62,400 bases of DNA from the IMG/VR virus record IMGVR_UViG_3300046718_000268. One strand, written 5' to 3'. The DNA comes from a virus. Made by a program: the position numbers and the translations under genes. Numbering within the stretch: the stretch's first letter is position 1; every line of letters starts with the position of its first letter. The notes under the pieces are model-generated. The model ran no database searches. It was given only the letters and a program-made list of their open reading frames with translations, and was not told the origin of the DNA. This document shows, one piece after another, positions 1 to 62,400 of this stretch.

Positions 1-127
1 AGATGAAGTGAGGATTTAATGGCCGATTTACTTTGGGTTTATGATGAGCCTCCCGAAACCGTCGTTCAGCGATGGGAATGGCCGATGGCAGTTTATCGTG
101 GCCCATTTATGAAGCATGCTGCCTACA
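1..127. repeat. 127-bp exact direct repeat with the window end (62274..62400); genome wrap-around, unit length 62,273 bp
   Basis: Bases 1-127 (agatgaagtgaggatttaatggccg...gctgcctaca) read identically at 62274-62400. Confidence 0.9.
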
Positions 128-333
128 TTATCTGTGAGGATAATTACTCGCCTATTCGTGAGAAGAATGGCAATCACAAAGAAATCAGTGTGGTTATAAG
201 AAGATACGATGGTCGAAGCAAAGATGGTAGTCGAATGCTCTGTAGTCATAAATTCAAAAAATTTGAAGAAGCGGTTCGATTTACTCAACAGTATTTAGAT
301 AGACATCCAGAATGGTGTCCTAAAATTATCTAG
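19..333 (+). CDS. hypothetical protein (104 aa)
   Basis: ORF whose ATG overlaps the stop of the previous gene (TAATG) when the genome is circularised; no recognisable motif. Confidence 0.5.
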   Translation: MADLLWVYDEPPETVVQRWEWPMAVYRGPFMKHAAYIICEDNYSPIREKNGNHKEISVVIRRYDGRSKDGSRMLCSHKFKKFEEAVRFTQQYLDRHPEWCPKII

Positions 334-362
334 TTGACAATTGTTTTTCGATACTGTATGCT
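334..362 (+). promoter_or_regulatory. sigma70-like promoter TTGACA-N17-TATGCT
   Basis: TTGACA at 334-339, 17-nt spacer, TATGCT at 357-362, upstream of the lysis cassette. Confidence 0.5.
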
Positions 363-386
363 CGTGCCGTCACAGTGGGGACTCTG

Positions 387-554
387 ATGGCATTGCACAT
401 CTGGTATTGGATCCTGATGCTGCTTCTGTTGCTTACAAGTGTCGGATACGGGATTTATTCTCGAAACTGGTACTTTGGCGGTAGTGGCTTTTTGATCTTC
501 CTTTTGTTTCTTGTTCTTGGATTAAAGAACTTCGGTTCACCGTTCAATGGTTAA
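387..554 (+). CDS. small membrane protein (55 aa, two hydrophobic segments); holin candidate
   Basis: Hand translation MALHIWYWILMLLLLLTSVGYGIYSRNWYFGGSGFLIFLLFLVLGLKNFGSPFNG; too short for the ORF track. Confidence 0.4.
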   Translation: MALHIWYWILMLLLLLTSVGYGIYSRNWYFGGSGFLIFLLFLVLGLKNFGSPFNG

Positions 555-638
555 AGAATGGTGGGCTAGGCAACATTGCCTGACTAGAGGCGCAATTCTC
601 ATGATTGCTCTTTTTCTGGTTATTGGAGGATTAAGTCT

Positions 639-797
639 ATGTCTACCATCTTGATTATTATCCTTATCATCATCCTTCTTGGTGGAGGAGGTGGATATTA
701 TGGATATAATCGATGGGGTAACTCAGGCCTCGGGGGAGTGCTTGGATTAGTTTTGATTGTTCTTTTAGTTCTTTGGCTGGCTGGTCATTTGGGGTGA
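639..797 (+). CDS. small membrane protein (52 aa), DUF3309-like GGGGGYYGY-RWG motif
   Basis: GGAGGA RBS 8 nt upstream; MSTILIIILIIILLGGGGGYYGYNRWGNSGLGGVLGLVLIVLLVLWLAGHLG. Confidence 0.5.
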   Translation: MSTILIIILIIILLGGGGGYYGYNRWGNSGLGGVLGLVLIVLLVLWLAGHLG

Positions 798-1090
798 GTC
801 AGTTAAAGATGGGTAGGATTTGGTTGGCCGAAAGACCTCCATTTGATCCGCAACGTGCAGCATTCCTCATCATTGCTGTGGTGGTTGGCGTTTATGCGAT
901 CATCGTTCTTGGCTTAGTCGGTGCTTGTATTTATCATTCGGAAATAATTATAAAAGGCGGAACAGATATTAATTGTGATCCTTATAATCGCATTATGGGT
1001 TTACTGGCGGCAGCTCTTAGCGCAGCATTAGCTCTTGTTGGAATTCGAGGTAATGGGAAAGATAAAAACGGAAAGGATGACCACAAATGA
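773..1090 (+). CDS. membrane protein (holin or spanin candidate); start may be the internal ATG at 809
   Basis: Hydrophobic segments (AAFLIIAVVVGVYAIIVLGLVGACIY; LLAAALSAALALVGI); stop overlaps the endolysin start. Confidence 0.45.
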   Translation: MAGWSFGVSQLKMGRIWLAERPPFDPQRAAFLIIAVVVGVYAIIVLGLVGACIYHSEIIIKGGTDINCDPYNRIMGLLAAALSAALALVGIRGNGKDKNGKDDHK

Positions 1091-1536
1091 CTACGATGCT
1101 CACTCCGCATTTCACTCTTGAGGAAATGATCGTAAGTCAGACTGCATCACGAGAAGGGATTAATAACTCCCCAACTGACGAGGCATTGATTAATCTTCGT
1201 CGGGTGTGTGAGATGCTTGAAGCTGTTCGTCATATTCTTGGTGGCAAGCCTGTTTTGATTTCATCTGGATATCGTTGTCCAGAATTGAATGCGGCTTGTG
1301 GTGGTTCAAGCAATAGTGAACATATGACTGGATGTGCAGCTGATTTTACTTGTCCAGGCTTCGGTTCACCACATGATGTTTGCAAGAAAATTATGTCTGA
1401 TCCGCGGATCAAATATAATCAACTTATCTGGGAATATGGCGATTGGATCCACATGTCAGTTCCTGCAATTGGTGTTCAGGCTAAGATGGAAGAATTAACG
1501 ATTAATAACTCGGGAACTTTCAATGGAATTGCCTAA
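1087..1536 (+). CDS. peptidase M15A-type endolysin (D-Ala-D-Ala / L-Ala-D-Glu peptidase fold)
   Basis: HFTLEEM...SGYRCPELNAACGGSSNSEHMTGCAADF matches the Peptidase_M15 zinc-site pattern (H..D..H family) as recalled. Confidence 0.8.
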   Translation: MTTMLTPHFTLEEMIVSQTASREGINNSPTDEALINLRRVCEMLEAVRHILGGKPVLISSGYRCPELNAACGGSSNSEHMTGCAADFTCPGFGSPHDVCKKIMSDPRIKYNQLIWEYGDWIHMSVPAIGVQAKMEELTINNSGTFNGIA

Positions 1537-1560
1537 ATGCAGGCATCGGCAATTTCTTAC

Positions 1561-1589
1561 TTGCTAAGAGGGTAGCTTTCAACTACACT
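1561..1589 (+). promoter_or_regulatory. promoter-like TTGCTA-N17-TACACT upstream of terminase genes
   Basis: TTGCTA 1561-1566, TACACT 1584-1589. Confidence 0.35.
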
Positions 1590-1600
1590 CTTGAGTCGGA

Positions 1601-2053
1601 GTGTATCAGATGGCCGCTCAGCTCGATCCTTCACTCTTCTTCGAACCTGCGCCTACGTCGCAGGAGAAGCTCCTTTATGACAAGTTCATAGAGGAGTATC
1701 AGAAGGATTACGATCCTTTTGCTGCCTGTATTCGTGTGGGCTTTTCTCCGACGTTTGCTGCCGAGTATTGTAAGATCTTCATGTCGAAGCCTTATGTTCA
1801 GCAGCAGATTGCTCTGAAAAAGCGAGAGACTTCTCGAGTAAAAACTGAGGAAGAAATTCGCGCGGAGCATAAGGCTCTCGTGCTTGCAACTTTGACTGAA
1901 TTGATTCATACTTCGCCTCCTGCGGTGCGCGCAACGGCTGCGAAGCAATTGGCTCAGATTCAGGGATTCGATCAGTCTGGTAATCGAGAGGCTGATGAGT
2001 TGGATAAGCTCGTCGAAGCCTTTAAGGATGTTGCTAAGGTTCTTCCGGAGTGA
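1601..2053 (+). CDS. terS: terminase small subunit
   Basis: GTG start; Terminase_2-like text (FAACIRVGFSPTFAAEYCKIFMSKPYVQQQI); lies immediately upstream of TerL and overlaps it. Confidence 0.7.
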   Translation: MYQMAAQLDPSLFFEPAPTSQEKLLYDKFIEEYQKDYDPFAACIRVGFSPTFAAEYCKIFMSKPYVQQQIALKKRETSRVKTEEEIRAEHKALVLATLTELIHTSPPAVRATAAKQLAQIQGFDQSGNREADELDKLVEAFKDVAKVLPE

Positions 2054-3378
2054 TATCTAATCTCTTACTGGAGAGGCAAAAATCTCGATGGTATCCACTT
2101 ATACCTCATCCAGTTCAGCTTGCACTTATCCGAGCTGTTGACGACGGGATTCGATTTCCTGTCGTTCCGGCTGGACGACGATCTGGTAAAACTGAACGAG
2201 CAAAGCGTTTTCTAGCAAAACAATCGATGTGGAATCCTGGCGAGAAGTATTTTGCCGGAGCTCCTACGTTTGCACAAGCGAAGAAGATTTGGTGGGAGGA
2301 TCTAAAAGCGTTGACGTTGTCGGCTCTTCATAAGAAACGTCCGACAGAAACCGATCTGTGTATTTATATGCCTAATGCTACCGAGCTCCATGTACTCGGA
2401 TTAGATCAGCCAGCTAGATTTGAAGGCATTCCTTGGAGTGGCGGAGTAATCGATGAGATAGCTAACTGCAAAGAAAGAGCTGTGGAAGAGAATATCCTTC
2501 CTGCTCTTAATACTGTTGATCCGAGGCGCCCGGAATACCGTGCATGGTGCTGGTTTATCGGAGTCCCTGAAGGTCTTGGTCATTATTATGATATGGCTGA
2601 GCGTGCGAAATTAGGAAATGATCCTGATTGGAAATTGTTTCATTGGAAGTCGTCTGATATTTTACCTCCAGATATTATCGAATCTGCAAAAAGAATTATG
2701 TCGCCAAAACAGTTTCGCCAAGAATACGAAGCGAGTTTTGAGACTGCTGGAGGACGTATCTATGAAGACTATGAAACAGTTCAGAACGGAACTCGAGCAA
2801 CTCAGTACACGGATGAACCTCTTCATTGGACGCATGATCAAAACTTTACTCCGCTTAGTACGGCGATCGCAGTAATTCGAAATGACATTCCAATATTTGT
2901 TGATGAAATAGTTCTTGAGAGTGCAGTTAGTCGTCAATCAGCTGAAGAGTTTGTGGTTAAATATGCTAACCACAAGAACAAGATGGTTTATATCTATGGT
3001 GATCCGGCTGGTCGCGCTGGCGAGAAACATGGTCATAAATCTGATTATGACGATATTGAGGAAGTTCTTCGCAATAATGGATGGAAATATCAGAGACGTG
3101 TAAAATATAAGCATCCGGCAATTAAAGACCGGCAAAACTCAGTTCGTGCAATGATTAAGAACGCAAGAAGCGATATTCGTTTGTTTGTAAATCAAGAACG
3201 AGCTCCATGGTGCCATAAAGGATTGGCGACCGTTCAATTGAAGGAAGGTTCGACTTTTCAAGAAGATCAAACTAATAAATATCAACACATCACAACAGCA
3301 ATTGGATATTTTGTCGATTGGCATTGGCCAGCTGGTATCTTGGCTATGAAATCTGGTATTACATCGGGGCATTTTTAG
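2050..3378 (+). CDS. terL: terminase large subunit
   Basis: Walker A-like PAGRRSGKT, Walker B-like GGVIDEIAN, C-terminal nuclease-like half; position upstream of portal. Confidence 0.85.
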   Translation: MISNLLLERQKSRWYPLIPHPVQLALIRAVDDGIRFPVVPAGRRSGKTERAKRFLAKQSMWNPGEKYFAGAPTFAQAKKIWWEDLKALTLSALHKKRPTETDLCIYMPNATELHVLGLDQPARFEGIPWSGGVIDEIANCKERAVEENILPALNTVDPRRPEYRAWCWFIGVPEGLGHYYDMAERAKLGNDPDWKLFHWKSSDILPPDIIESAKRIMSPKQFRQEYEASFETAGGRIYEDYETVQNGTRATQYTDEPLHWTHDQNFTPLSTAIAVIRNDIPIFVDEIVLESAVSRQSAEEFVVKYANHKNKMVYIYGDPAGRAGEKHGHKSDYDDIEEVLRNNGWKYQRRVKYKHPAIKDRQNSVRAMIKNARSDIRLFVNQERAPWCHKGLATVQLKEGSTFQEDQTNKYQHITTAIGYFVDWHWPAGILAMKSGITSGHF

Positions 3379-3409
3379 CTGGACATTGTGCTTTTGACCC
3401 TTTACACTG

Positions 3410-4966
3410 GTGGCAGTTATGACACTTGATCTTGTTCATCCTCAATATGCAAGAATGACGGCGAACTGGGCTATTGTTCGCGATTGCTATATGGGCGAGG
3501 CTCAAGTTAAGTCGAAACGAATAATATATCTTCCGCCGACACAAGGAATGATTCTAGATGGAATGGCGAATGCTAACCAACTAGGTTATCAGACCTATGA
3601 AGCTTACAAGATGCGAGCTGTCTGGCATGATCTCTATAAGGAAGCAATCGAGGCCTATATCGGTCTCTTGCATCAAAAACCTGCAACAATCACTCTTCCA
3701 AACCAAATGAAGGATGTCAGAAGCAATATGGGAGAGACTCCTCTTGAGCTTCTTCGACGAATTAATGAGGAACAACTTGTCAGTGGGCGTCTTGGATTGT
3801 TGGTAGATTTGCCTGTAGCTCCGGAGCCAGCAGGGCCTCTACCTTATGTTGCCATGTACCTTGCCGAGTTTGTGCGTAATTGGGACATAGGTGAGGACAC
3901 TGCACTTCAAGCATCGCTTAATTTTGTCATTCTCGATGAGAGTGGTTACACTCGCGACACAAACATCAATTTTGGTTGGATCAATCAAGTTCGTTATCGT
4001 CTTTGTCAGCTTGGCGATATTACAACGTCCGATGCTGGAAATTACATGACCGGATTGTATAAGGTCACAGGAGTTGGTTCTCCGACCTATGATCCGAAAT
4101 TGATGGCTACACCGTTGCTTCGAGGTGTACCAATGAAGAAGATTCCTTTTACTTTTGTCGATACAAAGGATCTTTTGGCATCTATCGATTTGCCTCCGCT
4201 TCTAGGTCTTGCCAACATTATGTTGACGATCTATCGAAGTGAGGCCGACTATCGACAGAATCTGTTCATGCAAGGCCAGGATACACTGGTCACTATCGGA
4301 ACAATTGGAAAGAAGGATCCTACTAATCCCGACGCTCCCTTGCGAACTGGTGCTGGATCCCGTATCGAAATGGATCAAGGAGGAGATGCCAAGTATATTG
4401 GCGTCAATTCTTCTGGTCTTCCTGAACAACGTAGTGCCATTCAGAATGATCGCTCTAGAGCTGAAGTTCGAGCTGGTCAGCTGATTAATGCTCGTGTCGG
4501 TGATAAGGAGTCAGGCGAAGCGCTTAAAACTCGACTTGCTGCACAGACTGCTACCTTGAAGCAAATTGCTCTTGCAGGCGCTGCAGGCTTGCAGGAAGCA
4601 CTTCAAAATGTAGCCATATGGATGGGACTTGATCCTGCTACTGTGAAGATTGAGCCGAATCTCGAATTTAGTTCGACTCTCATTACTGGTCAGGACATGT
4701 TCCAGCTCATGCAGGCGAAAGATTTGGGTATGCCCATCTCCTATGAGAGCATTCATGCTTATATGGTCGATCGTGGTATTACAACCATGAACTTCGACGA
4801 TGAGCTTGCGACTATCCTCAAGGAGCGTCAACAAGTTCAGCTTCTGAAGGATCCTGTTGCTCAACAGCAACAGGCAGATCAATTGAAAGCTCAACAAGAC
4901 GCGGCGGCAGCGGCAGCTAGAGCTCGTCCGCCTGCGCCGAATGGCGGCACGCCATCAGCCAGATGA
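3410..4966 (+). CDS. portal protein
   Basis: 518 aa, directly after TerL, acidic/Q-rich C-terminus; order TerL-portal-scaffold-capsid. Confidence 0.75.
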   Translation: MAVMTLDLVHPQYARMTANWAIVRDCYMGEAQVKSKRIIYLPPTQGMILDGMANANQLGYQTYEAYKMRAVWHDLYKEAIEAYIGLLHQKPATITLPNQMKDVRSNMGETPLELLRRINEEQLVSGRLGLLVDLPVAPEPAGPLPYVAMYLAEFVRNWDIGEDTALQASLNFVILDESGYTRDTNINFGWINQVRYRLCQLGDITTSDAGNYMTGLYKVTGVGSPTYDPKLMATPLLRGVPMKKIPFTFVDTKDLLASIDLPPLLGLANIMLTIYRSEADYRQNLFMQGQDTLVTIGTIGKKDPTNPDAPLRTGAGSRIEMDQGGDAKYIGVNSSGLPEQRSAIQNDRSRAEVRAGQLINARVGDKESGEALKTRLAAQTATLKQIALAGAAGLQEALQNVAIWMGLDPATVKIEPNLEFSSTLITGQDMFQLMQAKDLGMPISYESIHAYMVDRGITTMNFDDELATILKERQQVQLLKDPVAQQQQADQLKAQQDAAAAAARARPPAPNGGTPSAR

Positions 4967-4987
4967 GTGTGGTTATAAGGAGGGAAT

Positions 4988-5815
4988 ATGGCGGCTCTTA
5001 AATTAATCTATGACAAGAAGGAAGATATTCCGGCAGCATTTCTCGAACTTTATGAGGAAGGCGACGACGAGAAATGGACGTTGACTGGAATCGAAGGAAT
5101 CAAAACTCAAGCCGATATCGACAAGGTTTCGACTGCTCTTCGAAAAGAACGTGCCGAACACAAGGCTACGAAGGATAAGATCAAGGGGCTCGGTAATCGG
5201 ACTATTGAGGAAGTTATCGAGCAGCTCGATCGTATTCCTGAACTCGAAGCGACAATTGCAGCTTCGGATATGGATCCGAAGAAAATCGATGCCTTGGTGG
5301 AAGCTCGTATCAAAGGGCGCCTTGCTCCTGTAGAGCGTGAGCGTGACACATTGAAAACGAAGGTTGGTGAGCTTGAGGGAGAGGTTACGACATACAAGGG
5401 CGATCGAAAGACACGAACCATTCATGATTCGATTCGTGAGGCTGCTACGAAAGCGAAACTTCTTCCGGAAGCATTAGACGATGCTTTGATGCTTGGGGAG
5501 CGTGTGTTTGATGTCGGAGAGGATGGAAAAGTCACCATCAAAGACAATGTTGGATTCACTCCTGGTGTCGATCCAACTGTTTGGTTCACTGACATGCAGA
5601 AGAAGCGTCCCCATTGGTGGGGCCCATCTAGTGGCGGCGGTGCTGGTGGTAATCGTGGTGGCGGTAATGGTATAACTACGAATCCATGGGCGTCAGACAC
5701 TTGGAATATGACCGAACAAGGTCGGATTTACGTGGAAAATCCTGAACGTGCTACTCAATTGGCTACTCAGGCAGGTACAAAAATTGGCGGTATGAGACCA
5801 CAACCGAAAAAATAG
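4988..5815 (+). CDS. scaffolding protein
   Basis: Charged, coiled-coil-rich 275 aa with a Gly-rich tail, between portal and capsid. Confidence 0.6.
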   Translation: MAALKLIYDKKEDIPAAFLELYEEGDDEKWTLTGIEGIKTQADIDKVSTALRKERAEHKATKDKIKGLGNRTIEEVIEQLDRIPELEATIAASDMDPKKIDALVEARIKGRLAPVERERDTLKTKVGELEGEVTTYKGDRKTRTIHDSIREAATKAKLLPEALDDALMLGERVFDVGEDGKVTIKDNVGFTPGVDPTVWFTDMQKKRPHWWGPSSGGGAGGNRGGGNGITTNPWASDTWNMTEQGRIYVENPERATQLATQAGTKIGGMRPQPKK

Positions 5816-5828
5816 TTTACAGAACTCC

Positions 5829-5857
5829 TTGCAAAATAGCTTGATATCTGTTATAGG
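5829..5857 (+). promoter_or_regulatory. promoter-like TTGCAA-N17-TATAGG upstream of capsid gene
   Basis: TTGCAA 5829-5834, TATAGG 5852-5857; overlaps inverted repeat AGCTTGA..TCAAGCT. Confidence 0.35.
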
Positions 5858-5934
5858 TCAAGCTAAGGCGTGAGGCCTGCCAGCCATGGGTTGGTGCATC
5901 AGAGTAAGGTGTTCCAACTCAAAGGAGATTTCCC

Positions 5935-6972
5935 ATGGCTGCTGGCGTTGTCCGTATCGCGGACGTTGTCGTTCCTGCGATTTTCGGTCCCTACATTCAA
6001 ATTCTCACTCAGGAAAAGTCGCGTATCGTCCGCTCGGGCGCTATTTCGGCCGACGCGGCTCTTGCGGCGGTTCTCGCCGGCGGCGGTCTGACATTCAACG
6101 AGCCCTCCTGGAAGGATCTGGACAACGATCCGGAGAACGTGTCTTCAGACGATCCTGCGGTCTTCTCTTCGCCGAATAAGATCGGCACGCAGACCGAAAT
6201 CCAGGTTCGAATGAATCGCAACAATTCCTGGTCGACGATGGATCTCACCGGCGATCTCGCTGGTTCGGATCCGGCGTTTGCGATCGCGAATCGTGTTTCG
6301 GACTATTGGGTCCGGCGTATGCAGCTGGCGTTCATCGCTACCTTGACCGGCGTGTTTGCCGACAACGCTGCGGCGCCGAGCGGTACCGATACCCATACCA
6401 TCAACGATCTCACTCACGATGTCTCCGGCGGCGCTTTCCTCGATGGTACTACGAACTTCAGTGCCGAGGCTTACCTCGACACCAAGGTTCTGATGGGCGA
6501 TTCCATGGATCAACTGTCCATGGTGATGATGCATTCGATCGTCTACAATCGGGCGCTCAAAAACAACCTAATCGATTTCATTCCGGATTCGACCAATCAA
6601 TACGCTCAGGCGATTCCGACCTTCCTCGGCGCCATGGTGATTGTCGACGATGGCGTTACTAACGCTGCCGGCGTGTTTCAGACCTGGCTGTTCGGAGCCG
6701 GCGCGTTCCGTTGGGGCAATGGTACTGCCAAGGTTCCAACCGAGATTCTTCGTGTTCCGTCTGCTGGTAACGGCGGCGGTCAGGAACTGATGTGGTCTCG
6801 CGTGGAATGGTGTATCCATCCGGTGGGTCACGCCTATATCGGTACCCCTCCGGTCGGCGGTCCTGCCAATGCGGCTACTGCCAACAATCTTGCCGCGGCG
6901 ACGAGCTGGAGCCGAGTCTACAAGGAACGTAAGATGATCCGCATTGCGCGGCTCATCACCCGCGAATTCTGA
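5935..6972 (+). CDS. major capsid protein (HK97-fold, gpE-like size)
   Basis: 345 aa, AGGAG RBS, followed by a strong terminator; gene is visibly more GC-rich than its flanks. Confidence 0.8.
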   Translation: MAAGVVRIADVVVPAIFGPYIQILTQEKSRIVRSGAISADAALAAVLAGGGLTFNEPSWKDLDNDPENVSSDDPAVFSSPNKIGTQTEIQVRMNRNNSWSTMDLTGDLAGSDPAFAIANRVSDYWVRRMQLAFIATLTGVFADNAAAPSGTDTHTINDLTHDVSGGAFLDGTTNFSAEAYLDTKVLMGDSMDQLSMVMMHSIVYNRALKNNLIDFIPDSTNQYAQAIPTFLGAMVIVDDGVTNAAGVFQTWLFGAGAFRWGNGTAKVPTEILRVPSAGNGGGQELMWSRVEWCIHPVGHAYIGTPPVGGPANAATANNLAAATSWSRVYKERKMIRIARLITREF

Positions 6973-7003
6973 TCCCTGGGCGCTTCCATCCAAGGGGAAA
7001 CTT

Positions 7004-7056
7004 AGATGCGAAAGAGCTCTCCCTCCTCCCTTAAGGCCTTTCGCATCTATTTTTTC
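7004..7056 (+). terminator. rho-independent terminator after capsid gene
   Basis: 11-bp stem AGATGCGAAAG (7004-7014) / CTTTCGCATCT (7038-7048) followed by ATTTTTT. Confidence 0.8.
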
Positions 7057-7068
7057 TAGGAGATTTCA

Positions 7069-7419
7069 ATGACTCATGGTCTTCCAAGGTCGCTTCTGCG
7101 AGCTCAGCAAAAAGGTTGGATCGATCCGCCATCCGCTCCAATTTTTGAAATTCCAACTGAAGTGACAGCGCCTCATGCCACTCAAAATGGTACAGGCATT
7201 GGATCTACCGTCAATGTAACGACAGGAACTTGGAATGGCAGTCCTGTTTCTTATGCCTATCAATGGAAAAAGGATGGCACAAACGTCGGCGGTGCGCTAG
7301 CGGCAAGTTATACTCTTGTCAGCGGAGATCCGACGCATTCCTTCACCTGTACTGTGACTGCAACAAATCCGGCAGGAAGTTCGACTCCAGCTACATCGAG
7401 CGCGGTCGTTGCCGCCTAA
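7069..7419 (+). CDS. Ig-like domain protein (head decoration candidate)
   Basis: YAYQWKKDGTNVGGALAASYTLVSGDPTHSFTCTVTATNPAGS is a typical bacterial Ig-like repeat signature. Confidence 0.5.
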   Translation: MTHGLPRSLLRAQQKGWIDPPSAPIFEIPTEVTAPHATQNGTGIGSTVNVTTGTWNGSPVSYAYQWKKDGTNVGGALAASYTLVSGDPTHSFTCTVTATNPAGSSTPATSSAVVAA

Positions 7420-7428
7420 GGAGTTCAA

Positions 7429-8055
7429 ATGAGTCAGAAGATTCTTGACGCTCTGCAAAAGCTTGACGCCAACAATGATAACCATTGGACGATCGATGGT
7501 CAGGCAAAGTTGGATACTGTCAAGTTTTTCGCCAGCGAACAGTCTCTGACTCGAGAACAGCTTAACACCATTGCTCCAGGATTCAATCGTGAATCCTATC
7601 GAGCCTATCTTATCAACAAACCTACGGAGACTGTAAATGCGCCTGCGAATGGTGCCGAATCCGGAGCAGGAACTGGAACCGTTGAGCCTGCATCGGCAAC
7701 CTCGGGATCAGAGAGTGGAGAAACTGAAATCGAAGCGTTGGCCGAGAAAATCGCTGTCGAGGACGAAACAATTCTCGAGCTCCAGCGGTTTCAAGACGAG
7801 AACGGAAAAAAACTGAAGGAAGCTCAGCAACGGCGTGATACTTTGTCGGCACAGTACGATAAGCTCATTCCGCCGGAGACAAATCAGGATGTCATCCAGA
7901 AATATCTGGAACGTCAGAAGGAAATTCTTCGTCAGCGTGGCGAGATGATTGGCGCGATTCGCGCTACTGGCGTGAACTTGGAAGTTCTCGCTAAGATGAC
8001 ATCAAAGTCACCGCTCGATGTACGTATGAAGAATAGACGGCGTAGTCATGCTTGA
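7429..8055 (+). CDS. hypothetical head-module protein, coiled-coil C-terminal half
   Basis: ORF with RBS (AAGGAG); no family motif recognised. Confidence 0.5.
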   Translation: MSQKILDALQKLDANNDNHWTIDGQAKLDTVKFFASEQSLTREQLNTIAPGFNRESYRAYLINKPTETVNAPANGAESGAGTGTVEPASATSGSESGETEIEALAEKIAVEDETILELQRFQDENGKKLKEAQQRRDTLSAQYDKLIPPETNQDVIQKYLERQKEILRQRGEMIGAIRATGVNLEVLAKMTSKSPLDVRMKNRRRSHA

Positions 8056-8359
8056 TATTCCGACCGGCGTTCGTTGGGCATATGCAAGGAATAAGTGGGC
8101 TCGCGATTTCTATCATTTTAAGAATTTGATTGCAACGCCTGCTGTCGGTTCTTTTGTAATGCCGGCAAATGCTTGGGTAGGATTGAAAGGCGGATCATTA
8201 ACTCTTACGATTAATGGTACAAGACTTATAACGAGTCCTGCTGCTCCTATCGATCAGATTTACAATCTGGCTTGGGTTGAGCGCGGAAAGACTATTGTAA
8301 GCGCTTCGACTGTTTATGTCTTTGACGAATGGACAAACCCGTATCCAATCTTGAATTAG
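8048..8359 (+). CDS. hypothetical protein (103 aa)
   Basis: ORF overlapping the previous stop; no motif. Confidence 0.45.
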   Translation: MLDIPTGVRWAYARNKWARDFYHFKNLIATPAVGSFVMPANAWVGLKGGSLTLTINGTRLITSPAAPIDQIYNLAWVERGKTIVSASTVYVFDEWTNPYPILN

Positions 8360-8368
8360 GAGGAAAAC

Positions 8369-8530
8369 TTGGCTAATACTCCTAACAAAACGCAGATGTC
8401 TATGCAAAGTGGACATGTTGCTTCGATGCAGAATCATGTGCAGTCTAGCATGAGTAGTGCGGCGCCTAATTCGGCATGTTGTAATTCACCTACTTGCGAT
8501 ATGAGAACGAATCCTCCCCGGCCTAAATAG
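8369..8530 (+). CDS. small hypothetical protein (53 aa, TTG start)
   Basis: AGGAGG RBS 6 nt upstream of TTG; hand translation ends PRPK*. Confidence 0.3.
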   Translation: MANTPNKTQMSMQSGHVASMQNHVQSSMSSAAPNSACCNSPTCDMRTNPPRPK

Positions 8531-8539
8531 GAGAATTAA

Positions 8540-9079
8540 ATGGCGCTTGTGGTAGAGGACGGAACTGGTCTGCCAGATTCGAATTCTTACGGATCTGTCG
8601 TAGACGCTGACTCATATCACGTGGATAGGGGAAACGGCATTTGGGCATCACTCGATGATGCAAAGAAAACTTCCAGTCTCATTCAAGCAACCGATTATAT
8701 CGATCAGCGATACGGCGCTCGATTTATCGGTGATGTAAAAACTAATACGCAGGCTCTTCAATGGCCTCGAGTTTTTGCAGATGGAAAAGGATATGTTGAT
8801 AACTATGGAGGAACTAGCGAAATTCCGCTGGACCTTCAATACGCAACATTCGAATATGCAGTTCGAGCTTCTCAAGCTCCTTTAGTTCCCGATCCTGTTG
8901 TTTCCGAGTCTGGTGTTACGGTCATAACCACACGCCAAAAAGTTGGATCGGTTGAGCGCGCATTTGCGCCCGTTGGCGGTAGCAGATCTGGTGAGGTATT
9001 ACTTGTTCGCCCGTATCCTGGAGCGGATATGTATCTTCGTGATTTGCTCGATCCGACTGCTTTGCGAGCAATTCGATGA
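8540..9079 (+). CDS. head-tail connector (gp6-like / DnaT-like adaptor family)
   Basis: N-terminus MALVVEDGTGLPDSNSYGSVVDADSYH..RGN is characteristic of this adaptor family as recalled; position. Confidence 0.6.
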   Translation: MALVVEDGTGLPDSNSYGSVVDADSYHVDRGNGIWASLDDAKKTSSLIQATDYIDQRYGARFIGDVKTNTQALQWPRVFADGKGYVDNYGGTSEIPLDLQYATFEYAVRASQAPLVPDPVVSESGVTVITTRQKVGSVERAFAPVGGSRSGEVLLVRPYPGADMYLRDLLDPTALRAIR

Positions 9080-9465
9080 GTACGTTCTACGAAGAGATGG
9101 CAATTGCTACTCAGGAGATCGTTCATGATTTCCAGACTGGCATCGTTCAACTTAAACGTAGAACTTCTACGTTGCAAGATCCTGATGTGGCATATTTGCC
9201 TAGTGCTGCTACTTATGATGTCTACGATCTTGAGGCAGTTGTTCTCGGCGTAGAAGCAGAATATGTCGATGGTGAGCTGATCAAATTCGATGATCTCGAA
9301 GTTATCACTTCGCCATTCTTCAAACTCAACGGAACACAAATTCTTCTCGAACCACAAATGGGTGACGAGCTATCAATCGGTGACGAGATTCATCGAATCG
9401 TTAAGATCGAGCGAGTCCCTGCGACCGGCACAGCTTCGGCATTCTTCATCTTTGTAAAATCCTAA
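9076..9465 (+). CDS. head-closure / head-tail joining protein (putative)
   Basis: Size and position only. Confidence 0.4.
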   Translation: MSTFYEEMAIATQEIVHDFQTGIVQLKRRTSTLQDPDVAYLPSAATYDVYDLEAVVLGVEAEYVDGELIKFDDLEVITSPFFKLNGTQILLEPQMGDELSIGDEIHRIVKIERVPATGTASAFFIFVKS

Positions 9466-9870
9466 ATGCCCCAGTTTCGATCCGACATGATTACTTGGAT
9501 AGCAAAGGTTTCGGATCGTCTCGAAAAGCTATCACAGAATTCAGCGATTGCTGTGGCCGACGAAGTTCGGATTCCTGTGCAGGCCGGCGGGCATATGCCA
9601 TATGTAACTGGCAATCTTTCTCGTTCCTTGGAAGCAAGTTTGAACGAGCTGCCCATTGGTGACCTCAATCCTACAGCGGAAAACCTTCTACCCGAGCCCC
9701 GAGAGCTGATTAGGAGTGTGGTTAGTACGGCCAAAATCGGCGACAATATCTACCTTGGATTTCGAGCTGCCTATGCTCCAGAAATGGAACAAAAATATGG
9801 ATTTGTTCGTTTAACTGCTCAAATTTGGCCACAGATTGTGGATCTCGAACTTGCGAAGTTAGGTCCATGA
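9466..9870 (+). CDS. HK97 gp10-family tail-completion protein
   Basis: IPVQAGGHMPYVTGNLSRS resembles the gp10-family P..TG.LR.S motif. Confidence 0.55.
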   Translation: MPQFRSDMITWIAKVSDRLEKLSQNSAIAVADEVRIPVQAGGHMPYVTGNLSRSLEASLNELPIGDLNPTAENLLPEPRELIRSVVSTAKIGDNIYLGFRAAYAPEMEQKYGFVRLTAQIWPQIVDLELAKLGP

Positions 9871-10268
9871 GCGTGGAAGAAGACATCGAGATTGCTCTCT
9901 TCGAAAGAGCAAAAGAATATACGGATTTGCCGTTATTCTTTCCAAATTTTGACGAAGTTCCGCCTATTGATGGAAGTTCGTTTGTTGAAGTAAGACATTT
10001 TCGAAATGGCAGTCGAATTATAACATTCAATGACGAAGACTATTTTGTCGGAATGTTACAGATGATGGTTTGTTGTCCATTAGGACAAGGACCTGGAGAA
10101 GCGAGAAAAAGAGCTGCTGATATAGTCGAACTTTTTCCTAAAAATCTTTCATTATGGAATAATTCTACTCGTGTTAAGATTGCGAAGAGACCAGTTCTTG
10201 GTTCTGCTCTTCCAGTGAAGGTTAAATATCAACTTCCTGTAAGTATCTACTATGAGGCGTCTATCTGA
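9867..10268 (+). CDS. tail terminator (DUF4128-like, putative)
   Basis: ATGA overlap with the previous stop; position before the tail tube gene. Confidence 0.5.
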   Translation: MSVEEDIEIALFERAKEYTDLPLFFPNFDEVPPIDGSSFVEVRHFRNGSRIITFNDEDYFVGMLQMMVCCPLGQGPGEARKRAADIVELFPKNLSLWNNSTRVKIAKRPVLGSALPVKVKYQLPVSIYYEASI

Positions 10269-10280
10269 AAGGAGACGGAA

Positions 10281-10772
10281 ATGGCGAATACAAATAAAGG
10301 TCGTAAGCTCTTTGTGAGCGTGACTGTCGCTGCTGGAGCAATTCCGTTGGCTGCTCCGGCGGATCTTACCGAGGCAGAGTTTGCTGCTCTGCTTTGGACT
10401 GAAGTCAAGAATGTCGGTCATATTGGTGAGACTGGCACCAAGACTAATATCGTCAAATACGACGAATTGTCGACCGATGTGACTCAGAAACAGAAGGGCA
10501 TTTCGGACGCAGGCGATCCGGAAGTCGAATGTTCTCGCAACGGCGGCGATTCCGGTCAATCTGCTTTGCGGGCTGCTGGTCTCGACAAGAGATACTATGC
10601 ATTCAAAATCGTCGACGATGACATGCCTGCAGCTGGCACGAATGCAACGACCTATTACATGCGAGGGCTGGTCGCTGGCCCTGTGCATCCGAATGGTCGT
10701 AACGAGGACTTCATTCGCGAGACTTTCACGTTTGGTCTCGTTCAGCGCGAGGTCATTGTCGAGGCCGCTTAA
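10281..10772 (+). CDS. major tail (tube) protein
   Basis: 163 aa, GGAGA RBS, immediately upstream of the chaperone pair and tape measure. Confidence 0.7.
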   Translation: MANTNKGRKLFVSVTVAAGAIPLAAPADLTEAEFAALLWTEVKNVGHIGETGTKTNIVKYDELSTDVTQKQKGISDAGDPEVECSRNGGDSGQSALRAAGLDKRYYAFKIVDDDMPAAGTNATTYYMRGLVAGPVHPNGRNEDFIRETFTFGLVQREVIVEAA

Positions 10773-10786
10773 AGGGAGCGTATCAA

Positions 10787-11287
10787 ATGGATATCGGCAA
10801 AATTGTCGTCTACGAGCACATTTTTGAGCTCGTAGTTACGCTTCCGAACAGTGACATTCCCACCGGGCTCGTAATGGGAATTCGTTCAGCTTCTTCGGAA
10901 CAATGCAAGGCAATCATGCGTAAGCATACGAACGATCAAGCTCAAGGTAATCGAGCTAAACAGAAGCGAATTACCGCCGAACAACTTGAGAACAATGAGC
11001 TCGAGAGTGTTGCAGCATCGATTGCCTGGTGGCGTTGGGATGGCGATGCAACTTACAATGGCGAAAAACCAGAATTTTCGATGAAGATTGCAGTCGAAAT
11101 TCTTGGTGAAGTTAACTGGTTGTACGCTCAGGTTAAGGAGGCCGGTATAAATCTCGAAAATTTTATGCCGAAAAACTTGATCGGATCCGCGAATACCTTA
11201 ATCAGTACATCCGATACGACCTCATCCGAGACGAAAGAGACCGTACCAGGCGGGAACGTAATGCCGCTTTCGGCGAAGACAGGTTAA
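10787..11287 (+). CDS. tail assembly chaperone (G-like)
   Basis: Position between tube and tape measure; contains slippery heptamer. Confidence 0.65.
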   Translation: MDIGKIVVYEHIFELVVTLPNSDIPTGLVMGIRSASSEQCKAIMRKHTNDQAQGNRAKQKRITAEQLENNELESVAASIAWWRWDGDATYNGEKPEFSMKIAVEILGEVNWLYAQVKEAGINLENFMPKNLIGSANTLISTSDTTSSETKETVPGGNVMPLSAKTG

Positions 11288-11565
11288 ATCCAGATCCGAT
11301 TGATTTAGATCTGGAAGACGAACATTATCTGGCGCTGTTTGAATCAATCTCAAAATTTAGAACGACAGGAATGAATGGACCGGATCCAATCCAACCAAGT
11401 CAAATTTTAGGTTGGATGGATATAAACGGCATCCGATTAATGGTAGATGAAGTTAATCTAATAATCGATATTGATGCGTCATTTAGAAGCATTCTAGCAA
11501 GAGAGCAAGAACTAAATCGTCCCAAGGAATATCAAAACGAGGAGCCACAACGGCGTAGAAGATGA
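10787..11565 (+). CDS. tail assembly chaperone frameshift fusion (GT-like), joined by a -1 shift near 11164
   Basis: -1 frame hand-translated as FYAEKLDRIREYLNQYIRYDL...NEEPQRRRR* with no stop between 11137 and 11565. Confidence 0.5.
11158..11164 (+). promoter_or_regulatory. -1 programmed frameshift slippery heptamer A_AAT_TTT
   Basis: In-frame X_XXY_YYZ within codons GAA AAT TTT. The -1 frame is open from 11137 to 11565 and ends in an ATGA overlap with the tape measure start. Confidence 0.55.
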
Positions 11566-14405
11566 CAGACATTGCTCGCCTTGGTTTTGATATTGATACT
11601 TCGACATTGTCGAAGGCAAATGCTGAGCTTAGAAATCTTGTCAATAATGCAAATTATGCTGAGCAAGCTGTTCTGAAACTTGCTACATCGACATCTTCAG
11701 TCGGAACTCGAGTTGCTGCCAACATAAATGCCATGTCTGTGGCGATGGCACAAGTTTCGGCTGGCGCTGGAAATGCGGCTGCTGCTGTAGCTCGATCAAA
11801 TGCGGCGATGGTTGCAAATACTAATACGACTAGAGCTGCAACTACTGCGACAACTCAAGCGGCTGCTGCTCAGACTGCTAGTGCTGTGGCAGCGAATAGT
11901 CTTGCAGGAGCGCATGTTCAAGTTGCGGCAAATACAAATCGATCAACTGCGGCTGTCAACAGTCATTCGATAGCTACTAAAGCGGCTTCGAATGCTGTAT
12001 CAACACTTAATGAAGCCTTTGCATTAGCTGCAAAAGGAGCTGCATTACTAGCTGGATATTTTGGAATCTCGGCTATTGTCGAAGCAATTAATAAATATAC
12101 TCAGTTGACTAATACATTGAGAATGAATAATATTACTGGAAATGACGCTATAATTGTTCAACAGAAATTGTTTGAAATTGCCGATAAGAATGGTGTTCCT
12201 ATTGGTGAGACAATTAAACTTTATCAGAGACAGTCAATTGCTGCAAAAGCGCTCGGCGCTTCGCAATTAGATATGTTAAATGTCATCGATATTACAGCGG
12301 CGGCGTTGCGCATTCAAGGTACTACAGCGGAAGGTGCTCGAGGAGCACTTCTTCAGTTGTCTCAATCTTTTGAAAGTGGAATTGTTCACGCTCAAGAATT
12401 TAATTCGCTTCTGCAGAATGCTTATCCAGTAGTTCAAGCTGCTGCACGCGGCATGGATGGTATGAGTGGATCTGTCGGTAAATTGCAAGCTGCTGTTAGA
12501 GCTGGAACTGTTACTTCGCAGCAATTCTTTGCTGCTATTTTGAAAGGCGGAAAGGAGACAATAGCTCAAGCTCAGAATATGGAGCTTCAACTCAGTGCGG
12601 CATTTACTGTAATTACTAATTCATTTACTGAACTAGTTGGTAAAATTGACGATGCTACTGGTATCAGTAAGACTATTGTTGGCTGGGGTAAAGATATTGG
12701 TCAGTGGATGCAAGATTTGTCTAAGAATAAAGGATTCTTAGATTGGATGGCTGATGAATGGGGTAAAGTCAAGAACGCTGTCAGTGCTACAATTCAAGAG
12801 ATTAAAGATCTTATTACATTCTTTGGAAAAGCTATCGATATGGCTAGAAGTATCGGTAGAGAAATTGCGACTACTCAACTTGGAGGTCAATTAAAAGATG
12901 CAACGGCCGATGTAAAAGCTGCTCAAGATGCTTTAGCTGCTGGCGAGCGTAGGCTCCAGAGCCTTCAAGCACAATCACCAACTGGAGCAAGAGATAAAAA
13001 CATTATACTACAATCTATGGAAGTTGGAAGACTTGAACGTGCATATACCGCCGCCGCGGCAGCTCGTGATAGTCTTGCTATTAAACAAGCAAATGTTATG
13101 ATTGGTAGTCCTTCGACAGTGCCAGGTCCAGATGAACAAGATTTTTGGCAAGGTCCTCGTCCAAGTACACTTGGAACTAGAGGTAAGCCTGATGATCCAA
13201 TTACAAAGGCCGGTCATCACAAGGCAATGGACCCATATCAAAAGATTCTGTTAGACGCCAATCAATTTATTATAGGAGAAAAACTTAAAGAACAACAACT
13301 CGGAAAGACTGAAGTCGAAACTTTGAAGCTTGAGAAAGCTCAAGAATTAATAAATAAAGCTCAAGATCGAAATATTGCTCTAACTCCGACACAGATAGCC
13401 CAGTTAACAAGACTTGGCGATGCAATGGGAGAAGCCAAAGCTAAATTCGATGCTGCTAAAGATGTAGCCGACTTTGAAAAAGCTTCGAAAGCTGCTATTG
13501 CTAATGCAAATGCCGAGGTTGCTGCTCTTGGAATGGGCACTGAAGCGGCTATGGCATATAGGCTTGCACAAGAATTGATTAATAAAGAAATTGCAAAAGG
13601 AATTGTTCTTACTGATGAACAAATTGGTAGGATTAATGCTGCTGCGGCGGCTCAGGCTAAAGCTGTTGTAGCTGCTGATAGACAAAAACAATTGTGGGAA
13701 GCTGGAAGGGAAGCCTTCAAAGGATTCTTTAGTGATCTTACGACAAATTTAAGACAAGGAATGACTCTCTGGGACGCTTTTGCCGATGCTGCTCAAAAAG
13801 CTTTAAATAAGATTGCAGATAAGCTCATGGAATTTGCAATGGATCAAGTTTGGGATTTAATTAAAAAACAAATCGAAGGTGCTTTAGGAGGTGGCGGAGG
13901 TGGCGGCGGAGGTCTTGGAGGTCTTATTTCAGGTATAATTGGTGGAGGCGGACAGGCTGCTGGTGTCGGCGGAGCTGAAGGCTTCTTTGCAGCGGCAGAA
14001 TCAGGCATCGGTGCAGGAGTTATTGCGGCTAAAGGAGCTGCCTTCAATCACGGCAATGTGATTCCATTTGCTCGAGGTGGAGTTGTTAGCAGCCCTATGA
14101 TGTCTCCAATGGCACTGATGGGTGAGGCTGGACCTGAAGGAATTCTTCCTCTTCGTAGAGGATCAGATGGTCGTCTTGGTGTTATGTCATCTGGCAATGG
14201 AAGCGGCGGCAGCAATACTGTTATTCATCTTGAAGTTAGTGGCGATAACGAATGGGTTCGTGCTGTAGCTCGGGATGAAAGTGGAAAGATTGTTGCTACT
14301 GCTGCTCCTAGAATTACAGATACGGCAGTAACAAAATCCCGTCAACAAGTAGTTCCAACAACTAATCGAAATCGTGCTGATCGTGAAGGGGAGTGGCGCG
14401 TATGA
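11562..14405 (+). CDS. tape measure protein
   Basis: 947 aa, Ala-rich helical, Gly-run GGGGGGGGLGG near the C-terminus, canonical position. Confidence 0.9.
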   Translation: MTDIARLGFDIDTSTLSKANAELRNLVNNANYAEQAVLKLATSTSSVGTRVAANINAMSVAMAQVSAGAGNAAAAVARSNAAMVANTNTTRAATTATTQAAAAQTASAVAANSLAGAHVQVAANTNRSTAAVNSHSIATKAASNAVSTLNEAFALAAKGAALLAGYFGISAIVEAINKYTQLTNTLRMNNITGNDAIIVQQKLFEIADKNGVPIGETIKLYQRQSIAAKALGASQLDMLNVIDITAAALRIQGTTAEGARGALLQLSQSFESGIVHAQEFNSLLQNAYPVVQAAARGMDGMSGSVGKLQAAVRAGTVTSQQFFAAILKGGKETIAQAQNMELQLSAAFTVITNSFTELVGKIDDATGISKTIVGWGKDIGQWMQDLSKNKGFLDWMADEWGKVKNAVSATIQEIKDLITFFGKAIDMARSIGREIATTQLGGQLKDATADVKAAQDALAAGERRLQSLQAQSPTGARDKNIILQSMEVGRLERAYTAAAAARDSLAIKQANVMIGSPSTVPGPDEQDFWQGPRPSTLGTRGKPDDPITKAGHHKAMDPYQKILLDANQFIIGEKLKEQQLGKTEVETLKLEKAQELINKAQDRNIALTPTQIAQLTRLGDAMGEAKAKFDAAKDVADFEKASKAAIANANAEVAALGMGTEAAMAYRLAQELINKEIAKGIVLTDEQIGRINAAAAAQAKAVVAADRQKQLWEAGREAFKGFFSDLTTNLRQGMTLWDAFADAAQKALNKIADKLMEFAMDQVWDLIKKQIEGALGGGGGGGGGLGGLISGIIGGGGQAAGVGGAEGFFAAAESGIGAGVIAAKGAAFNHGNVIPFARGGVVSSPMMSPMALMGEAGPEGILPLRRGSDGRLGVMSSGNGSGGSNTVIHLEVSGDNEWVRAVARDESGKIVATAAPRITDTAVTKSRQQVVPTTNRNRADREGEWRV

Positions 14406-15106
14406 TAGATCCTATCATCTGGCCGATTCAACTTCGCCCCGAACAGACATCTGTCAATCCAGTTCCATTTACTCGATCTGGAGGCAAGACTATTAATGGC
14501 ATTCAACGTTCTACAAAAACAGATCGCGGATATTGGACTATTGGTTATAAGAATGTTCCTGTCTACAATGTAAATCTTCGTCGTTTATGGAATGCAATTC
14601 GAACAGAAGCTGGTGGTCGAGCTGGATTACTTGCAGTGCCTGCATGGTCTCCTGAAACTAATGATTGGCCTATAGGATCATATCTTGGATTGATAAAGAC
14701 TGTTCATAGTGATGGAACTCCTCATTCAGATACTACACCATATCTTCAGGATCCAATTCAAGTAAATATGTTGAATGCGGCGGAAATAGGTGACACTGTG
14801 GTTATCCTCCAGTTATTTGGCGGAATTGATGATTTAACTGGAATTCGATTTAGTTATCAACATGCTCTTTATGAAACTGGAATAGCGTCAATTTCAGGAA
14901 ATTTATATACAGTTCGAATATTTCCATCAATTCGAGCGCCTATACCGGCTGGTGCGCAATTGCAAGTATCACGTCCAACTTGTTTAGTACATTTAATGTC
15001 TGATAAAGAGATGGATACTATTATGTCGGCCGGTTCATTCTTCGATCAAATGGACGTTTCCTTTGTCGAGGCCGTAGACGAATGGAACGACAGGGCAACG
15101 GCATAG
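14393..15106 (+). CDS. distal tail protein (RcGTA g12-like position)
   Basis: Directly after the tape measure; 237 aa. Confidence 0.5.
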   Translation: MARMIDPIIWPIQLRPEQTSVNPVPFTRSGGKTINGIQRSTKTDRGYWTIGYKNVPVYNVNLRRLWNAIRTEAGGRAGLLAVPAWSPETNDWPIGSYLGLIKTVHSDGTPHSDTTPYLQDPIQVNMLNAAEIGDTVVILQLFGGIDDLTGIRFSYQHALYETGIASISGNLYTVRIFPSIRAPIPAGAQLQVSRPTCLVHLMSDKEMDTIMSAGSFFDQMDVSFVEAVDEWNDRATA

Positions 15107-15115
15107 GAGAATACT

Positions 15116-15550
15116 ATGAGCATCGCTGACGTATCAGAAGCTGCAATTCTCAATCTGATTTTCAAAGCTACACCTTGGGCTAACTATGCAGATAACGCTG
15201 CGTCGGCGCCTGAGACTAATATCGTTTGCGCAATGCATACTGCTGATCCTGGTGAAGCCGGCACTATGGCGACGAATGAGACGACTTATACTTCATATGC
15301 TAGAGTCAATGTAGTTAGAAGTGCTGTAGGATGGACTGTTACTTCTGGACCTGGCACTTGCGTTCCAGCGGCGGCTATTAATTTTCCAACTGGAACTGGA
15401 GGATCTGGAACTATCACCTATGGTTCAGTCGGCAAGAGCGGTGGCGGAGCTTCACCAATTTTATTTTCTGGAACTGTAACGCCGAATATTGTGGCTGGCA
15501 ATGGTGTTACGCCTCAATTTACCACAGGATCAGCCTTTAGTTTGGATTAA
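15116..15550 (+). CDS. hypothetical tail-module protein (144 aa)
   Basis: ORF with GGAGAA RBS. Confidence 0.45.
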   Translation: MSIADVSEAAILNLIFKATPWANYADNAASAPETNIVCAMHTADPGEAGTMATNETTYTSYARVNVVRSAVGWTVTSGPGTCVPAAAINFPTGTGGSGTITYGSVGKSGGGASPILFSGTVTPNIVAGNGVTPQFTTGSAFSLD

Positions 15551-15551
15551 A

Positions 15552-15989
15552 ATGACGTCTGCTGAATTTGTTATCTTACTTGATGCTGGTGATCTCGATA
15601 GTTTATGTGAGATCTGGCGCAAGTCTCCTGAGCATTTACGGCCAAAGAATCGTCGTGAAGCTGAAATTATGATGCATTATATTCGTACTTCTTCAAAGTC
15701 TGTACGAATGCGGTGTCGAGCGTGGTCGCATCGTTGGTTGATCGAACATAGTTTGCCGTCTGGACTGCCTGATATTCTCAAATCGCGTGCTGAACGTCTG
15801 TATCCTGTAGTAGCTGGTTCCGTTGTTATTGCTTCGATGCTACAGATGCCTTGGACGAAGCCATTGCGACGAGTGATGGAGGATGCGGCATTAGAAGTCT
15901 ATGCCGACTATAAAATTCCCGATCCATTAGTGGTACGAACATTAATGGCTGAACGTCGAGCAATTGAACGAAAGAAGTTGCTAGGTTAA
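15552..15989 (+). CDS. hypothetical protein (145 aa; internal ATG of ORF 15489..15989)
   Basis: ATG 1 nt after the preceding stop; basic, helical, not structural-looking. Confidence 0.45.
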   Translation: MTSAEFVILLDAGDLDSLCEIWRKSPEHLRPKNRREAEIMMHYIRTSSKSVRMRCRAWSHRWLIEHSLPSGLPDILKSRAERLYPVVAGSVVIASMLQMPWTKPLRRVMEDAALEVYADYKIPDPLVVRTLMAERRAIERKKLLG

Positions 15990-17935
15990 TGACTTACGAT
16001 CTTACTCTTGGAAGTTTGCCTGTTGGCATGACGTTAACTCGTGCCAGCACCGGCTGGTATTTCAACAGCACTCCGGCCTTCGCCAGCGTTGGGAATGACG
16101 TTGCGCGCTTCGACTATAATCCAACGACGGGTCTTATCCGTGGGCTTCTAAACGAGCCCACGATGACCGAAGGAAATCGCAACAACAATATGACGGGAGG
16201 CGTTGCTGGGACTCCTGGAACCGGGCCAACCAATTGGAATATTCAATCTAGTATCAACAACGTCACGAGGACTCTTGCATTCGGAACAGAAGATGGAATT
16301 CCGTATTGTGAAGTCCGTTATTTTGGAACACCGACGGCAGGTGGTTCACTTCTATTCTTTACAGAATCAAATACGGGGACTCCGGCAGTTAGCGGCCAGA
16401 CTTGGACTTCCACGACATATCTTAAACTTCAGGCTGGGTCTCTAACAGGTCTTGTCACACCGTCTAATCTTATTTCTTATCAGATGCAAGAGCGCAGTGC
16501 CGCCGGGGCTGGTCTGGTCACATCAGCAACAAATATGACTCCGAGTAGCGGGTCTTTACGGACATGTCGGGTTGATCTTACTCGTACTCTAAATAATGCC
16601 TCGACTGCTTTTATTCAGGGCGGATTTTCATGCGCCTATGCCAATGGCGTTGCCATTGACTTTACACTCCGTCTCGGCCTGCCGTCGTTGAAGCAAGTTG
16701 CGTCAGGTACAGTCTCAACGTCTGGAATCCAGACTTCGGCTGGAGCCGTAACGCGCGCGGCCGACGTGCTGACCATCGCCGCGACGAATGGTACTTATGA
16801 TATTAGCATTGTTCGGGAATCTGGCACAACGAATCTACCAGCGACCGTCATATCCGGTGGCGTGTACACGGTTCCGACAGATCCTTCTCCTCTTCGATCA
16901 GTAGCTATTGGAACAACTACAATATCACCTTCAGGATCTGGAACAGTTACGTTTGGAGGAACTGGAATAACTTCAGGTGCTGTCAACTCAATTGGTAGTG
17001 GTTCAGGGGTAATTGTTGCAGGAGTACCTAATCAATCTGCTATTACGGCGGCTGGCGTAGGATCGGCAGCTATAGTAGGACGTGGCATTCCAGGAACAAG
17101 TATTTCTGGAATTGGATCAGGATCGGCCTCATTTGCTGGCCGATCTATTGTAGGTGGTGCGGTAGCTAGTACAGGGTTAGGATCGGCTGCTATTGGCGGT
17201 AGATTGTTAAAGCCGGCACGTCTTAGCGCGGCTGGTGTTAGCGGTGCAGCGCTTGTAAGCAGAGCGGGAAAGGTTGCTATAGTTGTTTCAATGGGTCAAG
17301 GAAGAGCTCAATTTGGCGGAGCATATGTCTCTATTATTAGACAACGAATTCCAGTTAAAAGTATTCGTATTCTTTTTGAAATGATCTGGCCAGACGATAC
17401 TATAACTCGACTGTGGGATGGATCAGGACCTTTTGTTACTGAAGATGGAAATATTTGGATAGGCCTTGCAGTGCTTCAAGGATTAGATGCAATTGAACTT
17501 GCAATGAACGGTGAAGCCTCGACTTTGACTTTAGCTTTGACTGGAACTTCATCGACTATTGGTGATCTTGTCTGGTTAAGTAATAGTAATGATGAGATTA
17601 TTGGCGCTAAAGTACGAATGATGATTCAACAATGCGATGCTGATGATCAACCAATTGGAACTCCTGAAGTTCGATTTACTGGAACTATTGATAACATTGT
17701 ATTTGATGATCGTACTAGTAATGAAGATGGAACTGATGGTATAACTTCGACTGTAACAGTGGAGGTGACAAATCTATTTACTTTGCGTCGATTGCTATCT
17801 GGTTCCGTTCTTTCAGATATTGATCAGCAAGCTCGTTCTTTAATAACAAATCCAACTCAAACTGGTCCTGACAGATCTTGTGAACGAGTGCCATTAATGG
17901 CAGATCAGACAATTGTGTGGCCAAGATGGAATTAA
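15989..17935 (+). CDS. tail hub protein (RcGTA g13-like C-terminal half) with Gly/Ser/Ala-repeat N-terminal extension
   Basis: C-terminal IRILFEMIWPDDTITRLWDGSGPF..IWIGL resembles DUF2163/BR0599-type hub proteins as recalled. Repeats are of the type GIGSGSASFAGRSIVGG. Confidence 0.55.
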   Translation: MTYDLTLGSLPVGMTLTRASTGWYFNSTPAFASVGNDVARFDYNPTTGLIRGLLNEPTMTEGNRNNNMTGGVAGTPGTGPTNWNIQSSINNVTRTLAFGTEDGIPYCEVRYFGTPTAGGSLLFFTESNTGTPAVSGQTWTSTTYLKLQAGSLTGLVTPSNLISYQMQERSAAGAGLVTSATNMTPSSGSLRTCRVDLTRTLNNASTAFIQGGFSCAYANGVAIDFTLRLGLPSLKQVASGTVSTSGIQTSAGAVTRAADVLTIAATNGTYDISIVRESGTTNLPATVISGGVYTVPTDPSPLRSVAIGTTTISPSGSGTVTFGGTGITSGAVNSIGSGSGVIVAGVPNQSAITAAGVGSAAIVGRGIPGTSISGIGSGSASFAGRSIVGGAVASTGLGSAAIGGRLLKPARLSAAGVSGAALVSRAGKVAIVVSMGQGRAQFGGAYVSIIRQRIPVKSIRILFEMIWPDDTITRLWDGSGPFVTEDGNIWIGLAVLQGLDAIELAMNGEASTLTLALTGTSSTIGDLVWLSNSNDEIIGAKVRMMIQQCDADDQPIGTPEVRFTGTIDNIVFDDRTSNEDGTDGITSTVTVEVTNLFTLRRLLSGSVLSDIDQQARSLITNPTQTGPDRSCERVPLMADQTIVWPRWN

Positions 17936-18351
17936 AACGTCTTTCAGATTGGAAATCTCGCCTTATTAGAGTAATTAATAGTCAGGCGAGAAAACCATTC
18001 GAGGTAGGACAGACTGATTGCGTTTGCTTGATGATTAAAGCTGTTGAAGCTCTTACTGGTAAGCAACCTATCGAAAAAACTTGGCGCAATGCTGATCATG
18101 CTTTAGGTTTATTGAAGGATTATGGATACGAGAACATTTATGGCATTAATCATATATTTGGTGAGCCATTAACTAATTGGAAGCTCTTAAGATATGGGGA
18201 TATTGCTCGTTTACCTCCAGAATTAGCAGAAACTTGGAAAGCAGAGACTTATGGTATTTGTGTAGGCAATGGGAAGTTGATTGTTCCAGGTGAAAAACAT
18301 TTGAATATAGTTCCAGCAAAATTTGCCTGTAAAGTATGGAGAATTGGCTAA
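17917..18351 (+). CDS. NlpC/P60-like cell-wall peptidase (RcGTA g14-like)
   Basis: GQTDCVCLMIKAVEALTG candidate catalytic Cys; size and synteny. Confidence 0.5.
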   Translation: MAKMELKRLSDWKSRLIRVINSQARKPFEVGQTDCVCLMIKAVEALTGKQPIEKTWRNADHALGLLKDYGYENIYGINHIFGEPLTNWKLLRYGDIARLPPELAETWKAETYGICVGNGKLIVPGEKHLNIVPAKFACKVWRIG

Positions 18352-20427
18352 ATGCCTCCTGTTGTTGTCGCTGTTATAGTTCCAATTGCTATCTCGCTAG
18401 CAGTCAGTGTTGTCTTGACTGTTGCAACGATGCTTTTGTTTCCACCAAAGAAGCCTCCGCCTCCTACAGAAGCTAAGAATAATGTTCCAAAGCCTCAAGA
18501 CGGATCTTTCAATCTTAAACAGAATGTTCCTAGTATTGTTGCTATTCTTGGAACAGTAAAGAAAGGAGGAGATTATATTTTTCTTGAAGAGAGACGCGGA
18601 ACTGCATGGCATGTCATAATTTTAGCAGCACATCGAATTCAAGGCATTGTTAAATATTATCTTCATGATGAAGAAATTCTTGCTTTTAATGCTCAAGGCG
18701 GTGTAATGGTTCCTGATCATTTTACTGCAGATAAAGGCCTATCAGGTGGAAGTAATGTTAAGCTTCTAATGCGTTATGGAAATGATACTGAAGGAGCTTG
18801 GGGCGACATTGTTGAAAATTTTCCAGAACTTTGGACTGAGAATCATCGAGCTGATGGTTTAGCTTCGATGTTGATGGGTTGTAATACAGTCGATCAAGAA
18901 AAATTTCAAGATACATATCCTCAAGGCATGCCTGTTCCAACTGCTGTTATTCAAGGCGCATTACTTTATGATCCGCGTAATCCAGCACATAATCCGAACT
19001 TTCATAATAGCTGGACTTTTTCACAGAATATTGCTTTGATGCGTTTATGGCATCTTACACATCCAATTGGAGCAAAACTTAATATTAACGATCTTTATCT
19101 TCCTGATTGGATTAATGCTGCTAACTGTTGTGACGAACAAATTTTAAATGGACAAGGAGTTTATGAAGCACGTTATTGGGGCGGTATTTGGTTCAAGGCA
19201 GAGACTGATCCTGTTCAAATTGGACAGAAGCTTGACGAGGCCGGGGAGCTTGTGCTATATGAAAGGCCAGACGGCCTAATTGGAGTTCATTCAGGTAAAA
19301 TGGTGCTTCCAGATATCATTATTACTGCGGATGATATTCAAAGTATCTCAATTGATACTAATCGAAGACTTTCGACTACTGTTCTTGCAGTTCGTGGTCG
19401 CTTTACTGATCCAAACAATACTTATAATACAGTCGATGCAGCAATTTGGGGAAATCCGTACATTAGTACGGATGACTCGCAGAGAACTTCGACAGTTGAT
19501 AATGAGACTATTCAAAGTCACAATCTCTGTCAACGTATCCAAAAACTTCGTATGATTCGGGCAAATGCTGTAAAGGTAAATATTACGATTGATTATGATT
19601 TCATCAGTGTGGTTAAAGATATCGCATATCGCCGGTTTGTCAGAGTCGACTATCCAGATCGTGGACTTAATAATGCTATTGTAGAAATTATCGATAGACC
19701 GAAACTTAGTTTGGCTAATCTTAATTATACATTTGATGGAATTGTAGTTCCTGAAGATTTTTATGCGTTTGATTCATCTGAAGAAGGCACACCTCCTGCT
19801 GTTCCTGATACAATTACTGGAACTGGTCCACCAATTCCAACTGGCTTTGGAGTTAGTATTGAAAGAATATCTCTTGATGGTTATACGACAGTTCCTCGAG
19901 CTGTTGCCTCGTGGACTCATGTATCCGATAAATTAGTTTATCAATTACAATGGGTTCCTTCTAATCATAGTCAACCCGAACAAAATGTGAATTCTCAGGC
20001 AGGATCAGATCAAGTTCGTAGTAATTATCTTGTCGATGGTGTTTATTACAATTTCTATCTTCGAAGTTTGTCTAATAATTCATATTCTGATTGGGTCGGG
20101 CCAATTGTATTGCAAGCTATTGCTGATGTTAATCCTCCTGATCCGCCTGTATCGTTAAGTTCTACTAATTTTGGACTTTATGTTCGGATTGATTGGGGAA
20201 CTTCTAATTCAGTTAATTTAAGCTATACTAGTCTTTATCGCGCTTCGACTAATGACTTCTCTTTAGCTAGCGTGATTTATACTTCTTATACTGGACCAGG
20301 AGTTTCGGACGGCTATAACGATACAACAATCGTAATTGGCGGTGGTCCATATTTCTATTGGGTTCAGTCTTTCAATAGTTCTGGTATTCCATCAGATGTG
20401 GTGGGGCCAGTGGTGCAGTATCCGTAA
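18352..20427 (+). CDS. host-specificity / central tail protein (RcGTA g15-like) with C-terminal FN3-like repeats
   Basis: 691 aa, hydrophobic N-terminus, two FN3-like ends (YYNFYLRSLSNNSYSDWVGP; YFYWVQSFNSSGIPSDVVGP). Confidence 0.6.
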   Translation: MPPVVVAVIVPIAISLAVSVVLTVATMLLFPPKKPPPPTEAKNNVPKPQDGSFNLKQNVPSIVAILGTVKKGGDYIFLEERRGTAWHVIILAAHRIQGIVKYYLHDEEILAFNAQGGVMVPDHFTADKGLSGGSNVKLLMRYGNDTEGAWGDIVENFPELWTENHRADGLASMLMGCNTVDQEKFQDTYPQGMPVPTAVIQGALLYDPRNPAHNPNFHNSWTFSQNIALMRLWHLTHPIGAKLNINDLYLPDWINAANCCDEQILNGQGVYEARYWGGIWFKAETDPVQIGQKLDEAGELVLYERPDGLIGVHSGKMVLPDIIITADDIQSISIDTNRRLSTTVLAVRGRFTDPNNTYNTVDAAIWGNPYISTDDSQRTSTVDNETIQSHNLCQRIQKLRMIRANAVKVNITIDYDFISVVKDIAYRRFVRVDYPDRGLNNAIVEIIDRPKLSLANLNYTFDGIVVPEDFYAFDSSEEGTPPAVPDTITGTGPPIPTGFGVSIERISLDGYTTVPRAVASWTHVSDKLVYQLQWVPSNHSQPEQNVNSQAGSDQVRSNYLVDGVYYNFYLRSLSNNSYSDWVGPIVLQAIADVNPPDPPVSLSSTNFGLYVRIDWGTSNSVNLSYTSLYRASTNDFSLASVIYTSYTGPGVSDGYNDTTIVIGGGPYFYWVQSFNSSGIPSDVVGPVVQYP

Positions 20428-20438
20428 AGGGGATTGAA

Positions 20439-23400
20439 ATGGGTACAGTCGCAACTAAAGGCAATACTGCGTGGCGCGACTATGAAACCGATGGCGTACC
20501 GGCTACCGGAGAACATAGGCCTCTCAAGAATGAGATTCGCGATTTTGTCGCTGCTGTTGATGCAGTCGGTGTCGGTGCAGGCATGGGTCTACTGACCTTC
20601 CCGACTTTGGCGGCGATGAACGCTTATACGACTGCGCCGGCGAATACGACAGCGCAATGTCTTCAAGATAACAATATGTATCGATGGGTTAGTCCTACAT
20701 GGACGCTGATTGGGCCGTCGCCGGCCGCTGGGCTGTCGACTGCTCAGGCCGACATCGACGACCTGCAGAGCCGCGTCGGCACAATCGAGCCGATAGTCGC
20801 CACTCACACGACCGAGATCGCGGCACTCACCACTCAGGTCGATGCCAACACTGCGCTGCTGGCCAATCATGAAGAAGCGATTACTGAGATTTGGACAGAG
20901 ACTGATAATACTGCAGATTCTCTTCAGCCGATCCTCGACGCCAATCTCGATGCCCGCGTCACGGTCCTGGAGGAAGTCAACTCGGATGTTCGTCTTGATT
21001 CTTTGGAATCGATTAATGCCGGCCCCCGGCTCGATGCGCTGGAGGACGAGACCGGCGACGATCACCGGCTCGATCAGGTCGAGCATGCCGTTATCGCCCT
21101 GGGCCAGCATGTTTCGACTCTGGATACTCAGGTCCAGGCGGGCAAGGATGACGATCTATTTGATCCAGCAATTTCCGAGATTGCTGTACAATGGTCGTCT
21201 GTAGTTACAGGCGATCCACTCAATCGTCCCTCAATTGCTGCAAGCGAATTTTATGTTTCGTCACATAATGGTACAATGATTCGCATTCAAGGTGCTGCTG
21301 TCCGCGCGCCCCGGGCGGCTTACCGGCTGCTTAATGGTCACAAATATGAAATCCTCGGCGCGGTGCGGCGGGCGAACGATCCAACCGATCCACTGGGCGA
21401 TTCGGTCGCGTTGCGCATGGCATGGTTGAGCAGCGCTAAGGCCCAGATCGCCCAGCAGACCTTGATGACCGGTTCGTTGACGGTATCGATGGGACTGCAG
21501 ATTTACCGGGTGATCGTCTCGCTGGCGGCGGGCGACGAGGTCGACATCGTGGCACCTGCCTCGACCGTCTACATGACTCCGTTCATGCAGACTTGGGGCT
21601 CCGATGGCACGACCGACATCATGCCCTATCTGCGGGTCACCGATCTCACGTCGAATACGCTGATCAGCGCCGATACCGCCGGCATGAATGCCCGAATCTC
21701 GGCGCTGGAGGACATCGATGCCGAAACTCGTTTGACCGCGCTGGAAGCGGCGGTCGACAGCAACAATCTGGTCAATGTCCTGACCTATCAGGGCCTGGAA
21801 GCTGGTGGCGATTTCTCGCCCGCGCTCCAGGCGGCCATGGATTTTGCTGTGGCCAACGGTTTCGAGGGTGTCTATTTCCCGCCGCGCGAGACGCCCTATC
21901 TGCTGAATGATTGCGACGTGCCGCCCAACTGCAAGATATTCGGCCATCCACAGGCGACCCTCAGTCCATTCGGTTACGCCTACACGGTCTTCAATCTGAC
22001 GGGCGACAACATCGAATTCGCCCATCTGAATTGCGTCGGCGTCGGCAATTTCGAGCAAAGGCATCTCGATGGGACGCGCGGCGTCGGAGCCATCGTCTAT
22101 TGCCAGCTTGAAATCGTAACTCCAGGGTCGCCACCCATTCTTGGACTGCAGGCTAACGCCGATAGTACCTATGACGATTTGACGATTGCCGATTGGCAGC
22201 CCAGCACCCCCTATCTCGGGCTCGATGTGAATGGCGATCCGCAGAGCCTCGCCAAGTTGCAGCCGTCCAAGACGATCTGGTCGGCGTTGATCAGCCATAC
22301 GTCCGATCCCAATTCAATGATCAATGACATCATTGCCGGAATCTGGATTGGCACGAATTACGGACTGACCCTTTCCGGTGGCGGGTCGAATTATCGGGCA
22401 ACCGATACCGAGGACCCGGGCGATGACCCGGAAGGGGTCGGCGGACCTTATTTCGATTATCTCGTCACCGAGGCCAACAGCACGACGGGCATTCCTGGAA
22501 CAGGCGGCAAGCTGCGTTGCTATACCGATGCTGCCGAAGGAGTGTCGGGCTCGATCATTCGTGTGCGTGTGACGGCCCAAGGTTCGGGCTATCGGTCAAA
22601 CAGCTTGACCGATCCGAATCGCATTATGCGGGTGGGCAACGCCTATCCGACGACGCGGTGGATCAATGGCCAGAACGTCGATACCGTCACGTTCCCGCCG
22701 CCGATCAATCAGGACATCCGTCCATTCAAGAATTTGATATTGCGCGACAGCAGCTTCCTCTACGGCCAGCTGCCGCTCCAGGCCATCTACTGCACCCATC
22801 TCAAGGTCCTGCGCAACTACATGGGCTATCTGCAGGGCGGCGGCGTCAACCTGATTGATTGCGACGACTACACTATCCAGGACAATTTCATCGAGGAGTG
22901 TTGGGGCTCGCAGTCCAACGGCATTCATGTGGGCAGCTACTCCGGCGATCTCCGGCCGCGCGGGGTCTATCGCGGCGTGATCGCCCACAATAGGGTCCGG
23001 CGCTGCATCGGTGGCGATGGTGTCGGCATCCATGCCAATTCGGCAATGATCGCCAGCTTAGTTATCGATGGTAACATCATGGAGTTGTGCGAGACGGGCT
23101 CGACGCTAAAACATGGCTGGAATTCCAATACCTACACGCCCGGCACTTTCGATGAATTCGATGTTGGCTACCACGGCATCACCTATACGGGGAACGTGAT
23201 CCGGGTCGATACCGGTCATCGTGGCGTTTGTTTCCACAACAACATGCGCGATAACTATCAATTCGTGGTCGATGATTCGAACATTATCGAATCGATTGGT
23301 GGAAAAGTTGGACTCAACGGCGCGGTGACGACCGCCATGACGGTCATCAACTGCATGAATTCGGTTTTCCGACCGGTCATCCTCGGGCGTTTCTATGTCA

Positions 23401-26400
23401 GCATCTGGGTCGATGGGGCCTATCATTGCACCTTCGATCCGGTCACCGACGGGCGTTCTAATGTGAGCATCGATGTTTCCTACGGCCGTGCTCGCCCCTG
23501 TCATCTTTGCCGTTTCCCTGGCGAGTATCTTGCCAACAACGTCGCGCTGCAAATCTATTCAGCCACCAAGCCGATCTTCAACGGCACTCGGGCGCTGGTG
23601 CGCGGCCGGCCGATCAATTCGATCACCATCGTCAATCCTGGCAGCGGCGGTCCGCACAACGCGGTCATTCCCGTCTATCTCCATGGCGGCGGCAACGGCC
23701 TGCAGGTCCAATGCACGGTGGTCAACGGCGTGATCACCAAGGCTTCCTATGTCGCGTCTGCCCAGGAGATGATGTTCGGCGTCGACTACTTCGACGGCGG
23801 CAACGGCACGGTCTACATCAAGGTCAAGCAGAATGGCGGCAGCGGCGCTATCATCAAGGTGCCGATGAGGATGGGTCAGGGGCTCGATCCAATCTCGACC
23901 TACTTCACGGCGTCGATTTCCGGCACAAATCTGGTAGTGTCGGCAATCACGCCATATTCGGTGAGTGCTGGCGTCACGACGCAGACGGAATTGGAGATTG
24001 GACAATACATCAATGGCGATGGCGTGGCGCAAGGGCAGGTTATTCAGGAGCAGCTTTCGGGACCGCCTGGAGGGATTGGCACCTACCGTGTGAAAATCCC
24101 CCAGACTTTGGCCAGCACGCCGATGAAGGCCCTGCTGCCCTTCGCTACCCAGAATGAAGTTGTCCTCGATCTGGTCGACGCCAGCCACGCTGTCGTCGCT
24201 TCGGCCGGCTCCGGCTACCTCAATGGCGGCAACACGACTGCTGATCTTCCATTGCTAGTCGAAATGGGCCAAGACTTTGTCGGTACCGTGACGACCGATG
24301 GAATCGGGGCAGTGATCTCCACTACTATTATCGATGCTGGTGGCCACTTCCGCGACGTGCCTGACTTTACCTTTGAAAGCGGCATCACTTGGGGCTCGAT
24401 TCCTGTGTTGACAGCCGTGCTGCCTACCGGCAACGTCCAGGGGTTGCAACTCAGGAACATCTACGGCGGGCAGATCGCTAATTCCTATTTCGAAGGTGGC
24501 ATCAACGGCGCGTGGCTGTATGGCGAGACGGTCCAGGGGCTCGACATCCTTTCCAGTGAATTCAAGTCCGATATTGGGGAACCTCTGTTGATTGACGGTA
24601 CAGATCATCTCGGAGTCATGCGTGGTATTACCTTGATTTACGGCGATGGCGTGGCGCGCACGGCGGTTACAGTCCCGCAATCGGGCACGGCTGCCTTCAA
24701 GTCCTGGTCGCGCGGCGAGGACAACCTGATCCAATCGACTGCCGTCATCAAGAATATCCACGGCATGACCTCGTCTACGACCTATCGCGTCGCCGGGTCG
24801 GGCTCGTTGACATTCGACAATCGTTCCATTCCGGCAACCTCCAAGGCGCTGACGGCGTCGGTGGCGGCCCCGGCCATTCCGACACTCACTGCCGATGTGA
24901 TGGCCCCGATCAGCAGAGTTGGTACACAAGACCATGCTATCGGGGCCATCGTTCTTCATCTTAACGATGTGACGAACATTGCTATTGGGATGTGGATCGC
25001 GGGCACTATCTTTCCAGGCGTGCCCAATGGCCAACGGGTGGGAAGCATCGATGCTGGATTGAAGACCGTCACTATAACGGCATCATCCCCATATGTACCT
25101 GGACTGGTTGGCCCGATTCCATCCGGCTCGACGTTCTACTTCCACACTGCAAGAATTCCAGTGTCGAGCACAGCCGGCATCGTGGTCGGCCAGCGCGTGA
25201 CCTCGGCCATTGCTGGACTGCGAATTCCCACCAAGGTCCTCGCCGTGGGCGGGGCGCTGCCGGCCGGCGTGGTCGAGCTGGATGGGCCGCTGCTCTACAC
25301 CATGCCGTCCGGCACGACGGTCACCTTTTCAAATACTACGCTCACCGTTGCCAGCGTGACCGGCGTGTCGGCTGGGCAGCTGGCGTCCTGCGCCGGCCTG
25401 CCGACTGCAATTCCATCGACCACCACCGTTGAAAGCGTGAATATCGGAGCCAATACGATCACGCTGAACAACGGCATCGCGGCGGCAATGCCGAGCACGA
25501 CGGTCGTTGCCTTCGCGGCCATATCGAGCAACCTTTATCTGAAGGGCCAGGACACCGTAGTCCTCAATTCAACTGACGACTATGCGACGTTCCTGTGGAA
25601 CAGCACTTTGGGCCGCGCTGAGTTTGTCGGCAGCAACAACGACGCATTCACATCGTTGAATATCGATCAAGGCGTCACTACGGATTACAATCCAATCCTC
25701 TTTGCAACATCGACCTGGAATAACGCTTCGACGATCTTCTTCGGTATCGAGTTGGATATCATCGATCAGGCGAGCGATCCGACTTCGCGCTTGATGGGCT
25801 TCTACGTTGGCCCTGACGAACCGGGTTTGACCGAGGTGTTTGCCGTTCACAAGAATGGTTCCGTCAGCGTCGGTGCTGGCGGGTCCATATCTGTTGGAAT
25901 AGATGTCCGAAAGGATATAACTGGCGCTGCGTCAGCTTATGGAGTTTTCGTTCGTGGTGAGATTCAGCCTGATGTCACAAATCTGGCTTCATGTTTCACG
26001 ACGCAACCAACCGTAGCTCCTGGAGCTACGTTCACTTCGTTCACTCATTTCTACGCCTTTCAAGGGCTGATTTCCCAAGACGCCAATGTCCAGAATCAGT
26101 ACGGCGTCTTAGTTGCAGCAAATCTTATCGATGCTAGCGTTCTTAATGTCGGCCTCTCTAGTGCGCTTCCAATCGGTTCACCGGGTGCTGTCACCGTTAA
26201 CATCACCGCCATGTCCTATTCTGGCGGAACCGTCACAGCGACCACGGCCAGCCCACATGGTGTCTTGGTCGGACAGCTCTTCCGGGTAGATGGCAGCGTT
26301 GCCGCGACTATTCCGGCTGGCTACAACGGCAATCATGTCGCCACTGCCGGCACGACTGGATCGACTTTGAAATGGGCCGCTGCGGCCGATCCGGGTGCAA

Positions 26401-27188
26401 TCGTTGGCGGCGCGTATGGTCAATCCAAGGCAGTCGGCACGTATAATCTGTATTGCCCGGGAACTGCATTCAATCTTGTATTTGGTCCTTTCGGCGTCGG
26501 GTCTGCAAATCTGAGTGGCTACAGCTTCCGGTCCAATCTCGACATGACTGGCGGTGGAACAGTCTTCACTCGTGCCATCGCGGCGTCGGGTACTATCCAA
26601 TCGGATATCACTGGCACAGCAGCGTATTTTGAAGCCGCTCTGGGAACCGCTGCCGCTGCGTTCACAGTTGGATCGATCTACGCCTATCAAGCCTACATCA
26701 GAGTTGGCGGAATCGGTGCCGGTTCGTCGATTACGAACCTCTTTGGGTTCTATGCCAATAGCACGATGGCTCCGGTGAGTGGAGTCACCAACAGCTATGC
26801 CTTCTATGGCCAGTATCCCGTCCAGGCGAACACCTACAACCTCTATATGGCAGGGACCGCCTTCAACTATCTCGGCGGACCTCTTGGTCTCGGTACAACT
26901 GTTCTGACTGGTTATGCTTTTCGTAATACACTTGCTGGAGCGAATTCTTTCACAGGCGATCTAACAATCTATGCTGCGACGGTAGTACCAGCTGGCGGAT
27001 CGATTGGAGTCGGATATAAAATCAGCTCGACAACTAATCTAGGTTGGTTTGTTGGTTCTGGTCCGCCGACTTTAAGCGCTGCTAAAGGATCTGTCTATAG
27101 CAATACGACGGCAATCACAACAACGAGCCGTGTCTATGTCAATATCGATGGCGGAACGACATGGGCCAACTTTACGGCTTCGGCTTAG
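20439..27188 (+). CDS. giant tail fibre / tailspike (2249 aa) with pectate-lyase-like beta-helix segment
   Basis: Fibre-type N-terminus and LE/LD coiled repeats. FSPALQAAMDFAVANGFEGVYFPPRETPYLL resembles a Pectate_lyase_3 start. Repeated C-terminal modules (TYNLYCPGTAFNLVFGPFGVGSANLSGYSFRSNL / TYNLYMAGTAFNYLGGPLGLGTTVLTGYAFRNTL). Confidence 0.8.
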   Translation: MGTVATKGNTAWRDYETDGVPATGEHRPLKNEIRDFVAAVDAVGVGAGMGLLTFPTLAAMNAYTTAPANTTAQCLQDNNMYRWVSPTWTLIGPSPAAGLSTAQADIDDLQSRVGTIEPIVATHTTEIAALTTQVDANTALLANHEEAITEIWTETDNTADSLQPILDANLDARVTVLEEVNSDVRLDSLESINAGPRLDALEDETGDDHRLDQVEHAVIALGQHVSTLDTQVQAGKDDDLFDPAISEIAVQWSSVVTGDPLNRPSIAASEFYVSSHNGTMIRIQGAAVRAPRAAYRLLNGHKYEILGAVRRANDPTDPLGDSVALRMAWLSSAKAQIAQQTLMTGSLTVSMGLQIYRVIVSLAAGDEVDIVAPASTVYMTPFMQTWGSDGTTDIMPYLRVTDLTSNTLISADTAGMNARISALEDIDAETRLTALEAAVDSNNLVNVLTYQGLEAGGDFSPALQAAMDFAVANGFEGVYFPPRETPYLLNDCDVPPNCKIFGHPQATLSPFGYAYTVFNLTGDNIEFAHLNCVGVGNFEQRHLDGTRGVGAIVYCQLEIVTPGSPPILGLQANADSTYDDLTIADWQPSTPYLGLDVNGDPQSLAKLQPSKTIWSALISHTSDPNSMINDIIAGIWIGTNYGLTLSGGGSNYRATDTEDPGDDPEGVGGPYFDYLVTEANSTTGIPGTGGKLRCYTDAAEGVSGSIIRVRVTAQGSGYRSNSLTDPNRIMRVGNAYPTTRWINGQNVDTVTFPPPINQDIRPFKNLILRDSSFLYGQLPLQAIYCTHLKVLRNYMGYLQGGGVNLIDCDDYTIQDNFIEECWGSQSNGIHVGSYSGDLRPRGVYRGVIAHNRVRRCIGGDGVGIHANSAMIASLVIDGNIMELCETGSTLKHGWNSNTYTPGTFDEFDVGYHGITYTGNVIRVDTGHRGVCFHNNMRDNYQFVVDDSNIIESIGGKVGLNGAVTTAMTVINCMNSVFRPVILGRFYVSIWVDGAYHCTFDPVTDGRSNVSIDVSYGRARPCHLCRFPGEYLANNVALQIYSATKPIFNGTRALVRGRPINSITIVNPGSGGPHNAVIPVYLHGGGNGLQVQCTVVNGVITKASYVASAQEMMFGVDYFDGGNGTVYIKVKQNGGSGAIIKVPMRMGQGLDPISTYFTASISGTNLVVSAITPYSVSAGVTTQTELEIGQYINGDGVAQGQVIQEQLSGPPGGIGTYRVKIPQTLASTPMKALLPFATQNEVVLDLVDASHAVVASAGSGYLNGGNTTADLPLLVEMGQDFVGTVTTDGIGAVISTTIIDAGGHFRDVPDFTFESGITWGSIPVLTAVLPTGNVQGLQLRNIYGGQIANSYFEGGINGAWLYGETVQGLDILSSEFKSDIGEPLLIDGTDHLGVMRGITLIYGDGVARTAVTVPQSGTAAFKSWSRGEDNLIQSTAVIKNIHGMTSSTTYRVAGSGSLTFDNRSIPATSKALTASVAAPAIPTLTADVMAPISRVGTQDHAIGAIVLHLNDVTNIAIGMWIAGTIFPGVPNGQRVGSIDAGLKTVTITASSPYVPGLVGPIPSGSTFYFHTARIPVSSTAGIVVGQRVTSAIAGLRIPTKVLAVGGALPAGVVELDGPLLYTMPSGTTVTFSNTTLTVASVTGVSAGQLASCAGLPTAIPSTTTVESVNIGANTITLNNGIAAAMPSTTVVAFAAISSNLYLKGQDTVVLNSTDDYATFLWNSTLGRAEFVGSNNDAFTSLNIDQGVTTDYNPILFATSTWNNASTIFFGIELDIIDQASDPTSRLMGFYVGPDEPGLTEVFAVHKNGSVSVGAGGSISVGIDVRKDITGAASAYGVFVRGEIQPDVTNLASCFTTQPTVAPGATFTSFTHFYAFQGLISQDANVQNQYGVLVAANLIDASVLNVGLSSALPIGSPGAVTVNITAMSYSGGTVTATTASPHGVLVGQLFRVDGSVAATIPAGYNGNHVATAGTTGSTLKWAAAADPGAIVGGAYGQSKAVGTYNLYCPGTAFNLVFGPFGVGSANLSGYSFRSNLDMTGGGTVFTRAIAASGTIQSDITGTAAYFEAALGTAAAAFTVGSIYAYQAYIRVGGIGAGSSITNLFGFYANSTMAPVSGVTNSYAFYGQYPVQANTYNLYMAGTAFNYLGGPLGLGTTVLTGYAFRNTLAGANSFTGDLTIYAATVVPAGGSIGVGYKISSTTNLGWFVGSGPPTLSAAKGSVYSNTTAITTTSRVYVNIDGGTTWANFTASA

Positions 27189-27197
27189 GAGATTCAA

Positions 27198-27527
27198 ATG
27201 GTAAATACATATTCTTGGAAAATCGGTCAAATGGATGTTTCTTCAACACCTGTGGACGGACATGACGATTGTGTCGTAACTGTCCACTATTGGGTGCATG
27301 GAACCGACACGTTCCGAACAGCTGAAGTCCAATGGGCGGAAGGTATTACCTATAATCCTTCTGCAGAATACATTCCGTTCGCGAATCTAACGGAAGTTAT
27401 AGTCATCAAATGGGTGCAGGATCAAATTGGCGAAGAAGGCGTTGCGAATGCTTGTCTTCAAATCGACGCTCTTCTTAAGCAAATGGAAACTGAAGTAATT
27501 CCTAAAAGCAATCCATGGAGTTCATAG
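27198..27527 (+). CDS. hypothetical protein (109 aa)
   Basis: ORF with GGAGA RBS after the fibre gene. Confidence 0.45.
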   Translation: MVNTYSWKIGQMDVSSTPVDGHDDCVVTVHYWVHGTDTFRTAEVQWAEGITYNPSAEYIPFANLTEVIVIKWVQDQIGEEGVANACLQIDALLKQMETEVIPKSNPWSS

Positions 27528-27985
27528 AAATGAACATTAAAATCACTCTTGGAATGGCGATGTCTGCTGTCGTTCCGCTTAATAAACTAGCAACAATGGA
27601 AATGCCGGCAATACAGGCATTTTTCTTGACTAAACGGGCAGTGTGGTTATCAGAAGAACATGCTGTCTTTATTCAGGTACAGAATTCTCTTGTCAAACGT
27701 TATGGAATAGAAGATTCTGAACATCCGGGCAATTATAAAATCGAACCAACTATGCCTGGTTGGCAATTTTATGTTGAACAGATGAACGCAGTTCTAAGTG
27801 AGGAAATTGAATTTCCGTTCGATCCACTTCCAATTAGTGAATGGAAATTTAATCTAACGCCGCAAGATATTTTTACTCTTGGATTTATTTTCGACGGTGG
27901 TGTTGAACCTTTGTCGGATGAAACTCGTGCTCGACGTACGCGATTGCAACGACTGGCAGAGACTGGAAGTCGAACGCTACAATAG
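27515..27985 (+). CDS. hypothetical protein (start 27515 or 27530)
   Basis: Last + strand ORF of the structural arm; its 3' end overlaps the convergent polymerase gene by 9 nt. Confidence 0.45.
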   Translation: MEFIEMNIKITLGMAMSAVVPLNKLATMEMPAIQAFFLTKRAVWLSEEHAVFIQVQNSLVKRYGIEDSEHPGNYKIEPTMPGWQFYVEQMNAVLSEEIEFPFDPLPISEWKFNLTPQDIFTLGFIFDGGVEPLSDETRARRTRLQRLAETGSRTLQ

Positions 27986-29986
27986 TTCGGCACCAATCTT
28001 ACGTAGAATTTTCTTGCTTTCGGCAAGATAAACATCATAATCGATATCTTCAGGAAATGATTCAGGCAGGAGAAGTGCGGGCTTGCCTCCGGTCGATTTA
28101 CCGATCATATGTCCGTTTGAAGCGCGTATAATCTCCTTGCCTCGTTCTTCAATGCTATAGTACCAGCGCACAGATCGACCTAAATATTCGCCGTCCTTGA
28201 CAGCTCCATCTTTAACGGATTGAATTCGAATAAACTTACGAATATCTTTACATTTCCAAATAGTCTGCTCGAGCGGAATGCCTTCTTTTAGATAAGCTTC
28301 GACTGCGGCAATGCAAATTGTAGTTACAGGATTCTTATGAAGCTTTTTCTCAGTAGGCTCCTTCGGATCGTCCCATGGATTTGCATATGCTCCTTTACGC
28401 TTTACTTCGCCTTTTTCATCGATTGCGATATAGTTATTGATATCACGAGAGAATATGGAACGATAGTTTTTGCTCTCCGTTTGGAAACCTGTCTCATATT
28501 CCCACCATTTTGTAATTTGATTCAAGGTTGCCAATAAAGGTCGAGGACATTTAACCATCACACCATCTGTATTCGCACTAACCACAGTGATGCCTGACAT
28601 TTCAAGAGCCTCAATTAACATCAATAGAAATAGTTGTCCTCCAATTGTTACATGAAACATGCTTTTTGGCGAATACATAATTGACCAAAGATTAGCAAGT
28701 TTGCCGAATGTTCCGTTAACCACAATCTTAAGAGATTCGGCAACTGCCTTCAATCCGGCTGCTTTAGCTTTTAGTCGACGTTCTGTAATTGCTCCAAAGA
28801 TTTGTAGAAATATCGGTCCAAGATGATCTGGATAATAATTATTCAGTAGCATCAATCGCGGATAATAGGATGCAACATCTTTATCGACAAGTTGATAGTT
28901 AGCATCCGAATGATGCGCGGAGGATTTTTCTTTACTATGCAGACCGCCGATACCAAATCGATACGATGCATCCCCAATATTAATCTCTAATGCTTTGATT
29001 TGAGGAGATAGTTCGATATAACCATCTTCGCCTACTACGAACGGTGCCTGTTTAATTATTTCGAGCACTGAATTCATTAGCGGTGTTTGAAATTGAAGCG
29101 AATATGGCTTCTCGTAATAATAGACTGTTCCAGAATCGATTATAGGACGTCGAGCATGTCTATTAGTTAATCGTCTATATTCGGCACCTATAATTTGTTC
29201 TGCAATTTGTGCATCAGACTTGCTACGTAAATCAATATTATTCTCATTCGAAATCTGATAACGAAGTTCAATTTGTTCTTTCAAGCATTGATAAAGAAAT
29301 GCTGTCGATGTTGTGTCATTGACGCAATACCAGCGAACAATTGCCATCTGTTCTGGTGATAGCACAGTGTTCGGATGAAATGGCAAATCTTGCATTCGTG
29401 GAACATGCAAGCGACCGCCGTAGGTTTTCAAACTGGCAAATAGCGGCGCGACTTCAAACAAGTCAATGTGGTTAACAGCAAACGGCTTTATCTTATGACG
29501 TCTAAGAATATCGCTAGCTCTAAACTTGTGAATAATAATGTCGTCTGCGGCTTCTTTTAGAATGTCAACTTCGCAACCTTCAAGTGCCATAGATGTAATC
29601 GGTATGTCAAAATTAATACCGTTGAAAGTTACAATCGTAAAATTATTCAAAATCCATTCGAACTTGGCGTTATTGTAAGTGAACGATCGATCCAGATCTT
29701 CTTCAAAGACTACAACTTTTCCTGTAGCGAAAGAGCGGAAGATAGCAAGGAAATAATTTGGGAAAATTTCGATATCGTACATAAGATGATCATCTGCTGT
29801 AAGTGCGACAGCAAGGTCATGATTAGTCATAATCTCAACAGGAAACCGTTGAGCTTCTTCAAGATTTGGAAGATAACCCGGTTCTAACCACACTGGCTTC
29901 GGTGCTACTCGTTTCGGTCTAACGAGTGATTTCTTCTTGATCTTTGGAAGGTCTTTCCAGAAGAAGCCAATTGCATCCGGGCGCAT
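27977..29986 (-). CDS. family B DNA polymerase with 3'-5' exonuclease
   Basis: Exo I YDIEIF, Exo II NGINFDIPI, Exo III YCVNDTTS. Pol motif A DVASYYPRLML (DxxSLYPS-like), motif B KIVVNGTFGKL (KxxxNSxYG-like), motif C ANTDGV (DTDS-like). Confidence 0.85.
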   Translation of the reverse strand: MRPDAIGFFWKDLPKIKKKSLVRPKRVAPKPVWLEPGYLPNLEEAQRFPVEIMTNHDLAVALTADDHLMYDIEIFPNYFLAIFRSFATGKVVVFEEDLDRSFTYNNAKFEWILNNFTIVTFNGINFDIPITSMALEGCEVDILKEAADDIIIHKFRASDILRRHKIKPFAVNHIDLFEVAPLFASLKTYGGRLHVPRMQDLPFHPNTVLSPEQMAIVRWYCVNDTTSTAFLYQCLKEQIELRYQISNENNIDLRSKSDAQIAEQIIGAEYRRLTNRHARRPIIDSGTVYYYEKPYSLQFQTPLMNSVLEIIKQAPFVVGEDGYIELSPQIKALEINIGDASYRFGIGGLHSKEKSSAHHSDANYQLVDKDVASYYPRLMLLNNYYPDHLGPIFLQIFGAITERRLKAKAAGLKAVAESLKIVVNGTFGKLANLWSIMYSPKSMFHVTIGGQLFLLMLIEALEMSGITVVSANTDGVMVKCPRPLLATLNQITKWWEYETGFQTESKNYRSIFSRDINNYIAIDEKGEVKRKGAYANPWDDPKEPTEKKLHKNPVTTICIAAVEAYLKEGIPLEQTIWKCKDIRKFIRIQSVKDGAVKDGEYLGRSVRWYYSIEERGKEIIRASNGHMIGKSTGGKPALLLPESFPEDIDYDVYLAESKKILRKIGAELL

Positions 29987-29989
29987 GGT

Positions 29990-30172
29990 TTAACCCAATC
30001 GTGTGATGGCCTTCGTCTTACCGTACATCAGAGACGCGATAACGCGACGGATATTTAGAAGGAGTGTCCTATCCTTCTTTGCTCGAGCTGTTGCTTTGTC
30101 TATGACCTTAAGAGTGAGTTCAAGCTCATGCGTTGTCAGCCTCGCGTTCCTCATTTGATATCCACCTTCCAA
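29990..30172 (-). CDS. small hypothetical protein (start probably internal)
   Basis: ORF only. Confidence 0.3.
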   Translation of the reverse strand: MEGGYQMRNARLTTHELELTLKVIDKATARAKKDRTLLLNIRRVIASLMYGKTKAITRLG

Positions 30173-31121
30173 TGATTGCTCCGCGGAGATTATCTCCGAA
30201 GAACATGCAAGCTGCTGGATATAATGACAGATCGATACTGTGCATCGTACCTTTTAACAGCTCTAACATTGGCAAAGCGTAGCAGCCTTTATGTTGGAAG
30301 TCCAGTAACTCATAACTAGCGGCGCTTCCTTCATCGTCGTGGCTAGTCCATATCGCACCATTACGAAAATAAACTTCATTCTGCTTGTTGACGAATGGTT
30401 TGATGCTTTGTAAAGCATGAAAGAAATTCTCGGCAATAGGCTTAGGATTAGAGTCGGCTTCTAATATCTTCTTAAAGATCGAAACTTGTTCTTTCTCATA
30501 AAGTCCTGAACGAATCCATCTTCCATCAGCATAATGGAACGTGATTGAATTTTCTGTCAGTTGTGCATGAGTTGGTTCATCTTGAATTCGAATGATCTCG
30601 TCAACAGCATCATGTGGAAGATTAATTGTGAACGGCAATTGAGTACCTATCCAATACTCAACTAGACAGACGTTGTTTGTCGCAAAGCAACTTTTATCGG
30701 ATAGAAGAACTCCATTGGCCCATAGACGAGATGCATCATTACCGATAAATGGTTCAACTGCCATCAACGCTTGTCGAATTGGCGTGCCAGTGAAATGAAC
30801 AAATTCGCCTGCTGGATGGACATGAGGAGTTTCCTCATCAATACATTCAATTGTTGTTTTATACGGTCCATTGAGAATTCGAAGTTTACCATTCGGCAAC
30901 AATGACAAAGTCATCGGATATTCTTCACTGCAATGAGCGATAGCTTGAACAAGCTCTCTAGCCTTCGGCTTGCAGTCGATATCTAATGCGATTGGTGAAC
31001 ATAGACCAAGAGATCCATTATAAGCTCGAATTGTACCTTTTTCAATACAGAAATGCTTCATTGAAGGAACTAGATCTTTCTTTGCGACTGCACCTTGAAC
31101 GAAACGTAGTTCTCTGAGCAT
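30126..31121 (-). CDS. sliding-clamp-like protein (DnaN-like, putative)
   Basis: 331 aa, N-terminus MLRELRFVQGAVAKKDLVPSMKHF resembles phage beta-clamp-like proteins as recalled; adjacent to the polymerase. Confidence 0.45.
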   Translation of the reverse strand: MLRELRFVQGAVAKKDLVPSMKHFCIEKGTIRAYNGSLGLCSPIALDIDCKPKARELVQAIAHCSEEYPMTLSLLPNGKLRILNGPYKTTIECIDEETPHVHPAGEFVHFTGTPIRQALMAVEPFIGNDASRLWANGVLLSDKSCFATNNVCLVEYWIGTQLPFTINLPHDAVDEIIRIQDEPTHAQLTENSITFHYADGRWIRSGLYEKEQVSIFKKILEADSNPKPIAENFFHALQSIKPFVNKQNEVYFRNGAIWTSHDDEGSAASYELLDFQHKGCYALPMLELLKGTMHSIDLSLYPAACMFFGDNLRGAIIGRWISNEEREADNA

Positions 31122-31130
31122 CGATCCTCC

Positions 31131-31142
31131 GAAGCATGCTTC
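31131..31142. promoter_or_regulatory. isolated sixth copy of palindrome GAAGCATGCTTC, just upstream of the clamp-gene RBS
   Basis: Exact 12-mer. On the - strand it reads GAAGCATGCTTCGGAGGATCGATG, so it abuts the RBS and start of 30126..31121. Confidence 0.6.
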
Positions 31143-31154
31143 TAGAAAGCGAGT

Positions 31155-32084
31155 TTAGAAAAGCTCTTGAATCCGAACCTTAAACTTTTCGGATTGACTG
31201 GCATTGATCATCGAGTTAATCACGCCGAAAGACCAGAGGTTGTAGGCGGCTCTCGATTCATAGACTGTCGATAGACGATCGTATGTGAATCCTTGAAGCT
31301 CAAGTTGACGGAGAACATAATCTTGTTCAATCGGCGTCAATGTAGAGACATGCTGTCCCTTATCATGTCGAGCTGGAGACTTTTCAGAGACATTGATAGG
31401 TCCATGTAGAGGATTGACAATCGTACCGAATGCAGCGCTCTGAATCCAGGACGATGAATCACATGAATACCATGGATATCGTTCCATAAGTGGAACAGAT
31501 GTGATTCCGAAGCCATGAACCTTCAACTTAGGTCTGCCGGCACCGTCGATCAGATATTTATTCCATACCCGATCTAACCACACCATCAACTGTTGTGTCG
31601 AAGAACCTACCATGCCGCCTAATGTGATATAGGGATAGTTAGCGACGTAATATTCGAGATATCTTTCATCTTCTCCAGCATGGAAGCATGGCAACGGACG
31701 GAATCCACGATATTCCATTTCGAGCTGATTTCGATAAGTTTGAAGTGGGTCTCCGATGCCGTCAAGCACGGACGCCATGACAATTCCGTCAGAATCGTGT
31801 CTAAGGATATCTGTGTTCTTTTTGATGTACCCAACGTATTCCTCCACTGAGAGATTTACGCCAAGAGTGTATGCCGAAAAGGCACCACTATCAAGAAAGA
31901 TCTGAGCTTTGTTAGCACGCATTTCATCGACAAATTTTTGCTTGCCGACGTAATGCCACGATTCCAGAATATGTGGAAGTTCCCATAAGACCCAACGCTC
32001 TCGATCGTTAAGCTTCTCCCATCTAGCCTGGCCGTGCATGTATCCATTCGAATATACAGCCGCAGTATAGATGTTCATCTTCAT
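31155..32084 (-). CDS. dpdA: DpdA-like DNA-guanine transglycosylase (TGT superfamily)
   Basis: IFLDSGAFS motif typical of DpdA as recalled; about 310 aa; sits in the preQ0-synthesis cluster. Confidence 0.75.
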   Translation of the reverse strand: MKMNIYTAAVYSNGYMHGQARWEKLNDRERWVLWELPHILESWHYVGKQKFVDEMRANKAQIFLDSGAFSAYTLGVNLSVEEYVGYIKKNTDILRHDSDGIVMASVLDGIGDPLQTYRNQLEMEYRGFRPLPCFHAGEDERYLEYYVANYPYITLGGMVGSSTQQLMVWLDRVWNKYLIDGAGRPKLKVHGFGITSVPLMERYPWYSCDSSSWIQSAAFGTIVNPLHGPINVSEKSPARHDKGQHVSTLTPIEQDYVLRQLELQGFTYDRLSTVYESRAAYNLWSFGVINSMINASQSEKFKVRIQELF

Positions 32085-32605
32085 GGGCGATCTTTCTCAT
32101 CGACTAAACCCATGGCTAAAGCTGCTTGAGCACGAGGCGTATTCCAATCAACTGTGACATCTTTGATGATCCATTTCTTCTCATCATTGACGCTAGGAGG
32201 AACTAACAACTTCGCGCGAACACTGTCATAGTTGAGTTTCGCAATAATCTTATTCTTATTAAGTAAATAGCGAAGCTTTGGATCTTCATGAGCATCAGGA
32301 AACTTAGGGTCAATCCAGATCACCATAACCACAAGCGTATGTCTCACGCCGTCATTATCCATGGTAACAGTATCGGATTCTGGATGGATAACATAATGAG
32401 ACTGATCTGGTCGCTTAAGACCTTTTGCCTCATCCATCACTAGCCAGCCACAGTCCCAAAAACGACAGGAGATAGGACGATTTATGTAAATCGAACATCC
32501 AACTCCTTCTTCTTGAAAGCCACATTTATGCCCAGCCTTCTTTCCAATCTCTTCGACTGGAACAAGCTCACAGCACAGTTGACAATCTCCGCATTCCTTT
32601 TTCAT
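32081..32605 (-). CDS. YkgJ-type CxxCxxCC zinc/iron-chelating domain protein
   Basis: N-terminal CGDCQLCCE plus additional Cys (HKCG, GCS, SCRFWDCGW); 4-nt overlap with dpdA. Confidence 0.6.
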   Translation of the reverse strand: MKKECGDCQLCCELVPVEEIGKKAGHKCGFQEEGVGCSIYINRPISCRFWDCGWLVMDEAKGLKRPDQSHYVIHPESDTVTMDNDGVRHTLVVMVIWIDPKFPDAHEDPKLRYLLNKNKIIAKLNYDSVRAKLLVPPSVNDEKKWIIKDVTVDWNTPRAQAALAMGLVDEKDRP

Positions 32606-32629
32606 GTTACAATTATAGCACAGTCGGGG

Positions 32630-32704
32630 TTAACGTGCAAGCATTAAAAATTCATCACGAGCTTCGCGTTCATCTTTCATAACACCGCGTAGCGCTGACG
32701 TTAT
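32630..32704 (-). pseudogene. orphan duplicate of the folE 3' end (24 codons + stop) left downstream of the HNH gene
   Basis: - strand translation ITSALRGVMKDEREARDEFLMLAR*. The first 22 residues match the extant FolE C-terminus exactly, but 15 of the 22 codons differ synonymously. Confidence 0.75.
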
Positions 32705-33081
32705 CATCTTGGGCCTTTCCAATTCGGATTAGCTGGTCCAAATAGACGAGGTCTGACTCCTCTACCGCGGCGTTCTCTATCCTTCATATTTTTATCAGGA
32801 TCATCCAAATAAAAGCATTCCTTCTTAATACATGCTGGTTTATCACAATGATGCAAAACTTGGCAATGTTCTGGGTCTTCTTCAGGAGTTGGAATAGGAC
32901 CGATATAATGTTCATAACTTGCGCGATGAGCAAATCTAAACCATGGAATATTATCAACTGTTCCGCGCATTCTGCCATATCCATCTCGATCCTTCGCGCC
33001 AGTCCAAATATGACAACCGTCCTCATCAATTTGATACTTTTTGAGTTTTTCGCTCATTGGTTTTGAGGATCCTGCTCTCAT
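32704..33081 (-). mobile_element. HNH homing endonuclease gene inserted at the folE 3' end
   Basis: CHIWTGAKDRDGYGRM...FAHRASYEHYIGPIP...VLHHCDKPACIKKEC is an HNH_3-type signature; flanked by duplicated folE 3' ends. Confidence 0.8.
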
Positions 33082-33632
33082 TTTGAAAGCATCAAGAATT
33101 CGTCTCGGGCCTCTCGTTCATCCTTCATGACACCTCTTAAGGCGCTGGTAATCGTGTGATGACCTTGTTGACAGACACCTCTGCTCTCCATACATAGGTG
33201 GCGTGCGCGTACCAGAACGCCTACGCCGATCGGATTTAGTACGCTATGCATGGCATCTGCGATCTGATTAGTGAACCGCTCTTGAACTTGCAAACGTCGT
33301 GCGTACACATCTGATACAAGACGGGAGATTTTGCTGAGTCCGACGATTCGACCATTCGGTATGTAGCCGACGGTGGCGGTCCCGAAGAACGGTGCCATAT
33401 GATGCTCGCAATGACTGTAGAATGGTATGTCTTTTACGAGGATCATTTCGTCGACCGTCTCCGCGCCATCTTCGAAACATTTAAGAATATTCTCCGGACT
33501 GAGTTTATAGCCTGATGTAAAGAACTGCCACGCCTTAGCGACACGATACGGTGTTTCCTCCAATCCTTGACGTTGTGGATCTGGAGTAAGAATTGTCAAC
33601 ATATCATGAATAATAGCTTTGAGAGATTCCAT
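33078..33632 (-). CDS. folE: GTP cyclohydrolase I
   Basis: ETPYRVAKAW, FYSHCEHHMAPF, RLQVQERFTNQIADA motifs; start taken at MESLKAI (GGAG RBS, 2 nt after the queD stop). Confidence 0.9.
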   Translation of the reverse strand: MESLKAIIHDMLTILTPDPQRQGLEETPYRVAKAWQFFTSGYKLSPENILKCFEDGAETVDEMILVKDIPFYSHCEHHMAPFFGTATVGYIPNGRIVGLSKISRLVSDVYARRLQVQERFTNQIADAMHSVLNPIGVGVLVRARHLCMESRGVCQQGHHTITSALRGVMKDEREARDEFLMLSK

Positions 33633-33634
33633 TA

Positions 33635-34012
33635 TTAGAACTCCGGATTGCGTTTTGATATCGCCCAACAGTTCTTTGTCTCCCAGACTTGAACGCTTTC
33701 GCATATGACATTCTGAGATAGCGCACTAGCAATGCGCTCTCGAAACCAGTATGCGATAAATTCTGCTGTCGGATTTTCCAATCCTTCAATGTCGTTAAGC
33801 ATTCGATGATCACAGTAATCGATAAGCGGCAAGACTATGCGATCCAGATCGAAGAAATCTAGAATAAAACCTGTCTCCTGTATCGGTCCAGAAAGAACAA
33901 CTTCGATTTCATAGTTATGACCGTGAGGACGCTTGCACTTGTGGTTATCGGCGACATTTGGTAGCCAATGACCAGCGATGAGTTCATAACGATTTCCAAT
34001 TGTCGTTGTCAT
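33635..34012 (-). CDS. queD: 6-carboxy-5,6,7,8-tetrahydropterin synthase
   Basis: CKRPHGHNYEIEVV and CDHRMLND motifs; 125 aa. Confidence 0.9.
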   Translation of the reverse strand: MTTTIGNRYELIAGHWLPNVADNHKCKRPHGHNYEIEVVLSGPIQETGFILDFFDLDRIVLPLIDYCDHRMLNDIEGLENPTAEFIAYWFRERIASALSQNVICESVQVWETKNCWAISKRNPEF

Positions 34013-34965
34013 AGCGTTGTCCTCAAAACGAGGTTAAGAAGACTTAGATTCGCTTCACTTGTCAGACAATCGTCGATATCCGACAATTCAACGTATTTCG
34101 GATAATGTTCGTCAGCTGGATCAGCTCCAACTAATACAGCCGGCGGATAAACAAAGCCTCTGATAGCGCTAAATGTATTGCCACCTTCTCGAAGATAGAT
34201 GACAATCTTCTCATAACGCTTGCCGTAGGTGTCTCTCCATTCTCTATATCGGCGTTTGAGCGCTGCAATATGATATTCACGAACTTGTGGGTCGCAAAGA
34301 GTTCCATCCCAGTCGTAAGCATTAAAAGGATAGGTCATTTCGGCAAGTGCAGGAATAATACCCGCATTCGAAATATGGATATAATCCAATTCATTGAGCA
34401 CGCCAAGCTCATAGAGCTTCTTCCGAATAGTCGTATGGATGAAGCTCTTACTGTACGGTTTAGCATGCGAACAAATTGTCAAGAACGCAATCTTTCGACT
34501 TGAGTGATCTTCCCAAGCCTTCTTCCAATGCTCCTCGAACATGTCGACTTGCATGCGACCTACGCCTTGATAGAATAGCTTGGGGCTATGACTTGAGAAT
34601 CCTGTCTCTCGGATTATCGGTAAAGTATTAGTATTGTTCGAAATGAATTTGAAGATACTGTCGCTATTACCTTCCCAACGAATGGCATCGTCTCCAATAT
34701 AATAATCGAAGGAAGCTTTGCCGCTTTCGGTCGGATAAGGCGATTCGTTGATATGGTTAACAAACGATATAAGATTGTTATCGGTCAACCATTTTCTAAC
34801 CACATACTCGGGTCTTGTCGTCCAGACGCAAGTTGTGTGCCGAGCACGAAAAAGCATCTTGAGCAAACGAACTGCACGAAGGTCAGGTTCGCCTATTGCT
34901 TCTCCACTATCCCATTTAACAAATCGGGCGAGTGTTCCATCGAGGTCGAGACCGATGACTGACAT
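34009..34965 (-). CDS. fusion protein: N-terminal HAD-like phosphatase fold + C-terminal ArcS-signature (DUF5591-like) domain
   Basis: N-terminus GLDLDGTLA (HAD motif I). C-terminal ICSHAKPYSKSFIH fits the ArcS signature PC-X3-KPY-X2-S-X2-H as recalled. Confidence 0.6.
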   Translation of the reverse strand: MSVIGLDLDGTLARFVKWDSGEAIGEPDLRAVRLLKMLFRARHTTCVWTTRPEYVVRKWLTDNNLISFVNHINESPYPTESGKASFDYYIGDDAIRWEGNSDSIFKFISNNTNTLPIIRETGFSSHSPKLFYQGVGRMQVDMFEEHWKKAWEDHSSRKIAFLTICSHAKPYSKSFIHTTIRKKLYELGVLNELDYIHISNAGIIPALAEMTYPFNAYDWDGTLCDPQVREYHIAALKRRYREWRDTYGKRYEKIVIYLREGGNTFSAIRGFVYPPAVLVGADPADEHYPKYVELSDIDDCLTSEANLSLLNLVLRTTL

Positions 34966-35987
34966 GCAACATTCTCCGCGATTTGTAGAACTTGAGTGAA
35001 TCTGTCAAGCTCTTCCGATGTAGTAACGAACGACGGGCCAACCCTAATATACGGCTTATGCCACGAGATTACAAGCCTATAATGTTCGAACACTTTTCGA
35101 AATTTGTCGTAATTGCCGTCGACTAATTTAAAGCCGAATGCGCCTAGACCATAGAAGCCAAGATCTTGTAGGCGTCGTTGAATATAATTGACACGAAACC
35201 CAAGTTCAATCTCCTCCTGAATTAAGTGAGATAGAACTCGAAGGCCAATGGTTGAGGTGAGGTTGTTGCCACCGCAAGTTGTGTTTAACCCTGTGGGCGG
35301 CACCGTGCGAATCGCTTTGTAGTGGCCCCCTAGCAGCGCTAACGGTGCGCCTTGTGCTATACCCTTACCGGCAATTACCATGTCTGCACTGCGGTTCATA
35401 AATCGAACACCGCAACGCATGAAGCTAGTAATCATTTCGTCGGCTACGAGAGTTGCGCCATATATATCGCACATTTCACGAAGTCGTCTTTCGTCCGGCA
35501 TATGCCCAGACCAGCCCTGAATCGGCTCATAAAAAAGCATGTCGAAGGATGGTACATGATTGGCATTTGGGTCGATTGTAATAAGCTCGATTGGATTACC
35601 CCAAGGCACATCATATCGAGCGCAAGACATCGATATAGACTTACCATGGAACGAGTTTTGAAGAACTGCAACTTTCGGCAGTCTTTTAATTGCAGTGGCA
35701 GTGATTTGGATGGCACGTTCGACTGCTTCGGCTCCAGTGTTGACTAGCAACCATTCGAAACGTGAATCGTAATGATGAAGAAGTTCACATAGCAGTCTTG
35801 CATTTTCCGCAGGACGATCGTAAGTGTTAATGAGACCAGACATAATAACATCGTTTAGTGCGTCATCTACAACTTTCGAACCATGTCCGAGAGACACATT
35901 CAAAATACCGCTGAGCATATCCAACCATTTAAGATTGAACTTGTCGACGATAACATTTCCGTGTGCTGATTTCATCATTTTCTGCAC
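34893..35987 (-). CDS. class-III (PLP-dependent) aminotransferase
   Basis: NTGAEAVERAIQI, FHGKS, ADEMITSFMRCG, ADMVIAGKGIAQGAPL (candidate PLP-lysine) motifs; overlaps both neighbouring genes. Confidence 0.8.
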   Translation of the reverse strand: MQKMMKSAHGNVIVDKFNLKWLDMLSGILNVSLGHGSKVVDDALNDVIMSGLINTYDRPAENARLLCELLHHYDSRFEWLLVNTGAEAVERAIQITATAIKRLPKVAVLQNSFHGKSISMSCARYDVPWGNPIELITIDPNANHVPSFDMLFYEPIQGWSGHMPDERRLREMCDIYGATLVADEMITSFMRCGVRFMNRSADMVIAGKGIAQGAPLALLGGHYKAIRTVPPTGLNTTCGGNNLTSTIGLRVLSHLIQEEIELGFRVNYIQRRLQDLGFYGLGAFGFKLVDGNYDKFRKVFEHYRLVISWHKPYIRVGPSFVTTSEELDRFTQVLQIAENVACQSSVSTSMEHSPDLLNGIVEKQ

Positions 35988-36736
35988 TCATCATAATTGG
36001 TGGTTTTTGGAAGTTCCATCAATCCTTCGCTCCATGCTCTAACCACAAGTGGATCCGGCAGTCCAGCTTTTTCAAAACCGTCTGCTCGGAGCACGTTAGC
36101 GTGATTCATGTCGGTAGGCGGATATTTGCCGTCATACGACGTATGCGTATAGGCTAGAGCTTCCCAACATCCAGGAAGCCCTTTTGCCATTCGAACCGTA
36201 TCAGCTTTAGACAGGTCCATGAGCGGTGTATGAATTCGGATAGGACGAGTACCTCGATGATCATGACCCAACGCGGCATTGATATAATCTTGTGTGCGTC
36301 GGATAAATTCATAACGGCAATCGTCATAGTTGGCATTATCCATCTGACAGACGCCGATGACAATGCTACTGATTCCCCATGCCTCAGCGCGGTTCGCAGC
36401 TATGGTGAGGAACAATGCATTACGCATCGGAACAAACGTCAATTCTCTGCGATCGCCGATGGTCTTTTCCATCTGCTCTGCGTTTTCGTAACGCTCGAGA
36501 GACTGCGACGAATCAACTAATGGTGATTTACTGATTAATTCAGCAGTGTGAATTAAACTCCAAGTCTTAACTTTCGCCATTGCTGTAACTTCTTCAGCTG
36601 CACGAATTTCACGAATATGGGTCTGCCCATAATCGAAAGTAATAGCATGAACTTCTTCGAACATGAACTTAGCCCAGAAGAGGCATGTCGTCGAATCCTG
36701 TCCACCGGAGAGAATTACGAGAGCTTTACTTGACAT
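35975..36736 (-). CDS. queC: 7-cyano-7-deazaguanine synthase-like (QueC family), C-terminal Zn-Cys cluster apparently absent
   Basis: ALVILSGGQDSTTCL PP-loop. The C-terminal SYDGKYPPTDMNHANVLRADGF occupies the place of the usual C..C..C..C motif. Confidence 0.8.
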   Translation of the reverse strand: MSSKALVILSGGQDSTTCLFWAKFMFEEVHAITFDYGQTHIREIRAAEEVTAMAKVKTWSLIHTAELISKSPLVDSSQSLERYENAEQMEKTIGDRRELTFVPMRNALFLTIAANRAEAWGISSIVIGVCQMDNANYDDCRYEFIRRTQDYINAALGHDHRGTRPIRIHTPLMDLSKADTVRMAKGLPGCWEALAYTHTSYDGKYPPTDMNHANVLRADGFEKAGLPDPLVVRAWSEGLMELPKTTNYDECRK

Positions 36737-36899
36737 TGTCCCTCTCTTTAATCATTCGAAGTTTAAGGTCATACAAATATACACGGATTAGTTGGGCATC
36801 AGCAAGCGTTAATTTTTGCAGAGCAGTGATGTCATTACCTTTAACGATTTCTTCAAAGATCCGAAGCAAATCATTAATTGGTGTAAGATTGTTCGGCAT
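36726..36899 (-). CDS. small hypothetical protein (57 aa)
   Basis: Hand translation MPNNLTPINDLLRIFEEIVKGNDITALQKLTLADAQLIRVYLYDLKLRMIKERDNVK; coupled to both neighbours. Confidence 0.35.
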   Translation of the reverse strand: MPNNLTPINDLLRIFEEIVKGNDITALQKLTLADAQLIRVYLYDLKLRMIKERDNVK

Positions 36900-37234
36900 T
36901 AAAAGACTCCGTCACCTGGAACTGCACCTTCAATATCTAAAGATATTGATGTTTTATATTCTTCTATTTTTAGAAATTCACGATGTGCGTCTTTCGGTTT
37001 AACTCCATCGCGAACAATACAAGTATGAAAATCAATAAACATCATAGCAATCTTACCTTCTCTAGAGAGAGAACGTCTTGGAACGTAGCACATTCCTCCT
37101 GAGAATAAAAAGCGTTGATCCCAATAGATATTATTGCCAAGTTCGGCAACTTGAATTAATCCAGGCAAGTGTTTTTGTGAAAGTGGATTTCTTGGATTCC
37201 ACATGACGATATAATTATTAACTGTAATAGTCAT
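36899..37234 (-). CDS. hypothetical protein (111 aa) inside the deazaguanine cluster
   Basis: ORF abutting the queE stop; no motif recognised. Confidence 0.5.
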   Translation of the reverse strand: MTITVNNYIVMWNPRNPLSQKHLPGLIQVAELGNNIYWDQRFLFSGGMCYVPRRSLSREGKIAMMFIDFHTCIVRDGVKPKDAHREFLKIEEYKTSISLDIEGAVPGDGVF

Positions 37235-38002
37235 TTAGTCGACTCCAATAATCTTATGAAGTTGCAGACCAAGAATGTAGCCGTACCTTAGACAGGAGGC
37301 TTTGCATGCTTCGAGCGAAGCTTCATTGCGAGCCAAGTCATCAGGGTTATCGCCAATGCCATGGTCCATGGGCTCAAGGTAAATCGGGACACGGTCCCTT
37401 TCGTATAGTGGAGTGACATATTTTGGTCTGGCAACGACTGACTTGACATTGTGGTTAAGGACTTTGATGGGGAGCCCGTCGATTTTGCTAACGGAGTCAT
37501 AGGACATCACGTATTTGAAGCAACATGCAACTTCGTGAAAGATTGGATGTACACGTCCAGTTTTAGGACTGCAGACAATGTATATACCATCACGCTTTCC
37601 GAGATCTTGTTCATATTCAAAATCTTTCGGAGGCTGTATTGTACCGTTTGTTTCGATTTGAACCCAATAAAGCAATCGACGTAGACGTTTCAAAAGTGGT
37701 TCGAGATTTTGTCGAAAAGGTTCGCCGCCAGTTATGACGATAAGTGGGCTGATGACATTATAACCACAAGCGTCATTGACGCTCGTAGTAATATCGACAA
37801 TTGTCATATATCGACGTTGGCTAGTATAGTCCGTATCACATCCGGGGCATTGAAGATTGCAGCCGGCAAGGCGGATAAAGACTGCCGGCGTACCAGCAAA
37901 CGGACCTTCGCCTTGTATCGTGTAGAAAATAGATTGAATTTCTAGGTCGCCATTCGGATGTGCTTCTCGCTTCTCGATTGGCTGTTGGTTTAACATAGTC
38001 AC
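37235..38002 (-). CDS. queE: 7-carboxy-7-deazaguanine synthase (radical SAM)
   Basis: TIQGEGPFAGTPAVFIRLAGCNLQCPGCDT (Cx14CxxC QueE-type cluster). Confidence 0.85.
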   Translation of the reverse strand: MTMLNQQPIEKREAHPNGDLEIQSIFYTIQGEGPFAGTPAVFIRLAGCNLQCPGCDTDYTSQRRYMTIVDITTSVNDACGYNVISPLIVITGGEPFRQNLEPLLKRLRRLLYWVQIETNGTIQPPKDFEYEQDLGKRDGIYIVCSPKTGRVHPIFHEVACCFKYVMSYDSVSKIDGLPIKVLNHNVKSVVARPKYVTPLYERDRVPIYLEPMDHGIGDNPDDLARNEASLEACKASCLRYGYILGLQLHKIIGVD

Positions 38003-38159
38003 TCCCGAGTTTCCTAGCGATGCTAGGGGTTGCGGAGTAGTGGGGCGAGGACAGACCTTTGGTATCTGAAGGAAACCAACATCCGAAACCTCGCCCCGTC
38101 CCAGAATGGTTCACTCCAGGACTTGATGGCCGGGTAAGCTCTTATTAGCCGCCTGCCGA

Positions 38160-38195
38160 CGAAACAACCCGGCATCACGGAGCAAATGCCGGGTT
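38160..38195 (-). terminator. hairpin terminator candidate after gene 38214..38810
   Basis: 10-bp stem AACCCGGCAT/ATGCCGGGTT (38166-38175 / 38186-38195), then GTTTCG on the - strand (weak U tract). Confidence 0.4.
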
Positions 38196-38213
38196 GAATC
38201 GAGCAGCTAGGTC

Positions 38214-38810
38214 TTACGACTGCGGCTGCTCGGAAGCAACCGGAGCCGTGGGGGCGGCGACCGGCGCTGCGGCGACCGGAACGGGCGCGGGCTTCGGCGC
38301 CTCGATCCGACCGCTGATGCCGTGGAACTTCCGCCAGCGAGCGTACTCGGCGCGCACGTTGGCATCGTTCAGACCGCGCGAACGGCTGATTTCCATCGAC
38401 TCCTTGATGGAAGCCGGCTGTCCGTTGCGGGTCGAGACCTCGTCGAACACGTCCCAAGCCTGGGCGCAGAGGCCACCCGGCTTCGGTCGACGGACCTCGT
38501 TCTGCTCCGGCATCTTGTTCGCCTCCTTGGCGGCGAGCATCGCGGCCTTCTGGTCGGCCTTCTCCTTCTCCTTCGCCTGCTTCTCGGCAGCACGAGCGGC
38601 TTCCTTCGCCTGCTTCTCGGCGACCTTGGCCGCCTGCTTGGCGACCTTCTCCGCCTCGCGCTTGGCAGCGGCTTCGGCCTTCGCAGCTTCCTTCGCAGCA
38701 GCGGCAGCAGCCTGAGCGGCAGCGACCGCGGCAGGATCGATGACCGGCGTCGGCGTCGGGGTCGGGGTCGGATTCGGAACAGGCATCGCATTCGGGTCGG
38801 TGGTATCCAT
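38214..38810 (-). CDS. Ala/Lys/Pro-repeat protein with conserved C-terminal WRK..GISG domain (paralog of 54926..55540)
   Basis: Start at MDTTDPN (AAGGAG RBS); PTPTPTPTP and AAKEAAKAEAAAK repeats; C-terminal GGLCAQAWDVF...RAEYARWRKFHGISGR. Confidence 0.6.
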   Translation of the reverse strand: MDTTDPNAMPVPNPTPTPTPTPVIDPAAVAAAQAAAAAAKEAAKAEAAAKREAEKVAKQAAKVAEKQAKEAARAAEKQAKEKEKADQKAAMLAAKEANKMPEQNEVRRPKPGGLCAQAWDVFDEVSTRNGQPASIKESMEISRSRGLNDANVRAEYARWRKFHGISGRIEAPKPAPVPVAAAPVAAPTAPVASEQPQS

Positions 38811-38857
38811 TTTCAGTCTCCTTCTTTGAGTTAGGGAACCATGCGGTTCGTGCAGTA

Positions 38858-38886
38858 TAAATAGCATGTCAGGGCGGACCTTGCAA
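38858..38886 (-). promoter_or_regulatory. promoter-like TTGCAA-N17-TATTTA (- strand) for 38214..38810
   Basis: - strand reads CTTGCAAGGTccgccctgacatgcTATTTA; shares TTGCAAGGT with the early promoters. Confidence 0.45.
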
Positions 38887-38889
38887 GCA

Positions 38890-39480
38890 TTATTTCTTGA
38901 TAGGGCGCATTTTCTGCCAGTTACCAAGTTCGCAGGAGCAAGTCGAACGATTTACTCCCTCTTTCTCAAGGATCTTCATCCACTCCTTGCGGAGCTTAAG
39001 AACAACCTTGATATCGGTCGGGCTACCAGCGGCGGCCCAGAGCTCATCAGCACGTTGCCAAATCAGATCGCGCGTACCAGCCTGACGGGGCGCACGAGAC
39101 ATCAACTGTGCCGGAATTGATGGGTCGGTAGGTGATGTGATATATCCACCGACTAGAACGACAGTTTGCTCTCCGATTGTAGCCATCTTCTTAACCGGAT
39201 GAGCTTCGAAATCATGCTCTCCAAGGAATTCTGGGAAGTTCTCATAGATTGCAATGCTGCGAGCATTGCCGTCCTGGCTGATATTCACCTGAACTTCGAA
39301 ATTCTCGTTATCGCAGAAGATTGGCCGACGTTCCTTGCGGCGAACATCCGATACGCTCTTGATCGGCGCCCACACGCGCGGCGCATCAATCCAATCTGGA
39401 ATCGGCAAACGGATCAATTGTCCGTTCTTATCGAATTTGCGCTTATCCAGAAAGACGGGAATCTTCAGATCGTCTTGCAT
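38890..39480 (-). CDS. hypothetical protein (196 aa); C-terminus distantly like the WRK-domain family
   Basis: ORF; C-terminal ...RSTCSCELGNWQKMRPI. Confidence 0.55.
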   Translation of the reverse strand: MQDDLKIPVFLDKRKFDKNGQLIRLPIPDWIDAPRVWAPIKSVSDVRRKERRPIFCDNENFEVQVNISQDGNARSIAIYENFPEFLGEHDFEAHPVKKMATIGEQTVVLVGGYITSPTDPSIPAQLMSRAPRQAGTRDLIWQRADELWAAAGSPTDIKVVLKLRKEWMKILEKEGVNRSTCSCELGNWQKMRPIKK

Positions 39481-39542
39481 TTGTTCCTCTTTGCTACTGT
39501 TAATAGTATAGCAAAAAGTTCATGATAGAGCAAGCGAATTCT

Positions 39543-41237
39543 TTAGAAGGGGATATCTTCTTCAAGAAGTTGAATCTTATGTACTGGCTGAGTTTTCTTA
39601 TCGACTTGAACTTCAGGCAAATCTTCTGTTGGAGATGATTTATTGAATGCAGATCCATCAAAGCAATACGCGAGAATCTCTGGGTATTTCTTGTTGATCC
39701 AGACCCGAATATGAGTAGCGGCTGGTAGTTCTCCGATATGTTCCAAAGCTTCGCTAGTTGTACTCGGCATTGGATGTTCTGTCCGAAGCTTCCACCAATC
39801 TCTTGCTTTCTTTTGAGCGAATCCATCATGTTCAATACAGATATATTCTTCATATACTTTCAGACCGCAATAATAGCTAACTTTCATCATAGGTGGCCTG
39901 CCCAGTTTGATATATTCTCGGCAGGTAATATGATCAACCTTAATTTCGACTGTCTTTGGCATCTCGCCTTTAATCAACTCAAGCGAGCTAGCTTCTGCTT
40001 TGATTTTAACAGCGATCGGAAAGTCGAAACCGCAGAAAGTGCATTTCCTGACGGAAATATGGTTCCATGTATCGCACGTTGGGCAACATTTGACAGGAGC
40101 TTCGCCTCCACCTTCACCCTTCATGTTTGGAATCAAAGGATCGTTAATCGGACCAAGTCGGCGCGTATTACCGGCAAAATCGAGAGCAAGGCAATTCTTC
40201 TTTCCTGGATACGGTCGCGTACCACGACCAAGCATCTGAACCCATAGTCCGGATGATGCAGTCGGTCGCAAGCATACAATGCAGTCGATCCAGGGCGAAT
40301 CAAACCCTGTGGTTAGGATGTTATTATTCACAATCATTCGAATATTGCCATTTCGGAATGCTGTAATATTTTCGTCACGATTCTTAGGTGGCATTCTCGA
40401 ATGTACAATACCACAAGTTTGACCGAAGCTTTCCATCATCTCTTTAATATGTTCGGCATGTGATATACCGGAAGAGAAGATAAGCCAATGCTGTCGATCA
40501 TGCGCCTGTTCGAGCGCTTCCTTTAGCGCTGCATAGGTGACTTCATTTTTATCGACTGCAATTTGTAGTTCGGTAGAGTTGAACTCACCACCGATCTTAT
40601 GAACGCCTTCTATCGAAAGTTGCGTTTTTGTATTTCTCGGGACAAGCGGAGAAAGATAACCTTCCGCAATCAACCGATTAAAACTTTCAAAGGTTGTAAT
40701 ATCGAAGCAGACATCACTAAATAAGCTCTTACCGTCGGCAATATGCCCATGACCAAGACGAAATGGTGTGGCTGTAAGACCGATGACTTTTAGTTCAGAA
40801 TTAATAGAACGAAGTCCCGTAAGGAACTTCTGATACATGGTGTTATCGTTAGGACCGAGTAAATGTGCCTCATCGATCATAACGAGATCTACACGACCGA
40901 ATTCTGCCCAACGCTTTGCTACGCTAGCGATGCCTGCAAAGATGATCGGAGATCTTGTATCACGTTTATTCAATCCGGCGCTATAAATGCCGGCTGGTGC
41001 GAAGTCCCAACATTGCAGGAGATTTTCATAATTCTGCCGAATGAGTTCTTTTACATGCGTGAGGATTAAAATCTTTTGATTCGGCCATTGCTTAAAGATC
41101 GACTGCAAAAAGCCGGAAATAACCACACTCTTGCCGGTTCCTGTCGGCATGGCGATGACTGGATTACCTTTGGTTTTCGCAAAGTATCCGTAGATCGAGT
41201 TAACAGCCTCGATTTGGTAGTCGCGAAGTGTAATCAT
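39543..41237 (-). CDS. superfamily-2 DEAH-box helicase with Zn-ribbon and SSB-tip-like C-terminus
   Basis: AMPTGTGKS (motif I), MIDEAH (motif II), CPTCDTW...CTFCG; last residues LLEEDIPF. Confidence 0.85.
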   Translation of the reverse strand: MITLRDYQIEAVNSIYGYFAKTKGNPVIAMPTGTGKSVVISGFLQSIFKQWPNQKILILTHVKELIRQNYENLLQCWDFAPAGIYSAGLNKRDTRSPIIFAGIASVAKRWAEFGRVDLVMIDEAHLLGPNDNTMYQKFLTGLRSINSELKVIGLTATPFRLGHGHIADGKSLFSDVCFDITTFESFNRLIAEGYLSPLVPRNTKTQLSIEGVHKIGGEFNSTELQIAVDKNEVTYAALKEALEQAHDRQHWLIFSSGISHAEHIKEMMESFGQTCGIVHSRMPPKNRDENITAFRNGNIRMIVNNNILTTGFDSPWIDCIVCLRPTASSGLWVQMLGRGTRPYPGKKNCLALDFAGNTRRLGPINDPLIPNMKGEGGGEAPVKCCPTCDTWNHISVRKCTFCGFDFPIAVKIKAEASSLELIKGEMPKTVEIKVDHITCREYIKLGRPPMMKVSYYCGLKVYEEYICIEHDGFAQKKARDWWKLRTEHPMPSTTSEALEHIGELPAATHIRVWINKKYPEILAYCFDGSAFNKSSPTEDLPEVQVDKKTQPVHKIQLLEEDIPF

Positions 41238-42142
41238 TCTCTGCTCTTGTAAGTGATGCAGCCTCGAAGCTGCTCCTCCTTCGTTAGGAATTTATTATGC
41301 ATTGTACACTGCCATTGGCCGGAAGGCAAGGGCACACTTGCGACGCAAGTTCTACAATTTCTTTCGACAACTGCGCCTTGAAGTCCAAAACAGACGAGCT
41401 TATGGTCGCACCATCGGCACTTCCAAAATCCAGGCGATTCACTAATACGCTTTGGTGGATTGAGTGCAAAGACGACCTTTTCGCCACGTTCGAAAAGTTG
41501 ATCACAAAGTTCAGGATTAAGAATGATAAGTTCAAGATGCAAATCATCTGTGTTCTTATTGACTGCACAATACAGACCGACTGCAAGGCCCATCTTACGC
41601 ATATACATCTGCATTTGAATATAATGTTCGAGTTTCGACTCACGAACGCCTTTATCGACTAAATCGTTAAACGATTTATCGCCATGCGTTTTGCATTCAA
41701 GGAGAGCAGGCTGTCCCGGTTCAAGATCGGGAATATCGATACCTACGCCGTCGCCAGAACCTCCAATATGTCCGCCTGCGTGAGAGATTGTATATTGTTT
41801 TCCATCAGGTGTTTGCTGATAGACTTGTACTTTGATCATTAAGAGAAGCGCTATAATACGAGCTTCTTCTAAATGGCCGCGATTAAAAAGGCGAAGTGTT
41901 TTTCCATCAAATCGGCGATAAGTAAACCATCGCCAACCATACCACATCTGACGAAGACATTCGCCACCGAGCACAGATGCTCCTAGGTGACTGCGGAATT
42001 TGTCCTCATCTTGTCTGTAGGCGTCTTTGATGTGTGGTAAAACTTGTTGAAGATAATGTCGATAAAGATTTCCTTGGTCCACTTCGAGTGCTGCATTTAT
42101 CGCAGCGAGCGTTTTAGTCGCCATACGGACATTCGGATTCAT
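41234..42142 (-). CDS. PD-(D/E)XK (Cas4/RecB-like) exonuclease with C-terminal Cys cluster
   Basis: ALLECKTHGDKSF core; CRWCDHKLVC...CRTC; start taken at ATG 42142 rather than TTG 42187. Confidence 0.6.
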   Translation of the reverse strand: MNPNVRMATKTLAAINAALEVDQGNLYRHYLQQVLPHIKDAYRQDEDKFRSHLGASVLGGECLRQMWYGWRWFTYRRFDGKTLRLFNRGHLEEARIIALLLMIKVQVYQQTPDGKQYTISHAGGHIGGSGDGVGIDIPDLEPGQPALLECKTHGDKSFNDLVDKGVRESKLEHYIQMQMYMRKMGLAVGLYCAVNKNTDDLHLELIILNPELCDQLFERGEKVVFALNPPKRISESPGFWKCRWCDHKLVCFGLQGAVVERNCRTCVASVPLPSGQWQCTMHNKFLTKEEQLRGCITYKSRE

Positions 42143-42300
42143 GATGTTCTTTCCATAGAGAAATCGATGGAGCGCGCTCGGGATCAAACCGGGACACCTC
42201 TGCTATCGGCCAACTAGATCCTACCCGCCCTTGTCGGGTCAACGGACCAAGAGTTCAAGATACCTCTCCTAGCCTAGTGGCTCCATCGACTCACCTCAGA

Positions 42301-43011
42301 CTAACGCTGCCAGGGAGGCGGCGCAGTCTGCGGATTGGGTTGCGTCGGCTGTGTCGGTTGCGCCGGCTGTGCAGGCTGTGCAGCCGGTTGCGGGTTCTGC
42401 CACGGCTGTGCTGCCGGGGGCTGCCAGGTCTGTGCAGGCGCCTGCGTTGCGGGCGGCTGTGTACCGTTAGGTGCAGGCGGGGTCCATGCAGGCGTAGCGG
42501 TCGGTTGTGGCTGTACGGGCGCAGGGGCCGGCGCAGCAGCGATCGGCGGTGGTGCCCACCCTTGCTGCGGCGGCGCAACGGGACTCGGAGCGGCAGCGGC
42601 ACCTCCAACGGCAGCATTGATGTTCTGCCAGTCGGTAATGTCGTTCTGGTCGTCGTACTGCTGCGTCGGATCCTTGCGAATCTTTACGCGCACCTTCATC
42701 GGCAAACCGTGAAGCTGCTCGCTGTTCGCAATCTGCAGAACGCCGACCGCATGGCCGATAGCCGAAAGCTGCCGGTAAGCAATCTCCTTCGCCGTGACCG
42801 ACTGGTTATGCAAGTTCAATCGCGCGAACAGCTTGCGATTGATGTACTGGCCGTCGAGAATATTGAACCGAAGCTGCAGATAAGCTCCGAGACCGTCCTT
42901 CGTCGGCTTCATCTCCGAGTCGTCGATCGCGACGTTATACCATCCCGCAGGAATGGCTTCCATTCCCGTGGAGGGTTCCACGGTTCGTGCATCGAAATTA
43001 AGCTGAACCAT
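42301..43011 (-). CDS. DUF669-type single-strand DNA-binding protein with about 110-aa Pro/Gln/Ala-rich tail
   Basis: N-terminal LNFDARTVEP...GWYNVAI...LQLRFNILDGQYINRKLFARLNLHN..AKEIAYRQLSAIGHA is the DUF669 pattern as recalled. Confidence 0.6.
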   Translation of the reverse strand: MVQLNFDARTVEPSTGMEAIPAGWYNVAIDDSEMKPTKDGLGAYLQLRFNILDGQYINRKLFARLNLHNQSVTAKEIAYRQLSAIGHAVGVLQIANSEQLHGLPMKVRVKIRKDPTQQYDDQNDITDWQNINAAVGGAAAAPSPVAPPQQGWAPPPIAAAPAPAPVQPQPTATPAWTPPAPNGTQPPATQAPAQTWQPPAAQPWQNPQPAAQPAQPAQPTQPTQPNPQTAPPPWQR

Positions 43012-43021
43012 CAGGTTCTCC

Positions 43022-43738
43022 TTATGATAGGGCTTTAGTTATTACACTTCCAAGATGGGGATACTCAATCGCTTCCAACTTGCCACTGCGGTCTTTTGCT
43101 TCATGTTGAATGTCTGCAGAGGTTTGAAGATAGCGATACTCCTTACCCTGCCCGTCCTTATTGAGCCCGAGTCGAAACACGAAGTCAAAGAAGTAAGGCA
43201 GTTTAGGTCCAAGTTTCGCACCTGGCATCGACGGACCATACTTTACGACACCAGACATTTCGTCTTTCATTGGTTCCATCTTCGCGGCCATATAGACATG
43301 CTTTCCTGGCATATCTCGATAGACACGAATAACGGATTCCATTTTCTCGATAAGCTCTCCGTACGCTTGACGCGGATCCTTCACCTGTCGTTTTGCATTG
43401 TTTAGAACAGTTTCGGCAATCTCAGAAAGACTGTCAATCGCTACCGATTGAAACATGCGCGCTTCCGCGCTACGAGTTAAGAACTGATATGCATCGTTAA
43501 GATCTTCAACCGTCCGAATCAAAATCATCGGTAGAGGGTAGGTGAACGGCTGACTTCCATAGATGCGACGAAGGTTTGCCTCCGATAGAGACAACGCGCC
43601 TGATTCTGCGCTCAACATAACCACATTGGGCATGGTTGAACAGAGAACGGTCTTGCCCATTCCTGATCCACCGTACACTAGGATTTTAACCCCATTGTTG
43701 GCGTTTTCGTGAGCTGATGTTGTAAATTGGAGTGCCAT
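43022..43738 (-). CDS. Sak4-like RecA-family ATPase (AAA_24)
   Basis: KILVYGGSGMGKT Walker A; size and pairing with the DUF669 gene. Confidence 0.7.
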   Translation of the reverse strand: MALQFTTSAHENANNGVKILVYGGSGMGKTVLCSTMPNVVMLSAESGALSLSEANLRRIYGSQPFTYPLPMILIRTVEDLNDAYQFLTRSAEARMFQSVAIDSLSEIAETVLNNAKRQVKDPRQAYGELIEKMESVIRVYRDMPGKHVYMAAKMEPMKDEMSGVVKYGPSMPGAKLGPKLPYFFDFVFRLGLNKDGQGKEYRYLQTSADIQHEAKDRSGKLEAIEYPHLGSVITKALS

Positions 43739-43765
43739 GTGTACCTTCAGTTATAGCAAGGAATG

Positions 43766-44062
43766 CTAGACTTTGCAAGCTAATTCCAGCGTCACCTCAG
43801 ATCCACAGTGTGGACACTTTCCTATCTTAGGCCGATCTGCTTCAGCTTCATCGAGCTGATCTTTGAGTTTCGAAATTTCAGCTTCATTGGTTTCGATTTG
43901 GCCTTCTAGATTCTTGATTTGTTCGTTATCATCAAGTCTATCTTCCAATCGTTCTCGAAGAAGATTCAGCAGAGGACCAAGGTTCGGATAGTAGTGTCGC
44001 ACATAGTCGACTATTTCTTCATTGGTAGCAGTCGAAGGAAGTCGCGGCAGTGTGGTTAGCAT
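43766..44062 (-). CDS. hypothetical coiled-coil protein with C-terminal CPHCG
   Basis: ORF only. Confidence 0.45.
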   Translation of the reverse strand: MLTTLPRLPSTATNEEIVDYVRHYYPNLGPLLNLLRERLEDRLDDNEQIKNLEGQIETNEAEISKLKDQLDEAEADRPKIGKCPHCGSEVTLELACKV

Positions 44063-44961
44063 TACATATCCTCCGGATGTCTAAAGCCAAGAAATACGGG
44101 GAATCGAGGTGCATCTTTCACGCCTGCTTGTTCGAAGTGTTTGTATTTCACAATTTTACCTTGGAATTCTTTTCGGCGCGCCCAGAAGTCTCTTCGCTGC
44201 TCCATGGTGTATCCAGTACCGATATCAACAGGCTGACCAGTAGCAAGATCTTCGCAAATAAACGAACCAAGTAAATCCATCGGCACTTTGCCGGCCTGGT
44301 GGCTACTACGTTTGGCATAGCCGAAGTTATCCTGTTCGAGTTCATTTGAATTATGCATGAATTGCTTAAGGTCGATAATTCGCGCTTCGCCGTCGGTCCA
44401 GCGCTTCACTTTGAGGAGCGCTCCTTCACGGGCGGTGCTGCGACCGAACTTGTATTTGGCATGAGGACTACGAACCATAATACCTTCGTAGCCTTCGGCA
44501 AGACATTTTTCTTCGAAGGCGTTAAGAACTTCTTCGTTCATGATTAGCATTTGTTTTAAGAATTGAATTTGATTGTTTTTGTGTAGTTCATGAAGATAGG
44601 AATAATTTGCTAGAATGTTGCTATTCAAATATTGAAGACGTTCTTCGAACGGATGTTCGGACATTCCCCAGACATCGAAAATCCAATAGGTAAATTCTGG
44701 CTGACCATCAAACGACATGCATCCACTTGTAGTGCGTTGCATCAAATTCGGATGGTTGGATGGACCGACGCAAAGTTCGCCATCGACACCGTTGAGGACA
44801 TGCTTGCCGAGTGTGTCCTGAACATAACGGTTCGGAATCAATTTGGCACTGCGGGATAAGAGCGCGCCATTTTGAACGTATGCACGAATGCCATCAATCT
44901 TAGGACTAGCATAGACTGGGAATGTGATGTCCTTTGCAGGACTGGCGAGCATTGGTTTCAT
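44062..44961 (-). CDS. ATP-dependent DNA ligase
   Basis: MKPMLA start, motif I SPKIDGIRA, EGIMV and LLKVK motifs. Confidence 0.8.
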   Translation of the reverse strand: MKPMLASPAKDITFPVYASPKIDGIRAYVQNGALLSRSAKLIPNRYVQDTLGKHVLNGVDGELCVGPSNHPNLMQRTTSGCMSFDGQPEFTYWIFDVWGMSEHPFEERLQYLNSNILANYSYLHELHKNNQIQFLKQMLIMNEEVLNAFEEKCLAEGYEGIMVRSPHAKYKFGRSTAREGALLKVKRWTDGEARIIDLKQFMHNSNELEQDNFGYAKRSSHQAGKVPMDLLGSFICEDLATGQPVDIGTGYTMEQRRDFWARRKEFQGKIVKYKHFEQAGVKDAPRFPVFLGFRHPEDM

Positions 44962-45170
44962 AATTCTCTCATCTTGTGTGTAAATCCGACATGAAATGCG
45001 CGCCAACAATCGGCACGGCGATTATCACCTATATCGGCTTTTATCCACCATGCACAAAATTCAATCCATACTTTACCAGATTTTTCTGGCATTGATTTTT
45101 GATTGGGATTCCAGCCGTTAAGATTAGGCTTTCCTCGAGGCTTTCCTCGTGGAGTTAGTTTCGATTTCAT
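44958..45170 (-). CDS. small basic protein (70 aa), tentative
   Basis: Internal ATG of ORF 44958..45335; ATGA overlap with the ligase start. Confidence 0.3.
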   Translation of the reverse strand: MKSKLTPRGKPRGKPNLNGWNPNQKSMPEKSGKVWIEFCAWWIKADIGDNRRADCWRAFHVGFTHKMREL

Positions 45171-45618
45171 GAAGTTCCTTTCGTGCTTGTGCCATCGCAC
45201 GTTTTGCCTGTCTATCGCAATGTTTATTTGACAGATAGCGTGGTTCGCCACGACTAGTATGTCCTTTGATGTGACGAAAGTTAACTTCAATCCCTCGTGA
45301 GAGGTTTTGATAGACTTTGACTGCATGCTTTTCACAGTCTATCGAAACTTCTCGCTTCTTCATAAACGCCTGAATTGCTGCCTCGCTGTCAGTCTGAATT
45401 AATACTCGCTCGGTAGGTAGAAGATAGCCGATTTGCTGTACAATGAATAGAGCGCTACAGACAGCCTGCATCTCGGCAATGTTACTGCTCGATAGCTTGC
45501 CTTTCATAGGATGGCCGCCACCGATCTTTCCTCGATCCGATGCAATCCAATAGCCGTAACCGGCAGCGCCGGTGTCTGGACACCAAGAAGCATCGACTAG
45601 AACGGTGGCGGCGTACAT
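45124..45618 (-). CDS. RNase H (RNase HI-like)
   Basis: LVDASWCPDTGAAGYGYWI, NIAEMQAV, IQTDSEAAI, HIKGHT motifs (DEDD-type). Confidence 0.7.
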   Translation of the reverse strand: MYAATVLVDASWCPDTGAAGYGYWIASDRGKIGGGHPMKGKLSSSNIAEMQAVCSALFIVQQIGYLLPTERVLIQTDSEAAIQAFMKKREVSIDCEKHAVKVYQNLSRGIEVNFRHIKGHTSRGEPRYLSNKHCDRQAKRAMAQARKELHEIETNSTRKASRKA

Positions 45619-45620
45619 TC

Positions 45621-45851
45621 CTACTCCATTGCCGACGATAGAGTGTCGACAAGATTTTCGATATCGTTTGCTAGCTCCGAAAGGGCGCCAGCTGTCTCTT
45701 CCATCTTCTGCCCGTTCTCGGCAGCTTGGAGGCCTTCGGACAAGTTATCGAACTTATCCTGTTCCTCCTGCCCGATGTCGGTGATGATCTGCTTTGCCTC
45801 TTCGAGCTTGGTCTTGGCTTCCTCCAACTTCTTTCTTCCATCAGCGTTCAT
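45621..45851 (-). CDS. hypothetical coiled-coil protein (76 aa)
   Basis: Start at MNADGRKK with GAGGAA RBS. Confidence 0.45.
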   Translation of the reverse strand: MNADGRKKLEEAKTKLEEAKQIITDIGQEEQDKFDNLSEGLQAAENGQKMEETAGALSELANDIENLVDTLSSAME

Positions 45852-45852
45852 T

Positions 45853-46314
45853 TTATTTCCTCGCTTTGGATGTGGATGGCGGTTTGATATCCAGACCCGG
45901 CATGCCATCCTTTATGATTAGGGCCTGGTCGATGAGCAAAAGCTCTTCCGCAGTAAACTTACGGTATTCAGCGACGATTAGTTCGGGTTTACGTTTGATG
46001 AACTTATCCGAGCTAATGTTCTTAGCGCGGAACTGCTCTTGAAGAGATTCCAAAGCGCCAGGATCGACTTCGCGGCTGATAACGCGAACGCCTTTCATCT
46101 GATAGCCATCCGGCATGATGAAAGTATTCGTGCCTTCTTCCGCTGCTGGAAAGAAGTGTCTGAAGATAACAGGCCTTAGAAGGGCTTCGCGAGCCTTCCA
46201 TTTGGCGAGTTCTGCTTTCGCCTTGTACCATACGGCGACATCGTCCATGGTAACGGTATGTTCGGGAATTGACACCATTTCTCCTCTCGTTGGGTTAACG
46301 CTTGCATGGTACAA
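45853..46314 (-). CDS. hypothetical protein (153 aa)
   Basis: ORF only. Confidence 0.5.
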   Translation of the reverse strand: MYHASVNPTRGEMVSIPEHTVTMDDVAVWYKAKAELAKWKAREALLRPVIFRHFFPAAEEGTNTFIMPDGYQMKGVRVISREVDPGALESLQEQFRAKNISSDKFIKRKPELIVAEYRKFTAEELLLIDQALIIKDGMPGLDIKPPSTSKARK

Positions 46315-46348
46315 TAAAATCAGGAACCATGCAAGCGTTAATTCCAGA

Positions 46349-46741
46349 TTAGCTCAGTGTCTTATATTCTTTTGGAACTTCTTTCTTGTCGGCTCGGACT
46401 TGTGCTGATTGGTCGCTGTATTTATCGCCGTAGCGTTTGGCGAGCTTGGTGGCATTGTGGTCAAGCGTCTCCTGCCGCGTAATATCGAAAGCCTGACGCA
46501 AACCTTCCATATAGAATTCGAGATCGCCAAGTTCCTCGATAACGCTGTATTTCATTTCATCGGTGAGTTCTGCGTTATAGATAATATGCTTTTTCACAGC
46601 ATCGAAAAGCTCGCCGGCTTCTCCTTGAATGCAGCTTGCGTGATGCCACATTTCGCACTTGAGTCCGTTTAACGATTTAAGAATTGCATTACCTGATTTA
46701 GCAAGCGAACGAACCATTTCGCTATAGATGATTGTAGTCAT
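46349..46741 (-). CDS. MazG-like nucleotide pyrophosphohydrolase
   Basis: EAGELFDAVKKHI...EELGDLEFY EExxE/D-type motifs. Confidence 0.75.
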   Translation of the reverse strand: MTTIIYSEMVRSLAKSGNAILKSLNGLKCEMWHHASCIQGEAGELFDAVKKHIIYNAELTDEMKYSVIEELGDLEFYMEGLRQAFDITRQETLDHNATKLAKRYGDKYSDQSAQVRADKKEVPKEYKTLS

Positions 46742-49140
46742 TGAAAGCTCCTTGGCGCTTCGAGAACTTGAAACAATCTTCCATTAAACTGAAATCGTTT
46801 TCCAACTTCAGCTTTTGGAAGTTCTAGAATATTGCCACTATCGATGAGTGATTTTAACGCTGCATTGAGGGCATGTTGCGTTCCCATCTTAGCAGATTTG
46901 AATGCTGTGCTTGATCCAACATGCTGTTGAATGTATTTGTATGCAATCATGCCGGCAACTTTGAATTTTTGTTGATTTGCATAAGTCGGCGACAGAGCAT
47001 TAGCAAAATAATAATCAATGATATTAAGAATTTTCTTCTCTCTAGATGTATCAGAAACTCCGACATCTCCTTCAGTTATATGCCGACCCATAATATCAAT
47101 ATCACGTCTAATAACTTCCATGCCCCATGTTACTTGTTCAGGAATAATACATGGGAACATAAAATTTTCAAGAACTGCAAGTAATGCTGCGATACGTTGT
47201 GCTTTCAATGATGCACGATTCCACATATGTCTTTGAGAGTTATCTCTTGTCGCATTAATCTTAATTCTACATTCATTATCGAAATCATTAATCATCCTTG
47301 CAGCTTCTGCAGTTCTCTGAACAGAAATTACTGATTGTAGAGATTTAGATGTCCGATCGGCATGAGTTCCAATCTTTGCAAGTAATTCAATCAGACCATC
47401 GTTTGGTTTTTGTATGATGTTTGGATTTGCCATCGGCCGGTCGCCGTTATATTCGATACAAACAAATCGAGATAGGAATCCATCTTCCATCATATCTTCA
47501 GTCAAAGATTGATAAAATGTTTCTGGAGTTGACTCGCCGACCATACTATAGGATACTCCACTGATCGACTGTATATTCTTATCTGCCTGAGAATAACGAA
47601 TGCCACCGACAATTGCGGATGGTCCAGATTTTTGATAGAGATTGATCATTGCAGTTCGCAATGTATCCATCGGGCCACTTGTCTCAATTGCCATACGACG
47701 GAGTTTCTTACCCCATTCACCGACTACATTTAAGAAACATGGATTTTCAGAACATGCCTTTGTCAATGCTGGTCCCGACGCCATATCTCGGAAGTCAACA
47801 AAATTAGAAAATATCGGCAGTTTTTCAGTCACAGCTTTGACTAGAAAGCTAATGCCTTGATGCATACCTTCTTTACCGATGCCACTCTTTGCTATGAGAA
47901 TGACATATGTATTCAAGCCTGAAAGAGGTATCGTCCATCCCTTACCACAAACTCCGGCCAAGAATCCGAGTGTTGCAGCGATACTAACCTCTTTCACGGA
48001 TAGGTAACTAGACTCATAAATGAATCGGGCTATGTGCCCGGCTACGCCAGGAGGCCATGGAATGCCTTCATTACCGGCTGCATATGCTTCAGCCGTTATC
48101 GGAGCTCCTGCCATAAATTGGGCTTCAGGAACTTGTAACGGTATGACGGGATCAGGTTGATTAGGTATATGCAAAGGATGAATTTCAACAGGATTATGAC
48201 TTCCTTCCATTTCTTGAATTTGCTTTTGAAGTCTCTGTTGATCCAACCATTGCGAAGTAAGTGCATCGCCATTCGCCATAAGAAGTTGAATTTGTTCCTC
48301 TTCATCCTTTTGACGAGCACGAATGGTCTTTAATGTTCGATTTATATAATCGTCATTCTTTGTTGCTTTTTCACGTTGACCGAGTATACTCATTCGAAAC
48401 GTATCGCGAACTAGAGAATTACTTTTGCTATAGAACGTCAATATCGACATAAGTGCAAGATCGGCTTCTGATTGAGATGGATATCCCAATCCTTTCCAAT
48501 CCCCTTGCCAAAGCTGCTCGAACTTTGTTCCGTTTTCGGCAGTGAGTGAAGTTTGAATTAATTGCCAGCTCGGCATCTCCGCAGGAAGATTATCTAGCTC
48601 AATATCTTCAGATCTATTAGGACGAAGATAATTAACAAGGTCAAATAGAGCGAGATCCCTATTGCCGATTGGCTTTTGCCAAGCCACGTTTCCCGTGCAA
48701 ATGATGAAACGATCTTGCGAATAGACTTCGATTCCATTCTGTCGCACTCCGCGACCGATATTACCGCGAATCCAAGTGTGGTAGCCTTTTCCGGATTGAG
48801 ATCGCTCTGTGTACGAATCAAATTCTTCCATCAATCGATAGTAAAGATTCATGGATTCTTGAGAGGTCCATTTGTCTGGTTGATTCGGAGCGTTCTGTGC
48901 ATCTTTAACATCGAAATCTACGCATGTAAACGGATCGTCTGCACTCAGAACATAACCGACGTCTAGCTGTCGATTCCATGCGTACTCTGCCGCTTTATCG
49001 AACGGCATCCATGTCTGAGGTTCATTTACCTTGGCATTAATAAGACCTGATCCATTAATTGTGAGTGGTTCCTTTCCGGAACCGGCGATGCACCATTGAG
49101 CTCGAGAGCGCAGCTCCCAAGGGATATCGGTCCATGCCAC
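46738..49140 (-). CDS. primase-polymerase (prim-pol) / PriCT-2 / helicase-like replication protein
   Basis: CVDFDVKD prim-pol acidic motif; PSQSEADLALMSILTFYS PriCT-2-like; large C-terminal DUF3987-like half. Confidence 0.75.
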   Translation of the reverse strand: MAWTDIPWELRSRAQWCIAGSGKEPLTINGSGLINAKVNEPQTWMPFDKAAEYAWNRQLDVGYVLSADDPFTCVDFDVKDAQNAPNQPDKWTSQESMNLYYRLMEEFDSYTERSQSGKGYHTWIRGNIGRGVRQNGIEVYSQDRFIICTGNVAWQKPIGNRDLALFDLVNYLRPNRSEDIELDNLPAEMPSWQLIQTSLTAENGTKFEQLWQGDWKGLGYPSQSEADLALMSILTFYSKSNSLVRDTFRMSILGQREKATKNDDYINRTLKTIRARQKDEEEQIQLLMANGDALTSQWLDQQRLQKQIQEMEGSHNPVEIHPLHIPNQPDPVIPLQVPEAQFMAGAPITAEAYAAGNEGIPWPPGVAGHIARFIYESSYLSVKEVSIAATLGFLAGVCGKGWTIPLSGLNTYVILIAKSGIGKEGMHQGISFLVKAVTEKLPIFSNFVDFRDMASGPALTKACSENPCFLNVVGEWGKKLRRMAIETSGPMDTLRTAMINLYQKSGPSAIVGGIRYSQADKNIQSISGVSYSMVGESTPETFYQSLTEDMMEDGFLSRFVCIEYNGDRPMANPNIIQKPNDGLIELLAKIGTHADRTSKSLQSVISVQRTAEAARMINDFDNECRIKINATRDNSQRHMWNRASLKAQRIAALLAVLENFMFPCIIPEQVTWGMEVIRRDIDIMGRHITEGDVGVSDTSREKKILNIIDYYFANALSPTYANQQKFKVAGMIAYKYIQQHVGSSTAFKSAKMGTQHALNAALKSLIDSGNILELPKAEVGKRFQFNGRLFQVLEAPRSFQ

Positions 49141-49141
49141 G

Positions 49142-49366
49142 TTAAGCTACTCCGATTCGTTCTTCCCTTCGTCTTTTCCAAGCCAGAACATAAGGTTCTA
49201 TGAATGCGCGCTTCCAGATGGTCAACTGACCTTCAACGGAGATAGGGTTTGGGAGATAACCCTTTATGCGCGCATGAATCATGGCTGAGCGAGACACGCC
49301 CATAAATTGACGTACCTCGCTAGACGTAATATACGTCTTATTGAATTCTTCTTGTGGATTCATCAC
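49142..49366 (-). CDS. helix-turn-helix DNA-binding protein (AlpA/excisionase-like fold)
   Basis: ITSSEVRQFMGVSRSAMIHARIKGYLP. Confidence 0.55.
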   Translation of the reverse strand: MMNPQEEFNKTYITSSEVRQFMGVSRSAMIHARIKGYLPNPISVEGQLTIWKRAFIEPYVLAWKRRREERIGVA

Positions 49367-49428
49367 TTTACCAGCCCCGTAACGCTACTGTAAACGCTCG
49401 TTAAGTTGATTGCAATGAGTTCGTGTTG

Positions 49429-49770
49429 CTATTTTTCCACAGTTCTAGTCATGCCGCATTTCGGGCAGACTTGGTTTTCGTTATTTGTAAGAGGAACAAT
49501 GCTGGCAAGATACCATTCATGTTCACATTCTTTTTTATAAGGAAAGTTCTCTAATCCAAGAATGAATGAAGATTCTGGATCGTTTGATGGTACTAATACA
49601 TCAAAACCTTCGTGTTTCATTCGAAGACGTTCTGTATGAGCAGCAACCATCAATCTATCGATAAATGTTAATTCATATTTTGCTTTCTCCAGAATCTCAA
49701 AGACTGGTACGCCACGATCCTGCGCAAATACGATCGCTCTAAGAAGATCCTTGACTTTAGTAGCGACCAT
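49429..49770 (-). CDS. hypothetical protein with C-terminal CPKCG
   Basis: Internal ATG (MVATKV) of ORF 49429..49884. Confidence 0.4.
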   Translation of the reverse strand: MVATKVKDLLRAIVFAQDRGVPVFEILEKAKYELTFIDRLMVAAHTERLRMKHEGFDVLVPSNDPESSFILGLENFPYKKECEHEWYLASIVPLTNNENQVCPKCGMTRTVEK

Positions 49771-50074
49771 AGTGTCCTCGATAATAAGTTGGAATGTAAA
49801 CGCTATTAATTCGGCTGATAGCAGCTTGAATATCGGCATTGAGAAGCATTTGCCTACATTCGATAGAACATTCAACAGGTTCAATTTTCTTTACGATAAC
49901 TTCATTATTTGAAGCCATACAGACATCGGCAGTAACTCGCTGGCCATTGCTGCAATCTATGATGGTTACTCGATTAAAGATATTACCTTTTCCATCATAG
50001 ATGAGCGGACTTTTGAAATCGTCAGGATTGTAGCAGCCACCGAGAAACAGTGCAAGTAGAATAATCTTTTTCAT
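49757..50074 (-). CDS. predicted lipoprotein
   Basis: MKKIILLALFLGGC signal peptide with lipobox. Confidence 0.55.
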   Translation of the reverse strand: MKKIILLALFLGGCYNPDDFKSPLIYDGKGNIFNRVTIIDCSNGQRVTADVCMASNNEVIVKKIEPVECSIECRQMLLNADIQAAISRINSVYIPTYYRGHYGRY

Positions 50075-50265
50075 TTCGATTCCTTATATTTGAGGGTAGC
50101 ATTTTCATCAAGTATGAGAATGCAGGATGGATTATTCTTAATCTTAGCATACACGCGCTCGCCACATTCGATGCAATAGTTCGGCAGTCTAGGATTAACT
50201 GCACAGTAGAGCATATTGCAGCAAGGCATCTGAATTAGTCTAAATGGAACACGTTCAATCGACAT
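50071..50265 (-). CDS. small Zn-ribbon protein
   Basis: Start at MSIERV with AGGAG RBS; PCCN...CIECG. Confidence 0.4.
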   Translation of the reverse strand: MSIERVPFRLIQMPCCNMLYCAVNPRLPNYCIECGERVYAKIKNNPSCILILDENATLKYKESK

Positions 50266-50384
50266 AATGACTCCTAGCTGAATGGATCCGGCTAACCGCA
50301 TCGCCATAGCTGGTGACTTAGCGGGCTACTCGCCGGATCCACCCACATGACGAAGCCTTCTTGGTCAAGAAGTCCATCGCTCCG

Positions 50385-50489
50385 TCACATTTGCTTTTTA
50401 ATTGCTTCGACAATTGCTCGAAGTACAAATGGATTGATATCCTTTCCTGTTAGTTCCTTTGCAAGTGCGAGTAACTCAGTCATGGTCAT
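50385..50489 (-). CDS. very small ORF (34 aa), tentative
   Basis: Hand translation MTMTELLALAKELTGKDINPFVLRAIVEAIKKQM. Confidence 0.25.
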   Translation of the reverse strand: MTMTELLALAKELTGKDINPFVLRAIVEAIKKQM

Positions 50490-50554
50490 AGTATATACTC
50501 CAAACGGACGGGAAGGCGGATCCTTCCCGTTGTTACTTTGACCATTAGTTATTA

Positions 50555-52081
50555 TCATTCAATTACCTCTGCGAGGAACATGAGATAGTTAGTTGCGCGA
50601 GTGCGCGCCACATATTCGAGGTTCTGTTCCTGCTCGCGTGCCCAAGCTTTCTTAGCCCACGGGCTCGGCATCAGATCTCTGCGATAGATAACCACATTCT
50701 CCCACTCCCGTCCCTTCGCCTTATGGATGCTCGAAAGACAGAGCGTGTTCTCCTCGTCCTGGAACAGCGCCTCAATGCGTGCTATAAGCCCCTGGATGGT
50801 ATTTGCCTTCTCAGGCAGCGAATCGATCATTACCAGAACGCATTCGACGCGGTCCATCACAGCGGCAGCTTTCTCTTCCTTCTTCTCTTGGATAAGCCTA
50901 TCCGACTCACGCTCGGCCCACCCTATAAGCGCGCCCCGCAGTTCCGGGATGTCATGGGCTTGCATCTTATTTACCAGCGATACCAGCCCCTTGCCAATTT
51001 CGCTGCCCAGGACGTGGCATGCACGGCCCTTAGCGATGATCTTAAATGCGAGGCGTACAATTGGGGCGACGTTGCGGCATAGAATCGCGTCCTTTGCCGT
51101 AACGCATTCGAGCATCTCCTTGAAGTTAACGTCAAACTCGTCTCCTTCAATGTTCTGCTCGTGAACCTCGAAGTAAGGAACGATCTTCTTAACGCTGTCT
51201 ACGATAGCCTTCGGGCATCGATAAGATACATTAAGATACATCGTGCAAGCATTGAACTCGCGAGCCGCAATATCCATTGCATCGTTGCTAGCGCCAGTAA
51301 AGCCGTAGATAGCCTGCTTCGGATCGCCCACACCGTAGACCCTGGAATTGTGGTTATTGAGGCTCCGCTTGACGATCTCGCGTCGAACAGGATTCGTATC
51401 CTGGTATTCGTCAACGAAGATGTGGTCCTGCTTGAAGAACGACAGGTTCAATGCCAGCGGTGCAAACAGCATGTCGTCGAAGTCGATTTGCCCAACCTTC
51501 ACGGCCTCGAAACTTGCCTTCATCACCTGCCGCGCATAAACGATAGCCTGCTCGACAGTAGCATGCTCGCTTTCGAGTTCCATGTCGTGGTGCTCAATGA
51601 GAGCATAGTAGGCCTCTTCGATTCCTTCCTTAACCACAACTCCAATGCCAGCGCCCTTCGCCAGCCCAACGAGTTTCATCACAAACTGGTTATAAAGGAT
51701 GTACTGCTCTTCCGATACCATTGCCTTGAACAAGTTTCGGCACTTGTGGTCATCCGGTCCCTTGCAAACAATTCCGCGCGACTTGAAGTAATATCGCAGC
51801 GCCGAGAAACCGTAGGCGTGGAATGTCGAAACATAAACGTTGCGGAAGGAGCGATTCAGCTCGACTTCCAAGCCCTTGAGCTTTACGTTCATCTCTTTGG
51901 CGTTCCGCGTATTGAACACCAGATACAGAACCTTCGCATTCGGATGAATGTATGCGAAGCTCTGAAGAATGCTGGTCGACTTGCCGCTGCCTGCAACCGA
52001 GATAAGGTTGCAGCTTCCTTTCCCGTAGGCTACGAAGTTAAAGAACTCCGCCTGCCTTTCTGAAGGGATAAACTGTGCCAT
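50555..52081 (-). CDS. UvrD/Rep-family superfamily-1 helicase
   Basis: VAGSGKST Walker A, FVDEYQDTN motif II, VHKAKGREW-like SIHKAKGREWENV. Confidence 0.85.
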   Translation of the reverse strand: MAQFIPSERQAEFFNFVAYGKGSCNLISVAGSGKSTSILQSFAYIHPNAKVLYLVFNTRNAKEMNVKLKGLEVELNRSFRNVYVSTFHAYGFSALRYYFKSRGIVCKGPDDHKCRNLFKAMVSEEQYILYNQFVMKLVGLAKGAGIGVVVKEGIEEAYYALIEHHDMELESEHATVEQAIVYARQVMKASFEAVKVGQIDFDDMLFAPLALNLSFFKQDHIFVDEYQDTNPVRREIVKRSLNNHNSRVYGVGDPKQAIYGFTGASNDAMDIAAREFNACTMYLNVSYRCPKAIVDSVKKIVPYFEVHEQNIEGDEFDVNFKEMLECVTAKDAILCRNVAPIVRLAFKIIAKGRACHVLGSEIGKGLVSLVNKMQAHDIPELRGALIGWAERESDRLIQEKKEEKAAAVMDRVECVLVMIDSLPEKANTIQGLIARIEALFQDEENTLCLSSIHKAKGREWENVVIYRRDLMPSPWAKKAWAREQEQNLEYVARTRATNYLMFLAEVIE

Positions 52082-52281
52082 CTAATAGTCCTTTCCGAGC
52101 GACTGATTGCGGCGCTCTGTTAACGTCTGCACAGTATGCACGAATCGAGCGGATTATGCAAGCCCTATTTTACGGAATATCCACCTTCTGGCCTTTGAAA
52201 TGCTTTGTCGCCTTACGCATAGCTTCATGAGAGATAACACTATCTGAGCTCATCATCTCTCGCAGGCATGTTCTGAATTCT

Positions 52282-52536
52282 TCACTCATGTTTCGGTATC
52301 CTCAGTGTCGGGACGGGTTTGCCTTCGAAGTTTCGGTTCGGTACGGGCGCAAGTACAGTAGGAGGTGGTAGTAAGATTAAATCTGTAGATTTCATTCCTT
52401 CCGGCTGCGGAATGAACTGCTGATCTGGTGGAAGTGTGGTTAACGGCGCACAACCACGAATCGGAATATCACTCCCAGGCGGTGTGTAGATGAAACATTG
52501 TGCCTGACAGATGCCAATGAGGATGAGCTGCATCAT
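52282..52536 (-). CDS. hypothetical protein (84 aa)
   Basis: ORF only. Confidence 0.4.
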   Translation of the reverse strand: MMQLILIGICQAQCFIYTPPGSDIPIRGCAPLTTLPPDQQFIPQPEGMKSTDLILLPPPTVLAPVPNRNFEGKPVPTLRIPKHE

Positions 52537-52760
52537 GACACGGTCTTCTCTATTACCACACTGATGAAGTACATTCCGGCGTGGCAGAAATCACCTCTCC
52601 ATAAGATACCATGAAGGTCCAGCGATACAGCAGGATGCGTGTTCCACACATACTGGACTGTTTCATGCAGCATCTTTGACAGGCGCAAATCTGCTGCCCG
52701 TTGTGCTGACATCTTCTCATAGAAGATATTGCCATCGTATTCGAATACGGTCTTTGTCAT
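52533..52760 (-). CDS. hypothetical protein (75 aa)
   Basis: ORF, coupled overlaps. Confidence 0.45.
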   Translation of the reverse strand: MTKTVFEYDGNIFYEKMSAQRAADLRLSKMLHETVQYVWNTHPAVSLDLHGILWRGDFCHAGMYFISVVIEKTVS

Positions 52761-52978
52761 GATTGAATATCTTCTAGAAACGCCGGCCGGTGAGCGATCA
52801 ATGGTGCGTCAAAGTGATCTTCGTAGAATTGATAGAGGTCTTGGATTGCTTTCAACTTAGAGGGGCCAGACCCATACAAGCCATCTTCCTCGTAACCGTC
52901 CAAATAAGCACGCCAGTCGAAGTTTCTAACCGGAATGGGCGGATGATCGTAAGTGAAACGGACTAGATGTGTGGTCAT
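52757..52978 (-). CDS. hypothetical protein (73 aa)
   Basis: ORF, coupled overlaps. Confidence 0.45.
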   Translation of the reverse strand: MTTHLVRFTYDHPPIPVRNFDWRAYLDGYEEDGLYGSGPSKLKAIQDLYQFYEDHFDAPLIAHRPAFLEDIQS

Positions 52979-53484
52979 TTGAGAAGATCTCCAAAGACGC
53001 TCTTGTATGCAGGAACGCTAGCAGACTCAGGATTCGATTGCAAGCGACTTTCATACAATTCAATTTGAGCATAGTATTCGATAATATTAGCGTCACGCTG
53101 TTGAATTTGATCGTTATTCCATTGTTCGAATGAAGTTACACCTTCCTGGTGAAGTTTATCCTGTGAAAGGATTGATTCGTAGAGCTGTAGGAGAAATGGA
53201 TCATTTGGAGGTGGAAAGGGCAACGGTCCAAGATTTCTAACCACAATGCTACGAGTAGTTGGATCAGTTGGTTCAGGTTTAAGAGGAGCAAGTGCTTTTT
53301 TGATTTGGAAATCACGTGCTCGAGCAATCTTAGTATATTCGGCAGCAGGTAAATCTGCGATATCTGAATATTTTCGAGGACGGCCGTTAGGTTTGATTGA
53401 AAAAGTAGTTGGGGTTAGGCGAGGAGGATTAGATGGAGGGTTTGTTGGATTGGTAGGATCGGATGGAGGGTTGGATGGTGACAT
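52975..53484 (-). CDS. first gene of leftward operon; Pro/Asn-repeat N-terminus with GRPRKY (AT-hook-like)
   Basis: ORF; its ATG lies 6 nt downstream of a TATACT -10 element. Confidence 0.5.
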   Translation of the reverse strand: MSPSNPPSDPTNPTNPPSNPPRLTPTTFSIKPNGRPRKYSDIADLPAAEYTKIARARDFQIKKALAPLKPEPTDPTTRSIVVRNLGPLPFPPPNDPFLLQLYESILSQDKLHQEGVTSFEQWNNDQIQQRDANIIEYYAQIELYESRLQSNPESASVPAYKSVFGDLLK

Positions 53485-53490
53485 GGTGAA

Positions 53491-53519
53491 AGTATAGCAG
53501 GGAAAGGACGATAGGGCAA
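53491..53519 (-). promoter_or_regulatory. leftward promoter TTGCCC-N17-TATACT giving an apparently leaderless mRNA
   Basis: - strand CTTGCCCtatcgtcctttccctgcTATACTttcaccATG; only 6 nt between the -10 and the ATG at 53484. Confidence 0.5.
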
Positions 53520-53861
53520 GCAGATAAGTGTGAGGAGTTAGTTTTGGCTTTCTTTTGACAATTGCATTATTTTGAGTGCAATAGCTGGCTGGTAAATATT
53601 GGCTCGTAAAGAAAGGGAAAGTATGTTCTAATCTAGTTGGTCTGGCGATGCCGGCCGACCTTCACTATCTCTTAGTTTCGACTTTTGGCAACTATTTCAA
53701 AATAATACTATAATATATAATATATCTAATTAAGTAGTTGTTTTCTAAAGGTATTCTTAAATTCGACTATTTTTTTTCGAACTCCAAGACGTACTAAATA
53801 TTAGTTCATCGATGTTACGGCCATTAACATCGACCTAAATGCTATTTGCCAAAACTATTAA

Positions 53862-53968
53862 GAAGCATGCTTCGGGAAATCCATTCCTTCAAGAAGCATG
53901 CTTCGCGAATTTCGATTTTAAAGAAGCATGCTTCGGGAAAGAAGCATGCTTCTGGAGAAGCATGCTTC
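53862..53968. repeat. array of five exact 12-bp palindromes GAAGCATGCTTC (operator/iteron-like)
   Basis: Copies at 53862, 53893, 53923, 53941, 53957 (start-to-start spacing 31, 30, 18, 16 bp). Confidence 0.85.
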
Positions 53969-53994
53969 GGGAATGACGGTTTCGTCCCAGTTCG

Positions 53995-54027
53995 TACCGG
54001 TCGTCCCTCGATTTACCGGTCGTCCCT
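53995..54027. repeat. direct repeat TACCGGTCGTCCCT x2
   Basis: 53995-54008 and 54014-54027, followed by hairpin CTGCATCGGGGATGCAG. Confidence 0.6.
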
Positions 54028-54146
54028 GCATCGGGGATGCAGTGCAACTTTACACGAACAAGATGCGCGGCTCGTGCAGGTTGCAATCGAAAACCATATC
54101 GATGCCATGGTTACTTCGAGTAACTGCGATGTCGACATGGTTTTTC

Positions 54147-54172
54147 GATGCAACTCACGATTGAGTTGCATC
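54147..54172. promoter_or_regulatory. 11-bp inverted repeat GATGCAACTCA-cgat-TGAGTTGCATC
   Basis: Perfect arms at 54147-54157 and 54162-54172. A related imperfect palindrome GATGCAACTAATTATTAATTGCATC lies near 55740. Confidence 0.5.
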
Positions 54173-54280
54173 AGAATATCCACTTCGAAAGTAGGGGCAA
54201 AAATCTGCATCGCGACTGTATTATGGTAGCACAAAAGTTCGAGCGGCGCAAGCTGAAAGTCTGTGGAAAACTTTTTTGAG

Positions 54281-54289
54281 TTATCCACC
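54281..54289 (+). promoter_or_regulatory. DnaA-box-like element, variant TTATCCACC (copy 1 of 8)
   Basis: gagTTATCCACCgatttttgact. Confidence 0.5.
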
Positions 54290-54371
54290 GATTTTTGACT
54301 TGTGCTCGCCTGTCGATTTTGGTAGGGCCGAAATCGAGCTAGCACATCAAGCCGGCGAGCGCAACGATATA

Positions 54372-54389
54372 TTTTCTAGGCCTAGAAAA
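54372..54389. promoter_or_regulatory. 18-bp perfect palindrome TTTTCTAGGCCTAGAAAA
   Basis: Read directly. Confidence 0.5.
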
Positions 54390-54491
54390 ATTCGATGGGA
54401 GGCCGAAGCTACCGGCGATCGCCCCGCGCTTGATTAGCGCCTTGCATTGTGGTTAGCAGGGTAGTTCGGTAGGCGCAAGGCGAAACGTAAG

Positions 54492-54500
54492 TTATCCACA
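54492..54500 (+). promoter_or_regulatory. DnaA-box-like TTATCCACA (copy 2)
   Basis: aagTTATCCACAGaaaa; TTGCAC 18 bp downstream of the box start. Confidence 0.6.
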
Positions 54501-54675
54501 GAAAACAAATTGCACGAGCCGACCGAGTATGGGTTCGAGGTTCGCAAAAATTCGCGAGCTAGCACGGTAAAAGAGGCGCTACAGTCGTTTGGTTCGCCTC
54601 CCCCGGCACGGGGCGTGCCAGGGCAAGGGCGAAAGCGGCGCAGTGCCGAAATTCGGCCGGCTACGCGGCGAACCC

Positions 54676-54758
54676 CATAAGAGGCGTTACAGCCGCTTTT
54701 CGGTTGCTGCCGCCCCAAGGGTACCAGCTTTGCGCAAGCGGCTGTAGCGCCTCTTATG
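54676..54758. repeat. long hairpin / inverted repeat with 23-bp arms (1 mismatch), 37-nt loop
   Basis: CATAAGAGGCGTTACAGCCGCTT (54676-54698) vs AAGCGGCTGTAGCGCCTCTTATG (54736-54758). Confidence 0.7.
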
Positions 54759-54815
54759 CCGCTTTAGCGGCATTGCGCCGACCTTATAGTGTGCGCTGCA
54801 CAGCAGGCGCGAAAG

Positions 54816-54824
54816 TTATCCACA
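54816..54824 (+). promoter_or_regulatory. DnaA-box-like TTATCCACA (copy 3)
   Basis: aagTTATCCACAGaaaa; TTGCAC 37 bp downstream. Confidence 0.6.
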
Positions 54825-54852
54825 GAAAATGCGGCTATGGCGTGCTTTACGC

Positions 54853-54880
54853 TTGCACAGTACGCTCTTTCTGCTATGTT
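54853..54880 (+). promoter_or_regulatory. promoter-like TTGCAC-N16-TATGTT for 54926..55540
   Basis: Read directly. Confidence 0.4.
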
Positions 54881-54925
54881 GTGTGCAGCAACGCATTCCG
54901 CGTTGCAAACGCAAAGGTAGTTCAA

Positions 54926-55540
54926 ATGCTTAATATTTCAACAGCTAACAAGGGCCAGCTGCGCCAGGGTATGCGCGATGCTGGTTTGCCGTATGCGGTC
55001 GATGGGCATACGCTTACGAATGAGGAAATGCGCGTTGCACTGCTCGCGCACTTCGGTACGCCGGCGGACGATGTTGCGCCGGTCGTGCAGGAAGAGGAAG
55101 TTGCACCTCCGGTGCAGGCTTTCGATGCCGCGCTGAACGGCGTGGTTGATGCGTGCGCCGCGCAAGTTGCGGTGGACGAGGTTGCTGCACAGGAAGTGCA
55201 GCTTGTTGCCGACCCGACGGAAGTTGCGCCGCTTGTGCAGATTCCGGAAGTTGCGCCCGTCGTGCAGATTCCGACCCCGATGGTTGCGCCGCGCGGTACC
55301 AGCAAGGGGCTCAAAATCCAAAAGGACCGCCCCAGCCAAAACGGTGTACGCATGCCCAGCGAGGGCGGCTTGTGCCGTGCGGTATGGGACTATTTGCAGA
55401 ACGAGTGCGATCACGGCCGCATGCCGACCGCAAAGGACGTCAAGGCGTACGCTGCGACCGTCGGTTGGAACACGAACAATGCAAGTATCGAGTTCTACAA
55501 CTGGCGCAAGTACAATGGGATCTCGGGTCGGCAGAGCTAG
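54926..55540 (+). CDS. early protein with (E/D)VAP.VQ repeats and C-terminal WRK..GISG domain (paralog of 38214..38810)
   Basis: Start at MLNISTANKG. 27-bp tandem repeat at 55220-55246 / 55247-55273. C-terminal GGLCRAVWDYL...SIEFYNWRKYNGISGR. Confidence 0.6.
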   Translation: MLNISTANKGQLRQGMRDAGLPYAVDGHTLTNEEMRVALLAHFGTPADDVAPVVQEEEVAPPVQAFDAALNGVVDACAAQVAVDEVAAQEVQLVADPTEVAPLVQIPEVAPVVQIPTPMVAPRGTSKGLKIQKDRPSQNGVRMPSEGGLCRAVWDYLQNECDHGRMPTAKDVKAYAATVGWNTNNASIEFYNWRKYNGISGRQS

Positions 55541-55561
55541 CACGTACCACGCAACAAGGAG

Positions 55562-55589
55562 AAAGGCGCACGCTATGTGCGCCTTTTTT
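55562..55589 (+). terminator. rho-independent terminator
   Basis: AAAGGCGCAC-gctat-GTGCGCCTTT followed by TTT. Confidence 0.8.
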
Positions 55590-56043
55590 CGTCAGCGCAC
55601 ACGGCGTGCGCAAATGAAGATGCAGGAGGGACGCATGTTTCGAGCTTCGCTATAGCGCACTATCGAGTCCATTGGACGCCGCGATAACGTGAAATCGCTT
55701 CAAAGCGGCCCTTCGGGTCGCTTTTGTTCGATTGGTAGATGCAACTAATTATTAATTGCATCGACGGAACGGGCTGTCGCGGCCGAAAAACTTGCCTGCT
55801 AGGTACCAGAATTTCGGCGCTACGGTACCTTGGGGCCTCCCCCGAGGCACGGGGCGTGGCGGCGATCTGACATAGGCGGCGTTCAGCCTTAAAACCGACC
55901 TAGCAGGCGCCGAAAATCTAATTGCAGTGCAAATATCCGATTTGCAAACCCGATTTGCCGCTATAGCCGTTTGGTGCTCAATTCGCCCCAAGGGTGGCGG
56001 CGAAGTTAGTGCTGCTGTAGCGGCGATTACGAGGCGAACCAAG

Positions 56044-56052
56044 TTATCCACA
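56044..56052 (+). promoter_or_regulatory. DnaA-box-like TTATCCACA (copy 4)
   Basis: aagTTATCCACAGatttt; TTGCAC 37 bp downstream. Confidence 0.6.
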
Positions 56053-56080
56053 GATTTTCGCTTCCGTCGACCTTTTTGGC

Positions 56081-56109
56081 TTGCACGAAAATCTAGCATG
56101 GGGTACCTT
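56081..56109 (+). promoter_or_regulatory. early promoter TTGCAC-N17-TACCTT
   Basis: Same -35/-10 pair as at 56456 and 57497; followed by gtgcataccgc. Confidence 0.5.
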
Positions 56110-56151
56110 GTGCATACCGCACTTCCGCGGTACCGCAAAAGGTCCTAAAAA

Positions 56152-56442
56152 ATGTTTGTTGCACACCACATCGCAGTCGCCGCTTTCCACGCTACAAAAG
56201 CGCGCCTCCCCGTCCAGCTCTCGGTCGCAGCTCGCCGCTACAATGCCAATCACCCTCGTCCGCAGCCTACCGCCGCCGGTTTAGCCGAAGTGCAAGCGGA
56301 AAGGGATTTCAAGCCTATGCCTGCTTTCCTTCTCGCGCAATGGGGTACCAGCAACGAAGAGTTGTTGCGTGCCGCGCGCGTCTTCGCCCGCAAGGTCCAG
56401 CTTGCAAAGGAACTTGCAGCTCGCATGCGTAATTCCAACTAG
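56152..56442 (+). CDS. early hypothetical protein (96 aa)
   Basis: ORF about 40 nt downstream of the promoter, AAAAGG RBS. Confidence 0.45.
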   Translation: MFVAHHIAVAAFHATKARLPVQLSVAARRYNANHPRPQPTAAGLAEVQAERDFKPMPAFLLAQWGTSNEELLRAARVFARKVQLAKELAARMRNSN

Positions 56443-56455
56443 GTCAAAAAAGAGC

Positions 56456-56488
56456 TTGCAAGGTACGCGCTTCTCGTGTACCTTGCAA
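56456..56488 (+). promoter_or_regulatory. early promoter TTGCAA-N17-TACCTT embedded in 11-bp inverted repeat TTGCAAGGTAC-N11-GTACCTTGCAA
   Basis: Arms at 56456-56466 and 56478-56488. Confidence 0.5.
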
Positions 56489-56524
56489 ACACTGCATACC
56501 GCAGCAACCGAAAAGGATTTTCAA

Positions 56525-56701
56525 ATGTTCACCATGTTTTTCGATTGGTACGCCGCTCGCACGCCGGCCCGTACAAAGCGCCGGGAAGAGATGATTGCAC
56601 GTCGCGTGCGGATCGTCCAGGCTCGCAAGGAGCTCAAGCAGGCACGGCGTGATGCGCGTCGCATCCCCTGGCCGCCGGTCAAGCTGACGGTCGCCGCCTA
56701 G
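56525..56701 (+). CDS. early small basic protein (58 aa)
   Basis: AAAAGGA RBS; MFTMFFDWYAARTPARTKRREEMIARR... Confidence 0.45.
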   Translation: MFTMFFDWYAARTPARTKRREEMIARRVRIVQARKELKQARRDARRIPWPPVKLTVAA

Positions 56702-56772
56702 GGGAGTTCAGCGGATGAGAGCGGCGCAAGCCGCTCGATTCCCCTGCACTTCCGCAGGACAAGGAGGAGTCG

Positions 56773-56937
56773 ATGCTCAAGGTCACATTCAAGTTCGAGA
56801 AGGAGACGAAGAACGCTTGGCGCTACCGGGCGGCGGACGGGCAGGCCATTCCTGGCTACAATACGCTCTATCTCTCGAAGGTCGAAGGACAGTCGGCGCC
56901 GAAGCCGACCATCGAGGTGCAGATCAGCTGGAGCTGA
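56773..56937 (+). CDS. early small protein (54 aa)
   Basis: Strong AAGGAGGAG RBS; hand translation MLKVTFKFEKETKNAWRYRAADGQAIPGYNTLYLSKVEGQSAPKPTIEVQISWS. Confidence 0.55.
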   Translation: MLKVTFKFEKETKNAWRYRAADGQAIPGYNTLYLSKVEGQSAPKPTIEVQISWS

Positions 56938-56938
56938 T

Positions 56939-56947
56939 TTATCCACA
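56939..56947 (+). promoter_or_regulatory. DnaA-box-like TTATCCACA (copy 5)
   Basis: gatTTATCCACAGag, abutting the hairpin at 56948-56975. Confidence 0.55.
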
Positions 56948-56975
56948 GAGATGTCCAGAATTCGCTGGACATCTC
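56948..56975 (+). promoter_or_regulatory. 11-bp-stem hairpin/palindrome GAGATGTCCAG-aattcg-CTGGACATCTC
   Basis: Read directly; no U tract, so it is either an operator or a weak terminator. Confidence 0.45.
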
Positions 56976-57019
56976 CTTCGCCAAGGTGCATTATGTGGAC
57001 CTTAGCAAAGGAGATGGAA

Positions 57020-57220
57020 ATGGTTTTCACAGTCACTCAGTTCACCATGCCCGCCGAGATCGTCAACCTCGAGCTCGCAGTCGCTCACGTCCGCAAGTGG
57101 CAGCGGATGTGGAGCTCGCTGCCCAGCTCAGCGCCTGCCAAGGTTCGCAAGGCCTATCTCAGCCGCCTCGCTCTCGCGAAGAGCCTGGTTAACATCCACT
57201 TCTTCATCGTGGGGGCGTAA
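57020..57220 (+). CDS. early small protein (66 aa)
   Basis: Leader AAAGGAGATGGAAATG identical to that of 57551. Confidence 0.5.
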   Translation: MVFTVTQFTMPAEIVNLELAVAHVRKWQRMWSSLPSSAPAKVRKAYLSRLALAKSLVNIHFFIVGA

Positions 57221-57221
57221 A

Positions 57222-57314
57222 GTGTTCGCTACCTACGGTCTCGCGATAGTCGCCGCGCTCTATCCCATCTCTCTCATCGCAATGGCGATAATGGCCGAGA
57301 GGAGAAAGAAGTGA
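57222..57314 (+). CDS. tiny hydrophobic peptide (30 aa, GTG start), tentative
   Basis: VFATYGLAIVAALYPISLIAMAIMAERRKK. Confidence 0.2.
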   Translation: MFATYGLAIVAALYPISLIAMAIMAERRKK

Positions 57315-57484
57315 AAATTTACATCTGCGTTGTCACGCATCCCGAGGTCAACATCGTGTCAGTTGGTGTTGCCCGCACGCAGGCCGAGGCGAAATTGAAG
57401 GCCTGGAGAAATCTCACTCACGAAACGGCGCCCATTGACGAGATGAGCGAGGAGTGGTTTGAGGATCAGTTATCCACAGAATAG
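57311..57484 (+). CDS. early small protein (57 aa, GTG start)
   Basis: GAGAGGAGAAAG RBS; the 3' end contains TTATCCACA copy 6. Confidence 0.4.
   Translation: MKIYICVVTHPEVNIVSVGVARTQAEAKLKAWRNLTHETAPIDEMSEEWFEDQLSTE
57470..57478 (+). promoter_or_regulatory. DnaA-box-like TTATCCACA (copy 6)
   Basis: cagTTATCCACAGaat; TTGCAC 27 bp downstream. Confidence 0.6.
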
Positions 57485-57496
57485 TGGATTTTGGGC

Positions 57497-57529
57497 TTGC
57501 ACAAGGTCGGCAAATCGCCTACCTTGTGC
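57497..57529 (+). promoter_or_regulatory. early promoter TTGCAC-N17-TACCTT within inverted repeat GCACAAGGT-N13-ACCTTGTGC
   Basis: Arms at 57499-57507 and 57521-57529. Confidence 0.5.
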
Positions 57530-57550
57530 ATACCAACAAAGGAGATGGAA

Positions 57551-57952
57551 ATGTTCGCTAACCCGAAAACCTACGCCGCTCAGCTTCGCGCCGCTTTTCC
57601 CGCCGGCACTCTGCCGAGCGATATGGTGTTCCAGGCGGCCGATGCCTACCCTCAAGCGCCGAGCACGTTTTGGGACGCCGTACTTGACGAGCTCCGCAAG
57701 CCGGCAGTTCCCACGCCGGCCCAGATGGCGATTGCCGTGTACGAGCACGCATCGCGTCACTACGAGAAGGGCGGCTGGGATTTCATTGTCGAGTGCTGGA
57801 CCGAGGCTGAGATCGCTGTTGAAGTTCGCTCTTGTCGTACGTACGAGGGAGCGATTGCTAAGATGGGTCGCATTGCCAAGGCACAGGACGAGCGCAGGCA
57901 GGAGGTACGCGCAGAGATGGATTGCCCTGAGGGTTATCCACCTGAGGGCTAA
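57551..57952 (+). CDS. early hypothetical protein (133 aa)
   Basis: AAAGGAGATGGAAATG leader; ORF 57491..57952 trimmed to MFANPKTY. Confidence 0.55.
   Translation: MFANPKTYAAQLRAAFPAGTLPSDMVFQAADAYPQAPSTFWDAVLDELRKPAVPTPAQMAIAVYEHASRHYEKGGWDFIVECWTEAEIAVEVRSCRTYEGAIAKMGRIAKAQDERRQEVRAEMDCPEGYPPEG
57934..57942 (+). promoter_or_regulatory. DnaA-box-like variant TTATCCACC (copy 7)
   Basis: gggTTATCCACCtgag inside the 3' end of 57551..57952. Confidence 0.4.
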
Positions 57953-58026
57953 GGGTAGAGCTGCCCACTGCCCTGTCCCACGTGGCAGGGTAGAGGCCAG
58001 CACTTCCGCTGGAACGGAGAAGACAC

Positions 58027-58152
58027 ATGATGGACATCGTTCAGTCTTGCCTTGGTGATGTGATTATCATCACCACGATTGCGGGATATGCCTATGTCGG
58101 CATCTTGCTGATTGGCATCGTACTCAAGCGGCATCGCAGGGGCGTGTCATGA
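58027..58152 (+). CDS. small membrane protein (41 aa)
   Basis: GGAGAAG RBS; MMDIVQSCLGDVIIITTIAGYAYVGILLIGIVLKRHRRGVS. Confidence 0.4.
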   Translation: MMDIVQSCLGDVIIITTIAGYAYVGILLIGIVLKRHRRGVS

Positions 58153-58319
58153 CGGAGGATCAGGCAGAGAGGCTGGCCGAGCACGAGATGGACCGGCTGG
58201 ACAGGCGCTTCATGCAGGGACACATCAACCAGGACACATACGATAAGGAGGTGCGATCCATCGACATGAGGGCAAGGCGTAGGGCAGGCGATTGGCGTCG
58301 CATGCGTAGCGACAGCTGA
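58149..58319 (+). CDS. small charged protein (56 aa)
   Basis: ATGA-coupled; MTEDQAERLAEHEMDRLDRRF... Confidence 0.4.
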   Translation: MTEDQAERLAEHEMDRLDRRFMQGHINQDTYDKEVRSIDMRARRRAGDWRRMRSDS

Positions 58320-58327
58320 TAGGGCTC

Positions 58328-58354
58328 GGGGCCGCCACGAGATGTGGTGGCCCC
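58328..58354 (+). terminator. GC-rich hairpin (terminator candidate, no U tract)
   Basis: GGGGCCGCCAC-gagat-GTGGTGGCCCC. Confidence 0.35.
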
Positions 58355-58483
58355 TCCCCAGGCCGCCGCCCCAGTAGGACGGCAATTCGGACCGACGCGA
58401 TCGGCCGGCCTTGCTGAATTCGGCCACCGATTTTTCGAAATAGTTCATAACGGCCAGCGCCTAATAGTATCTATTCTTTTTAC

Positions 58484-58492
58484 TTATCCACA
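58484..58492 (+). promoter_or_regulatory. DnaA-box-like TTATCCACA (copy 8)
   Basis: tacTTATCCACAccg; TTGCTC 27 bp downstream. Confidence 0.55.
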
Positions 58493-58510
58493 CCGATACG
58501 AAAATAATAC

Positions 58511-58539
58511 TTGCTCTATCGATCCTTTTCGTTTACACT
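58511..58539 (+). promoter_or_regulatory. promoter-like TTGCTC-N17-TACACT for 58575..59408
   Basis: Read directly. Confidence 0.4.
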
Positions 58540-58574
58540 AAAACCATAGCAATTCTATACATGGAGATTAAGAA

Positions 58575-59408
58575 ATGAACCACCCTACCGTCACCATTCT
58601 AGACAAGGAATATGACCCAGAACTTGTCTCTCGAAATAATCCGGATCCATCAATTGCAGCCCTCTTCGACTATGCTTATCTAAAGTTGGTCTCCCACGCC
58701 TACGGCGAGCGAAACGACTGTGTGGTTATAGCCCTCTGCGTCCTCTCCGGCGAGAGCTATCCAAAGGTTCACCAAATCCTAAAGAATCGTGGCCGTCGCA
58801 ATCGTTGCGGAACTCAGTGGCACACAACGACCGCAGCCCTCCATGACTTGAACTTGAAACTCCATCCCGTGACCATCACGTATGATGGAAGAACTATTCG
58901 TTCTTTGGTCCCTCAACTGCCCCATCACTTGAATGATCCTATTTCTAATATGATGCTTCCAGCCCGCTTCCTCATCAAGGCGGCGCGCCACGTCGCTGGT
59001 GTGGTTATGGGCTCCTGCGAGGATTGGAGCGATGAGCGTGGTCTCTACGTTCAGCAAGTGTATCAAGTTCTGGATTCAACCGATAATACTCCTCCAATCT
59101 CTTACAACGTGAGAACAAACACTCCAGAATATCGTGCGAGATGGTCCCATCCGACTATCAGTGCGGCAGAAGCGATTCGTGCCTTTGGAATTGCTGAAAT
59201 TCAGAAGTGGCATGAGGAGAACTATCCTGGTTCCCTTAATCTTCCGATCAACTTCCGTGGTCTACCGAAGACTCGTAAGTTCTGGTTAAGCCTGCGTGCC
59301 CGTGCAATGGCACGATGCGAAGATGCAGGCTTGAAGCGTACTACTGCTTCAATTGAACTCGGTAAGTGGCAGTCCGAGCTCGGCTATCATATGACCTACC
59401 TCCAATAA
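58575..59408 (+). CDS. early protein: possible papain-like Cys/His domain + C-terminal WRK-family-like domain
   Basis: ERNDCVVIALCVL (Cys) and ARHVAGVVMG (His) candidates; C-terminal RTTASIELGKWQSELGY. Confidence 0.5.
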   Translation: MNHPTVTILDKEYDPELVSRNNPDPSIAALFDYAYLKLVSHAYGERNDCVVIALCVLSGESYPKVHQILKNRGRRNRCGTQWHTTTAALHDLNLKLHPVTITYDGRTIRSLVPQLPHHLNDPISNMMLPARFLIKAARHVAGVVMGSCEDWSDERGLYVQQVYQVLDSTDNTPPISYNVRTNTPEYRARWSHPTISAAEAIRAFGIAEIQKWHEENYPGSLNLPINFRGLPKTRKFWLSLRARAMARCEDAGLKRTTASIELGKWQSELGYHMTYLQ

Positions 59409-59444
59409 TCGAGCCCTCTATCCCTCCTTCCAAATAGACCTTCC

Positions 59445-59723
59445 ATGAACTCCTTACAATCTTCCCTCGCGCCTCCGAATTCCTACCTCACACCGGGCCT
59501 GGACATGTGGTTAGACTTACCCAACGGGCAGCGTTATCTGATCACCGCTGCCTATTTAGCTGGTGTTACCGCGGCTCAACAGAATCGGCCCCCTATAGCC
59601 CCTGCGCCAAGGCGCGGGGCTATCTACGCGCAATGGTGGTATGGCTACCGTAACGAGAAAGCAGGCCTGCACGACTCTCTCCCATCTTCATTTGATGAAC
59701 TGATCTTGAAATTCTTTGAATAA
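59445..59723 (+). CDS. hypothetical protein (92 aa)
   Basis: ORF only. Confidence 0.45.
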   Translation: MNSLQSSLAPPNSYLTPGLDMWLDLPNGQRYLITAAYLAGVTAAQQNRPPIAPAPRRGAIYAQWWYGYRNEKAGLHDSLPSSFDELILKFFE

Positions 59724-59820
59724 GAAATTGTTATGAGTGACTTCACAAAGTTAGTTCTCATAATAATAGTTGGTTGCTTTATCTGGCTTTGTCTGCTATT
59801 GTTTATGTTAGGAGTGATGC

Positions 59821-60033
59821 ATGCAGTTCTTTAAGCCTGTCAGATGCGAACACTGTCGAGATAGAGGGAAGAAGCGATCGCTTTGTCTTTCATGCGGCTC
59901 GACGGGCTTGAAGTTCGCATCACTGCCGTCGTATTATGCGTGCCCGGATTGTAGCAACCATCGATGTCTGAAGTGCGGTGGAGAACCGGAATCTTTACAT
60001 CCATCATTTACGAATGAGAATACTTCCGCATGA
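59821..60033 (+). CDS. Zn-ribbon protein (four CxxC pairs)
   Basis: CEHC...CLSC...CPDC...CLKC. Confidence 0.5.
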   Translation: MQFFKPVRCEHCRDRGKKRSLCLSCGSTGLKFASLPSYYACPDCSNHRCLKCGGEPESLHPSFTNENTSA

Positions 60034-60254
60034 CCGTTCGAAGATTTCCTGGTCATCGATATATGATCAGCGGCGATCTAGGCATTCCGAGTCCGCCACC
60101 ATCAGAAGCATGGATTGAAGACAGCCTTCGCTGGCGAGGTAAAGTTCTGACGGGCGAATACGGTCACTGGTGCGAAGATTGGGACTATTTGCCCATCGAT
60201 GAGACGTGCCCGGAATGGCCCTGTCCTTGTTCAATGTCGAATGGAATAGAATAA
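60030..60254 (+). CDS. hypothetical protein (74 aa)
   Basis: ATGA-coupled ORF. Confidence 0.45.
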   Translation: MTVRRFPGHRYMISGDLGIPSPPPSEAWIEDSLRWRGKVLTGEYGHWCEDWDYLPIDETCPEWPCPCSMSNGIE

Positions 60255-60517
60255 TGCCCTCACTTCCAATGCGTCTCGCAATGCGTACGACAGATGACGG
60301 CTGGTGGATTGCTCTGATTGCTCCTATCGAGAGTTACGATGGAGCAATTGAGATTGGTAGGATTCGAAGATCTGTAGTTGAGGATTCGAAAATTCGTCAC
60401 CAATTCATAGAGGTGATGAAAGAGGCATTGACTTTTATGGTTAAGGAGTTGAAAGGTCAAACAATATCAGAATGGCAGGAACAGAAGCCTATGCCTCCAT
60501 CGAAAGGAACGGCATGA
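60254..60517 (+). CDS. hypothetical protein (87 aa)
   Basis: TAATG-coupled internal start MPSLPMRL. Confidence 0.45.
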   Translation: MPSLPMRLAMRTTDDGWWIALIAPIESYDGAIEIGRIRRSVVEDSKIRHQFIEVMKEALTFMVKELKGQTISEWQEQKPMPPSKGTA

Positions 60518-60780
60518 CCTTTTCAATCTACCGGCATCTAGACCGTCACTGTCCGGTCTGCAATCATAAACTGAATGCAATGATGAATACAGGCGATGAG
60601 ATTGGAGCTCCAGAGCCTGGTGACATTTCAGTTTGCGATGGATGTGGCGGCTATTTGATTTTCAATAGCGAATTCAATCTTACTAGTCCATCAGATGAAG
60701 TTGAGTTTCTTCTTTCACTCGATGACGCTACGAGGAATCATATCATCAAGATTCAAGCATTTGTACGCCGACGCAAATAA
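60514..60780 (+). CDS. Zn-ribbon-like protein (88 aa)
   Basis: ATGA-coupled; CPVCNH...CDGCGG. Confidence 0.45.
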   Translation: MTFSIYRHLDRHCPVCNHKLNAMMNTGDEIGAPEPGDISVCDGCGGYLIFNSEFNLTSPSDEVEFLLSLDDATRNHIIKIQAFVRRRK

Positions 60781-61143
60781 TTTCGCTTGTGCTCTCCGAC
60801 TCTTTACGCTAGTATAGTTTAACGATGCAGCTCATGGGTGCCCGCCATCTCTCTTCGGATGAGAGCGCGGGTCTATGAGACATCCCGCAGGCGGGTAGAT
60901 GACCATCATAATAGCCTGAGCTAGAGGATGCTACCAAGCATCTGACTAGACATCCCAGACGGAGGGGTAGATGACCACAGCATACTCCGTCCATCGCCTC
61001 GGGAGGAAGCTTTCGAATCCGGGACCGAGCTCCTTCAAGAGCTGGTACCAAACTCCGGAGTGACATGCACCCTCCCGGGGCACCCGTTCACTGGCCGGTG
61101 GAGCTCTTCTGCTCTGGCATGGCCCAGGGCAGAAGGGTCCGAC

Positions 61144-61407
61144 ATGGGAACTAAGAACAATCCGGCTCCATTCGATTGCTATGCAAATGCCGAGCCAGAC
61201 GAACCATATTTCGTCTTGCTAGGACGAGATGTTTCGGCACCAGCATTAGTTCGAGCATGGGCGCATGAACGTAATCGTCTTATCAAAACAGGCGAGAAGC
61301 CTATCTCGGATCTGCCTATGGTAGACGAAGCGATGGATTGTGCCAAGCACATGGAAGAATTTCGATATCGGCGCGATCAGGAACGGAATAAGACACACGA
61401 TGCCTAA
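61144..61407 (+). CDS. hypothetical protein (87 aa)
   Basis: Start at MGTKNNPAPFDCYANAEPDEPYFVLLGRD; the upstream part of ORF 61060..61407 is treated as untranslated leader. Confidence 0.5.
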   Translation: MGTKNNPAPFDCYANAEPDEPYFVLLGRDVSAPALVRAWAHERNRLIKTGEKPISDLPMVDEAMDCAKHMEEFRYRRDQERNKTHDA

Positions 61408-61837
61408 GATTTATCTTGCCGGGCCGATTTCAGGTCTGTCGCTCGAAGAAGCGAATCAATGGCGTAGACTTGCAACAATGAGTCTTCGTCCGGCAGAATG
61501 TATCAATCCGCTTCGTGGTGCTGAAAATCAGCCGGATCGGTACTTTAATCCGAATGGAGAACGCTGGACGAGTATGCCTCAGATTTTCCAGCGTGATCAT
61601 CATGATGTGATGACATGCGATGCGGTGCTAGCCAATTTCATTGGAGCGAAGATAGTTTCGCGCGGAACTCTGATGGAACTCGCTTGGGCATACGCCTATC
61701 GGAAGCCAATTGTAATGGCTATCGAGGAAGATAATCCGAATTACGATGTCTTCATGTGGCAGACTACTCCATTTGTCTGTGCCTCATTGGATGACGCAAT
61801 AGAGATGATGGTATTGCTTCTTAATCTCAGATGCTAA
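61400..61837 (+). CDS. nucleoside 2-deoxyribosyltransferase-like (Rossmann-like, DUF4406-type) protein
   Basis: N-terminus MPKIYLAGPISG typical of this fold family as recalled; ...GTLMELAWAYAYRKPIV. Confidence 0.5.
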   Translation: MPKIYLAGPISGLSLEEANQWRRLATMSLRPAECINPLRGAENQPDRYFNPNGERWTSMPQIFQRDHHDVMTCDAVLANFIGAKIVSRGTLMELAWAYAYRKPIVMAIEEDNPNYDVFMWQTTPFVCASLDDAIEMMVLLLNLRC

Positions 61838-62292
61838 ATATCCGAGCAAAAGGTCAAGGAGGCGAACGTGAGATTGCTACTATTCTCAACGGCATTGTCA
61901 TTCTTGCTATGCGCGAGCTTGGATTCCCAGAATCTTCGGTTCTCCTTGCTTCTTCCACCATTCAACGTAATCAACAACAGTCTGCAGTGGGTGGATCAGA
62001 TCTTCTTCACACATTTGGTTTATCGATTGAAGTGAAGCGACAGGAGCAATTATCTATTGAAACTTGGTGGCTTCAATGTACGACAGCCGCTAAACGTAAC
62101 AATGAATGGCCTGTTCTACTTTATCGCCAGAACCATAAGCCGTGGCGCTGTGTGACTTATATGTCACTTCCAATGCCTTTCAATGAACCATTTGGTCATG
62201 TCATGGCTGAGATGAGTTATCCAAATTTTCAGATGTGGTTTAAGGCTTGGGTTCTTATCAAACTTCGTCAAGGAGATGAAGTGAGGATTTAA
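61831..62292 (+). CDS. PD-(D/E)XK nuclease, Holliday-junction-resolvase-like
   Basis: GGEREIA ... GGSDL ... SIEVKR pattern (E / D / ExK). Confidence 0.5.
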   Translation: MLNIRAKGQGGEREIATILNGIVILAMRELGFPESSVLLASSTIQRNQQQSAVGGSDLLHTFGLSIEVKRQEQLSIETWWLQCTTAAKRNNEWPVLLYRQNHKPWRCVTYMSLPMPFNEPFGHVMAEMSYPNFQMWFKAWVLIKLRQGDEVRI

Positions 62293-62400
62293 TGGCCGAT
62301 TTACTTTGGGTTTATGATGAGCCTCCCGAAACCGTCGTTCAGCGATGGGAATGGCCGATGGCAGTTTATCGTGGCCCATTTATGAAGCATGCTGCCTACA
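62274..62400. repeat. Second copy of the 127-bp wrap-around repeat; restarts the gene at 19..333
   Basis: Identical to bases 1-127. Confidence 0.9.

Follow-up and report, generated by a model that had tools for sequence, protein, structure and literature searches.

The window analysed here is a stretch of 62,400 nucleotides from a virus (IMG/VR record IMGVR_UViG_3300046718_000268). All eleven ORFs of the block under study were found between positions 31155 and 38002 on the minus strand, in the order QueE, ORF111, ORF57, QueC, a class-III aminotransferase (AT), a HAD-ArcS2 fusion, QueD, FolE, an HNH endonuclease, a Cys-rich protein and DpdA, and DpdA is directly followed by a clamp-like gene and the gene of a family-A DNA polymerase (PolA). 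According to the coordinates, neighbouring genes either overlap by 1 to 73 nt or abut, and the only exceptions are a gap of 98 nt after the HNH gene and one of 33 nt after dpdA. The preliminary description of one co-directional, tightly coupled block is thus borne out.

The canonical part of the block was readily assigned; all features described below lie on the minus strand. QueE, the radical SAM enzyme 7-carboxy-7-deazaguanine synthase (37235 to 38002), matches phrog_2076 (E 2e-52) and the TIGR QueE models (about E 1e-20), does not match the RaSEA model TIGR01210, and shares 41–51% identity with its equivalents across all related loci. The preQ0 synthase QueC (35975 to 36736; PF06508, E 2e-51; TIGR00364, 163 bits against a cut-off of 150) is of the plain type, with 253 aa and no GATase domain, whereas the Gat-QueC of phage MiCath comprises 467 aa. 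QueD (CPH4 synthase; 33635 to 34012) and FolE (GTP cyclohydrolase I; 33078 to 33704) are recognized by PF01242 (E 8.5e-31) and PF01227 (E 6e-66), respectively. The DNA guanine transglycosylase (31155 to 32084) is of the DpdA1 type (phrog_887, E 6e-88), and its identity amounts to 77% with Pseudomonas phage MiCath, 67–69% with Seurat and Nonagvirus (SE1) and 64% with Iggy. The flanking genes encode a sliding-clamp-like processivity factor (30126 to 31121; phrog_947, E 1.4e-59) and a polymerase of 669 aa (27977 to 29986), which along its entire length shares 43–48% identity with the polymerases of related loci; one remoter relative, whose match covers the N-terminus only, is annotated as PF00476 DNA_pol_A. 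Given this strong homology, FolE, QueD, QueE and QueC would synthesize preQ0, and the DpdA1 enzyme would exchange guanines of the phage DNA for the 7-deazaguanine base. Judged by its genes, the phage carries the known set for replacing guanine in its DNA by a 7-deazaguanine.

The closest counterparts are the DpdA1 systems of the Queuovirinae type, which share the order QueE-QueC-QueD-FolE-DpdA-clamp-polymerase, a DpdA that is 64–77% identical and a siphophage genome of about 60 kb. They include Escherichia phage CAjan and Pseudomonas phage Iggy with dPreQ0, which has been shown in Iggy DNA, and Enterobacteria phage 9g, whose Gat-QueC leads to dG+. The window differs in that its QueC lacks the Gat domain and that the AT and HAD-ArcS2 genes are inserted between queC and queD. 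The closest cultured relative, MiCath, exhibits the same gene order with a Gat-QueC in place of QueC, AT and HAD-ArcS2, and dG+ is its predicted product. In the 27–62 kb region, outside the structural-gene half (1–27 kb), a Pfam and NCBIfam scan covered 47 ORFs (57 aa or longer), which is all but about a dozen short ORFs of up to 85 aa, and detected no QueF, no glutamine amidotransferase, no second radical-SAM protein and no RaSEA. The lack of a QueF-like nitrile reductase and of a glutamine amidotransferase domain, noted at first inspection, is thereby confirmed for these ORFs.

For four genes of the block, tblastn (1e-3) found no counterpart in the related deazaguanine loci. ORF111 (36899 to 37234) is without a Pfam, NCBIfam or PHROG match, ORF57 (36726 to 36899) shows only a GST_C hit below the gathering score (E 0.0024), and the HNH protein (32704 to 33081; phrog_1872, E 5e-22) is a homing-type endonuclease. 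The fourth is an accessory Cys-rich protein of 174 aa (32081 to 32605) with the motifs CxxCxxCC and C-x-IY-x-x-RP-x-x-C; it matches phrog_9155 (E 1e-8) and PF03692 only at E 0.32, its single-sequence AF2 model is unusable (pLDDT 41), and among phages its sole homolog, a hypothetical protein, is encoded by Rhizobium phage RHph_Y1_11 outside a deazaguanine context. The known preQ1 methylase DpdM has been assigned to the YkgJ-like protein group (PMC10516641), a point that the preliminary description did not make. The Cys-rich protein, however, shows no detectable similarity to DpdM or DUF3109. From these comparisons the four genes are strain-specific insertions outside the pathway. The six non-canonical ORFs of the preliminary description, which took the Cys-cluster protein as a possible contributor, are accordingly reduced to two genes, which together encode three domains. 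The AT and HAD-ArcS2 are the only conserved extras in the block.

The AT (34893 to 35987; PF00202, 98 bits against a cut-off of 30.5) is a class-III (omega-type) PLP aminotransferase, and the 3' end of its gene overlaps the HAD-ArcS2 gene by 73 nt. It retains the catalytic residues K208, D183 and R315 and the GAEA motif, and is marked by FHGK (Lys for Arg, as in E. coli PatA) and by EPxxGW instead of EPIQGEGG. It belongs to a compact phage-specific subfamily of 35 clusters with 40–59% identity, which is separated by a gap from cellular aminotransferases at 25–29% and whose members occur only beside DUF5591 genes. The sequence gives no lead on the substrate; all scores against equivalog models lie far under their cut-offs.

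The fusion protein (34009 to 34965; PF17884, 35 bits against a cut-off of 26) combines a capless HAD phosphatase (about residues 1–110), bearing the DLDGT motif, with a DUF5591/ArcS2 core (about 130–318), bearing the ArcS motif C-SHA-KPY-SK-S-FI-H. In its AF2 model (pLDDT 90.7) the N-terminal domain resembles the HAD protein BT_0820 (PDB 2obb, E 9e-5) and the C-terminal domain the DUF5591 protein of Vibrio phage nt-1 (E 7e-7). The structural neighbours of the HAD domain are generic capless phosphatases and nucleotidases, so that the domain may act on a nucleotide or a DNA end. The family comprises 56 clusters, in all of which (56/56) the HAD domain is fused to ArcS2. The HAD residues D7, D9, T11, R51 and K83 do not vary, nor does the motif TICSHAKPYSKSxIH, while D92 reaches at least 90% conservation; across the families the catalytic residues of the AT, HAD and ArcS2 domains are likewise invariant or at least 90% conserved.

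The two genes travel together. In all 15 non-identical related loci with upstream sequence (27–59% identity), two of which are cultured Synechococcus phages, the AT gene directly precedes that of HAD-ArcS2, and the two often overlap. In Synechococcus phage Yong-L2-223 and in a further locus (L037) the two genes no longer lie with the preQ0 genes but are still side by side. In five sister lineages whose ArcS2 consists of the core only, QueC lies directly upstream and the AT and HAD unit is missing; the three of them with enough flanking sequence show no AT, and nt-1, STSV2 and PhiF1 are likewise without one. The association of the AT with HAD-ArcS2 rather than core-only ArcS2 (13/0 versus 1/8; Fisher test, p = 3e-5) was calculated from loci that are not phylogenetically independent, and the co-occurrence of AT and HAD may trace back to one ancestral insertion. 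The exception is a locus (L020) in which an AT accompanies a core-only ArcS2 and a thymidylate-kinase-like gene, with no HAD domain. Adjacency, the missing unit in the core-only lineages and the retained catalytic residues substantiate the proposed tie of the AT and the fusion to the deazaguanine pathway.

Archaeal ArcS transfers lysine through its amine to the preQ0 nitrile, and RaSEA is needed to trim the adduct to G+ (PMC11298593). The window protein shares the DUF5591 core responsible for this addition and lacks the TGT-like N-terminal, C2 and PUA domains as well as a RaSEA partner; its expected substrate is DNA or the free base instead of tRNA. RaSEA-DUF5591 fusions are found elsewhere, which suggests, with RaSEA missing here, that the partner of the core has been swapped. 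The core-only ArcS2 proteins of nt-1 and Sulfolobus virus STSV2 have the same catalytic core and signature motif, and the window protein keeps the full C-X3-KPY-X2-S-X2-H motif, as does that of STSV2. The two proteins are only 24–27% identical, however, and differ from the window protein in its additional N-terminal HAD domain, its obligatory AT neighbour and its association with DpdA1 instead of DpdA2. Reconstitution of nt-1 ArcS2 in E. coli lowered dPreQ0 from 926 to 0 per 10^6 nt and yielded only 4 dG+ (PMC10516641, Table 3); because the loss far exceeds the gain, dG+ need not be the main product of a phage ArcS2.

As the best explanation we propose, with moderate confidence in the whole, that the block serves a Queuovirinae-like siphophage as its DNA-modification operon, in which a conserved two-gene, three-domain module performs the tailoring. 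The AT would aminate a carbonyl metabolite, probably phosphorylated, with an amino-acid donor, the HAD domain would strip the phosphate before or after coupling, and the fused ArcS2 domain would couple this dedicated amine to the nitrile of preQ0 or dPreQ0, as its archaeal counterpart does with lysine. The product would be a 7-formamidino-type (amidine) base, possibly N-substituted. Since the ArcS family moves the amine of lysine to the preQ0 nitrile (PMC11298593), the amidine-type conjugate postulated in the preliminary description is a reasonable prediction. We lean, by inference, towards an N-substituted deoxyarchaeosine over plain dG+, because the phage has no RaSEA-type trimming enzyme but has acquired a pair devoted to making an amine. 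The trio of aminotransferase, phosphatase and nitrile-to-amidine enzyme is conserved and undescribed, and may produce a new modified base. Post-replicative thymidine hypermodification in phages M6, ViI and PaMx11 sets a precedent for PLP-dependent tailoring and for the attachment of amines or amino acids to the bases of phage DNA (PMC13458397); it concerns another base and other enzymes (kinase, aGPT-Pplase) without homology to the window proteins.

A strong rival, which we rate as possible yet less probable, is that the end product is plain dG+ ([M+H]+ 309.1; PMC10484667). AT and HAD-ArcS2 would then constitute a third, RaSEA- and Gat-independent route from nitrile to formamidine, in which AT and HAD either provide the donor of the nitrogen or cut back a short-lived adduct, and no new base would arise. 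This is the simplest expectation, because in archaea ArcS, Gat-QueC and QueF-L can stand in for one another as G+ synthases and MiCath, the closest relative, has Gat-QueC; the module occupies the place of this dG+ maker in MiCath and Nonagvirus-type relatives. Moreover, nt-1 ArcS2 does yield dG+ in E. coli, and DUF5591 cores often have a trimming partner, as in the RaSEA fusions, for which AT and HAD could be an alternative. However, phages of the same clade with core-only ArcS2 manage without AT or HAD, and the dG+ yield of nt-1 ArcS2 is tiny relative to the dPreQ0 consumed. To our knowledge, no chemically straightforward route with PLP and a phosphatase leads from an N-alkyl amidine to the free amidine.

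It is unlikely that AT and HAD are auxiliary metabolic genes, for instance of amino-acid or sugar-phosphate metabolism, that stand beside ArcS2 by descent only. Metabolic genes are numerous in cyanophages and an RpiB gene directly follows the pair in Yong-L2-223, but the covalent fusion in every cluster, the translational overlap of the AT gene with HAD-ArcS2, their adjacency in two different genome arrangements and the restriction of the AT subfamily to the vicinity of DUF5591 genes speak against this reading. Least probable is another nitrile transformation, such as one in which PMP drives a stepwise reduction and transamination that yields an aminomethyl base of the preQ1 type and replaces QueF, with the CxxCxxCC protein as a conceivable N-methylating enzyme in this phage: AT and HAD phosphatases can both handle PLP or PMP, QueF is absent, a YkgJ-like Cys protein adjoins DpdA, and DpdM is described as a YkgJ homolog, but the chemistry is without precedent, the Cys protein occurs in no relative and is not detectably similar to DUF3109 or DpdM, and what ArcS-family enzymes are known to do is form amidines.

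Among 50,697 phage records searched, AT and HAD-ArcS2 are present only in the Synechococcus phages Yong-L2-223 (OM868081) and Ssp-JY38 (PP438428), the sole cultured carriers of the two genes (35% and 44% identity). Both also harbor QueE, QueC, QueD, FolE, DpdA, clamp and PolA genes, whereas the pair is located downstream of the polymerase and followed by the RpiB gene. In the literature collection searched no paper names Yong-L2-223, and in the two genomes the pair is annotated only as 'acetylornithine aminotransferase' and 'hypothetical protein' or 'acid phosphatase'. The AT and HAD-ArcS2 system is thus testable in cultured cyanophages.

The 7-deazaguanine island (31155-38002, minus strand) is a co-directional block whose genes are mostly joined by overlaps of 1-73 nt or by abutting ends, as seen in the ORF listing. 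In transcription order it starts with QueE (37235-38002), followed by ORF111 (36899-37234), ORF57 (36726-36899), QueC (35975-36736; 253 aa, QueC domain alone), a class-III aminotransferase (AT; 34893-35987; PF00202), a fusion of a HAD phosphatase domain with the DUF5591 core of ArcS (HAD-ArcS2; 34009-34965; 318 aa), QueD (33635-34012), FolE (33078-33704), an HNH endonuclease (32704-33081), a Cys-rich CxxCxxCC protein (32081-32605; 174 aa) and DpdA (31155-32084; phrog_887, E 6e-88). A clamp-like gene and then a family-A polymerase lie downstream of DpdA, and the block recognized in the preliminary description was recovered by both the ORF listing and the family scans. FolE, QueD, QueE and QueC were all matched by Pfam, NCBIfam and PHROG models, so that the pathway to the nitrile base preQ0 is complete. 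The 3' end of the AT gene overlaps the start of HAD-ArcS2 by 73 nt in another frame (34893-34965), and overlaps of 55-61 nt between the same two genes recur in three relatives (L005, L009 and L024). One public gene call shortens HAD-ArcS2 to 282 aa and thereby loses the conserved DxDxT motif. Just outside the island, a high-GC patch contains a 237-aa Ala/Lys/Pro-rich ORF (38214-38927, minus strand). The C-terminal domain of this ORF (~70 aa) recurs immediately ahead of QueE in nearly all related loci, with a paralog at about 55331-55549 (plus strand) of the window.

The established tailoring routes are not represented in this gene set. QueF, a glutamine amidotransferase, a second radical-SAM enzyme and RaSEA were found in none of the 47 ORFs scanned with Pfam and NCBIfam at 27-62 kb, that is, all but the shortest ORFs beyond the structural half (1-27 kb), which bears out the earlier statement that a QueF-like gene and an amidotransferase domain are absent. 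The search for QueF/QueF-L gave only a weak T-fold cross-match within FolE and none in the other ORFs scanned in this region, and Pfam detected no glutamine amidotransferase domain on the 253-aa island QueC as would be expected of Gat-QueC. The sole radical-SAM protein found among the ORFs scanned at 27-62 kb matches QueE models and not the RaSEA model TIGR01210; a disguised RaSEA is ruled out by its NCBIfam and PHROG scores and by the conservation of the gene in relatives with dPreQ0 only. DpdM, the DUF3109/YkgJ-like preQ1 N-methyltransferase, was considered for the Cys-rich ORF and is likewise ruled out: the protein has no match to DUF3109 at E <= 10, reaches PF03692 only at E 0.32, and matches none of the DpdM-encoding phages (Cellulophaga, Vibrio). 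Its single homolog among 50,697 phage records (tblastn) is a hypothetical protein of a Rhizobium phage without deazaguanine genes, and an AF2 model from the single sequence has a pLDDT of 41, too low to be of use. ORF111, ORF57, the HNH gene and the Cys-rich ORF have no counterpart in any related locus compared by tblastn. We treat all four as putative strain-specific insertions. The system is not a DpdM, Gat-QueC, QueF or archaeal ArcS/RaSEA system.

The DpdA protein is 77% identical to that of the Pseudomonas phage MiCath, the closest cultured relative, with lower identities to the proteins from other Pseudomonas phages (64-73%), from Seurat and the Nonagvirus SE1 (67-69%) and from Alteromonas and Sphingomonas phages (66%). 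Phage Iggy, whose DpdA is 64% identical, has been shown by experiment to contain dPreQ0 in its DNA. Based on these identities of 64-77%, the window is assigned by sequence to a Queuovirinae-like siphophage of the DpdA1 type, and it probably represents a near-complete genome, because related cultured phages measure 57-66 kb. As judged from its genes, the island belongs to the DpdA-dependent 7-deazaguanine DNA-modification systems; a megablast search with it against phage records gave no match. The gene order QueE, QueC, QueD, FolE, DpdA, clamp and polymerase is the same in MiCath and in the window. However, QueC of MiCath comprises 467 aa, a length that fits a Gat-QueC fusion, whereas the plain QueC of the window is followed by AT and HAD-ArcS2. 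Gat-QueC goes with dG+ (deoxyarchaeosine) in phage 9g (PMC6884629, PMC10484667). The tailoring slot beside QueC has been refilled by another device, namely the AT/HAD-ArcS2 pair.

The predicted core enzyme of the system is the ArcS2-type DUF5591 protein. Its core exceeds the gathering score of PF17884 (35.3 bits vs cut-off 26) and contains the complete motif C-X3-KPY-X2-S-X2-H (I-C165-SHA-K169-P-Y-SK-S174-FI-H177), which is invariant across 53 family members; compared with the signature PC-X3-KPY-X2-S-X2-H, an Ile stands for the leading Pro. A Foldseek comparison of this domain with the DUF5591 protein of Vibrio phage nt-1 (R9TEI9), an ArcS2 that has been tested experimentally, resulted in an E-value of 7e-7, a probability of 1.00 and a TM-score of 0.55 normalised to the target. 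The archaeal ArcS equivalog NF040592 scores only 32 bits vs a cut-off of 440, and the matched part is the core (model positions 257-355). Archaeal ArcS has TGT-like N-terminal, C2 and PUA domains, whereas HAD-ArcS2 lacks them. The HAD domain has motifs I-IV of the HAD-superfamily phosphatases (DxDxT, S/T, K, DD): all 53 sequences share D7, D9, T11, R51 and K83, and at least 90% of them have D92. The AF2 model of the fusion has a pLDDT of 90.7. A sequence search of the PDB with HAD-ArcS2 gave no match, and Foldseek, run against a PDB set that contains no ArcS core structure, found a relative for the HAD domain only: its Rossmannoid fold resembles the HAD phosphatase BT_0820 (PDB 2obb; E 9e-5, TM-score 0.69 normalised to the target), and further Foldseek similarities are to phage nucleotidase or PNKP-type capless HADs.

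The adjacent aminotransferase lies well above the gathering score of PF00202 (98 bits vs cut-off 30.5) and has invariant catalytic residues, i.e. the PLP lysine K208, the pyridine-N aspartate D183 and the carboxylate-binding arginine R315; the GAEA phosphate-binding motif is also retained. None of the named class-III equivalogs (ArgD, GabT, OAT, EctB, PatA and others) scored above its curated NCBIfam cut-off, the best being argD with 79 bits vs 410. About 25 N-terminal residues are missing, EPIQGEGG is replaced by EPxxGW/H, and FHGK is found in place of the FHGR of AcOAT, GABA-AT and OAT, in which the Arg binds the substrate carboxylate. The Lys at this position is common to AT and the putrescine aminotransferase of E. 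coli (PatA), although the two proteins are only 22% identical. The FHGK motif hints that the substrate is an amine or aldehyde lacking an alpha-carboxylate.

Database searches retrieved the HAD-DUF5591 fusion in 56 protein clusters and the compact (~340 aa) AT subfamily in 35; the latter is far from cellular aminotransferases (weakest phage member E 4e-59, best cellular protein E 1e-16). Related loci were not found with a single-protein query but were retrieved with a family-alignment search, and their contexts were compared by tblastn. In 15 non-identical loci AT lies directly upstream of HAD-ArcS2, usually overlapping it, and most of them share the order QueE-QueC-AT-HAD/ArcS2-QueD-FolE-DpdA-clamp-PolA. 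In Synechococcus phage Yong-L2-223 (together with Ssp-JY38) and in locus L037 the pair is located downstream of the polymerase, away from the preQ0 genes, and is still joined. An exhaustive search over representatives with the core domain found 102 proteins, whereas a word-index search had given one core-only relative cluster. About 22 of the 102 are fused to HAD (308-346 aa), many consist of the core only (~180-250 aa), and a third kind carries the core on a single polypeptide with a RaSEA-scoring (TIGR01210) radical-SAM domain, in either domain order (representatives P0180, P0189, P0194, P0195, P0202 and P0213). We came across no account of these fusions in the literature consulted; they suggest that the two-step chemistry of lysine transfer and cleavage occurs in fused form too. 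QueC is directly upstream of the core in five core-only lineages, one of which (L012/13/27) is of the same phage clade (DpdA identity 63%). The three core-only lineages with enough flank yielded no AT, and Vibrio phage nt-1, STSV2 and PhiF1 lack it as well. The sole exception is L020, where a divergent AT, with FHGK kept, is followed by a thymidylate-kinase-like gene and a core-only ArcS2. The presence of HAD and that of AT thus go hand in hand. A Fisher test of their co-occurrence (13/0 vs 1/8) gave p = 3e-5 for loci that are not phylogenetically independent; a stronger argument is that the two genes have stayed neighbours despite rearrangement and at identities as low as 27-36%.

ArcS of T. 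kodakarensis puts L-lysine on the preQ0 nitrile, and the resulting preQ0-Lys is converted into G+ only via the radical-SAM enzyme RaSEA (PMC11298593). Since the island has no RaSEA and a dedicated amine-making pair, we lean towards an N-substituted dG+ as the predicted product. In the proposed pathway, preQ0 would be produced and placed in DNA by DpdA1, AT would aminate a carbonyl compound, probably a phosphorylated one, and the HAD domain would strip the phosphate, either from the free amine phosphate or else, as capless HADs often work on large substrates, possibly from the DNA-bound adduct. The ArcS2 domain would finally join the amine to the nitrile, yielding an amidine. Tentatively, and with clearly less than even confidence, we propose that a widespread clade of uncultured siphophages and the two cultured Synechococcus phages make a new N-substituted deoxyarchaeosine, for which AT and HAD would build a non-proteinogenic amine (e.g. 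an amino-polyol or amino-sugar from a sugar or triose phosphate) that ArcS2 couples to the dPreQ0 nitrile. The case for a new base is made from comparative genomics and family biochemistry, not from chemistry; a product of the amidine type in general, whether dG+ itself or one of its derivatives, is much more likely. Plain dG+, formed via a route independent of RaSEA and Gat, is the main rival: by position the module replaces Gat-QueC, and the nt-1 ArcS2 makes some dG+ in E. coli, where dPreQ0 fell from 926 to 0 per 10^6 nt with only 4 dG+ (PMC10516641, Table 3). The main product of the nt-1 enzyme is uncertain, because the dPreQ0 lost far exceeds the dG+ formed. The idea of an amidine-type conjugate rather than dG+, put forward in the preliminary description, has thus been retained in part: the link of AT and HAD-ArcS2 to the deazaguanine pathway was supported, the role of the Cys-cluster protein was lost, and plain dG+ stays in contention. 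A PMP-driven route to a preQ1-type base is without precedent, and we regard it as a minor rival. An unrelated metabolic role of AT and HAD, equally minor, is contradicted by the HAD/ArcS2 fusion and the exclusive genomic association.

Eight DNA 7-deazaguanines are known, and their tailoring enzymes are QueF, Gat-QueC, ArcS2 and DpdL/M/N. Our literature search found no mention of an AT/HAD-ArcS2 module, and in GenBank the pair is labelled only as 'acetylornithine aminotransferase' with 'hypothetical protein' or 'acid phosphatase'. Conservation of the module extends over more than 50 metagenomic protein clusters, and cultured phages that infect Synechococcus PCC 7002, a tractable host, have it too. 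A new N-substituted base would extend phage chemistry against restriction and provide a new enzymatic way of attaching amines to DNA, and its synthesis would be the first in 7-deazaguanine DNA hypermodification to include a PLP-dependent step. Should dG+ be the product, the module would still constitute a third archaeosine route, RaSEA- and Gat-independent, and would help to account for the true role of phage ArcS2 enzymes, given that the published nt-1 data do not balance.

Several related loci carry additional genes next to the module or its core. In L020 (Ga0172381_10027431, 309-4286) the divergent AT is accompanied by the thymidylate-kinase-like P-loop protein, the core-only ArcS2, a 113-aa ORF, a Vut_1/YhhQ-like transporter and QueC; the stop of the kinase-like gene overlaps the start of ArcS2, and the kinase occupies the place of the phosphatase in other loci. 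A nucleotide-level role of the HAD domain, raised by this gene and by the likeness to phage 5'-nucleotidases, is unsupported, since the pathway yields preQ0 as a free base and the exchange by DpdA is one of bases. In Yong-L2-223 (9990-10433) an RpiB-type ribose-5-phosphate isomerase gene (PF02502, E 1e-39) starts where HAD-ArcS2 ends; RpiB as a general partner is ruled out, as it was found in the cyanophage locus alone among the related loci compared. In L033 (4781-6651) a GNAT acetyltransferase gene immediately precedes QueC and a core-only ArcS2, and its product could perform a further tailoring step by acetylating an amine-bearing adduct. RpiB and GNAT give weak hints of sugar-phosphate-derived or amine-bearing substituents. 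FolE of the core-only sister clade has a called length of 317 aa, which includes an N-terminal extension of ~130 aa (L012, 10782-11957; L027, 7546-8499).

A MazG-like nucleotide pyrophosphohydrolase gene (46349-46741, minus strand) is located in the replication module of the window, with a weak match (E 9e-4), and L005 has a 145-aa ORF between FolE and DpdA that is MazG-like by eye only. Near the end of the window, a nucleoside 2-deoxyribosyltransferase-like gene (61340-61837, plus strand; PF05014, E 1e-10) is directly followed by a PDDEXK_15 nuclease gene (61831-62292, plus strand); transferase-like or hydrolase-like proteins of this kind could contribute to the salvage of bases or nucleotides tied to DNA modification.

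Follow-up and report, generated by a model that had tools for sequence, protein, structure and literature searches.

Phage DNA can carry any of eight known 7-deazaguanine derivatives, which shield it from restriction enzymes. In archaea, ArcS works together with RaSEA on tRNA G+15 and uses lysine as amine donor (PMC11298593). The C1 domain of ArcS is defined by the signature PC-X3-KPY-X2-S-X2-H (PMC10516641). The enzyme of T. kodakarensis is inactive on the free preQ0 base; the nucleoside is the minimum substrate, and a 5'-phosphate accelerates the reaction (PMC11298593). A stand-alone ArcS core, ArcS2, is found in Vibrio phage nt-1 and in Sulfolobus virus STSV2 and has been tested in vivo (PMC10516641, PMC6884629). 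When nt-1 ArcS2 was combined with DpdA2 in E. coli, dPreQ0 fell from 926 to 0 per 10^6 nucleotides, while dG+ reached only 4 (PMC10516641, Table 3), indicating that most of the product of nt-1 ArcS2 is something outside the measurement.

Two further systems are useful for comparison. The other G+ synthases, Gat-QueC and QueF-L, found in phages such as 9g, also turn preQ0 into an amidine within the same kind of DpdA cluster, but they are not homologous to the protein described below. In the synthesis of the C. jejuni capsule, Cj1437 converts DHAP to serinol-P, Cj1438C performs the coupling, and the HAD enzyme Cj1435 dephosphorylates the coupled polymer (PMC11800397).

Here, we analyzed a viral DNA stretch of 62,400 nucleotides (IMG/VR record IMGVR_UViG_3300046718_000268), referred to as the window. 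It contains a gene predicted to encode a HAD-type phosphatase domain fused to an ArcS core. A first-pass annotation of the sequence had considered this architecture undescribed. Within the literature searched, in which a single paper mentions DUF5591, this holds for the HAD::ArcS2 fusion, whereas the viral stand-alone ArcS core has already been published as ArcS2 (PMC10516641, PMC6884629) and is hence not new. The class-III aminotransferase that is paired with the fusion gene is a second new feature. The features of the locus are as follows:

31155..32084, minus strand: DpdA-type DNA guanine transglycosylase (phrog_887 at 6.4e-88; weak NCBIfam DpdA match)
33078..33704, minus strand: FolE, GTP cyclohydrolase I (translation; phmmer; Pfam GTP_cyclohydroI for the syntenic gene of relatives)
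33635..34012, minus strand: QueD, 6-carboxy-tetrahydropterin synthase (translation; Pfam PTPS for the syntenic gene of relatives)
34009..34965, minus strand: fusion gene, predicted HAD phosphatase plus ArcS core (DUF5591/ArcS2), 318 aa (open reading frame and translation)
34012..34593, minus strand: ArcS core domain (DUF5591, ArcS2-type), aa 125-318 (Pfam PF17884, NCBIfam, Foldseek)
34435..34476, minus strand: ArcS signature ICSHAKPYSKSFIH, aa 164-177, corresponding to PC-X3-KPY-X2-S-X2-H with Pro changed to Ile
34630..34965, minus strand: predicted capless (C0) HAD-type phosphatase domain, aa 1-112 (PHROG, PDB profile, NCBIfam, Foldseek, motifs)
34927..34953, minus strand: HAD motif I string GLDLDGTLA, aa 5-13 (translation; D7, D9, T11 and L12 invariant in 53 sequences)
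34893..35987, minus strand: compact class-III (PLP) aminotransferase, 364 aa (Pfam Aminotran_3 at 6e-28)
35975..36736, minus strand: QueC, preQ0 synthase (NCBIfam TIGR00364, 162.6 bits against a cut-off of 150.3)
37235..38002, minus strand: QueE, radical-SAM CDG synthase (NCBIfam QueE models at about 1e-20; motif scan)

Organization of the gene cluster

The coordinates of the fusion gene had been annotated correctly, but its strand had been missed: the gene lies on the minus strand, and a plus-strand reading of 34009-34965 was rejected, as that frame is full of stops. Translation starts at an ATG (34965-34963) with GGAGA 7 nt upstream, and the stop codon overlaps the start of queD as ATGA, as read from the sequence. 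On its other side, the gene is overlapped by 73 nt by the aminotransferase gene, via a 24-aa C-terminal extension of the aminotransferase that is specific to the window. The location of the fusion gene between QueC and QueD, in a cluster with FolE, QueE and DpdA, makes the earlier proposal of a preQ0 amine-to-nitrile transferase reasonable for a DNA context. Free preQ0, which had been named as the other putative substrate, is less likely, as the T. kodakarensis ArcS is inactive on the free base (PMC11298593).

The position of DpdA is kept in all related loci. QueE was the only open reading frame with a radical-SAM motif (CX3CX2C) outside antisense and low-complexity frames in a motif scan of the window, and searches of the window for RaSEA, the QueF motif and RpiB found none of them. 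QueC of the window has 253 aa, matches TIGR00364 only, and is without a glutamine amidotransferase domain; it is thus no Gat-QueC. The open reading frame 32081-32605, with a CxxCxxCC motif, was considered as a DpdM/YkgJ methylase and rejected, since it has no match in Pfam or NCBIfam. Its sole phage match is a hypothetical protein of a Rhizobium phage.

The family of the fusion protein is small and diverse. We collected 53 full-length relatives with 36-57% identity. In a set of 1.84 billion protein representatives, full-length matches to both domains were limited to about 20, nearly all of them on phage-like contigs. A megablast search with 20 kb around the fusion gene against 50,697 phage records gave no match, and the matches by tblastn were confined to one archaeal virus and two phages of Synechococcus. 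Cultured relatives are Yong-L2-223 and Ssp-JY38, Synechococcus phages whose host is Synechococcus sp. PCC 7002.

The ArcS core domain

By profile and by predicted fold, the C-terminal half is an ArcS core, clearly beyond chance. It scores 35.3 bits against Pfam DUF5591 (PF17884; gathering score 26, E 1.3e-8), in an alignment that spans profile positions 2-78 of 150 and in relatives reaches position 119. It also matches the NCBIfam model 'archaeosine synthase subunit alpha' (E 3.8e-8); its NCBIfam score for the ArcS equivalog (NF040592) is 32.4 bits, below the 440-bit cut-off. The ArcS signature is present at all positions except the leading Pro, which is Ile, and its residues C165, K169, P170, Y171, S174 and H177 are invariant in the 53 relatives (numbers refer to the protein; in the alignment they are one lower, Met1 being omitted there). 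Even in comparison with archaeal-type stand-alone DUF5591 proteins, C165, K169, P170, Y171, H177, A201-G202, Y217-D218, D296, D298 and L301 are invariant.

Comparison of a predicted structure with ArcS had been suggested earlier. In the AlphaFold (AF2) model of the fusion protein (pLDDT 93.7, pTM 0.85), the C-terminal domain is structurally most similar to the DUF5591 protein of Vibrio phage nt-1, that is, ArcS2 (Foldseek, E 8.6e-9), and AF0587/2q07 is matched as well (E 8.8e-4). AF0587 carries the ArcS motif itself (PCTARKPYLTSRTH). This link was obtained only by fold and through an intermediate sequence; a PDB sequence search with the C-domain profile found nothing.

Like nt-1 ArcS2 (R9TEI9 / VPFG_00169) and the STSV2 protein, the domain is a viral core consisting of DUF5591 only, without TGT-like and PUA domains, and is located beside DpdA and preQ0 synthesis genes. 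However, nt-1 ArcS2 is a single-domain protein of 226 aa with about 21% identity to the C-terminal domain of the window. The window has the core domain and the DpdA/preQ0 cluster, but with its extra HAD domain and a dedicated aminotransferase the protein is a fused derivative of ArcS2 and departs from the single-domain form. With archaeal ArcS/RaSEA (PMC11298593), it shares C-X3-KPY-X2-S-X2-H, a second block (S-x-A-G-I-I-P ... Y-D) and, presumably, the ATP-independent coupling of a primary amine to the nitrile of preQ0. It differs from archaeal ArcS in having no TGT-like N-terminal domain, PUA or RaSEA partner and in the Ile for Pro before Cys, and its target is presumably DNA, whereas the archaeal target is tRNA. 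The absence of TGT-like and PUA domains had been recognized before; indeed, HAD and DUF5591 were the only domains detected in the fusion protein, and neither a TGT-like N-terminal domain nor C2 nor PUA was found. The minimal core also occurs in archaea, where it is fused to RaSEA and not to HAD (for example P0234, in an archaeal context), so that the archaeal fusion partner processes the ArcS adduct.

The HAD domain

The assignment of the N-terminal domain as a HAD-type phosphatase module holds by motifs, profile and predicted fold. The string GLDLDGTLA lies near the N-terminus, as annotated, albeit at aa 5-13 and not at residues 4-12. A DxDGT string is not significant by itself: it occurs three times in the six-frame open reading frames of the window, and one of these, a chance DWDGTL, is inside the fusion protein itself. 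The complete set of motifs is more informative. Motif I (D7-L-D9-G-T11, i.e., D7-x-D9-x-T11) has D7, D9 and T11 invariant in the 53 sequences. In motif II (W48-T49-T50-R51, family-wide W48-[ST]-x-R51), R51 is invariant, as is K83 of motif III, and D92 of motif IV (D92/D93) is present in at least 90% of the 53 sequences. The catalytic residues of both domains are thus invariant or nearly so at 36-57% identity, and the residues of motifs II-IV align in 2obb and in a separate HAD protein of a related locus (L022, see below).

Among the family profile searches that had been proposed, the one with DUF5591 gave a match above threshold, but no Pfam HAD model matched the fusion protein, nor the isolated N-terminal domain at E values up to 10, and relatives gave sub-threshold Pfam HAD matches only. 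The HAD call consequently rests on profile, fold and motifs. The domain matches PHROG 1238 (7.6e-13) and also phrog_415 'polynucleotide kinase'. The NCBIfam BT0820 HAD phosphatase model is matched at E 8.5e-4 (19.7 bits against a cut-off of 165), and no curated family threshold (Pfam gathering score or NCBIfam cut-off) is reached. The family profile found 2obb in the PDB (3.5e-5), together with 9iqw and 1xpj, and in Foldseek the fusion model matched 2obb with a probability of 1.0, a TM score of 0.68 normalized to the target, and an rmsd of 3.6. We considered 9iqw ('capsule biosynthesis protein', 134 aa) as Cj1435 and rejected this, since Cj1435 has 25.7 kDa. In the AF2 model, the HAD domain consists of only four strands and three helices, and its viral Foldseek neighbors are models of phage 5'-nucleotidases and PNKP phosphatases.

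BT_0820 (2obb; NCBIfam NF046079) is therefore the best PDB match by profile and by fold. It shares the minimal capless Rossmannoid HAD fold of approximately 110-130 aa and the DxDGT, W-[ST]-x-R, K and DD motifs, but it is a stand-alone protein with 24% identity to the HAD domain of the fusion. The fusion protein is acidic to neutral (median pI 5.0 for the HAD domain and 6.8 for the C-terminal domain) and does not look like a DNA-binding protein, pI being an uninformative proxy.

The aminotransferase and its co-variation with the HAD domain

The most informative feature had been missed by the first-pass annotation: the gene upstream of the fusion gene codes for a class-III aminotransferase that co-varies with the HAD domain. 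It scores 98.1 bits against Pfam PF00202 (threshold 30.5) and has invariant TGAEA, FHGK, EPxQG, D183-E184, PLP lysine K208 and R315 residues; the arginine of the canonical FHGRT is replaced by an invariant lysine. As the PLP lysine, the Asp-Glu pair and the α-carboxylate arginine are kept, it is, by sequence, predicted to be a true glutamate/2-oxoglutarate transaminase. ArgD, GabT, LysJ and OAT are its nearest characterized relatives. It is nevertheless far below every NCBIfam equivalog cut-off (ArgD, GabT, OAT, LysJ, HemL; best 79 bits against 372-850) and belongs to a distinct, compact, phage-only clade, with phage matches to E 4e-59 followed by cellular ArgD-like proteins at 1e-16.

The order QueE-QueC-aminotransferase-HAD::DUF5591-QueD-FolE-DpdA-clamp-PolA is common to the window and to loci L003-L007, L012-L014, L019, L020 and L024, although the fusion proteins of these loci share only 32-76% pairwise identity. 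The aminotransferase is directly upstream of the fusion gene at every locus open to checking, and the two genes abut or overlap in L003-L007 too. In L008/L009 and L015/L016, the gene order is kept, but DUF5591 is a stand-alone protein and both the aminotransferase and HAD are missing. In L022, the aminotransferase, DUF5591 and a separate 112-aa HAD homologue are encoded by three adjacent genes; this HAD scores 26 bits against the N-domain profile, has all motifs, and weakly matches HAD_SAK_2, an RNA-repair domain. L023 has an aminotransferase and DUF5591, with a thymidylate-kinase-like gene between them, and no HAD was detectable in its 5-kb contig. The co-occurrence table of aminotransferase and HAD is 15/1/0/4 (Fisher p = 0.001), for loci that are not phylogenetically independent. 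Pattern scans of the viral, metagenome and genome collections yielded only 5, 7 and 1 loci, so these statistics rest on about 20 non-redundant loci.

The presence of the aminotransferase is not reflected in the ArcS2 domain. On comparison, no residues were evident that separate aminotransferase-linked from aminotransferase-free forms, and P0075, which has no aminotransferase, contains the identical TICSHAKPYSKS motif; a change of amine specificity is thus not visible in the sequence. In the Synechococcus phage relatives, a gene for an RpiB/LacAB sugar-phosphate isomerase is located directly downstream of the fusion gene.

Proposed pathway and alternative explanations

The sequence data establish which domains are present, that their catalytic residues are conserved, in what kind of cluster the gene lies, and that aminotransferase, HAD and ArcS2 are linked. 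From this we tentatively propose, as a reading that is possible and short of probable, that the fusion gene encodes a bifunctional enzyme of phage 7-deazaguanine DNA modification, in which a relay from the aminotransferase to ArcS2 to HAD yields an N-substituted, deoxyarchaeosine-like product. In the order of steps that we infer, FolE, QueD, QueE and QueC would make preQ0, and DpdA would exchange guanine in phage DNA for preQ0. The aminotransferase would use glutamate to aminate a phosphorylated carbonyl compound, for which a sugar phosphate or a triose phosphate is the probable choice, so that a primary amine bearing a phosphate results. This amine would be joined by the ArcS2 domain to the carbon of the preQ0 nitrile, most likely after preQ0 has entered the DNA, to form an N-substituted amidine, comparable to the reaction of archaeal ArcS with lysine. 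The HAD domain would take off the phosphate, and its substrate would be either the adduct in DNA or, immediately ahead of coupling, the amine. With no RaSEA-type enzyme present to cut the substituent off, the pathway would end in a base resembling N-(hydroxyalkyl)-2'-deoxyarchaeosine, not in plain dG+. The involvement of a phosphorylated substrate, which the first-pass annotation had suggested, fits these data, whereas ATP, which it had listed as an assay component, is not needed in known ArcS chemistry. The serinol-amide pathway of C. jejuni resembles the relay in its logic only: a transaminase provides a phospho-amine, which is coupled to an electrophilic carbon of a polymer, and a HAD enzyme removes the phosphate. 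The C. jejuni coupling is an ATP-dependent amide formation on a polysaccharide carboxylate; that of the window would be an ATP-independent amidine formation on a DNA-borne nitrile. Points in favor of the relay include the RpiB/LacAB isomerase gene next to the fusion gene in the Synechococcus phages and the loss of dPreQ0 with so little dG+ in the experiment with nt-1 ArcS2. Against the relay, ArgD, GabT, LysJ and OAT act on amino-acid semialdehydes and not on sugar phosphates, RpiB is limited to one branch of the relatives, and L023 has no detectable HAD. Further points against it are that the HAD domain stays below all curated family thresholds, that the acidic to neutral fusion protein does not resemble a DNA-binding enzyme, and that the ArcS2 domain shows no residues that go with the presence of the aminotransferase.

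A serious rival, though in our estimate a somewhat unlikely one, is that ArcS2 makes plain dG+ and that the aminotransferase and HAD supply or recycle the nitrogen donor (e.g., lysine, ornithine or the like, made from a semialdehyde) or help to release the carbon skeleton. nt-1 ArcS2, the best structural match of the C-terminal domain, yields dG+ with DpdA2 in E. coli (PMC10516641), but this yield is tiny despite the disappearance of dPreQ0. Lysine is the donor of archaeal ArcS (PMC11298593), and the aminotransferase is nearest to ArgD, LysJ, OAT and GabT, which form ornithine, lysine and other omega-amino acids; however, lysine and ornithine are abundant in the host, which would make a dedicated phage transaminase superfluous. 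The ArcS2 motifs are alike with and without the aminotransferase, which is in line with plain dG+, yet archaeal ArcS needs RaSEA to convert the lysine adduct to G+, no RaSEA-like gene is present, and the phosphatase would have no obvious role. Hydration or hydrolysis of the nitrile by the C-terminal domain to dADG or dCDG, with no amine transfer, is highly improbable. STSV2, with only DpdA and ArcS2, does carry dCDG, dADG also occurs in nt-1 DNA, and an amidohydrolase was considered by the authors of these studies (PMC10516641, PMC6884629), but the same authors later showed dG+ formation by nt-1 ArcS2 (PMC10516641). Moreover, the full ArcS motif is conserved here, and the aminotransferase partner points to amine chemistry.

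The remaining alternatives assign the aminotransferase or the HAD domain to other tasks. It is unlikely, but worth considering, that a diamine or an amino acid from the host is first coupled by ArcS2 to preQ0 in DNA and that the aminotransferase then transaminates the free distal amine of this adduct, giving an oxo or aldehyde group or, via elimination, dG+, with HAD doing a separate job. Class-III enzymes of the ArgD/LysJ type (NCBIfam matches LysJ, ArgD) accept substrates that have their other amine blocked or tethered, and PLP enzymes reportedly act on DNA-borne adducts in phage thymidine hypermodification. Tailoring after coupling would also agree with the aminotransferase adjoining ArcS2 even where HAD is separate (L022) or undetected (L023), but it leaves the joint gain and loss of HAD and aminotransferase unexplained, and the aminotransferase is no basic protein and has no evident feature for binding nucleic acids. 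Still less weight goes to an independent HAD domain that has no substrate in common with the aminotransferase, be it a module akin to a nucleotidase or a polynucleotide 3'-phosphatase, or a handle without catalytic function that binds phosphate or DNA in place of the TGT-like and PUA domains of ArcS. The annotation of its closest viral structural neighbors as 5'-nucleotidase and PNKP phosphatase, the phrog_415 match and the weak similarity of the L022 HAD to HAD_SAK_2 are consistent with this explanation, as is the acceleration of archaeal ArcS by the 5'-phosphate of a preQ0 nucleotide (PMC11298593). Against it, the complete or almost complete conservation of all catalytic residues, including the general acid of DxD, is not what one would expect of a domain that only binds; the domain is acidic, and its strict co-variation with the aminotransferase would remain unexplained.

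The relay is our preferred explanation. In a more specific form, which we regard as rather doubtful, a phage lineage of approximately 56-70 kb, including the cultured Synechococcus phages, would carry archaeosine with a hydroxyalkyl or polyol group on the amidine nitrogen. This group would derive from a sugar or triose phosphate (e.g., ribose-5-P, ribulose-5-P, DHAP or G3P) through successive action of the transaminase, the ArcS2 amidine synthase and the HAD phosphatase, the last of which would work on the adduct in DNA.

Implications

The same ArcS core occurs alone, fused to RaSEA in archaea, or, in these phages, joined to a phosphatase and accompanied by an aminotransferase of its own, and this provides a genetic handle on the product of ArcS2. 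If the relay is true, one would expect a novel hypermodification of DNA and an ArcS chemistry with a new specificity for the amine, and the enzyme could serve for ATP-free enzymatic labeling of preQ0-containing nucleic acids with functionalized amines. If the product is indeed a hydroxyalkyl-archaeosine, the amine would be the first non-lysine substrate of an ArcS-type enzyme, and the base would be the first stable N-substituted archaeosine in any nucleic acid. The occurrence of this module in a 7-deazaguanine cluster suggests that the DNA of these phages contains an undescribed, larger modified guanine.

The fusion gene and its surroundings

The two-domain protein that the first-pass annotation had described at 34009-34965 was confirmed as a 318-aa ORF on the minus strand that begins with ATG at 34965-34963. 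The plus-strand reading of this interval was ruled out, as it contains many stop codons. GGAGA lies 7 nt 5' of the start, and the stop shares ATGA with the start of QueD. The gene is part of an operon-like minus-strand row extending from PolA through QueE.

Genes of the minus-strand row (coordinates, strand, product)
27977-29986, -, PolA
30126-31121, -, clamp-like protein
31155-32084, -, DpdA, a DNA guanine transglycosylase (phrog_887 at 6e-88)
32081-32605, -, CxxCxxCC protein, 174 aa, opening with CGDCQLCC, between DpdA and FolE
32704-33081, -, weak HNH, 125 aa (HNH_3, E 0.055)
33078-33704, -, FolE
33635-34012, -, QueD
34009-34965, -, fusion protein
34893-35987, -, class-III aminotransferase
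35975-36736, -, QueC (exceeds the TIGR00364 cut-off)
36899-37234, -, unknown, 111 aa, no family, between QueC and QueE
37235-38002, -, QueE

Since FolE, QueD, QueE and QueC stand in one row with DpdA, the window encodes a complete preQ0 pathway plus a DNA transglycosylase. A QueF motif is absent from the window, as is a Gat domain from its QueC. QueE is the only real window ORF with a radical-SAM motif, indicating that RaSEA, the radical-SAM partner of archaeal ArcS, is missing.

The 125-aa and 111-aa ORFs are small insertions in the Que cluster. The CxxCxxCC protein resembles YkgJ/DpdM metal-binding proteins; it has zero Pfam or NCBIfam matches, the phage database gives a single match, to a Rhizobium phage RHph_Y1_11 protein annotated as hypothetical, and its ORF is missing from most related loci. 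At 38023-38930 and 42277-43040, Pro/Ala/Gln/Arg-rich low complexity produces long overlapping ORFs on both strands, and the spurious CX3CX2C motifs of the motif scan fall in these frames. There, 38214-38927(-) and 42301-43011(-) are probably the true genes, and the second of them matches the position of the relatives' DUF669 gene. The structural half of the genome includes one 2249-aa ORF at 20439-27188 (+). The region 45124-52081 (-) holds replication and nucleotide genes: RNase H, DUF7173, a gene with a weak MazG-like match, a UvrD-type helicase and a primase/helicase-like protein of 800 aa (DUF3987, NrS-1 polymerase HBD, AEP). The window covers nearly all of its 62,522-bp source contig (P0103).

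An ArcS core joined to a HAD domain

Pfam DUF5591 (PF17884) matches aa 141-222 of the fusion protein with 35.3 bits against a gathering score of 26. Two NCBIfam models of 'archaeosine synthase subunit alpha' match at 3.8e-8 and 2.7e-6, both far short of their equivalog cut-offs. An AlphaFold2 model built with 53 family members (pLDDT 93.7, pTM 0.85) was compared with known structures using Foldseek, and only two PDB entries matched at E <= 0.001: BT_0820 (2obb) with the N-domain and AF0587 (2q07) with the C-domain. AF0587 has LLLPCTARKPYLTSRTH, the published ArcS C1 signature; aa 164-177 of the fusion protein read ICSHAKPYSKSFIH. Among predicted viral structures, Vibrio phage nt-1's DUF5591 protein, the 'ArcS2' assayed in vivo (PMC10516641), was the top match (E 8.6e-9). 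In an alignment that took in stand-alone DUF5591 proteins of the archaeal type, which have the canonical PC-X3-KPY-X2-S-X2-H, residues C165, K169, P170, Y171, H177, A201-G202, Y217-D218, D296, D298 and L301 are invariant. The window protein has Ile in place of the motif's first Pro. As the Pfam, NCBIfam and fold matches agree with the invariant motif residues, the C-terminal half is a genuine ArcS core domain, as had been proposed from its signature.

The string GLDLDGTLA, previously assigned to aa 4-12, is present at aa 5-13; residue numbers in our family alignments A1 and A3 are one lower than protein numbering because their first row lacks Met1. A DxDGT string by itself is no proof of a HAD domain: the window's six-frame ORFs contain it three times, once by chance in the fusion protein itself (DWDGTL, aa 218-223). 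Of the Pfam profile checks that had been suggested, DUF5591 scored above its gathering score, but no Pfam HAD model matches. The N-domain does match PHROG 1238 (7.6e-13), PHROG 415 (polynucleotide kinase, 4.5e-5) and NCBIfam 'BT0820 family HAD-type phosphatase' (8.5e-4). The family profile matched 2obb (3.5e-5), 9iqw and 1xpj in the PDB, and the model superposes on 2obb with TM 0.68 and also matches several predicted viral structures of phage 5'-nucleotidases and PNKP phosphatases. Four motifs are conserved: D7-x-D9-x-T11, W48-[ST]-x-R51 and K83 are invariant in 53 sequences, and D92/D93 are conserved in at least 90%. Together, these results bear out the proposed HAD-phosphatase-like domain. 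As the model has only four strands and three helices and lacks a cap insertion, the N-domain is a HAD of the capless (C0) type, and its DxD arrangement is the one usual for phosphatases of the superfamily.

Spread of the family

The HAD::ArcS core fusion is a conserved family. Among 5.8 billion clusters, 56 were found, of which nearly all have the full length of about 315-346 aa. Every one is either unnamed or called 'hypothetical protein', and several lie on contigs of 56-70 kb. An exhaustive scan matched both domains full length in just ~20 of 1.84 billion representatives, and 185,579 species genomes gave one match, on a phage-like MAG contig. Synechococcus phages Yong-L2-223 and Ssp-JY38 are its only carriers in culture; their proteins (44% identity) are labelled 'acid phosphatase' or 'hypothetical protein' in GenBank.

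The first-pass interpretation was partly supported as a whole. The ArcS core stands, but a stand-alone amine-to-nitrile transferase is a known kind of protein, since stand-alone ArcS cores of viruses were described in 2019 and given the name ArcS2 in 2023 (PMC6884629, PMC10516641). The nt-1 ArcS2 together with DpdA2 yields dG+ in E. coli (PMC10516641). That paper mentions neither a HAD fusion nor an aminotransferase partner, 'phosphatase' appearing there only as a reagent, and in the literature searched no other paper names DUF5591. The enzyme is therefore of a known kind, viral ArcS2, while its fusion to HAD and coupling to an aminotransferase are new.

Stand-alone DUF5591 also occurs in other settings. 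In L010 (6084-7954), a phage-like contig with ribonucleotide reductase, it follows a GNAT acetyltransferase and QueC. In L011 (2345-9666; cellular assembly GCA_040960625.1) it adjoins a weak TGT-like gene near SIR2_2, nucleoside deoxyribosyltransferase, GIY-YIG and NurA genes, surroundings that look like a defence island.

The scan of 1.84 billion representatives also turned up the core joined with a RaSEA-like radical-SAM domain (TIGR01210, 1e-29 to 1e-42, under cut-off) in proteins P0227, P0229-P0231, P0234, P0248 and P0298 (400-490 aa), P0237 and P0245, and in loci L025/L026; no TGT-like or PUA domain was detected in them. P0234 is archaeal, as NMD3, eIF-1A and Rpr2 (archaeal translation and RNase P genes) adjoin it. 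Judged by domain content, these proteins would be ArcS and RaSEA in a single polypeptide. Archaeal ArcS attaches lysine to preQ0, and the resulting adduct is then cut by RaSEA to give G+ (PMC11298593). The fusion partner of the archaeal core thus processes the ArcS adduct; the phage family has a phosphatase in this place.

A linked aminotransferase

A gene for a compact class-III aminotransferase lies directly upstream of the fusion gene in every checkable locus (the window, L001/2, L003/4, L005, L006, L007, L012, L013, L014, L018, L019, L020, L021 and L024), abutting or overlapping it where genes were called. This linkage persists even though the fusion proteins share just 32-76% identity among themselves. 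L022 has the three functions on three adjacent genes, one for the aminotransferase, one for DUF5591 and one for a separate HAD homologue of 112 aa that keeps all motifs. The sister phages L008/9 and L015/16, whose gene order is that of the fusion loci, carry a stand-alone DUF5591 between QueC and QueD and neither aminotransferase nor HAD. The aminotransferase-by-HAD table reads 15/1/0/4 (Fisher p = 0.001), for loci that are related to one another.

L023 (1488-3624) has the order aminotransferase, thymidylate-kinase-like P-loop protein, stand-alone DUF5591, 113-aa unknown, YhhQ/Vut_1 transporter, QueC; the kinase occupies the position held by the phosphatase in other loci. In the Synechococcus phages (L001/L002), an RpiB/LacAB sugar-phosphate isomerase (8990-9433; Pfam 1e-39) lies directly downstream of the fusion gene, and the polymerase separates the trio of aminotransferase, fusion and RpiB genes from the Que genes.

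The aminotransferase retains TGAEA, EPxQG, D183-E184, K208 as PLP lysine and R315 as alpha-carboxylate arginine, and is on this basis a predicted functional Glu/2-oxoglutarate transaminase. Compared with T. maritima AcOAT, an invariant lysine replaces the canonical FHGRT arginine. The clade is distinct: phage matches extend down to E 4e-59, and the next are cellular ArgD-like enzymes at 1e-16 (26-29% identity), and scores fall far under all curated NCBIfam equivalog cut-offs. In the window, the enzyme has a 24-aa C-terminal extension absent from all relatives, so that its overlap with the fusion gene is 73 nt (34893-34965, -), where the called loci L003-L007 have 1-10 nt; loss of the ancestral stop codon is the probable cause.

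Proposed pathway

Because aminotransferase and HAD co-vary, HAD is either joined to ArcS2 or encoded next to it, and RaSEA is missing, a relay from transaminase to ArcS2 to HAD is the most economical account, which we hold tentatively, at somewhat short of an even chance. The transaminase would convert a phosphorylated carbonyl metabolite into a phosphorylated primary amine, the ArcS2 domain would couple this amine to the preQ0 nitrile, and the HAD domain would take the phosphate off. Capless HADs typically act on large substrates, which favours phosphate removal from a DNA-borne adduct. T. kodakarensis ArcS rejects the free preQ0 base and requires a nucleoside or nucleotide (PMC11298593), favouring action on DNA, after DpdA. 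Cj1437, Cj1438C and Cj1435 of the C. jejuni serinol-amide pathway offer a worked precedent for the order of steps (PMC11800397). RpiB/LacAB, encoded directly downstream of the fusion in the Synechococcus phages, is a hint that the precursor is a pentose phosphate. In the nt-1 experiment, dPreQ0 fell from 926 to 0 per 10^6 nt, yet just 4 dG+ were formed (PMC10516641), which suggests that ArcS2 enzymes mainly produce something that was unmonitored there.

Several observations speak against the relay. The closest relatives of the aminotransferase use amino-acid semialdehydes, and ArcS2 residues tracking its presence were sought by alignment and none found. The fusion protein is not basic, and no HAD was detected in the 5 kb of L023. 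As alternatives, the end product may be plain dG+, the aminotransferase may tailor a tethered adduct, or the HAD domain may have an independent nucleotidase role. The prediction from this finding is a new DNA base, testable in cultured phages.

Follow-up and report, generated by a model that had tools for sequence, protein, structure and literature searches.

Eight 7-deazaguanine DNA bases have been described together with the enzymes that make them, and neither a PLP enzyme nor a phosphatase takes part in any of these pathways (Cui et al. 2023, PMC10516641). The phage ArcS2 protein, consisting of a DUF5591 core, has been described for Vibrio phage nt-1 and Sulfolobus virus STSV2, and its products when it stands alone are puzzling: nt-1 ArcS2 removes dPreQ0 and yields only traces of dG+, and dCDG is found with that of STSV2 (PMC10516641). 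In Escherichia phage 9g and Pseudomonas phage MiCath, the nitrile of preQ0 is converted to an amidine by Gat-QueC, the dG+ tailoring function of Queuovirinae, the nitrogen being supplied by a glutaminase domain of class II that is fused to QueC; this Gat domain is the G+ tailoring function of these sister phages (PMC10484667). In archaea, ArcS adds the epsilon-amine of lysine to the nitrile of nucleotide-embedded preQ0, the free base not being its substrate, and needs a partner enzyme (PMC11298593). PLP enzymes are used by phages to build other hypermodified DNA bases, as are gp46 and gp47 of PaMx11 in the hypermodification of thymidine (PMC11472151). These thymidine enzymes differ in fold and in chemistry, modify pyrimidine 5-substituents following a kinase step and are not known to be linked to 7-deazaguanine or ArcS.

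The original prediction for the locus described here stated that the synthesis of preQ0, dG+ or dPreQ1 needs no aminotransferase, and the published phage 7-deazaguanine pathways indeed contain none. The terms aminotransferase, transaminase and PLP have no occurrence in Cui 2023 and are absent from the iggy paper; Hutinet 2019 uses "aminotransferase" once, loosely, for amidotransferases. Our search of the literature on 7-deazaguanine pathways retrieved no aminotransferase, PLP enzyme or phosphatase, and nothing relevant on the two cyanophages considered below. The present analysis concerns a whole stretch of 62,400 nt of viral DNA (IMG/VR record IMGVR_UViG_3300046718_000268), hereafter the window, which carries a class-III PLP aminotransferase-fold gene within such a cluster. 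Its product is very probably a dedicated tailoring partner of a HAD phosphatase and an ArcS2 core, acting downstream of preQ0.

The 7-deazaguanine cluster of the window

FolE, QueD, QueE, QueC and DpdA are all encoded on the minus strand within positions 31155-38002 (Table 1), i.e., the window holds a phage 7-deazaguanine cluster. Its DpdA shares 77% identity with the MiCath protein and ~70% with the DpdA proteins of 9g, NP1 and Vid5. The aminotransferase gene lies between queC and a gene that fuses a HAD phosphatase to ArcS2. This is the slot that Gat-QueC occupies in 9g and MiCath, whose QueE-QueC-...-QueD-FolE-DpdA-clamp-polymerase cluster is syntenic; unlike the window module, the Gat-QueC system has no PLP enzyme, phosphatase or ArcS core. 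Among the ~40 window ORFs scanned, we detected neither QueF nor a second radical-SAM enzyme, and likewise no reductase and no sugar enzyme. A RaSEA radical-SAM partner was found neither among these ORFs, of which QueE is the only radical-SAM protein, nor in the related loci. As candidates for further conserved pathway members, orf174 (with a CxxCxxCC-like pattern), orf111, orf57 and the HNH gene were rejected, having no match in any related locus.

Table 1. Features of the 7-deazaguanine cluster and of its tailoring module, with coordinates in the window
Feature	Coordinates	Strand	Remarks
dpdA (DNA guanine transglycosylase, Queuovirinae DpdA1 type)	31155-32084	-	phrog_887, E 6e-88
folE (GTP cyclohydrolase I)	33078-33704	-	PF01227, E 6e-66
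queD (CPH4 synthase)	33635-34012	-	PF01242, E 8.5e-31; 4-nt overlap with the end of the HAD-ArcS2 gene
ArcS2/DUF5591 core domain, residues 127-318 of the fusion	34012-34587	-	PF17884, E 1.3e-8, 35.3 bits (cut-off 26)
HAD-type phosphatase domain, residues 1-112 of the fusion	34630-34965	-	DxDxT at 34933-34947; motifs and Foldseek
Class-III PLP aminotransferase-fold gene	34893-35978	-	361 aa from ATG 35978; alternative GTG 35987 gives 364 aa
Window-specific C-terminal extension of the aminotransferase, residues 338-361	34896-34967	-	Lacking in homologs (93% query coverage); pLDDT <50
PLP Schiff-base lysine codon, K205 of the AGKG motif	35364-35366	-	Aligned with the catalytic Lys of ArgD structures 2e54 and 2ord
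FHGK family signature	35640-35651	-	FHGR in canonical ArgD, GabT and OAT; alignment to ArgD
queC (preQ0 synthase), unfused, no Gat domain	35975-36736	-	PF06508, E 2e-51; TIGR00364 above cut-off
queE (radical-SAM CDG synthase)	37235-38002	-	phrog_2076, E 2e-52; NCBIfam QueE models

The ORF to which the aminotransferase was initially assigned (34893-35987) does exist on the minus strand (364 aa from a GTG codon), but a gene starting at ATG 35978 is likelier, since this codon (35976-35978) forms with the stop codon of queC (TGA, 35975-35977) a classic ATGA overlap of 4 nt and since the N-termini of homologs align to its Met. Therefore, the two genes do overlap, but probably by 4 nt rather than by the 13 nt first reported, which would need the GTG start. 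At the other end, the reported 73-nt overlap with the HAD/ArcS2 gene is real, the stop codon of the aminotransferase gene (TAG, 34893-34895) lying beyond the ATG of the next gene (34963-34965, with GGAGA upstream). However, it is not conserved and reflects a C-terminal read-through specific to the window, the last ~24 codons lying almost wholly inside the overlap. Homologs 44-59% identical to the window protein have 335-345 aa and stop 2-3 codons past a conserved AE; in 12 related loci, the corresponding overlap does not exceed 10 nt or is replaced by a short gap, and in two cyanophages it is 19 nt. The tail seemed to be conserved by tblastn in three related loci (L007, L010 and L036), but these alignments overrun real stop codons and were rejected, the apparent conservation being due to the conserved N-terminus of the HAD domain read in another frame. 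The genes are tightly packed; that they are also translationally coupled, as initially proposed, may be supposed from this packing. Scans for promoters and terminators over 27.5-42.5 kb gave counts that match the expectation from shuffled sequences (29 vs 25 and 16 vs 14, respectively).

The aminotransferase

The initial assignment to the class-III aminotransferases was corroborated by Pfam (Aminotran_3, PF00202, E 6e-28, 98.1 bits for a gathering score of 30.5). The lysine of AGKG, initially put forward as a candidate PLP ligand, aligns with the Schiff-base lysine of Thermotoga ArgD and is invariant in 31 homologs as well as in the distant lineages of the family. D180 and E181 are conserved in the homolog alignments; K205, D180, the TGAEA motif (T81-G82-x-E84-A85) and T234 are invariant and align with ArgD residues. 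The AlphaFold model (pLDDT 87, pTM 0.86) retrieves ArgD, GabT and OAT structures in Foldseek (1vef, 2ord, 7nn1 and 1sf2; E 2.5e-25, TM ~0.8), and a search of BFVD returned no close viral structure (best match 17% identical). As read from its residues and predicted fold, the window protein is a catalytically intact PLP enzyme. Transamination by this protein is assumed, since racemases, aminomutases and phospho-lyases are built on the class-III fold as well; in Foldseek, racemases of this fold match the model at the same TM scores as transaminases.

With ArgD, GabT and OAT, to which they are closest in both sequence and structure, the phage proteins have in common the fold-type-I class-III architecture, the PLP lysine, the aspartate, the phosphate-binding TGAEA and a C-terminal arginine. 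However, they are shorter (335-374 aa vs 385-450), form a separate clade and score far below the curated cut-offs of NCBIfam: the window protein reaches 79 bits with the ArgD model TIGR00707 (cut-off 410), 49-74 bits with the other ArgD models (372-616) and 49-75 bits with the GabT and PuuE models (507-747). Furthermore, three motifs are altered in the phage family: (i) FHGR is replaced by FHGK, (ii) the Glu of QGEGG by Trp or another residue and (iii) GRTG by RCG. In ArgD, GabT and OAT, the Arg of FHGR binds the carboxylate of the substrate. FHGK is present in 49 of the 51 family sequences and [FY]HGR in 248 of 315 generic class-III relatives; as for the Glu switch, none of the 51 sequences has Glu. 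Both ArgD substrate residues are accordingly absent from the window protein, which has FHGK and QGWSG. R312, the arginine expected to bind the keto-acid carboxylate, is kept in most family members, and two distant ones have Lys (L021) or Ile (L027) instead.

The HAD-ArcS2 fusion

The gene downstream of the aminotransferase (34009-34965) encodes a HAD phosphatase domain fused to a DUF5591/ArcS core. HAD motifs I-IV are present, with D7, D9, T11 and K83 invariant, T49/T50 as the Ser/Thr motif and D92 nearly invariant. The isolated domain had no match in a Pfam search; NCBIfam NF046079 gave a weak hit. The Foldseek matches of the domain are the BT_0820 HAD structure (2obb, E 8e-5, TMt 0.67), AfhF, MDP-1 and GmhB; the closest structures are phosphatases of small substrates or sugar phosphates, namely BT_0820, phage AfhF (an arabinose-1,5-bisphosphate phosphatase) and GmhB. 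The ArcS2 core also matches the NCBIfam ArcS alpha model and, in Foldseek, AF0587 (2q07, probability 1.0). It carries the ArcS motif C-x3-KPY-x2-S-x2-H at 34435-34476 (ICSHAKPYSKSFIH), in which the canonical leading Pro is replaced by Ile. This motif is invariant across 29 homologs, and so are C165, H167, K169, P170, Y171, S174 and H177. A PDB sequence search with the entire HAD-ArcS2 protein gave no match at E ≤ 1, the placement of its domains on structures coming from the fold search only.

Like ArcS2 of nt-1 and STSV2, this core belongs to PF17884, carries the C-x3-KPY-x2-S-x2-H motif, lies in a DpdA cluster, lacks PUA and TGT-like domains and would act downstream of preQ0. Unlike these stand-alone proteins, cores of the window type are fused to or accompanied by an active-looking HAD domain and are paired with a class-III PLP enzyme; by tblastn, STSV1/2 and PhiF1 show the core only and the Vibrio phages have no aminotransferase homolog. 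The archaeal ArcS-RaSEA system works with a radical-SAM lyase on tRNA and has TGT-like and PUA domains, whereas the phage module lacks RaSEA but comprises a PLP enzyme and a phosphatase.

Distribution of the family and linkage in other phages

The original prediction had suggested to place the protein phylogenetically and to survey whether homologs lie next to dpdA/queC in other phages. The family is rare: about 18 clusters were found among 1.84 billion representative proteins at E ≤ 1e-39, a boundary beyond which the family gives way to the generic ArgD continuum. In species genomes, one member was found (1 of 185,579), on a contig with phage synteny. The family is thus essentially confined to phages. 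In neighbor-joining trees, whose outgroups were themselves retrieved with family queries, the deazaguanine-linked aminotransferases form a single split in 100 of 100 bootstraps, apart from ArgD/GabT-like relatives.

Flanking DNA is long enough to look for partners in 16 distinct loci, and in each of them a HAD phosphatase and an ArcS2 core accompany the aminotransferase. Thirteen belong to a lineage with fused HAD-ArcS2 and DpdA1-type transglycosylase, in which the genes are ordered QueE-QueC-aminotransferase-HAD/ArcS2-QueD-FolE-DpdA or, in two Synechococcus phages, the pair lies a few kb away. In the three loci of the DpdA3-type lineage, a separate HAD gene directly follows the aminotransferase gene and a stand-alone ArcS2 is nearby. 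In this split lineage, L026/L027 and L044 lie beside FolE, QueD, QueE, QueC and a DpdA3-like transglycosylase, so called only from a tblastn match to phiST CGPG_00065 (Pfam and PDB searches with it were empty). Linkage to deazaguanine clusters recurs around the members with readable flanks, L045, with no queuosine genes within its 10.9 kb, being the exception. The idea that homologs elsewhere are never linked to deazaguanine genes, which would have spoken against the original prediction, is decisively contradicted. L046 was not counted for partners, its contig ending 1.4 kb after the aminotransferase gene with no HAD or ArcS2 in this flank. The linkage to HAD and ArcS2 spans two DpdA types and extends down to ~27-31% identity; neither partner was seen beside the generic class-III aminotransferases covered by these scans. 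P0291, considered as a Rosetta-stone fusion, was rejected as an ordinary ArgB/NAGS-ArgD fusion. As initially argued, the aminotransferase does not behave as a passenger gene, since it belongs to a rare and monophyletic family, is linked to HAD and ArcS2, fills the Gat-QueC slot and has its substrate residues replaced.

Proposed pathway

The best explanation overall, in which we have moderate confidence, is that the aminotransferase, the HAD phosphatase and ArcS2 together tailor the 7-deazaguanine base of the phage DNA. Two roles had initially been envisaged, i.e., making an amine donor or transaminating an intermediate on the 7-substituent. The former is favored because the constant partners of the aminotransferase are a HAD phosphatase and an ArcS2 core, whether fused or split; the latter is argued against by points given below. 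More specifically, and with somewhat less confidence, we propose that the amine so produced ends up in an N-substituted amidine. The following sequence of reactions is our inference, as are the identity of the amine and that of the final base: (i) FolE, QueD, QueE and QueC would convert GTP into preQ0; (ii) DpdA would exchange G for preQ0 in the phage DNA; (iii) the aminotransferase, with glutamate as probable donor, would aminate a phosphorylated aldehyde or ketone of central metabolism, candidates being of the triose, tetrose or pentose phosphate type; (iv) the HAD domain would take off the phosphate, so that a primary amine of a non-standard kind is left, for instance an amino alcohol or an amino sugar; and (v) the ArcS2 core, probably through its invariant Cys, would attach this amine to the preQ0 nitrile, most likely after preQ0 has entered the DNA. 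This would give an amidine-type base, either an N-substituted 2′-deoxyarchaeosine or, if the substituent is lost, dG+ itself. The donor amine most likely derives from a phosphorylated carbonyl compound; the HAD domain could nevertheless act on a substrate other than the precursor of this amine.

Pairs of an aminotransferase and a HAD phosphatase that aminate and then dephosphorylate a keto- or aldo-phosphate, giving amino alcohols or amino sugars, are known in HisC/HisB-N, SerC/SerB and NtdA/NtdB. The phage module resembles them by its adjacent genes and by the proposed logic of amination followed by dephosphorylation. However, the aminotransferases of these pairs belong to classes I/II, V and DegT, and their products are primary metabolites or antibiotics that are not attached to a nucleobase.

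Alternative explanations

A first alternative, which we consider rather unlikely, is that the three proteins provide another route to plain dG+, in which the aminotransferase and the HAD phosphatase supply or recycle a nitrogen carrier that ArcS2 adds to preQ0 and whose carbon skeleton is then shed. Their function would then correspond to that of the Gat domain in Gat-QueC, or to that of lysine together with RaSEA in archaea; the base itself would be a known one, and the novelty would lie in how it is made. The module does fill the slot that Gat-QueC has in sister phages; one of these, 9g, is a known producer of dG+, and their DpdA proteins are 70-77% identical to that of the window. On the other hand, two extra enzymes would be a costly replacement for a single glutaminase domain and the conserved phosphatase would have no obvious role. 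Furthermore, dG+ is the sole product demonstrated for a phage ArcS2, and ArcS of archaea takes its nitrogen from an amino acid that serves as a transient carrier, a second enzyme being needed to release G+. However, a transaminase releases no ammonia, and no enzyme that would cleave the N-alkyl group is evident, QueE being the sole radical-SAM protein among the ORFs scanned.

It is improbable that the protein belongs to the pathway without being a transaminase, i.e., that it catalyzes a racemization, acts as an aminomutase or is a phospho-lyase releasing ammonia for ArcS2. The equal TM scores of class-III-fold racemases, the replacement of two transaminase substrate residues and the presence of R312 in only part of the family would fit this explanation. 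However, R312 is kept in most members, the closest relatives in sequence are the ArgD and GabT transaminases, and a phospho-lyase would make the phosphatase redundant.

The second role initially envisaged, in which a carbonyl on the 7-substituent is transaminated (e.g., 7-formyl-7-deazaguanine to preQ1) or PMP reduces the nitrile, giving a dPreQ1-type base without QueF, is hardly probable. It would agree with the absence of QueF from the cluster and with the typical chemistry of class-III aminotransferases, which interconvert terminal aldehydes and primary amines. However, it is disfavored because no reductase able to make the 7-formyl intermediate was detected among the ~40 window ORFs scanned and because it leaves the invariant phosphatase unexplained, as well as ArcS2, whose known chemistry is the addition of an amine to a nitrile; as for the reduction of a nitrile by PMP, we know of no precedent.

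Lastly, an ArgD/GabT-like auxiliary metabolic gene boosting arginine, GABA or polyamine metabolism of the host and present in the operon by chance is strongly disfavored and very improbable: although phages do carry metabolic genes and some database names read "acetylornithine aminotransferase" or "4-aminobutyrate aminotransferase", the best NCBIfam score is 79 bits for cut-offs of 372-850, neither the substrate-binding Arg nor the Glu switch is retained, and the family is restricted to phages and stays beside HAD and ArcS2 across two DpdA types, down to ~27-31% identity.

Implications

From the conserved association of the aminotransferase with HAD and ArcS2, one of two outcomes is predicted: a hypermodified guanine analogue that is new, or dG+ made by enzymes in a new way. 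A new 7-deazaguanine base is a tentative expectation: an N-substituted 2′-deoxyarchaeosine whose amidine nitrogen would bear a group of the amino-alcohol or amino-sugar type, derived from a sugar or triose phosphate. If true, it would be at least the ninth 7-deazaguanine DNA base, and the aminotransferase would be the first PLP transaminase in the hypermodification of a purine in DNA. Furthermore, the ArcS core may generally need a dedicated supply of amine, which may explain the puzzling products of stand-alone phage ArcS2. New DNA bases alter which restriction, CRISPR and glycosylase defenses a phage escapes, and they also supply enzymes for the site-specific derivatization of DNA.

The module is found in two or more phage lineages that differ in DpdA type, and its carriers include cultured cyanophages. 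The prediction can therefore be tested: the two Synechococcus phages that carry the module, Yong-L2-223 (OM868081) and Ssp-JY38 (PP438428), are in culture, and a two-plasmid DpdA assay exists in E. coli. The sugar-phosphate isomerase RpiB was rejected as a universal fourth component, being present in these two Synechococcus phages only; in both of them, its gene overlaps the end of the HAD-ArcS2 gene.

Organization of the cluster and gene boundaries

The segment of the window from 27.9 to 41.2 kb (- strand) is, on the ORF map, a densely packed replication and modification module, in which the assignments of QueC, QueD, QueE, FolE and DpdA rest on Pfam, NCBIfam and PHROGs together.

Features of the replication and modification module, in order of transcription
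Feature	Position	Strand	Family support
Helicase	39543-41237	-	
Two small conserved ORFs	between helicase and QueE	-	
QueE	37235-38002	-	NCBIfam, PHROGs
orf111 and orf57	36726-37234 (between queE and queC)	-	
QueC	35975-36736	-	Pfam, NCBIfam
Flagged ORF (aminotransferase)	34893-35987	-	Aminotran_3 (PF00202)
318-aa gene (HAD-ArcS2)	34009-34965	-	DUF5591 (PF17884), weak HAD phosphatase matches
QueD	33635-34012	-	Pfam
FolE	33078-33704	-	Pfam
HNH gene and orf174	between FolE and DpdA	-	
DpdA	31155-32084	-	PHROGs
Sliding clamp and PolA	after DpdA	-	

Overlaps of 13 nt with queC and of 73 nt with the HAD-ArcS2 gene were originally put forward as arguments for co-expression of the aminotransferase gene with the pathway. 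Direct reading of the DNA places the queC stop at TGA 35975-35977, and the 13-nt overlap depends on GTG 35985-35987 as start of the aminotransferase gene. The likelier start is ATG 35976-35978, which overlaps the queC stop as ATGA and whose Met lines up with the N-termini of homologs; we take 35978 as the start, giving a predicted protein of 361 aa. At the other end, the reading frame stops at TAG 34893-34895 and the HAD-ArcS2 gene starts at ATG 34963-34965, which is preceded by GGAGA and followed by an N-terminal HAD motif (MSVIGLDLDGTLA). Therefore, the 73-nt overlap is real in the window. However, aminotransferase homologs (335-345 aa, 93% query coverage) stop two or three codons past a conserved "AE", the corresponding overlap is at most 10 nt or replaced by a short gap in 12 related loci and reaches 19 nt in both cyanophages, and the last ~24 residues of the window protein have a pLDDT below 50 (AlphaFold). 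Hence, the long overlap reflects read-through specific to this lineage and is not conserved as a device. Scanning for promoters and terminators yielded no signal above shuffled expectation; it is the tight packing that suggests co-expression with the pathway genes.

Two proteins with conserved catalytic residues

The flagged ORF matches Aminotran_3 with an E-value of 6e-28 (98 bits for a Pfam cut-off of 30.5). In an alignment with Thermotoga ArgD, K205 of its AGKG motif (codon 35364-35366) falls on the Schiff-base lysine; it is invariant in 31 homologs, as are D180-E181, T81-G82-x-E84-A85, T234 and R312, which bears out the original prediction of class-III motifs and of a PLP-binding lysine. 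The best PDB neighbours of its AlphaFold model (pLDDT 87, pTM 0.86) are ArgD, GabT and OAT (E ~1e-24, TM ~0.8), and class-III-fold racemases give similar structural scores. By its motifs and predicted fold, the gene encodes an intact class-III-fold PLP enzyme.

This enzyme belongs to none of the curated class-III families: its best NCBIfam scores are 79 bits for ArgD (cut-off 410) and 75 for GabT (cut-off 724), the HemL, OAT, EctB, PigE and LysJ models scoring lower. When 1.84 billion representative proteins were searched exhaustively with a profile, only ~18 family representatives (320-374 aa) came up at E ≤1e-39, past which a generic continuum starts with an ordinary ArgB/NAGS-ArgD fusion. 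Among 185,579 prokaryotic species (one genome each), a single member was found, in a 24-kb MAG contig that shares the phage synteny, and BFVD holds no close viral structure. Two residues that handle the substrate in ArgD, GabT and OAT are consistently replaced in the phage family: the carboxylate-binding Arg of FHGR is a Lys (FHGK in 49 of 51 family sequences, compared to [FY]HGR in 248 of 315 generic relatives), and none of the 51 has the QGEGG glutamate, present in 235 of the 315. Placed among class-III aminotransferases as originally proposed, all the deazaguanine-linked enzymes form a clade separate from ArgD-like and GabT-like sequences in a neighbour-joining tree (100/100 bootstraps, with the caveat that the outgroups were themselves found with family queries).

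The neighbouring gene matches DUF5591, i.e. the ArcS core, and more weakly HAD phosphatase models. The HAD motifs (D7, D9, T11, K83, D92) and the ArcS motif (C165, H167, K169, P170, Y171, S174, H177) show little or no variation across 29-30 sequences. In the two-domain AlphaFold model (pLDDT 87), the N-terminal domain resembles the HAD structure of BT_0820 (E 8e-5) and, more weakly, MDP-1, GmhB and AfhF of phage HY126, an arabinose-1,5-bisphosphate phosphatase (PMC13326640); its structural neighbours are small HADs without a cap, and several have sugar phosphates as substrates. For the C-terminal domain, the match is AF0587, an ArcS-like protein from archaea. The 56 homologs are mostly 314-346 aa long and, with few exceptions, align over 97-100% of the query; the HAD-ArcS fusion is therefore conserved.

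Linkage to deazaguanine genes in other genomes

The homolog survey suggested by the original prediction revealed the same three activities (aminotransferase, HAD phosphatase and ArcS2, hereafter the triad) at 16 distinct loci, constant across two DpdA subfamilies and two domain architectures. The DpdA1-type loci, in which HAD and ArcS2 are fused, were collected from aminotransferase homologs, homologs of the neighbouring gene with identities as low as 38%, IMG/VR loci and the MAG contig, and gene contents were tabulated by tblastn and by profiles. All these contexts read QueE-QueC-aminotransferase-HAD/DUF5591-QueD-FolE-DpdA-clamp-PolA. The cultured Synechococcus phages Yong-L2-223 and Ssp-JY38, on which we found no literature, carry the pair (aminotransferase 35% and HAD-ArcS2 44% identical) ~4 kb from their QueE/C/D-FolE-DpdA block, next to an overlapping RpiB gene. 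This ribose-5-phosphate isomerase B gene (9988-10431 in both loci, L001 and L002; PF02502, E 1e-39) shares its first base with the end of the HAD-ArcS2 gene and is absent from the window and all other loci compared; it may hint at a pentose-phosphate-derived substrate or be an ordinary cyanophage metabolic gene.

The loci of the second, DpdA3-type lineage (L026/L027, L044 and L045) are distant (aminotransferase 29% identical) and have a separate HAD gene directly after the aminotransferase (hhalign probability 97.5%, E 6e-12) and a lone ArcS2 core a few genes off (probability 99.9%, E 2e-34). QueD, QueE, FolE and QueC are also encoded in the L026/L027 and L044 clusters, and their transglycosylase candidate matches CGPG_00065 of Cellulophaga phage phiST, the founding DpdA3 (Cui et al. 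2023, PMC10516641). Generic class-III aminotransferases from the same scans had neither a HAD nor an ArcS2 partner; one family member (L046) was left out of this scoring, its contig ending too soon.

Inteins usually occupy conserved sites in important enzymes. The HAD gene of L045 (4586-6259) is split by an HNH-containing intein (Pfam: Hint, Intein_splicing): residues 102-145 and 463-526 of the 557-aa product match the HAD profile. In L044, the stand-alone ArcS2 gene is directly followed by a gene that joins a uracil-DNA glycosylase domain to a family-A DNA polymerase (8876-11326; PF03167 and DNA_pol_A), which fits the UDG-PolA subfamily named in a 2025 preprint (10.1101/2025.03.26.645540).

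Comparison with known pathways

DpdA of the window shares 77% identity with its counterpart in Pseudomonas phage MiCath and ~70% with those of 9g, NP1, PaMx25 and Vid5; the phage therefore has a Queuovirinae-like architecture. The syntenic cluster of MiCath is QueE - Gat-QueC (467 aa) - hypothetical - QueD - FolE - DpdA, Gat-QueC being the function that yields dG+ (2'-deoxyarchaeosine) in place of dPreQ0 (PMC10484667). The aminotransferase and HAD-ArcS2 genes therefore occupy exactly the preQ0-tailoring slot of these relatives. Consistent with the earlier statement that the known pathway needs no aminotransferase, neither Hutinet 2019 nor Cui 2023 (PMC10516641) mentions a PLP enzyme or a phosphatase. 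Our literature search found nothing on an aminotransferase in a 7-deazaguanine pathway and, as far as we could find, the triad is undescribed; we class it as a variant of known 7-deazaguanine DNA-modification systems. The function of ArcS2 has been noted as unclear: co-expression of nt-1 ArcS2 and DpdA2 abolished dPreQ0 and gave only 4-7 dG+ per million nucleotides, and STSV2 DNA contains dCDG, not dG+ (PMC10516641). Archaeal ArcS moves lysine onto the preQ0 nitrile of nucleotides, not of the free base, and RaSEA is required to complete G+ (PMC11298593).

Proposed mechanism

Three intact catalytic modules (PLP enzyme, phosphatase and nitrile-amine adding core) are thus co-inherited within preQ0/DpdA clusters. 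The aminotransferase and HAD form the tightest pair, adjacent and overlapping even where ArcS2 is separate, and the conserved phosphatase implies, we infer, a phosphorylated intermediate. The HisC/HisB, SerC/SerB and NtdA/NtdB pairs produce amino alcohols or amino sugars from keto- or aldo-phosphates. By the same logic, the phage pair would turn a phosphorylated keto or aldo compound into a primary amine of this kind, which the ArcS core would then couple to the preQ0 nitrile, yielding an N-substituted amidine (substituted dG+) or, should the substituent be shed, dG+ itself. The sugar-phosphate-like HAD neighbours, the cyanophage RpiB coupling and the Arg-to-Lys change at the distal substrate site would fit, though not establish, an amine derived from a sugar or triose phosphate. 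Tailoring would be expected to act on preQ0 already in DNA, given that the free base is no substrate for archaeal ArcS and that the window DpdA closely resembles those of phages with the plain preQ0 or Gat-QueC pathways. There is a substantial chance, slightly short of even, that the triad makes a new DNA base.

Alternatively, the triad could deliver nitrogen by another route to plain dG+, as its position in the Gat-QueC slot and the fact that no other ArcS2 product is known would suggest, but no cleavage enzyme was found among the roughly 40 window ORFs scanned and the phosphatase is left unexplained. Of the two roles originally envisaged, supply of an amine donor fits better, once the phosphatase is added; transamination of the 7-substituent, in which a 7-formyl intermediate would become a preQ1-type base, lacks a reductase among the ORFs scanned and accounts for neither HAD nor ArcS2. 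Transamination is the most likely chemistry of the enzyme, and the class-III fold also supports other PLP chemistries, which would operate within the same pathway. That the gene belongs to the pathway, as originally argued, is strongly supported by comparative genomics. A passenger metabolic gene is contradicted by the family being rare and phage-restricted, by its altered substrate residues and by its invariant linkage.

Other features of the window

Between queE and queC, orf111 and orf57 have neither a family match nor a counterpart in related loci, where the two genes abut. An HNH endonuclease gene (32704-33081, - strand; phrog_1872, E 5e-22), found in no related locus, lies at the folE 3' end and is directly followed by a duplicate of the final 24 folE codons (ITSALRGVMKDEREARDEFLMLAR, then the stop; region 32633-33081, - strand), with 92% protein identity and mostly synonymous third-position differences from the first. 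This looks like a homing-endonuclease insertion that brought a recoded copy of its own target. The next gene, orf174 (32081-32605, - strand), overlaps the dpdA start by 4 nt and encodes a Cys-rich protein with a CxxCxxCC-like N-terminus and weak matches to PF03692 and phrog_9155; tblastn found no equivalent of it in the related loci, and an unrelated 168-aa ORF lies at the same place in L007.

Upstream of queE, the region 38023-38927 has a high GC content (~54%) and several long ORFs overlapping in different frames on both strands. One of them (38214-38927, - strand) is Ala/Lys/Pro-rich, its C-terminal ~75 residues being kept upstream of queE in nearly all related loci, and has a partial paralog at 55331-55531 (+ strand). 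The GC content of the window is a mosaic, from 39% (18-20 kb) up to 57% (22-26 kb and 56-58 kb), and a 2249-aa ORF (20439-27188) falls in a high-GC block. Lastly, a gene at 61340-61837 (+ strand) resembles nucleoside 2-deoxyribosyltransferases (PF05014, E 1e-10) and could have a role in deoxynucleoside or base salvage while deazaguanine replaces guanine.
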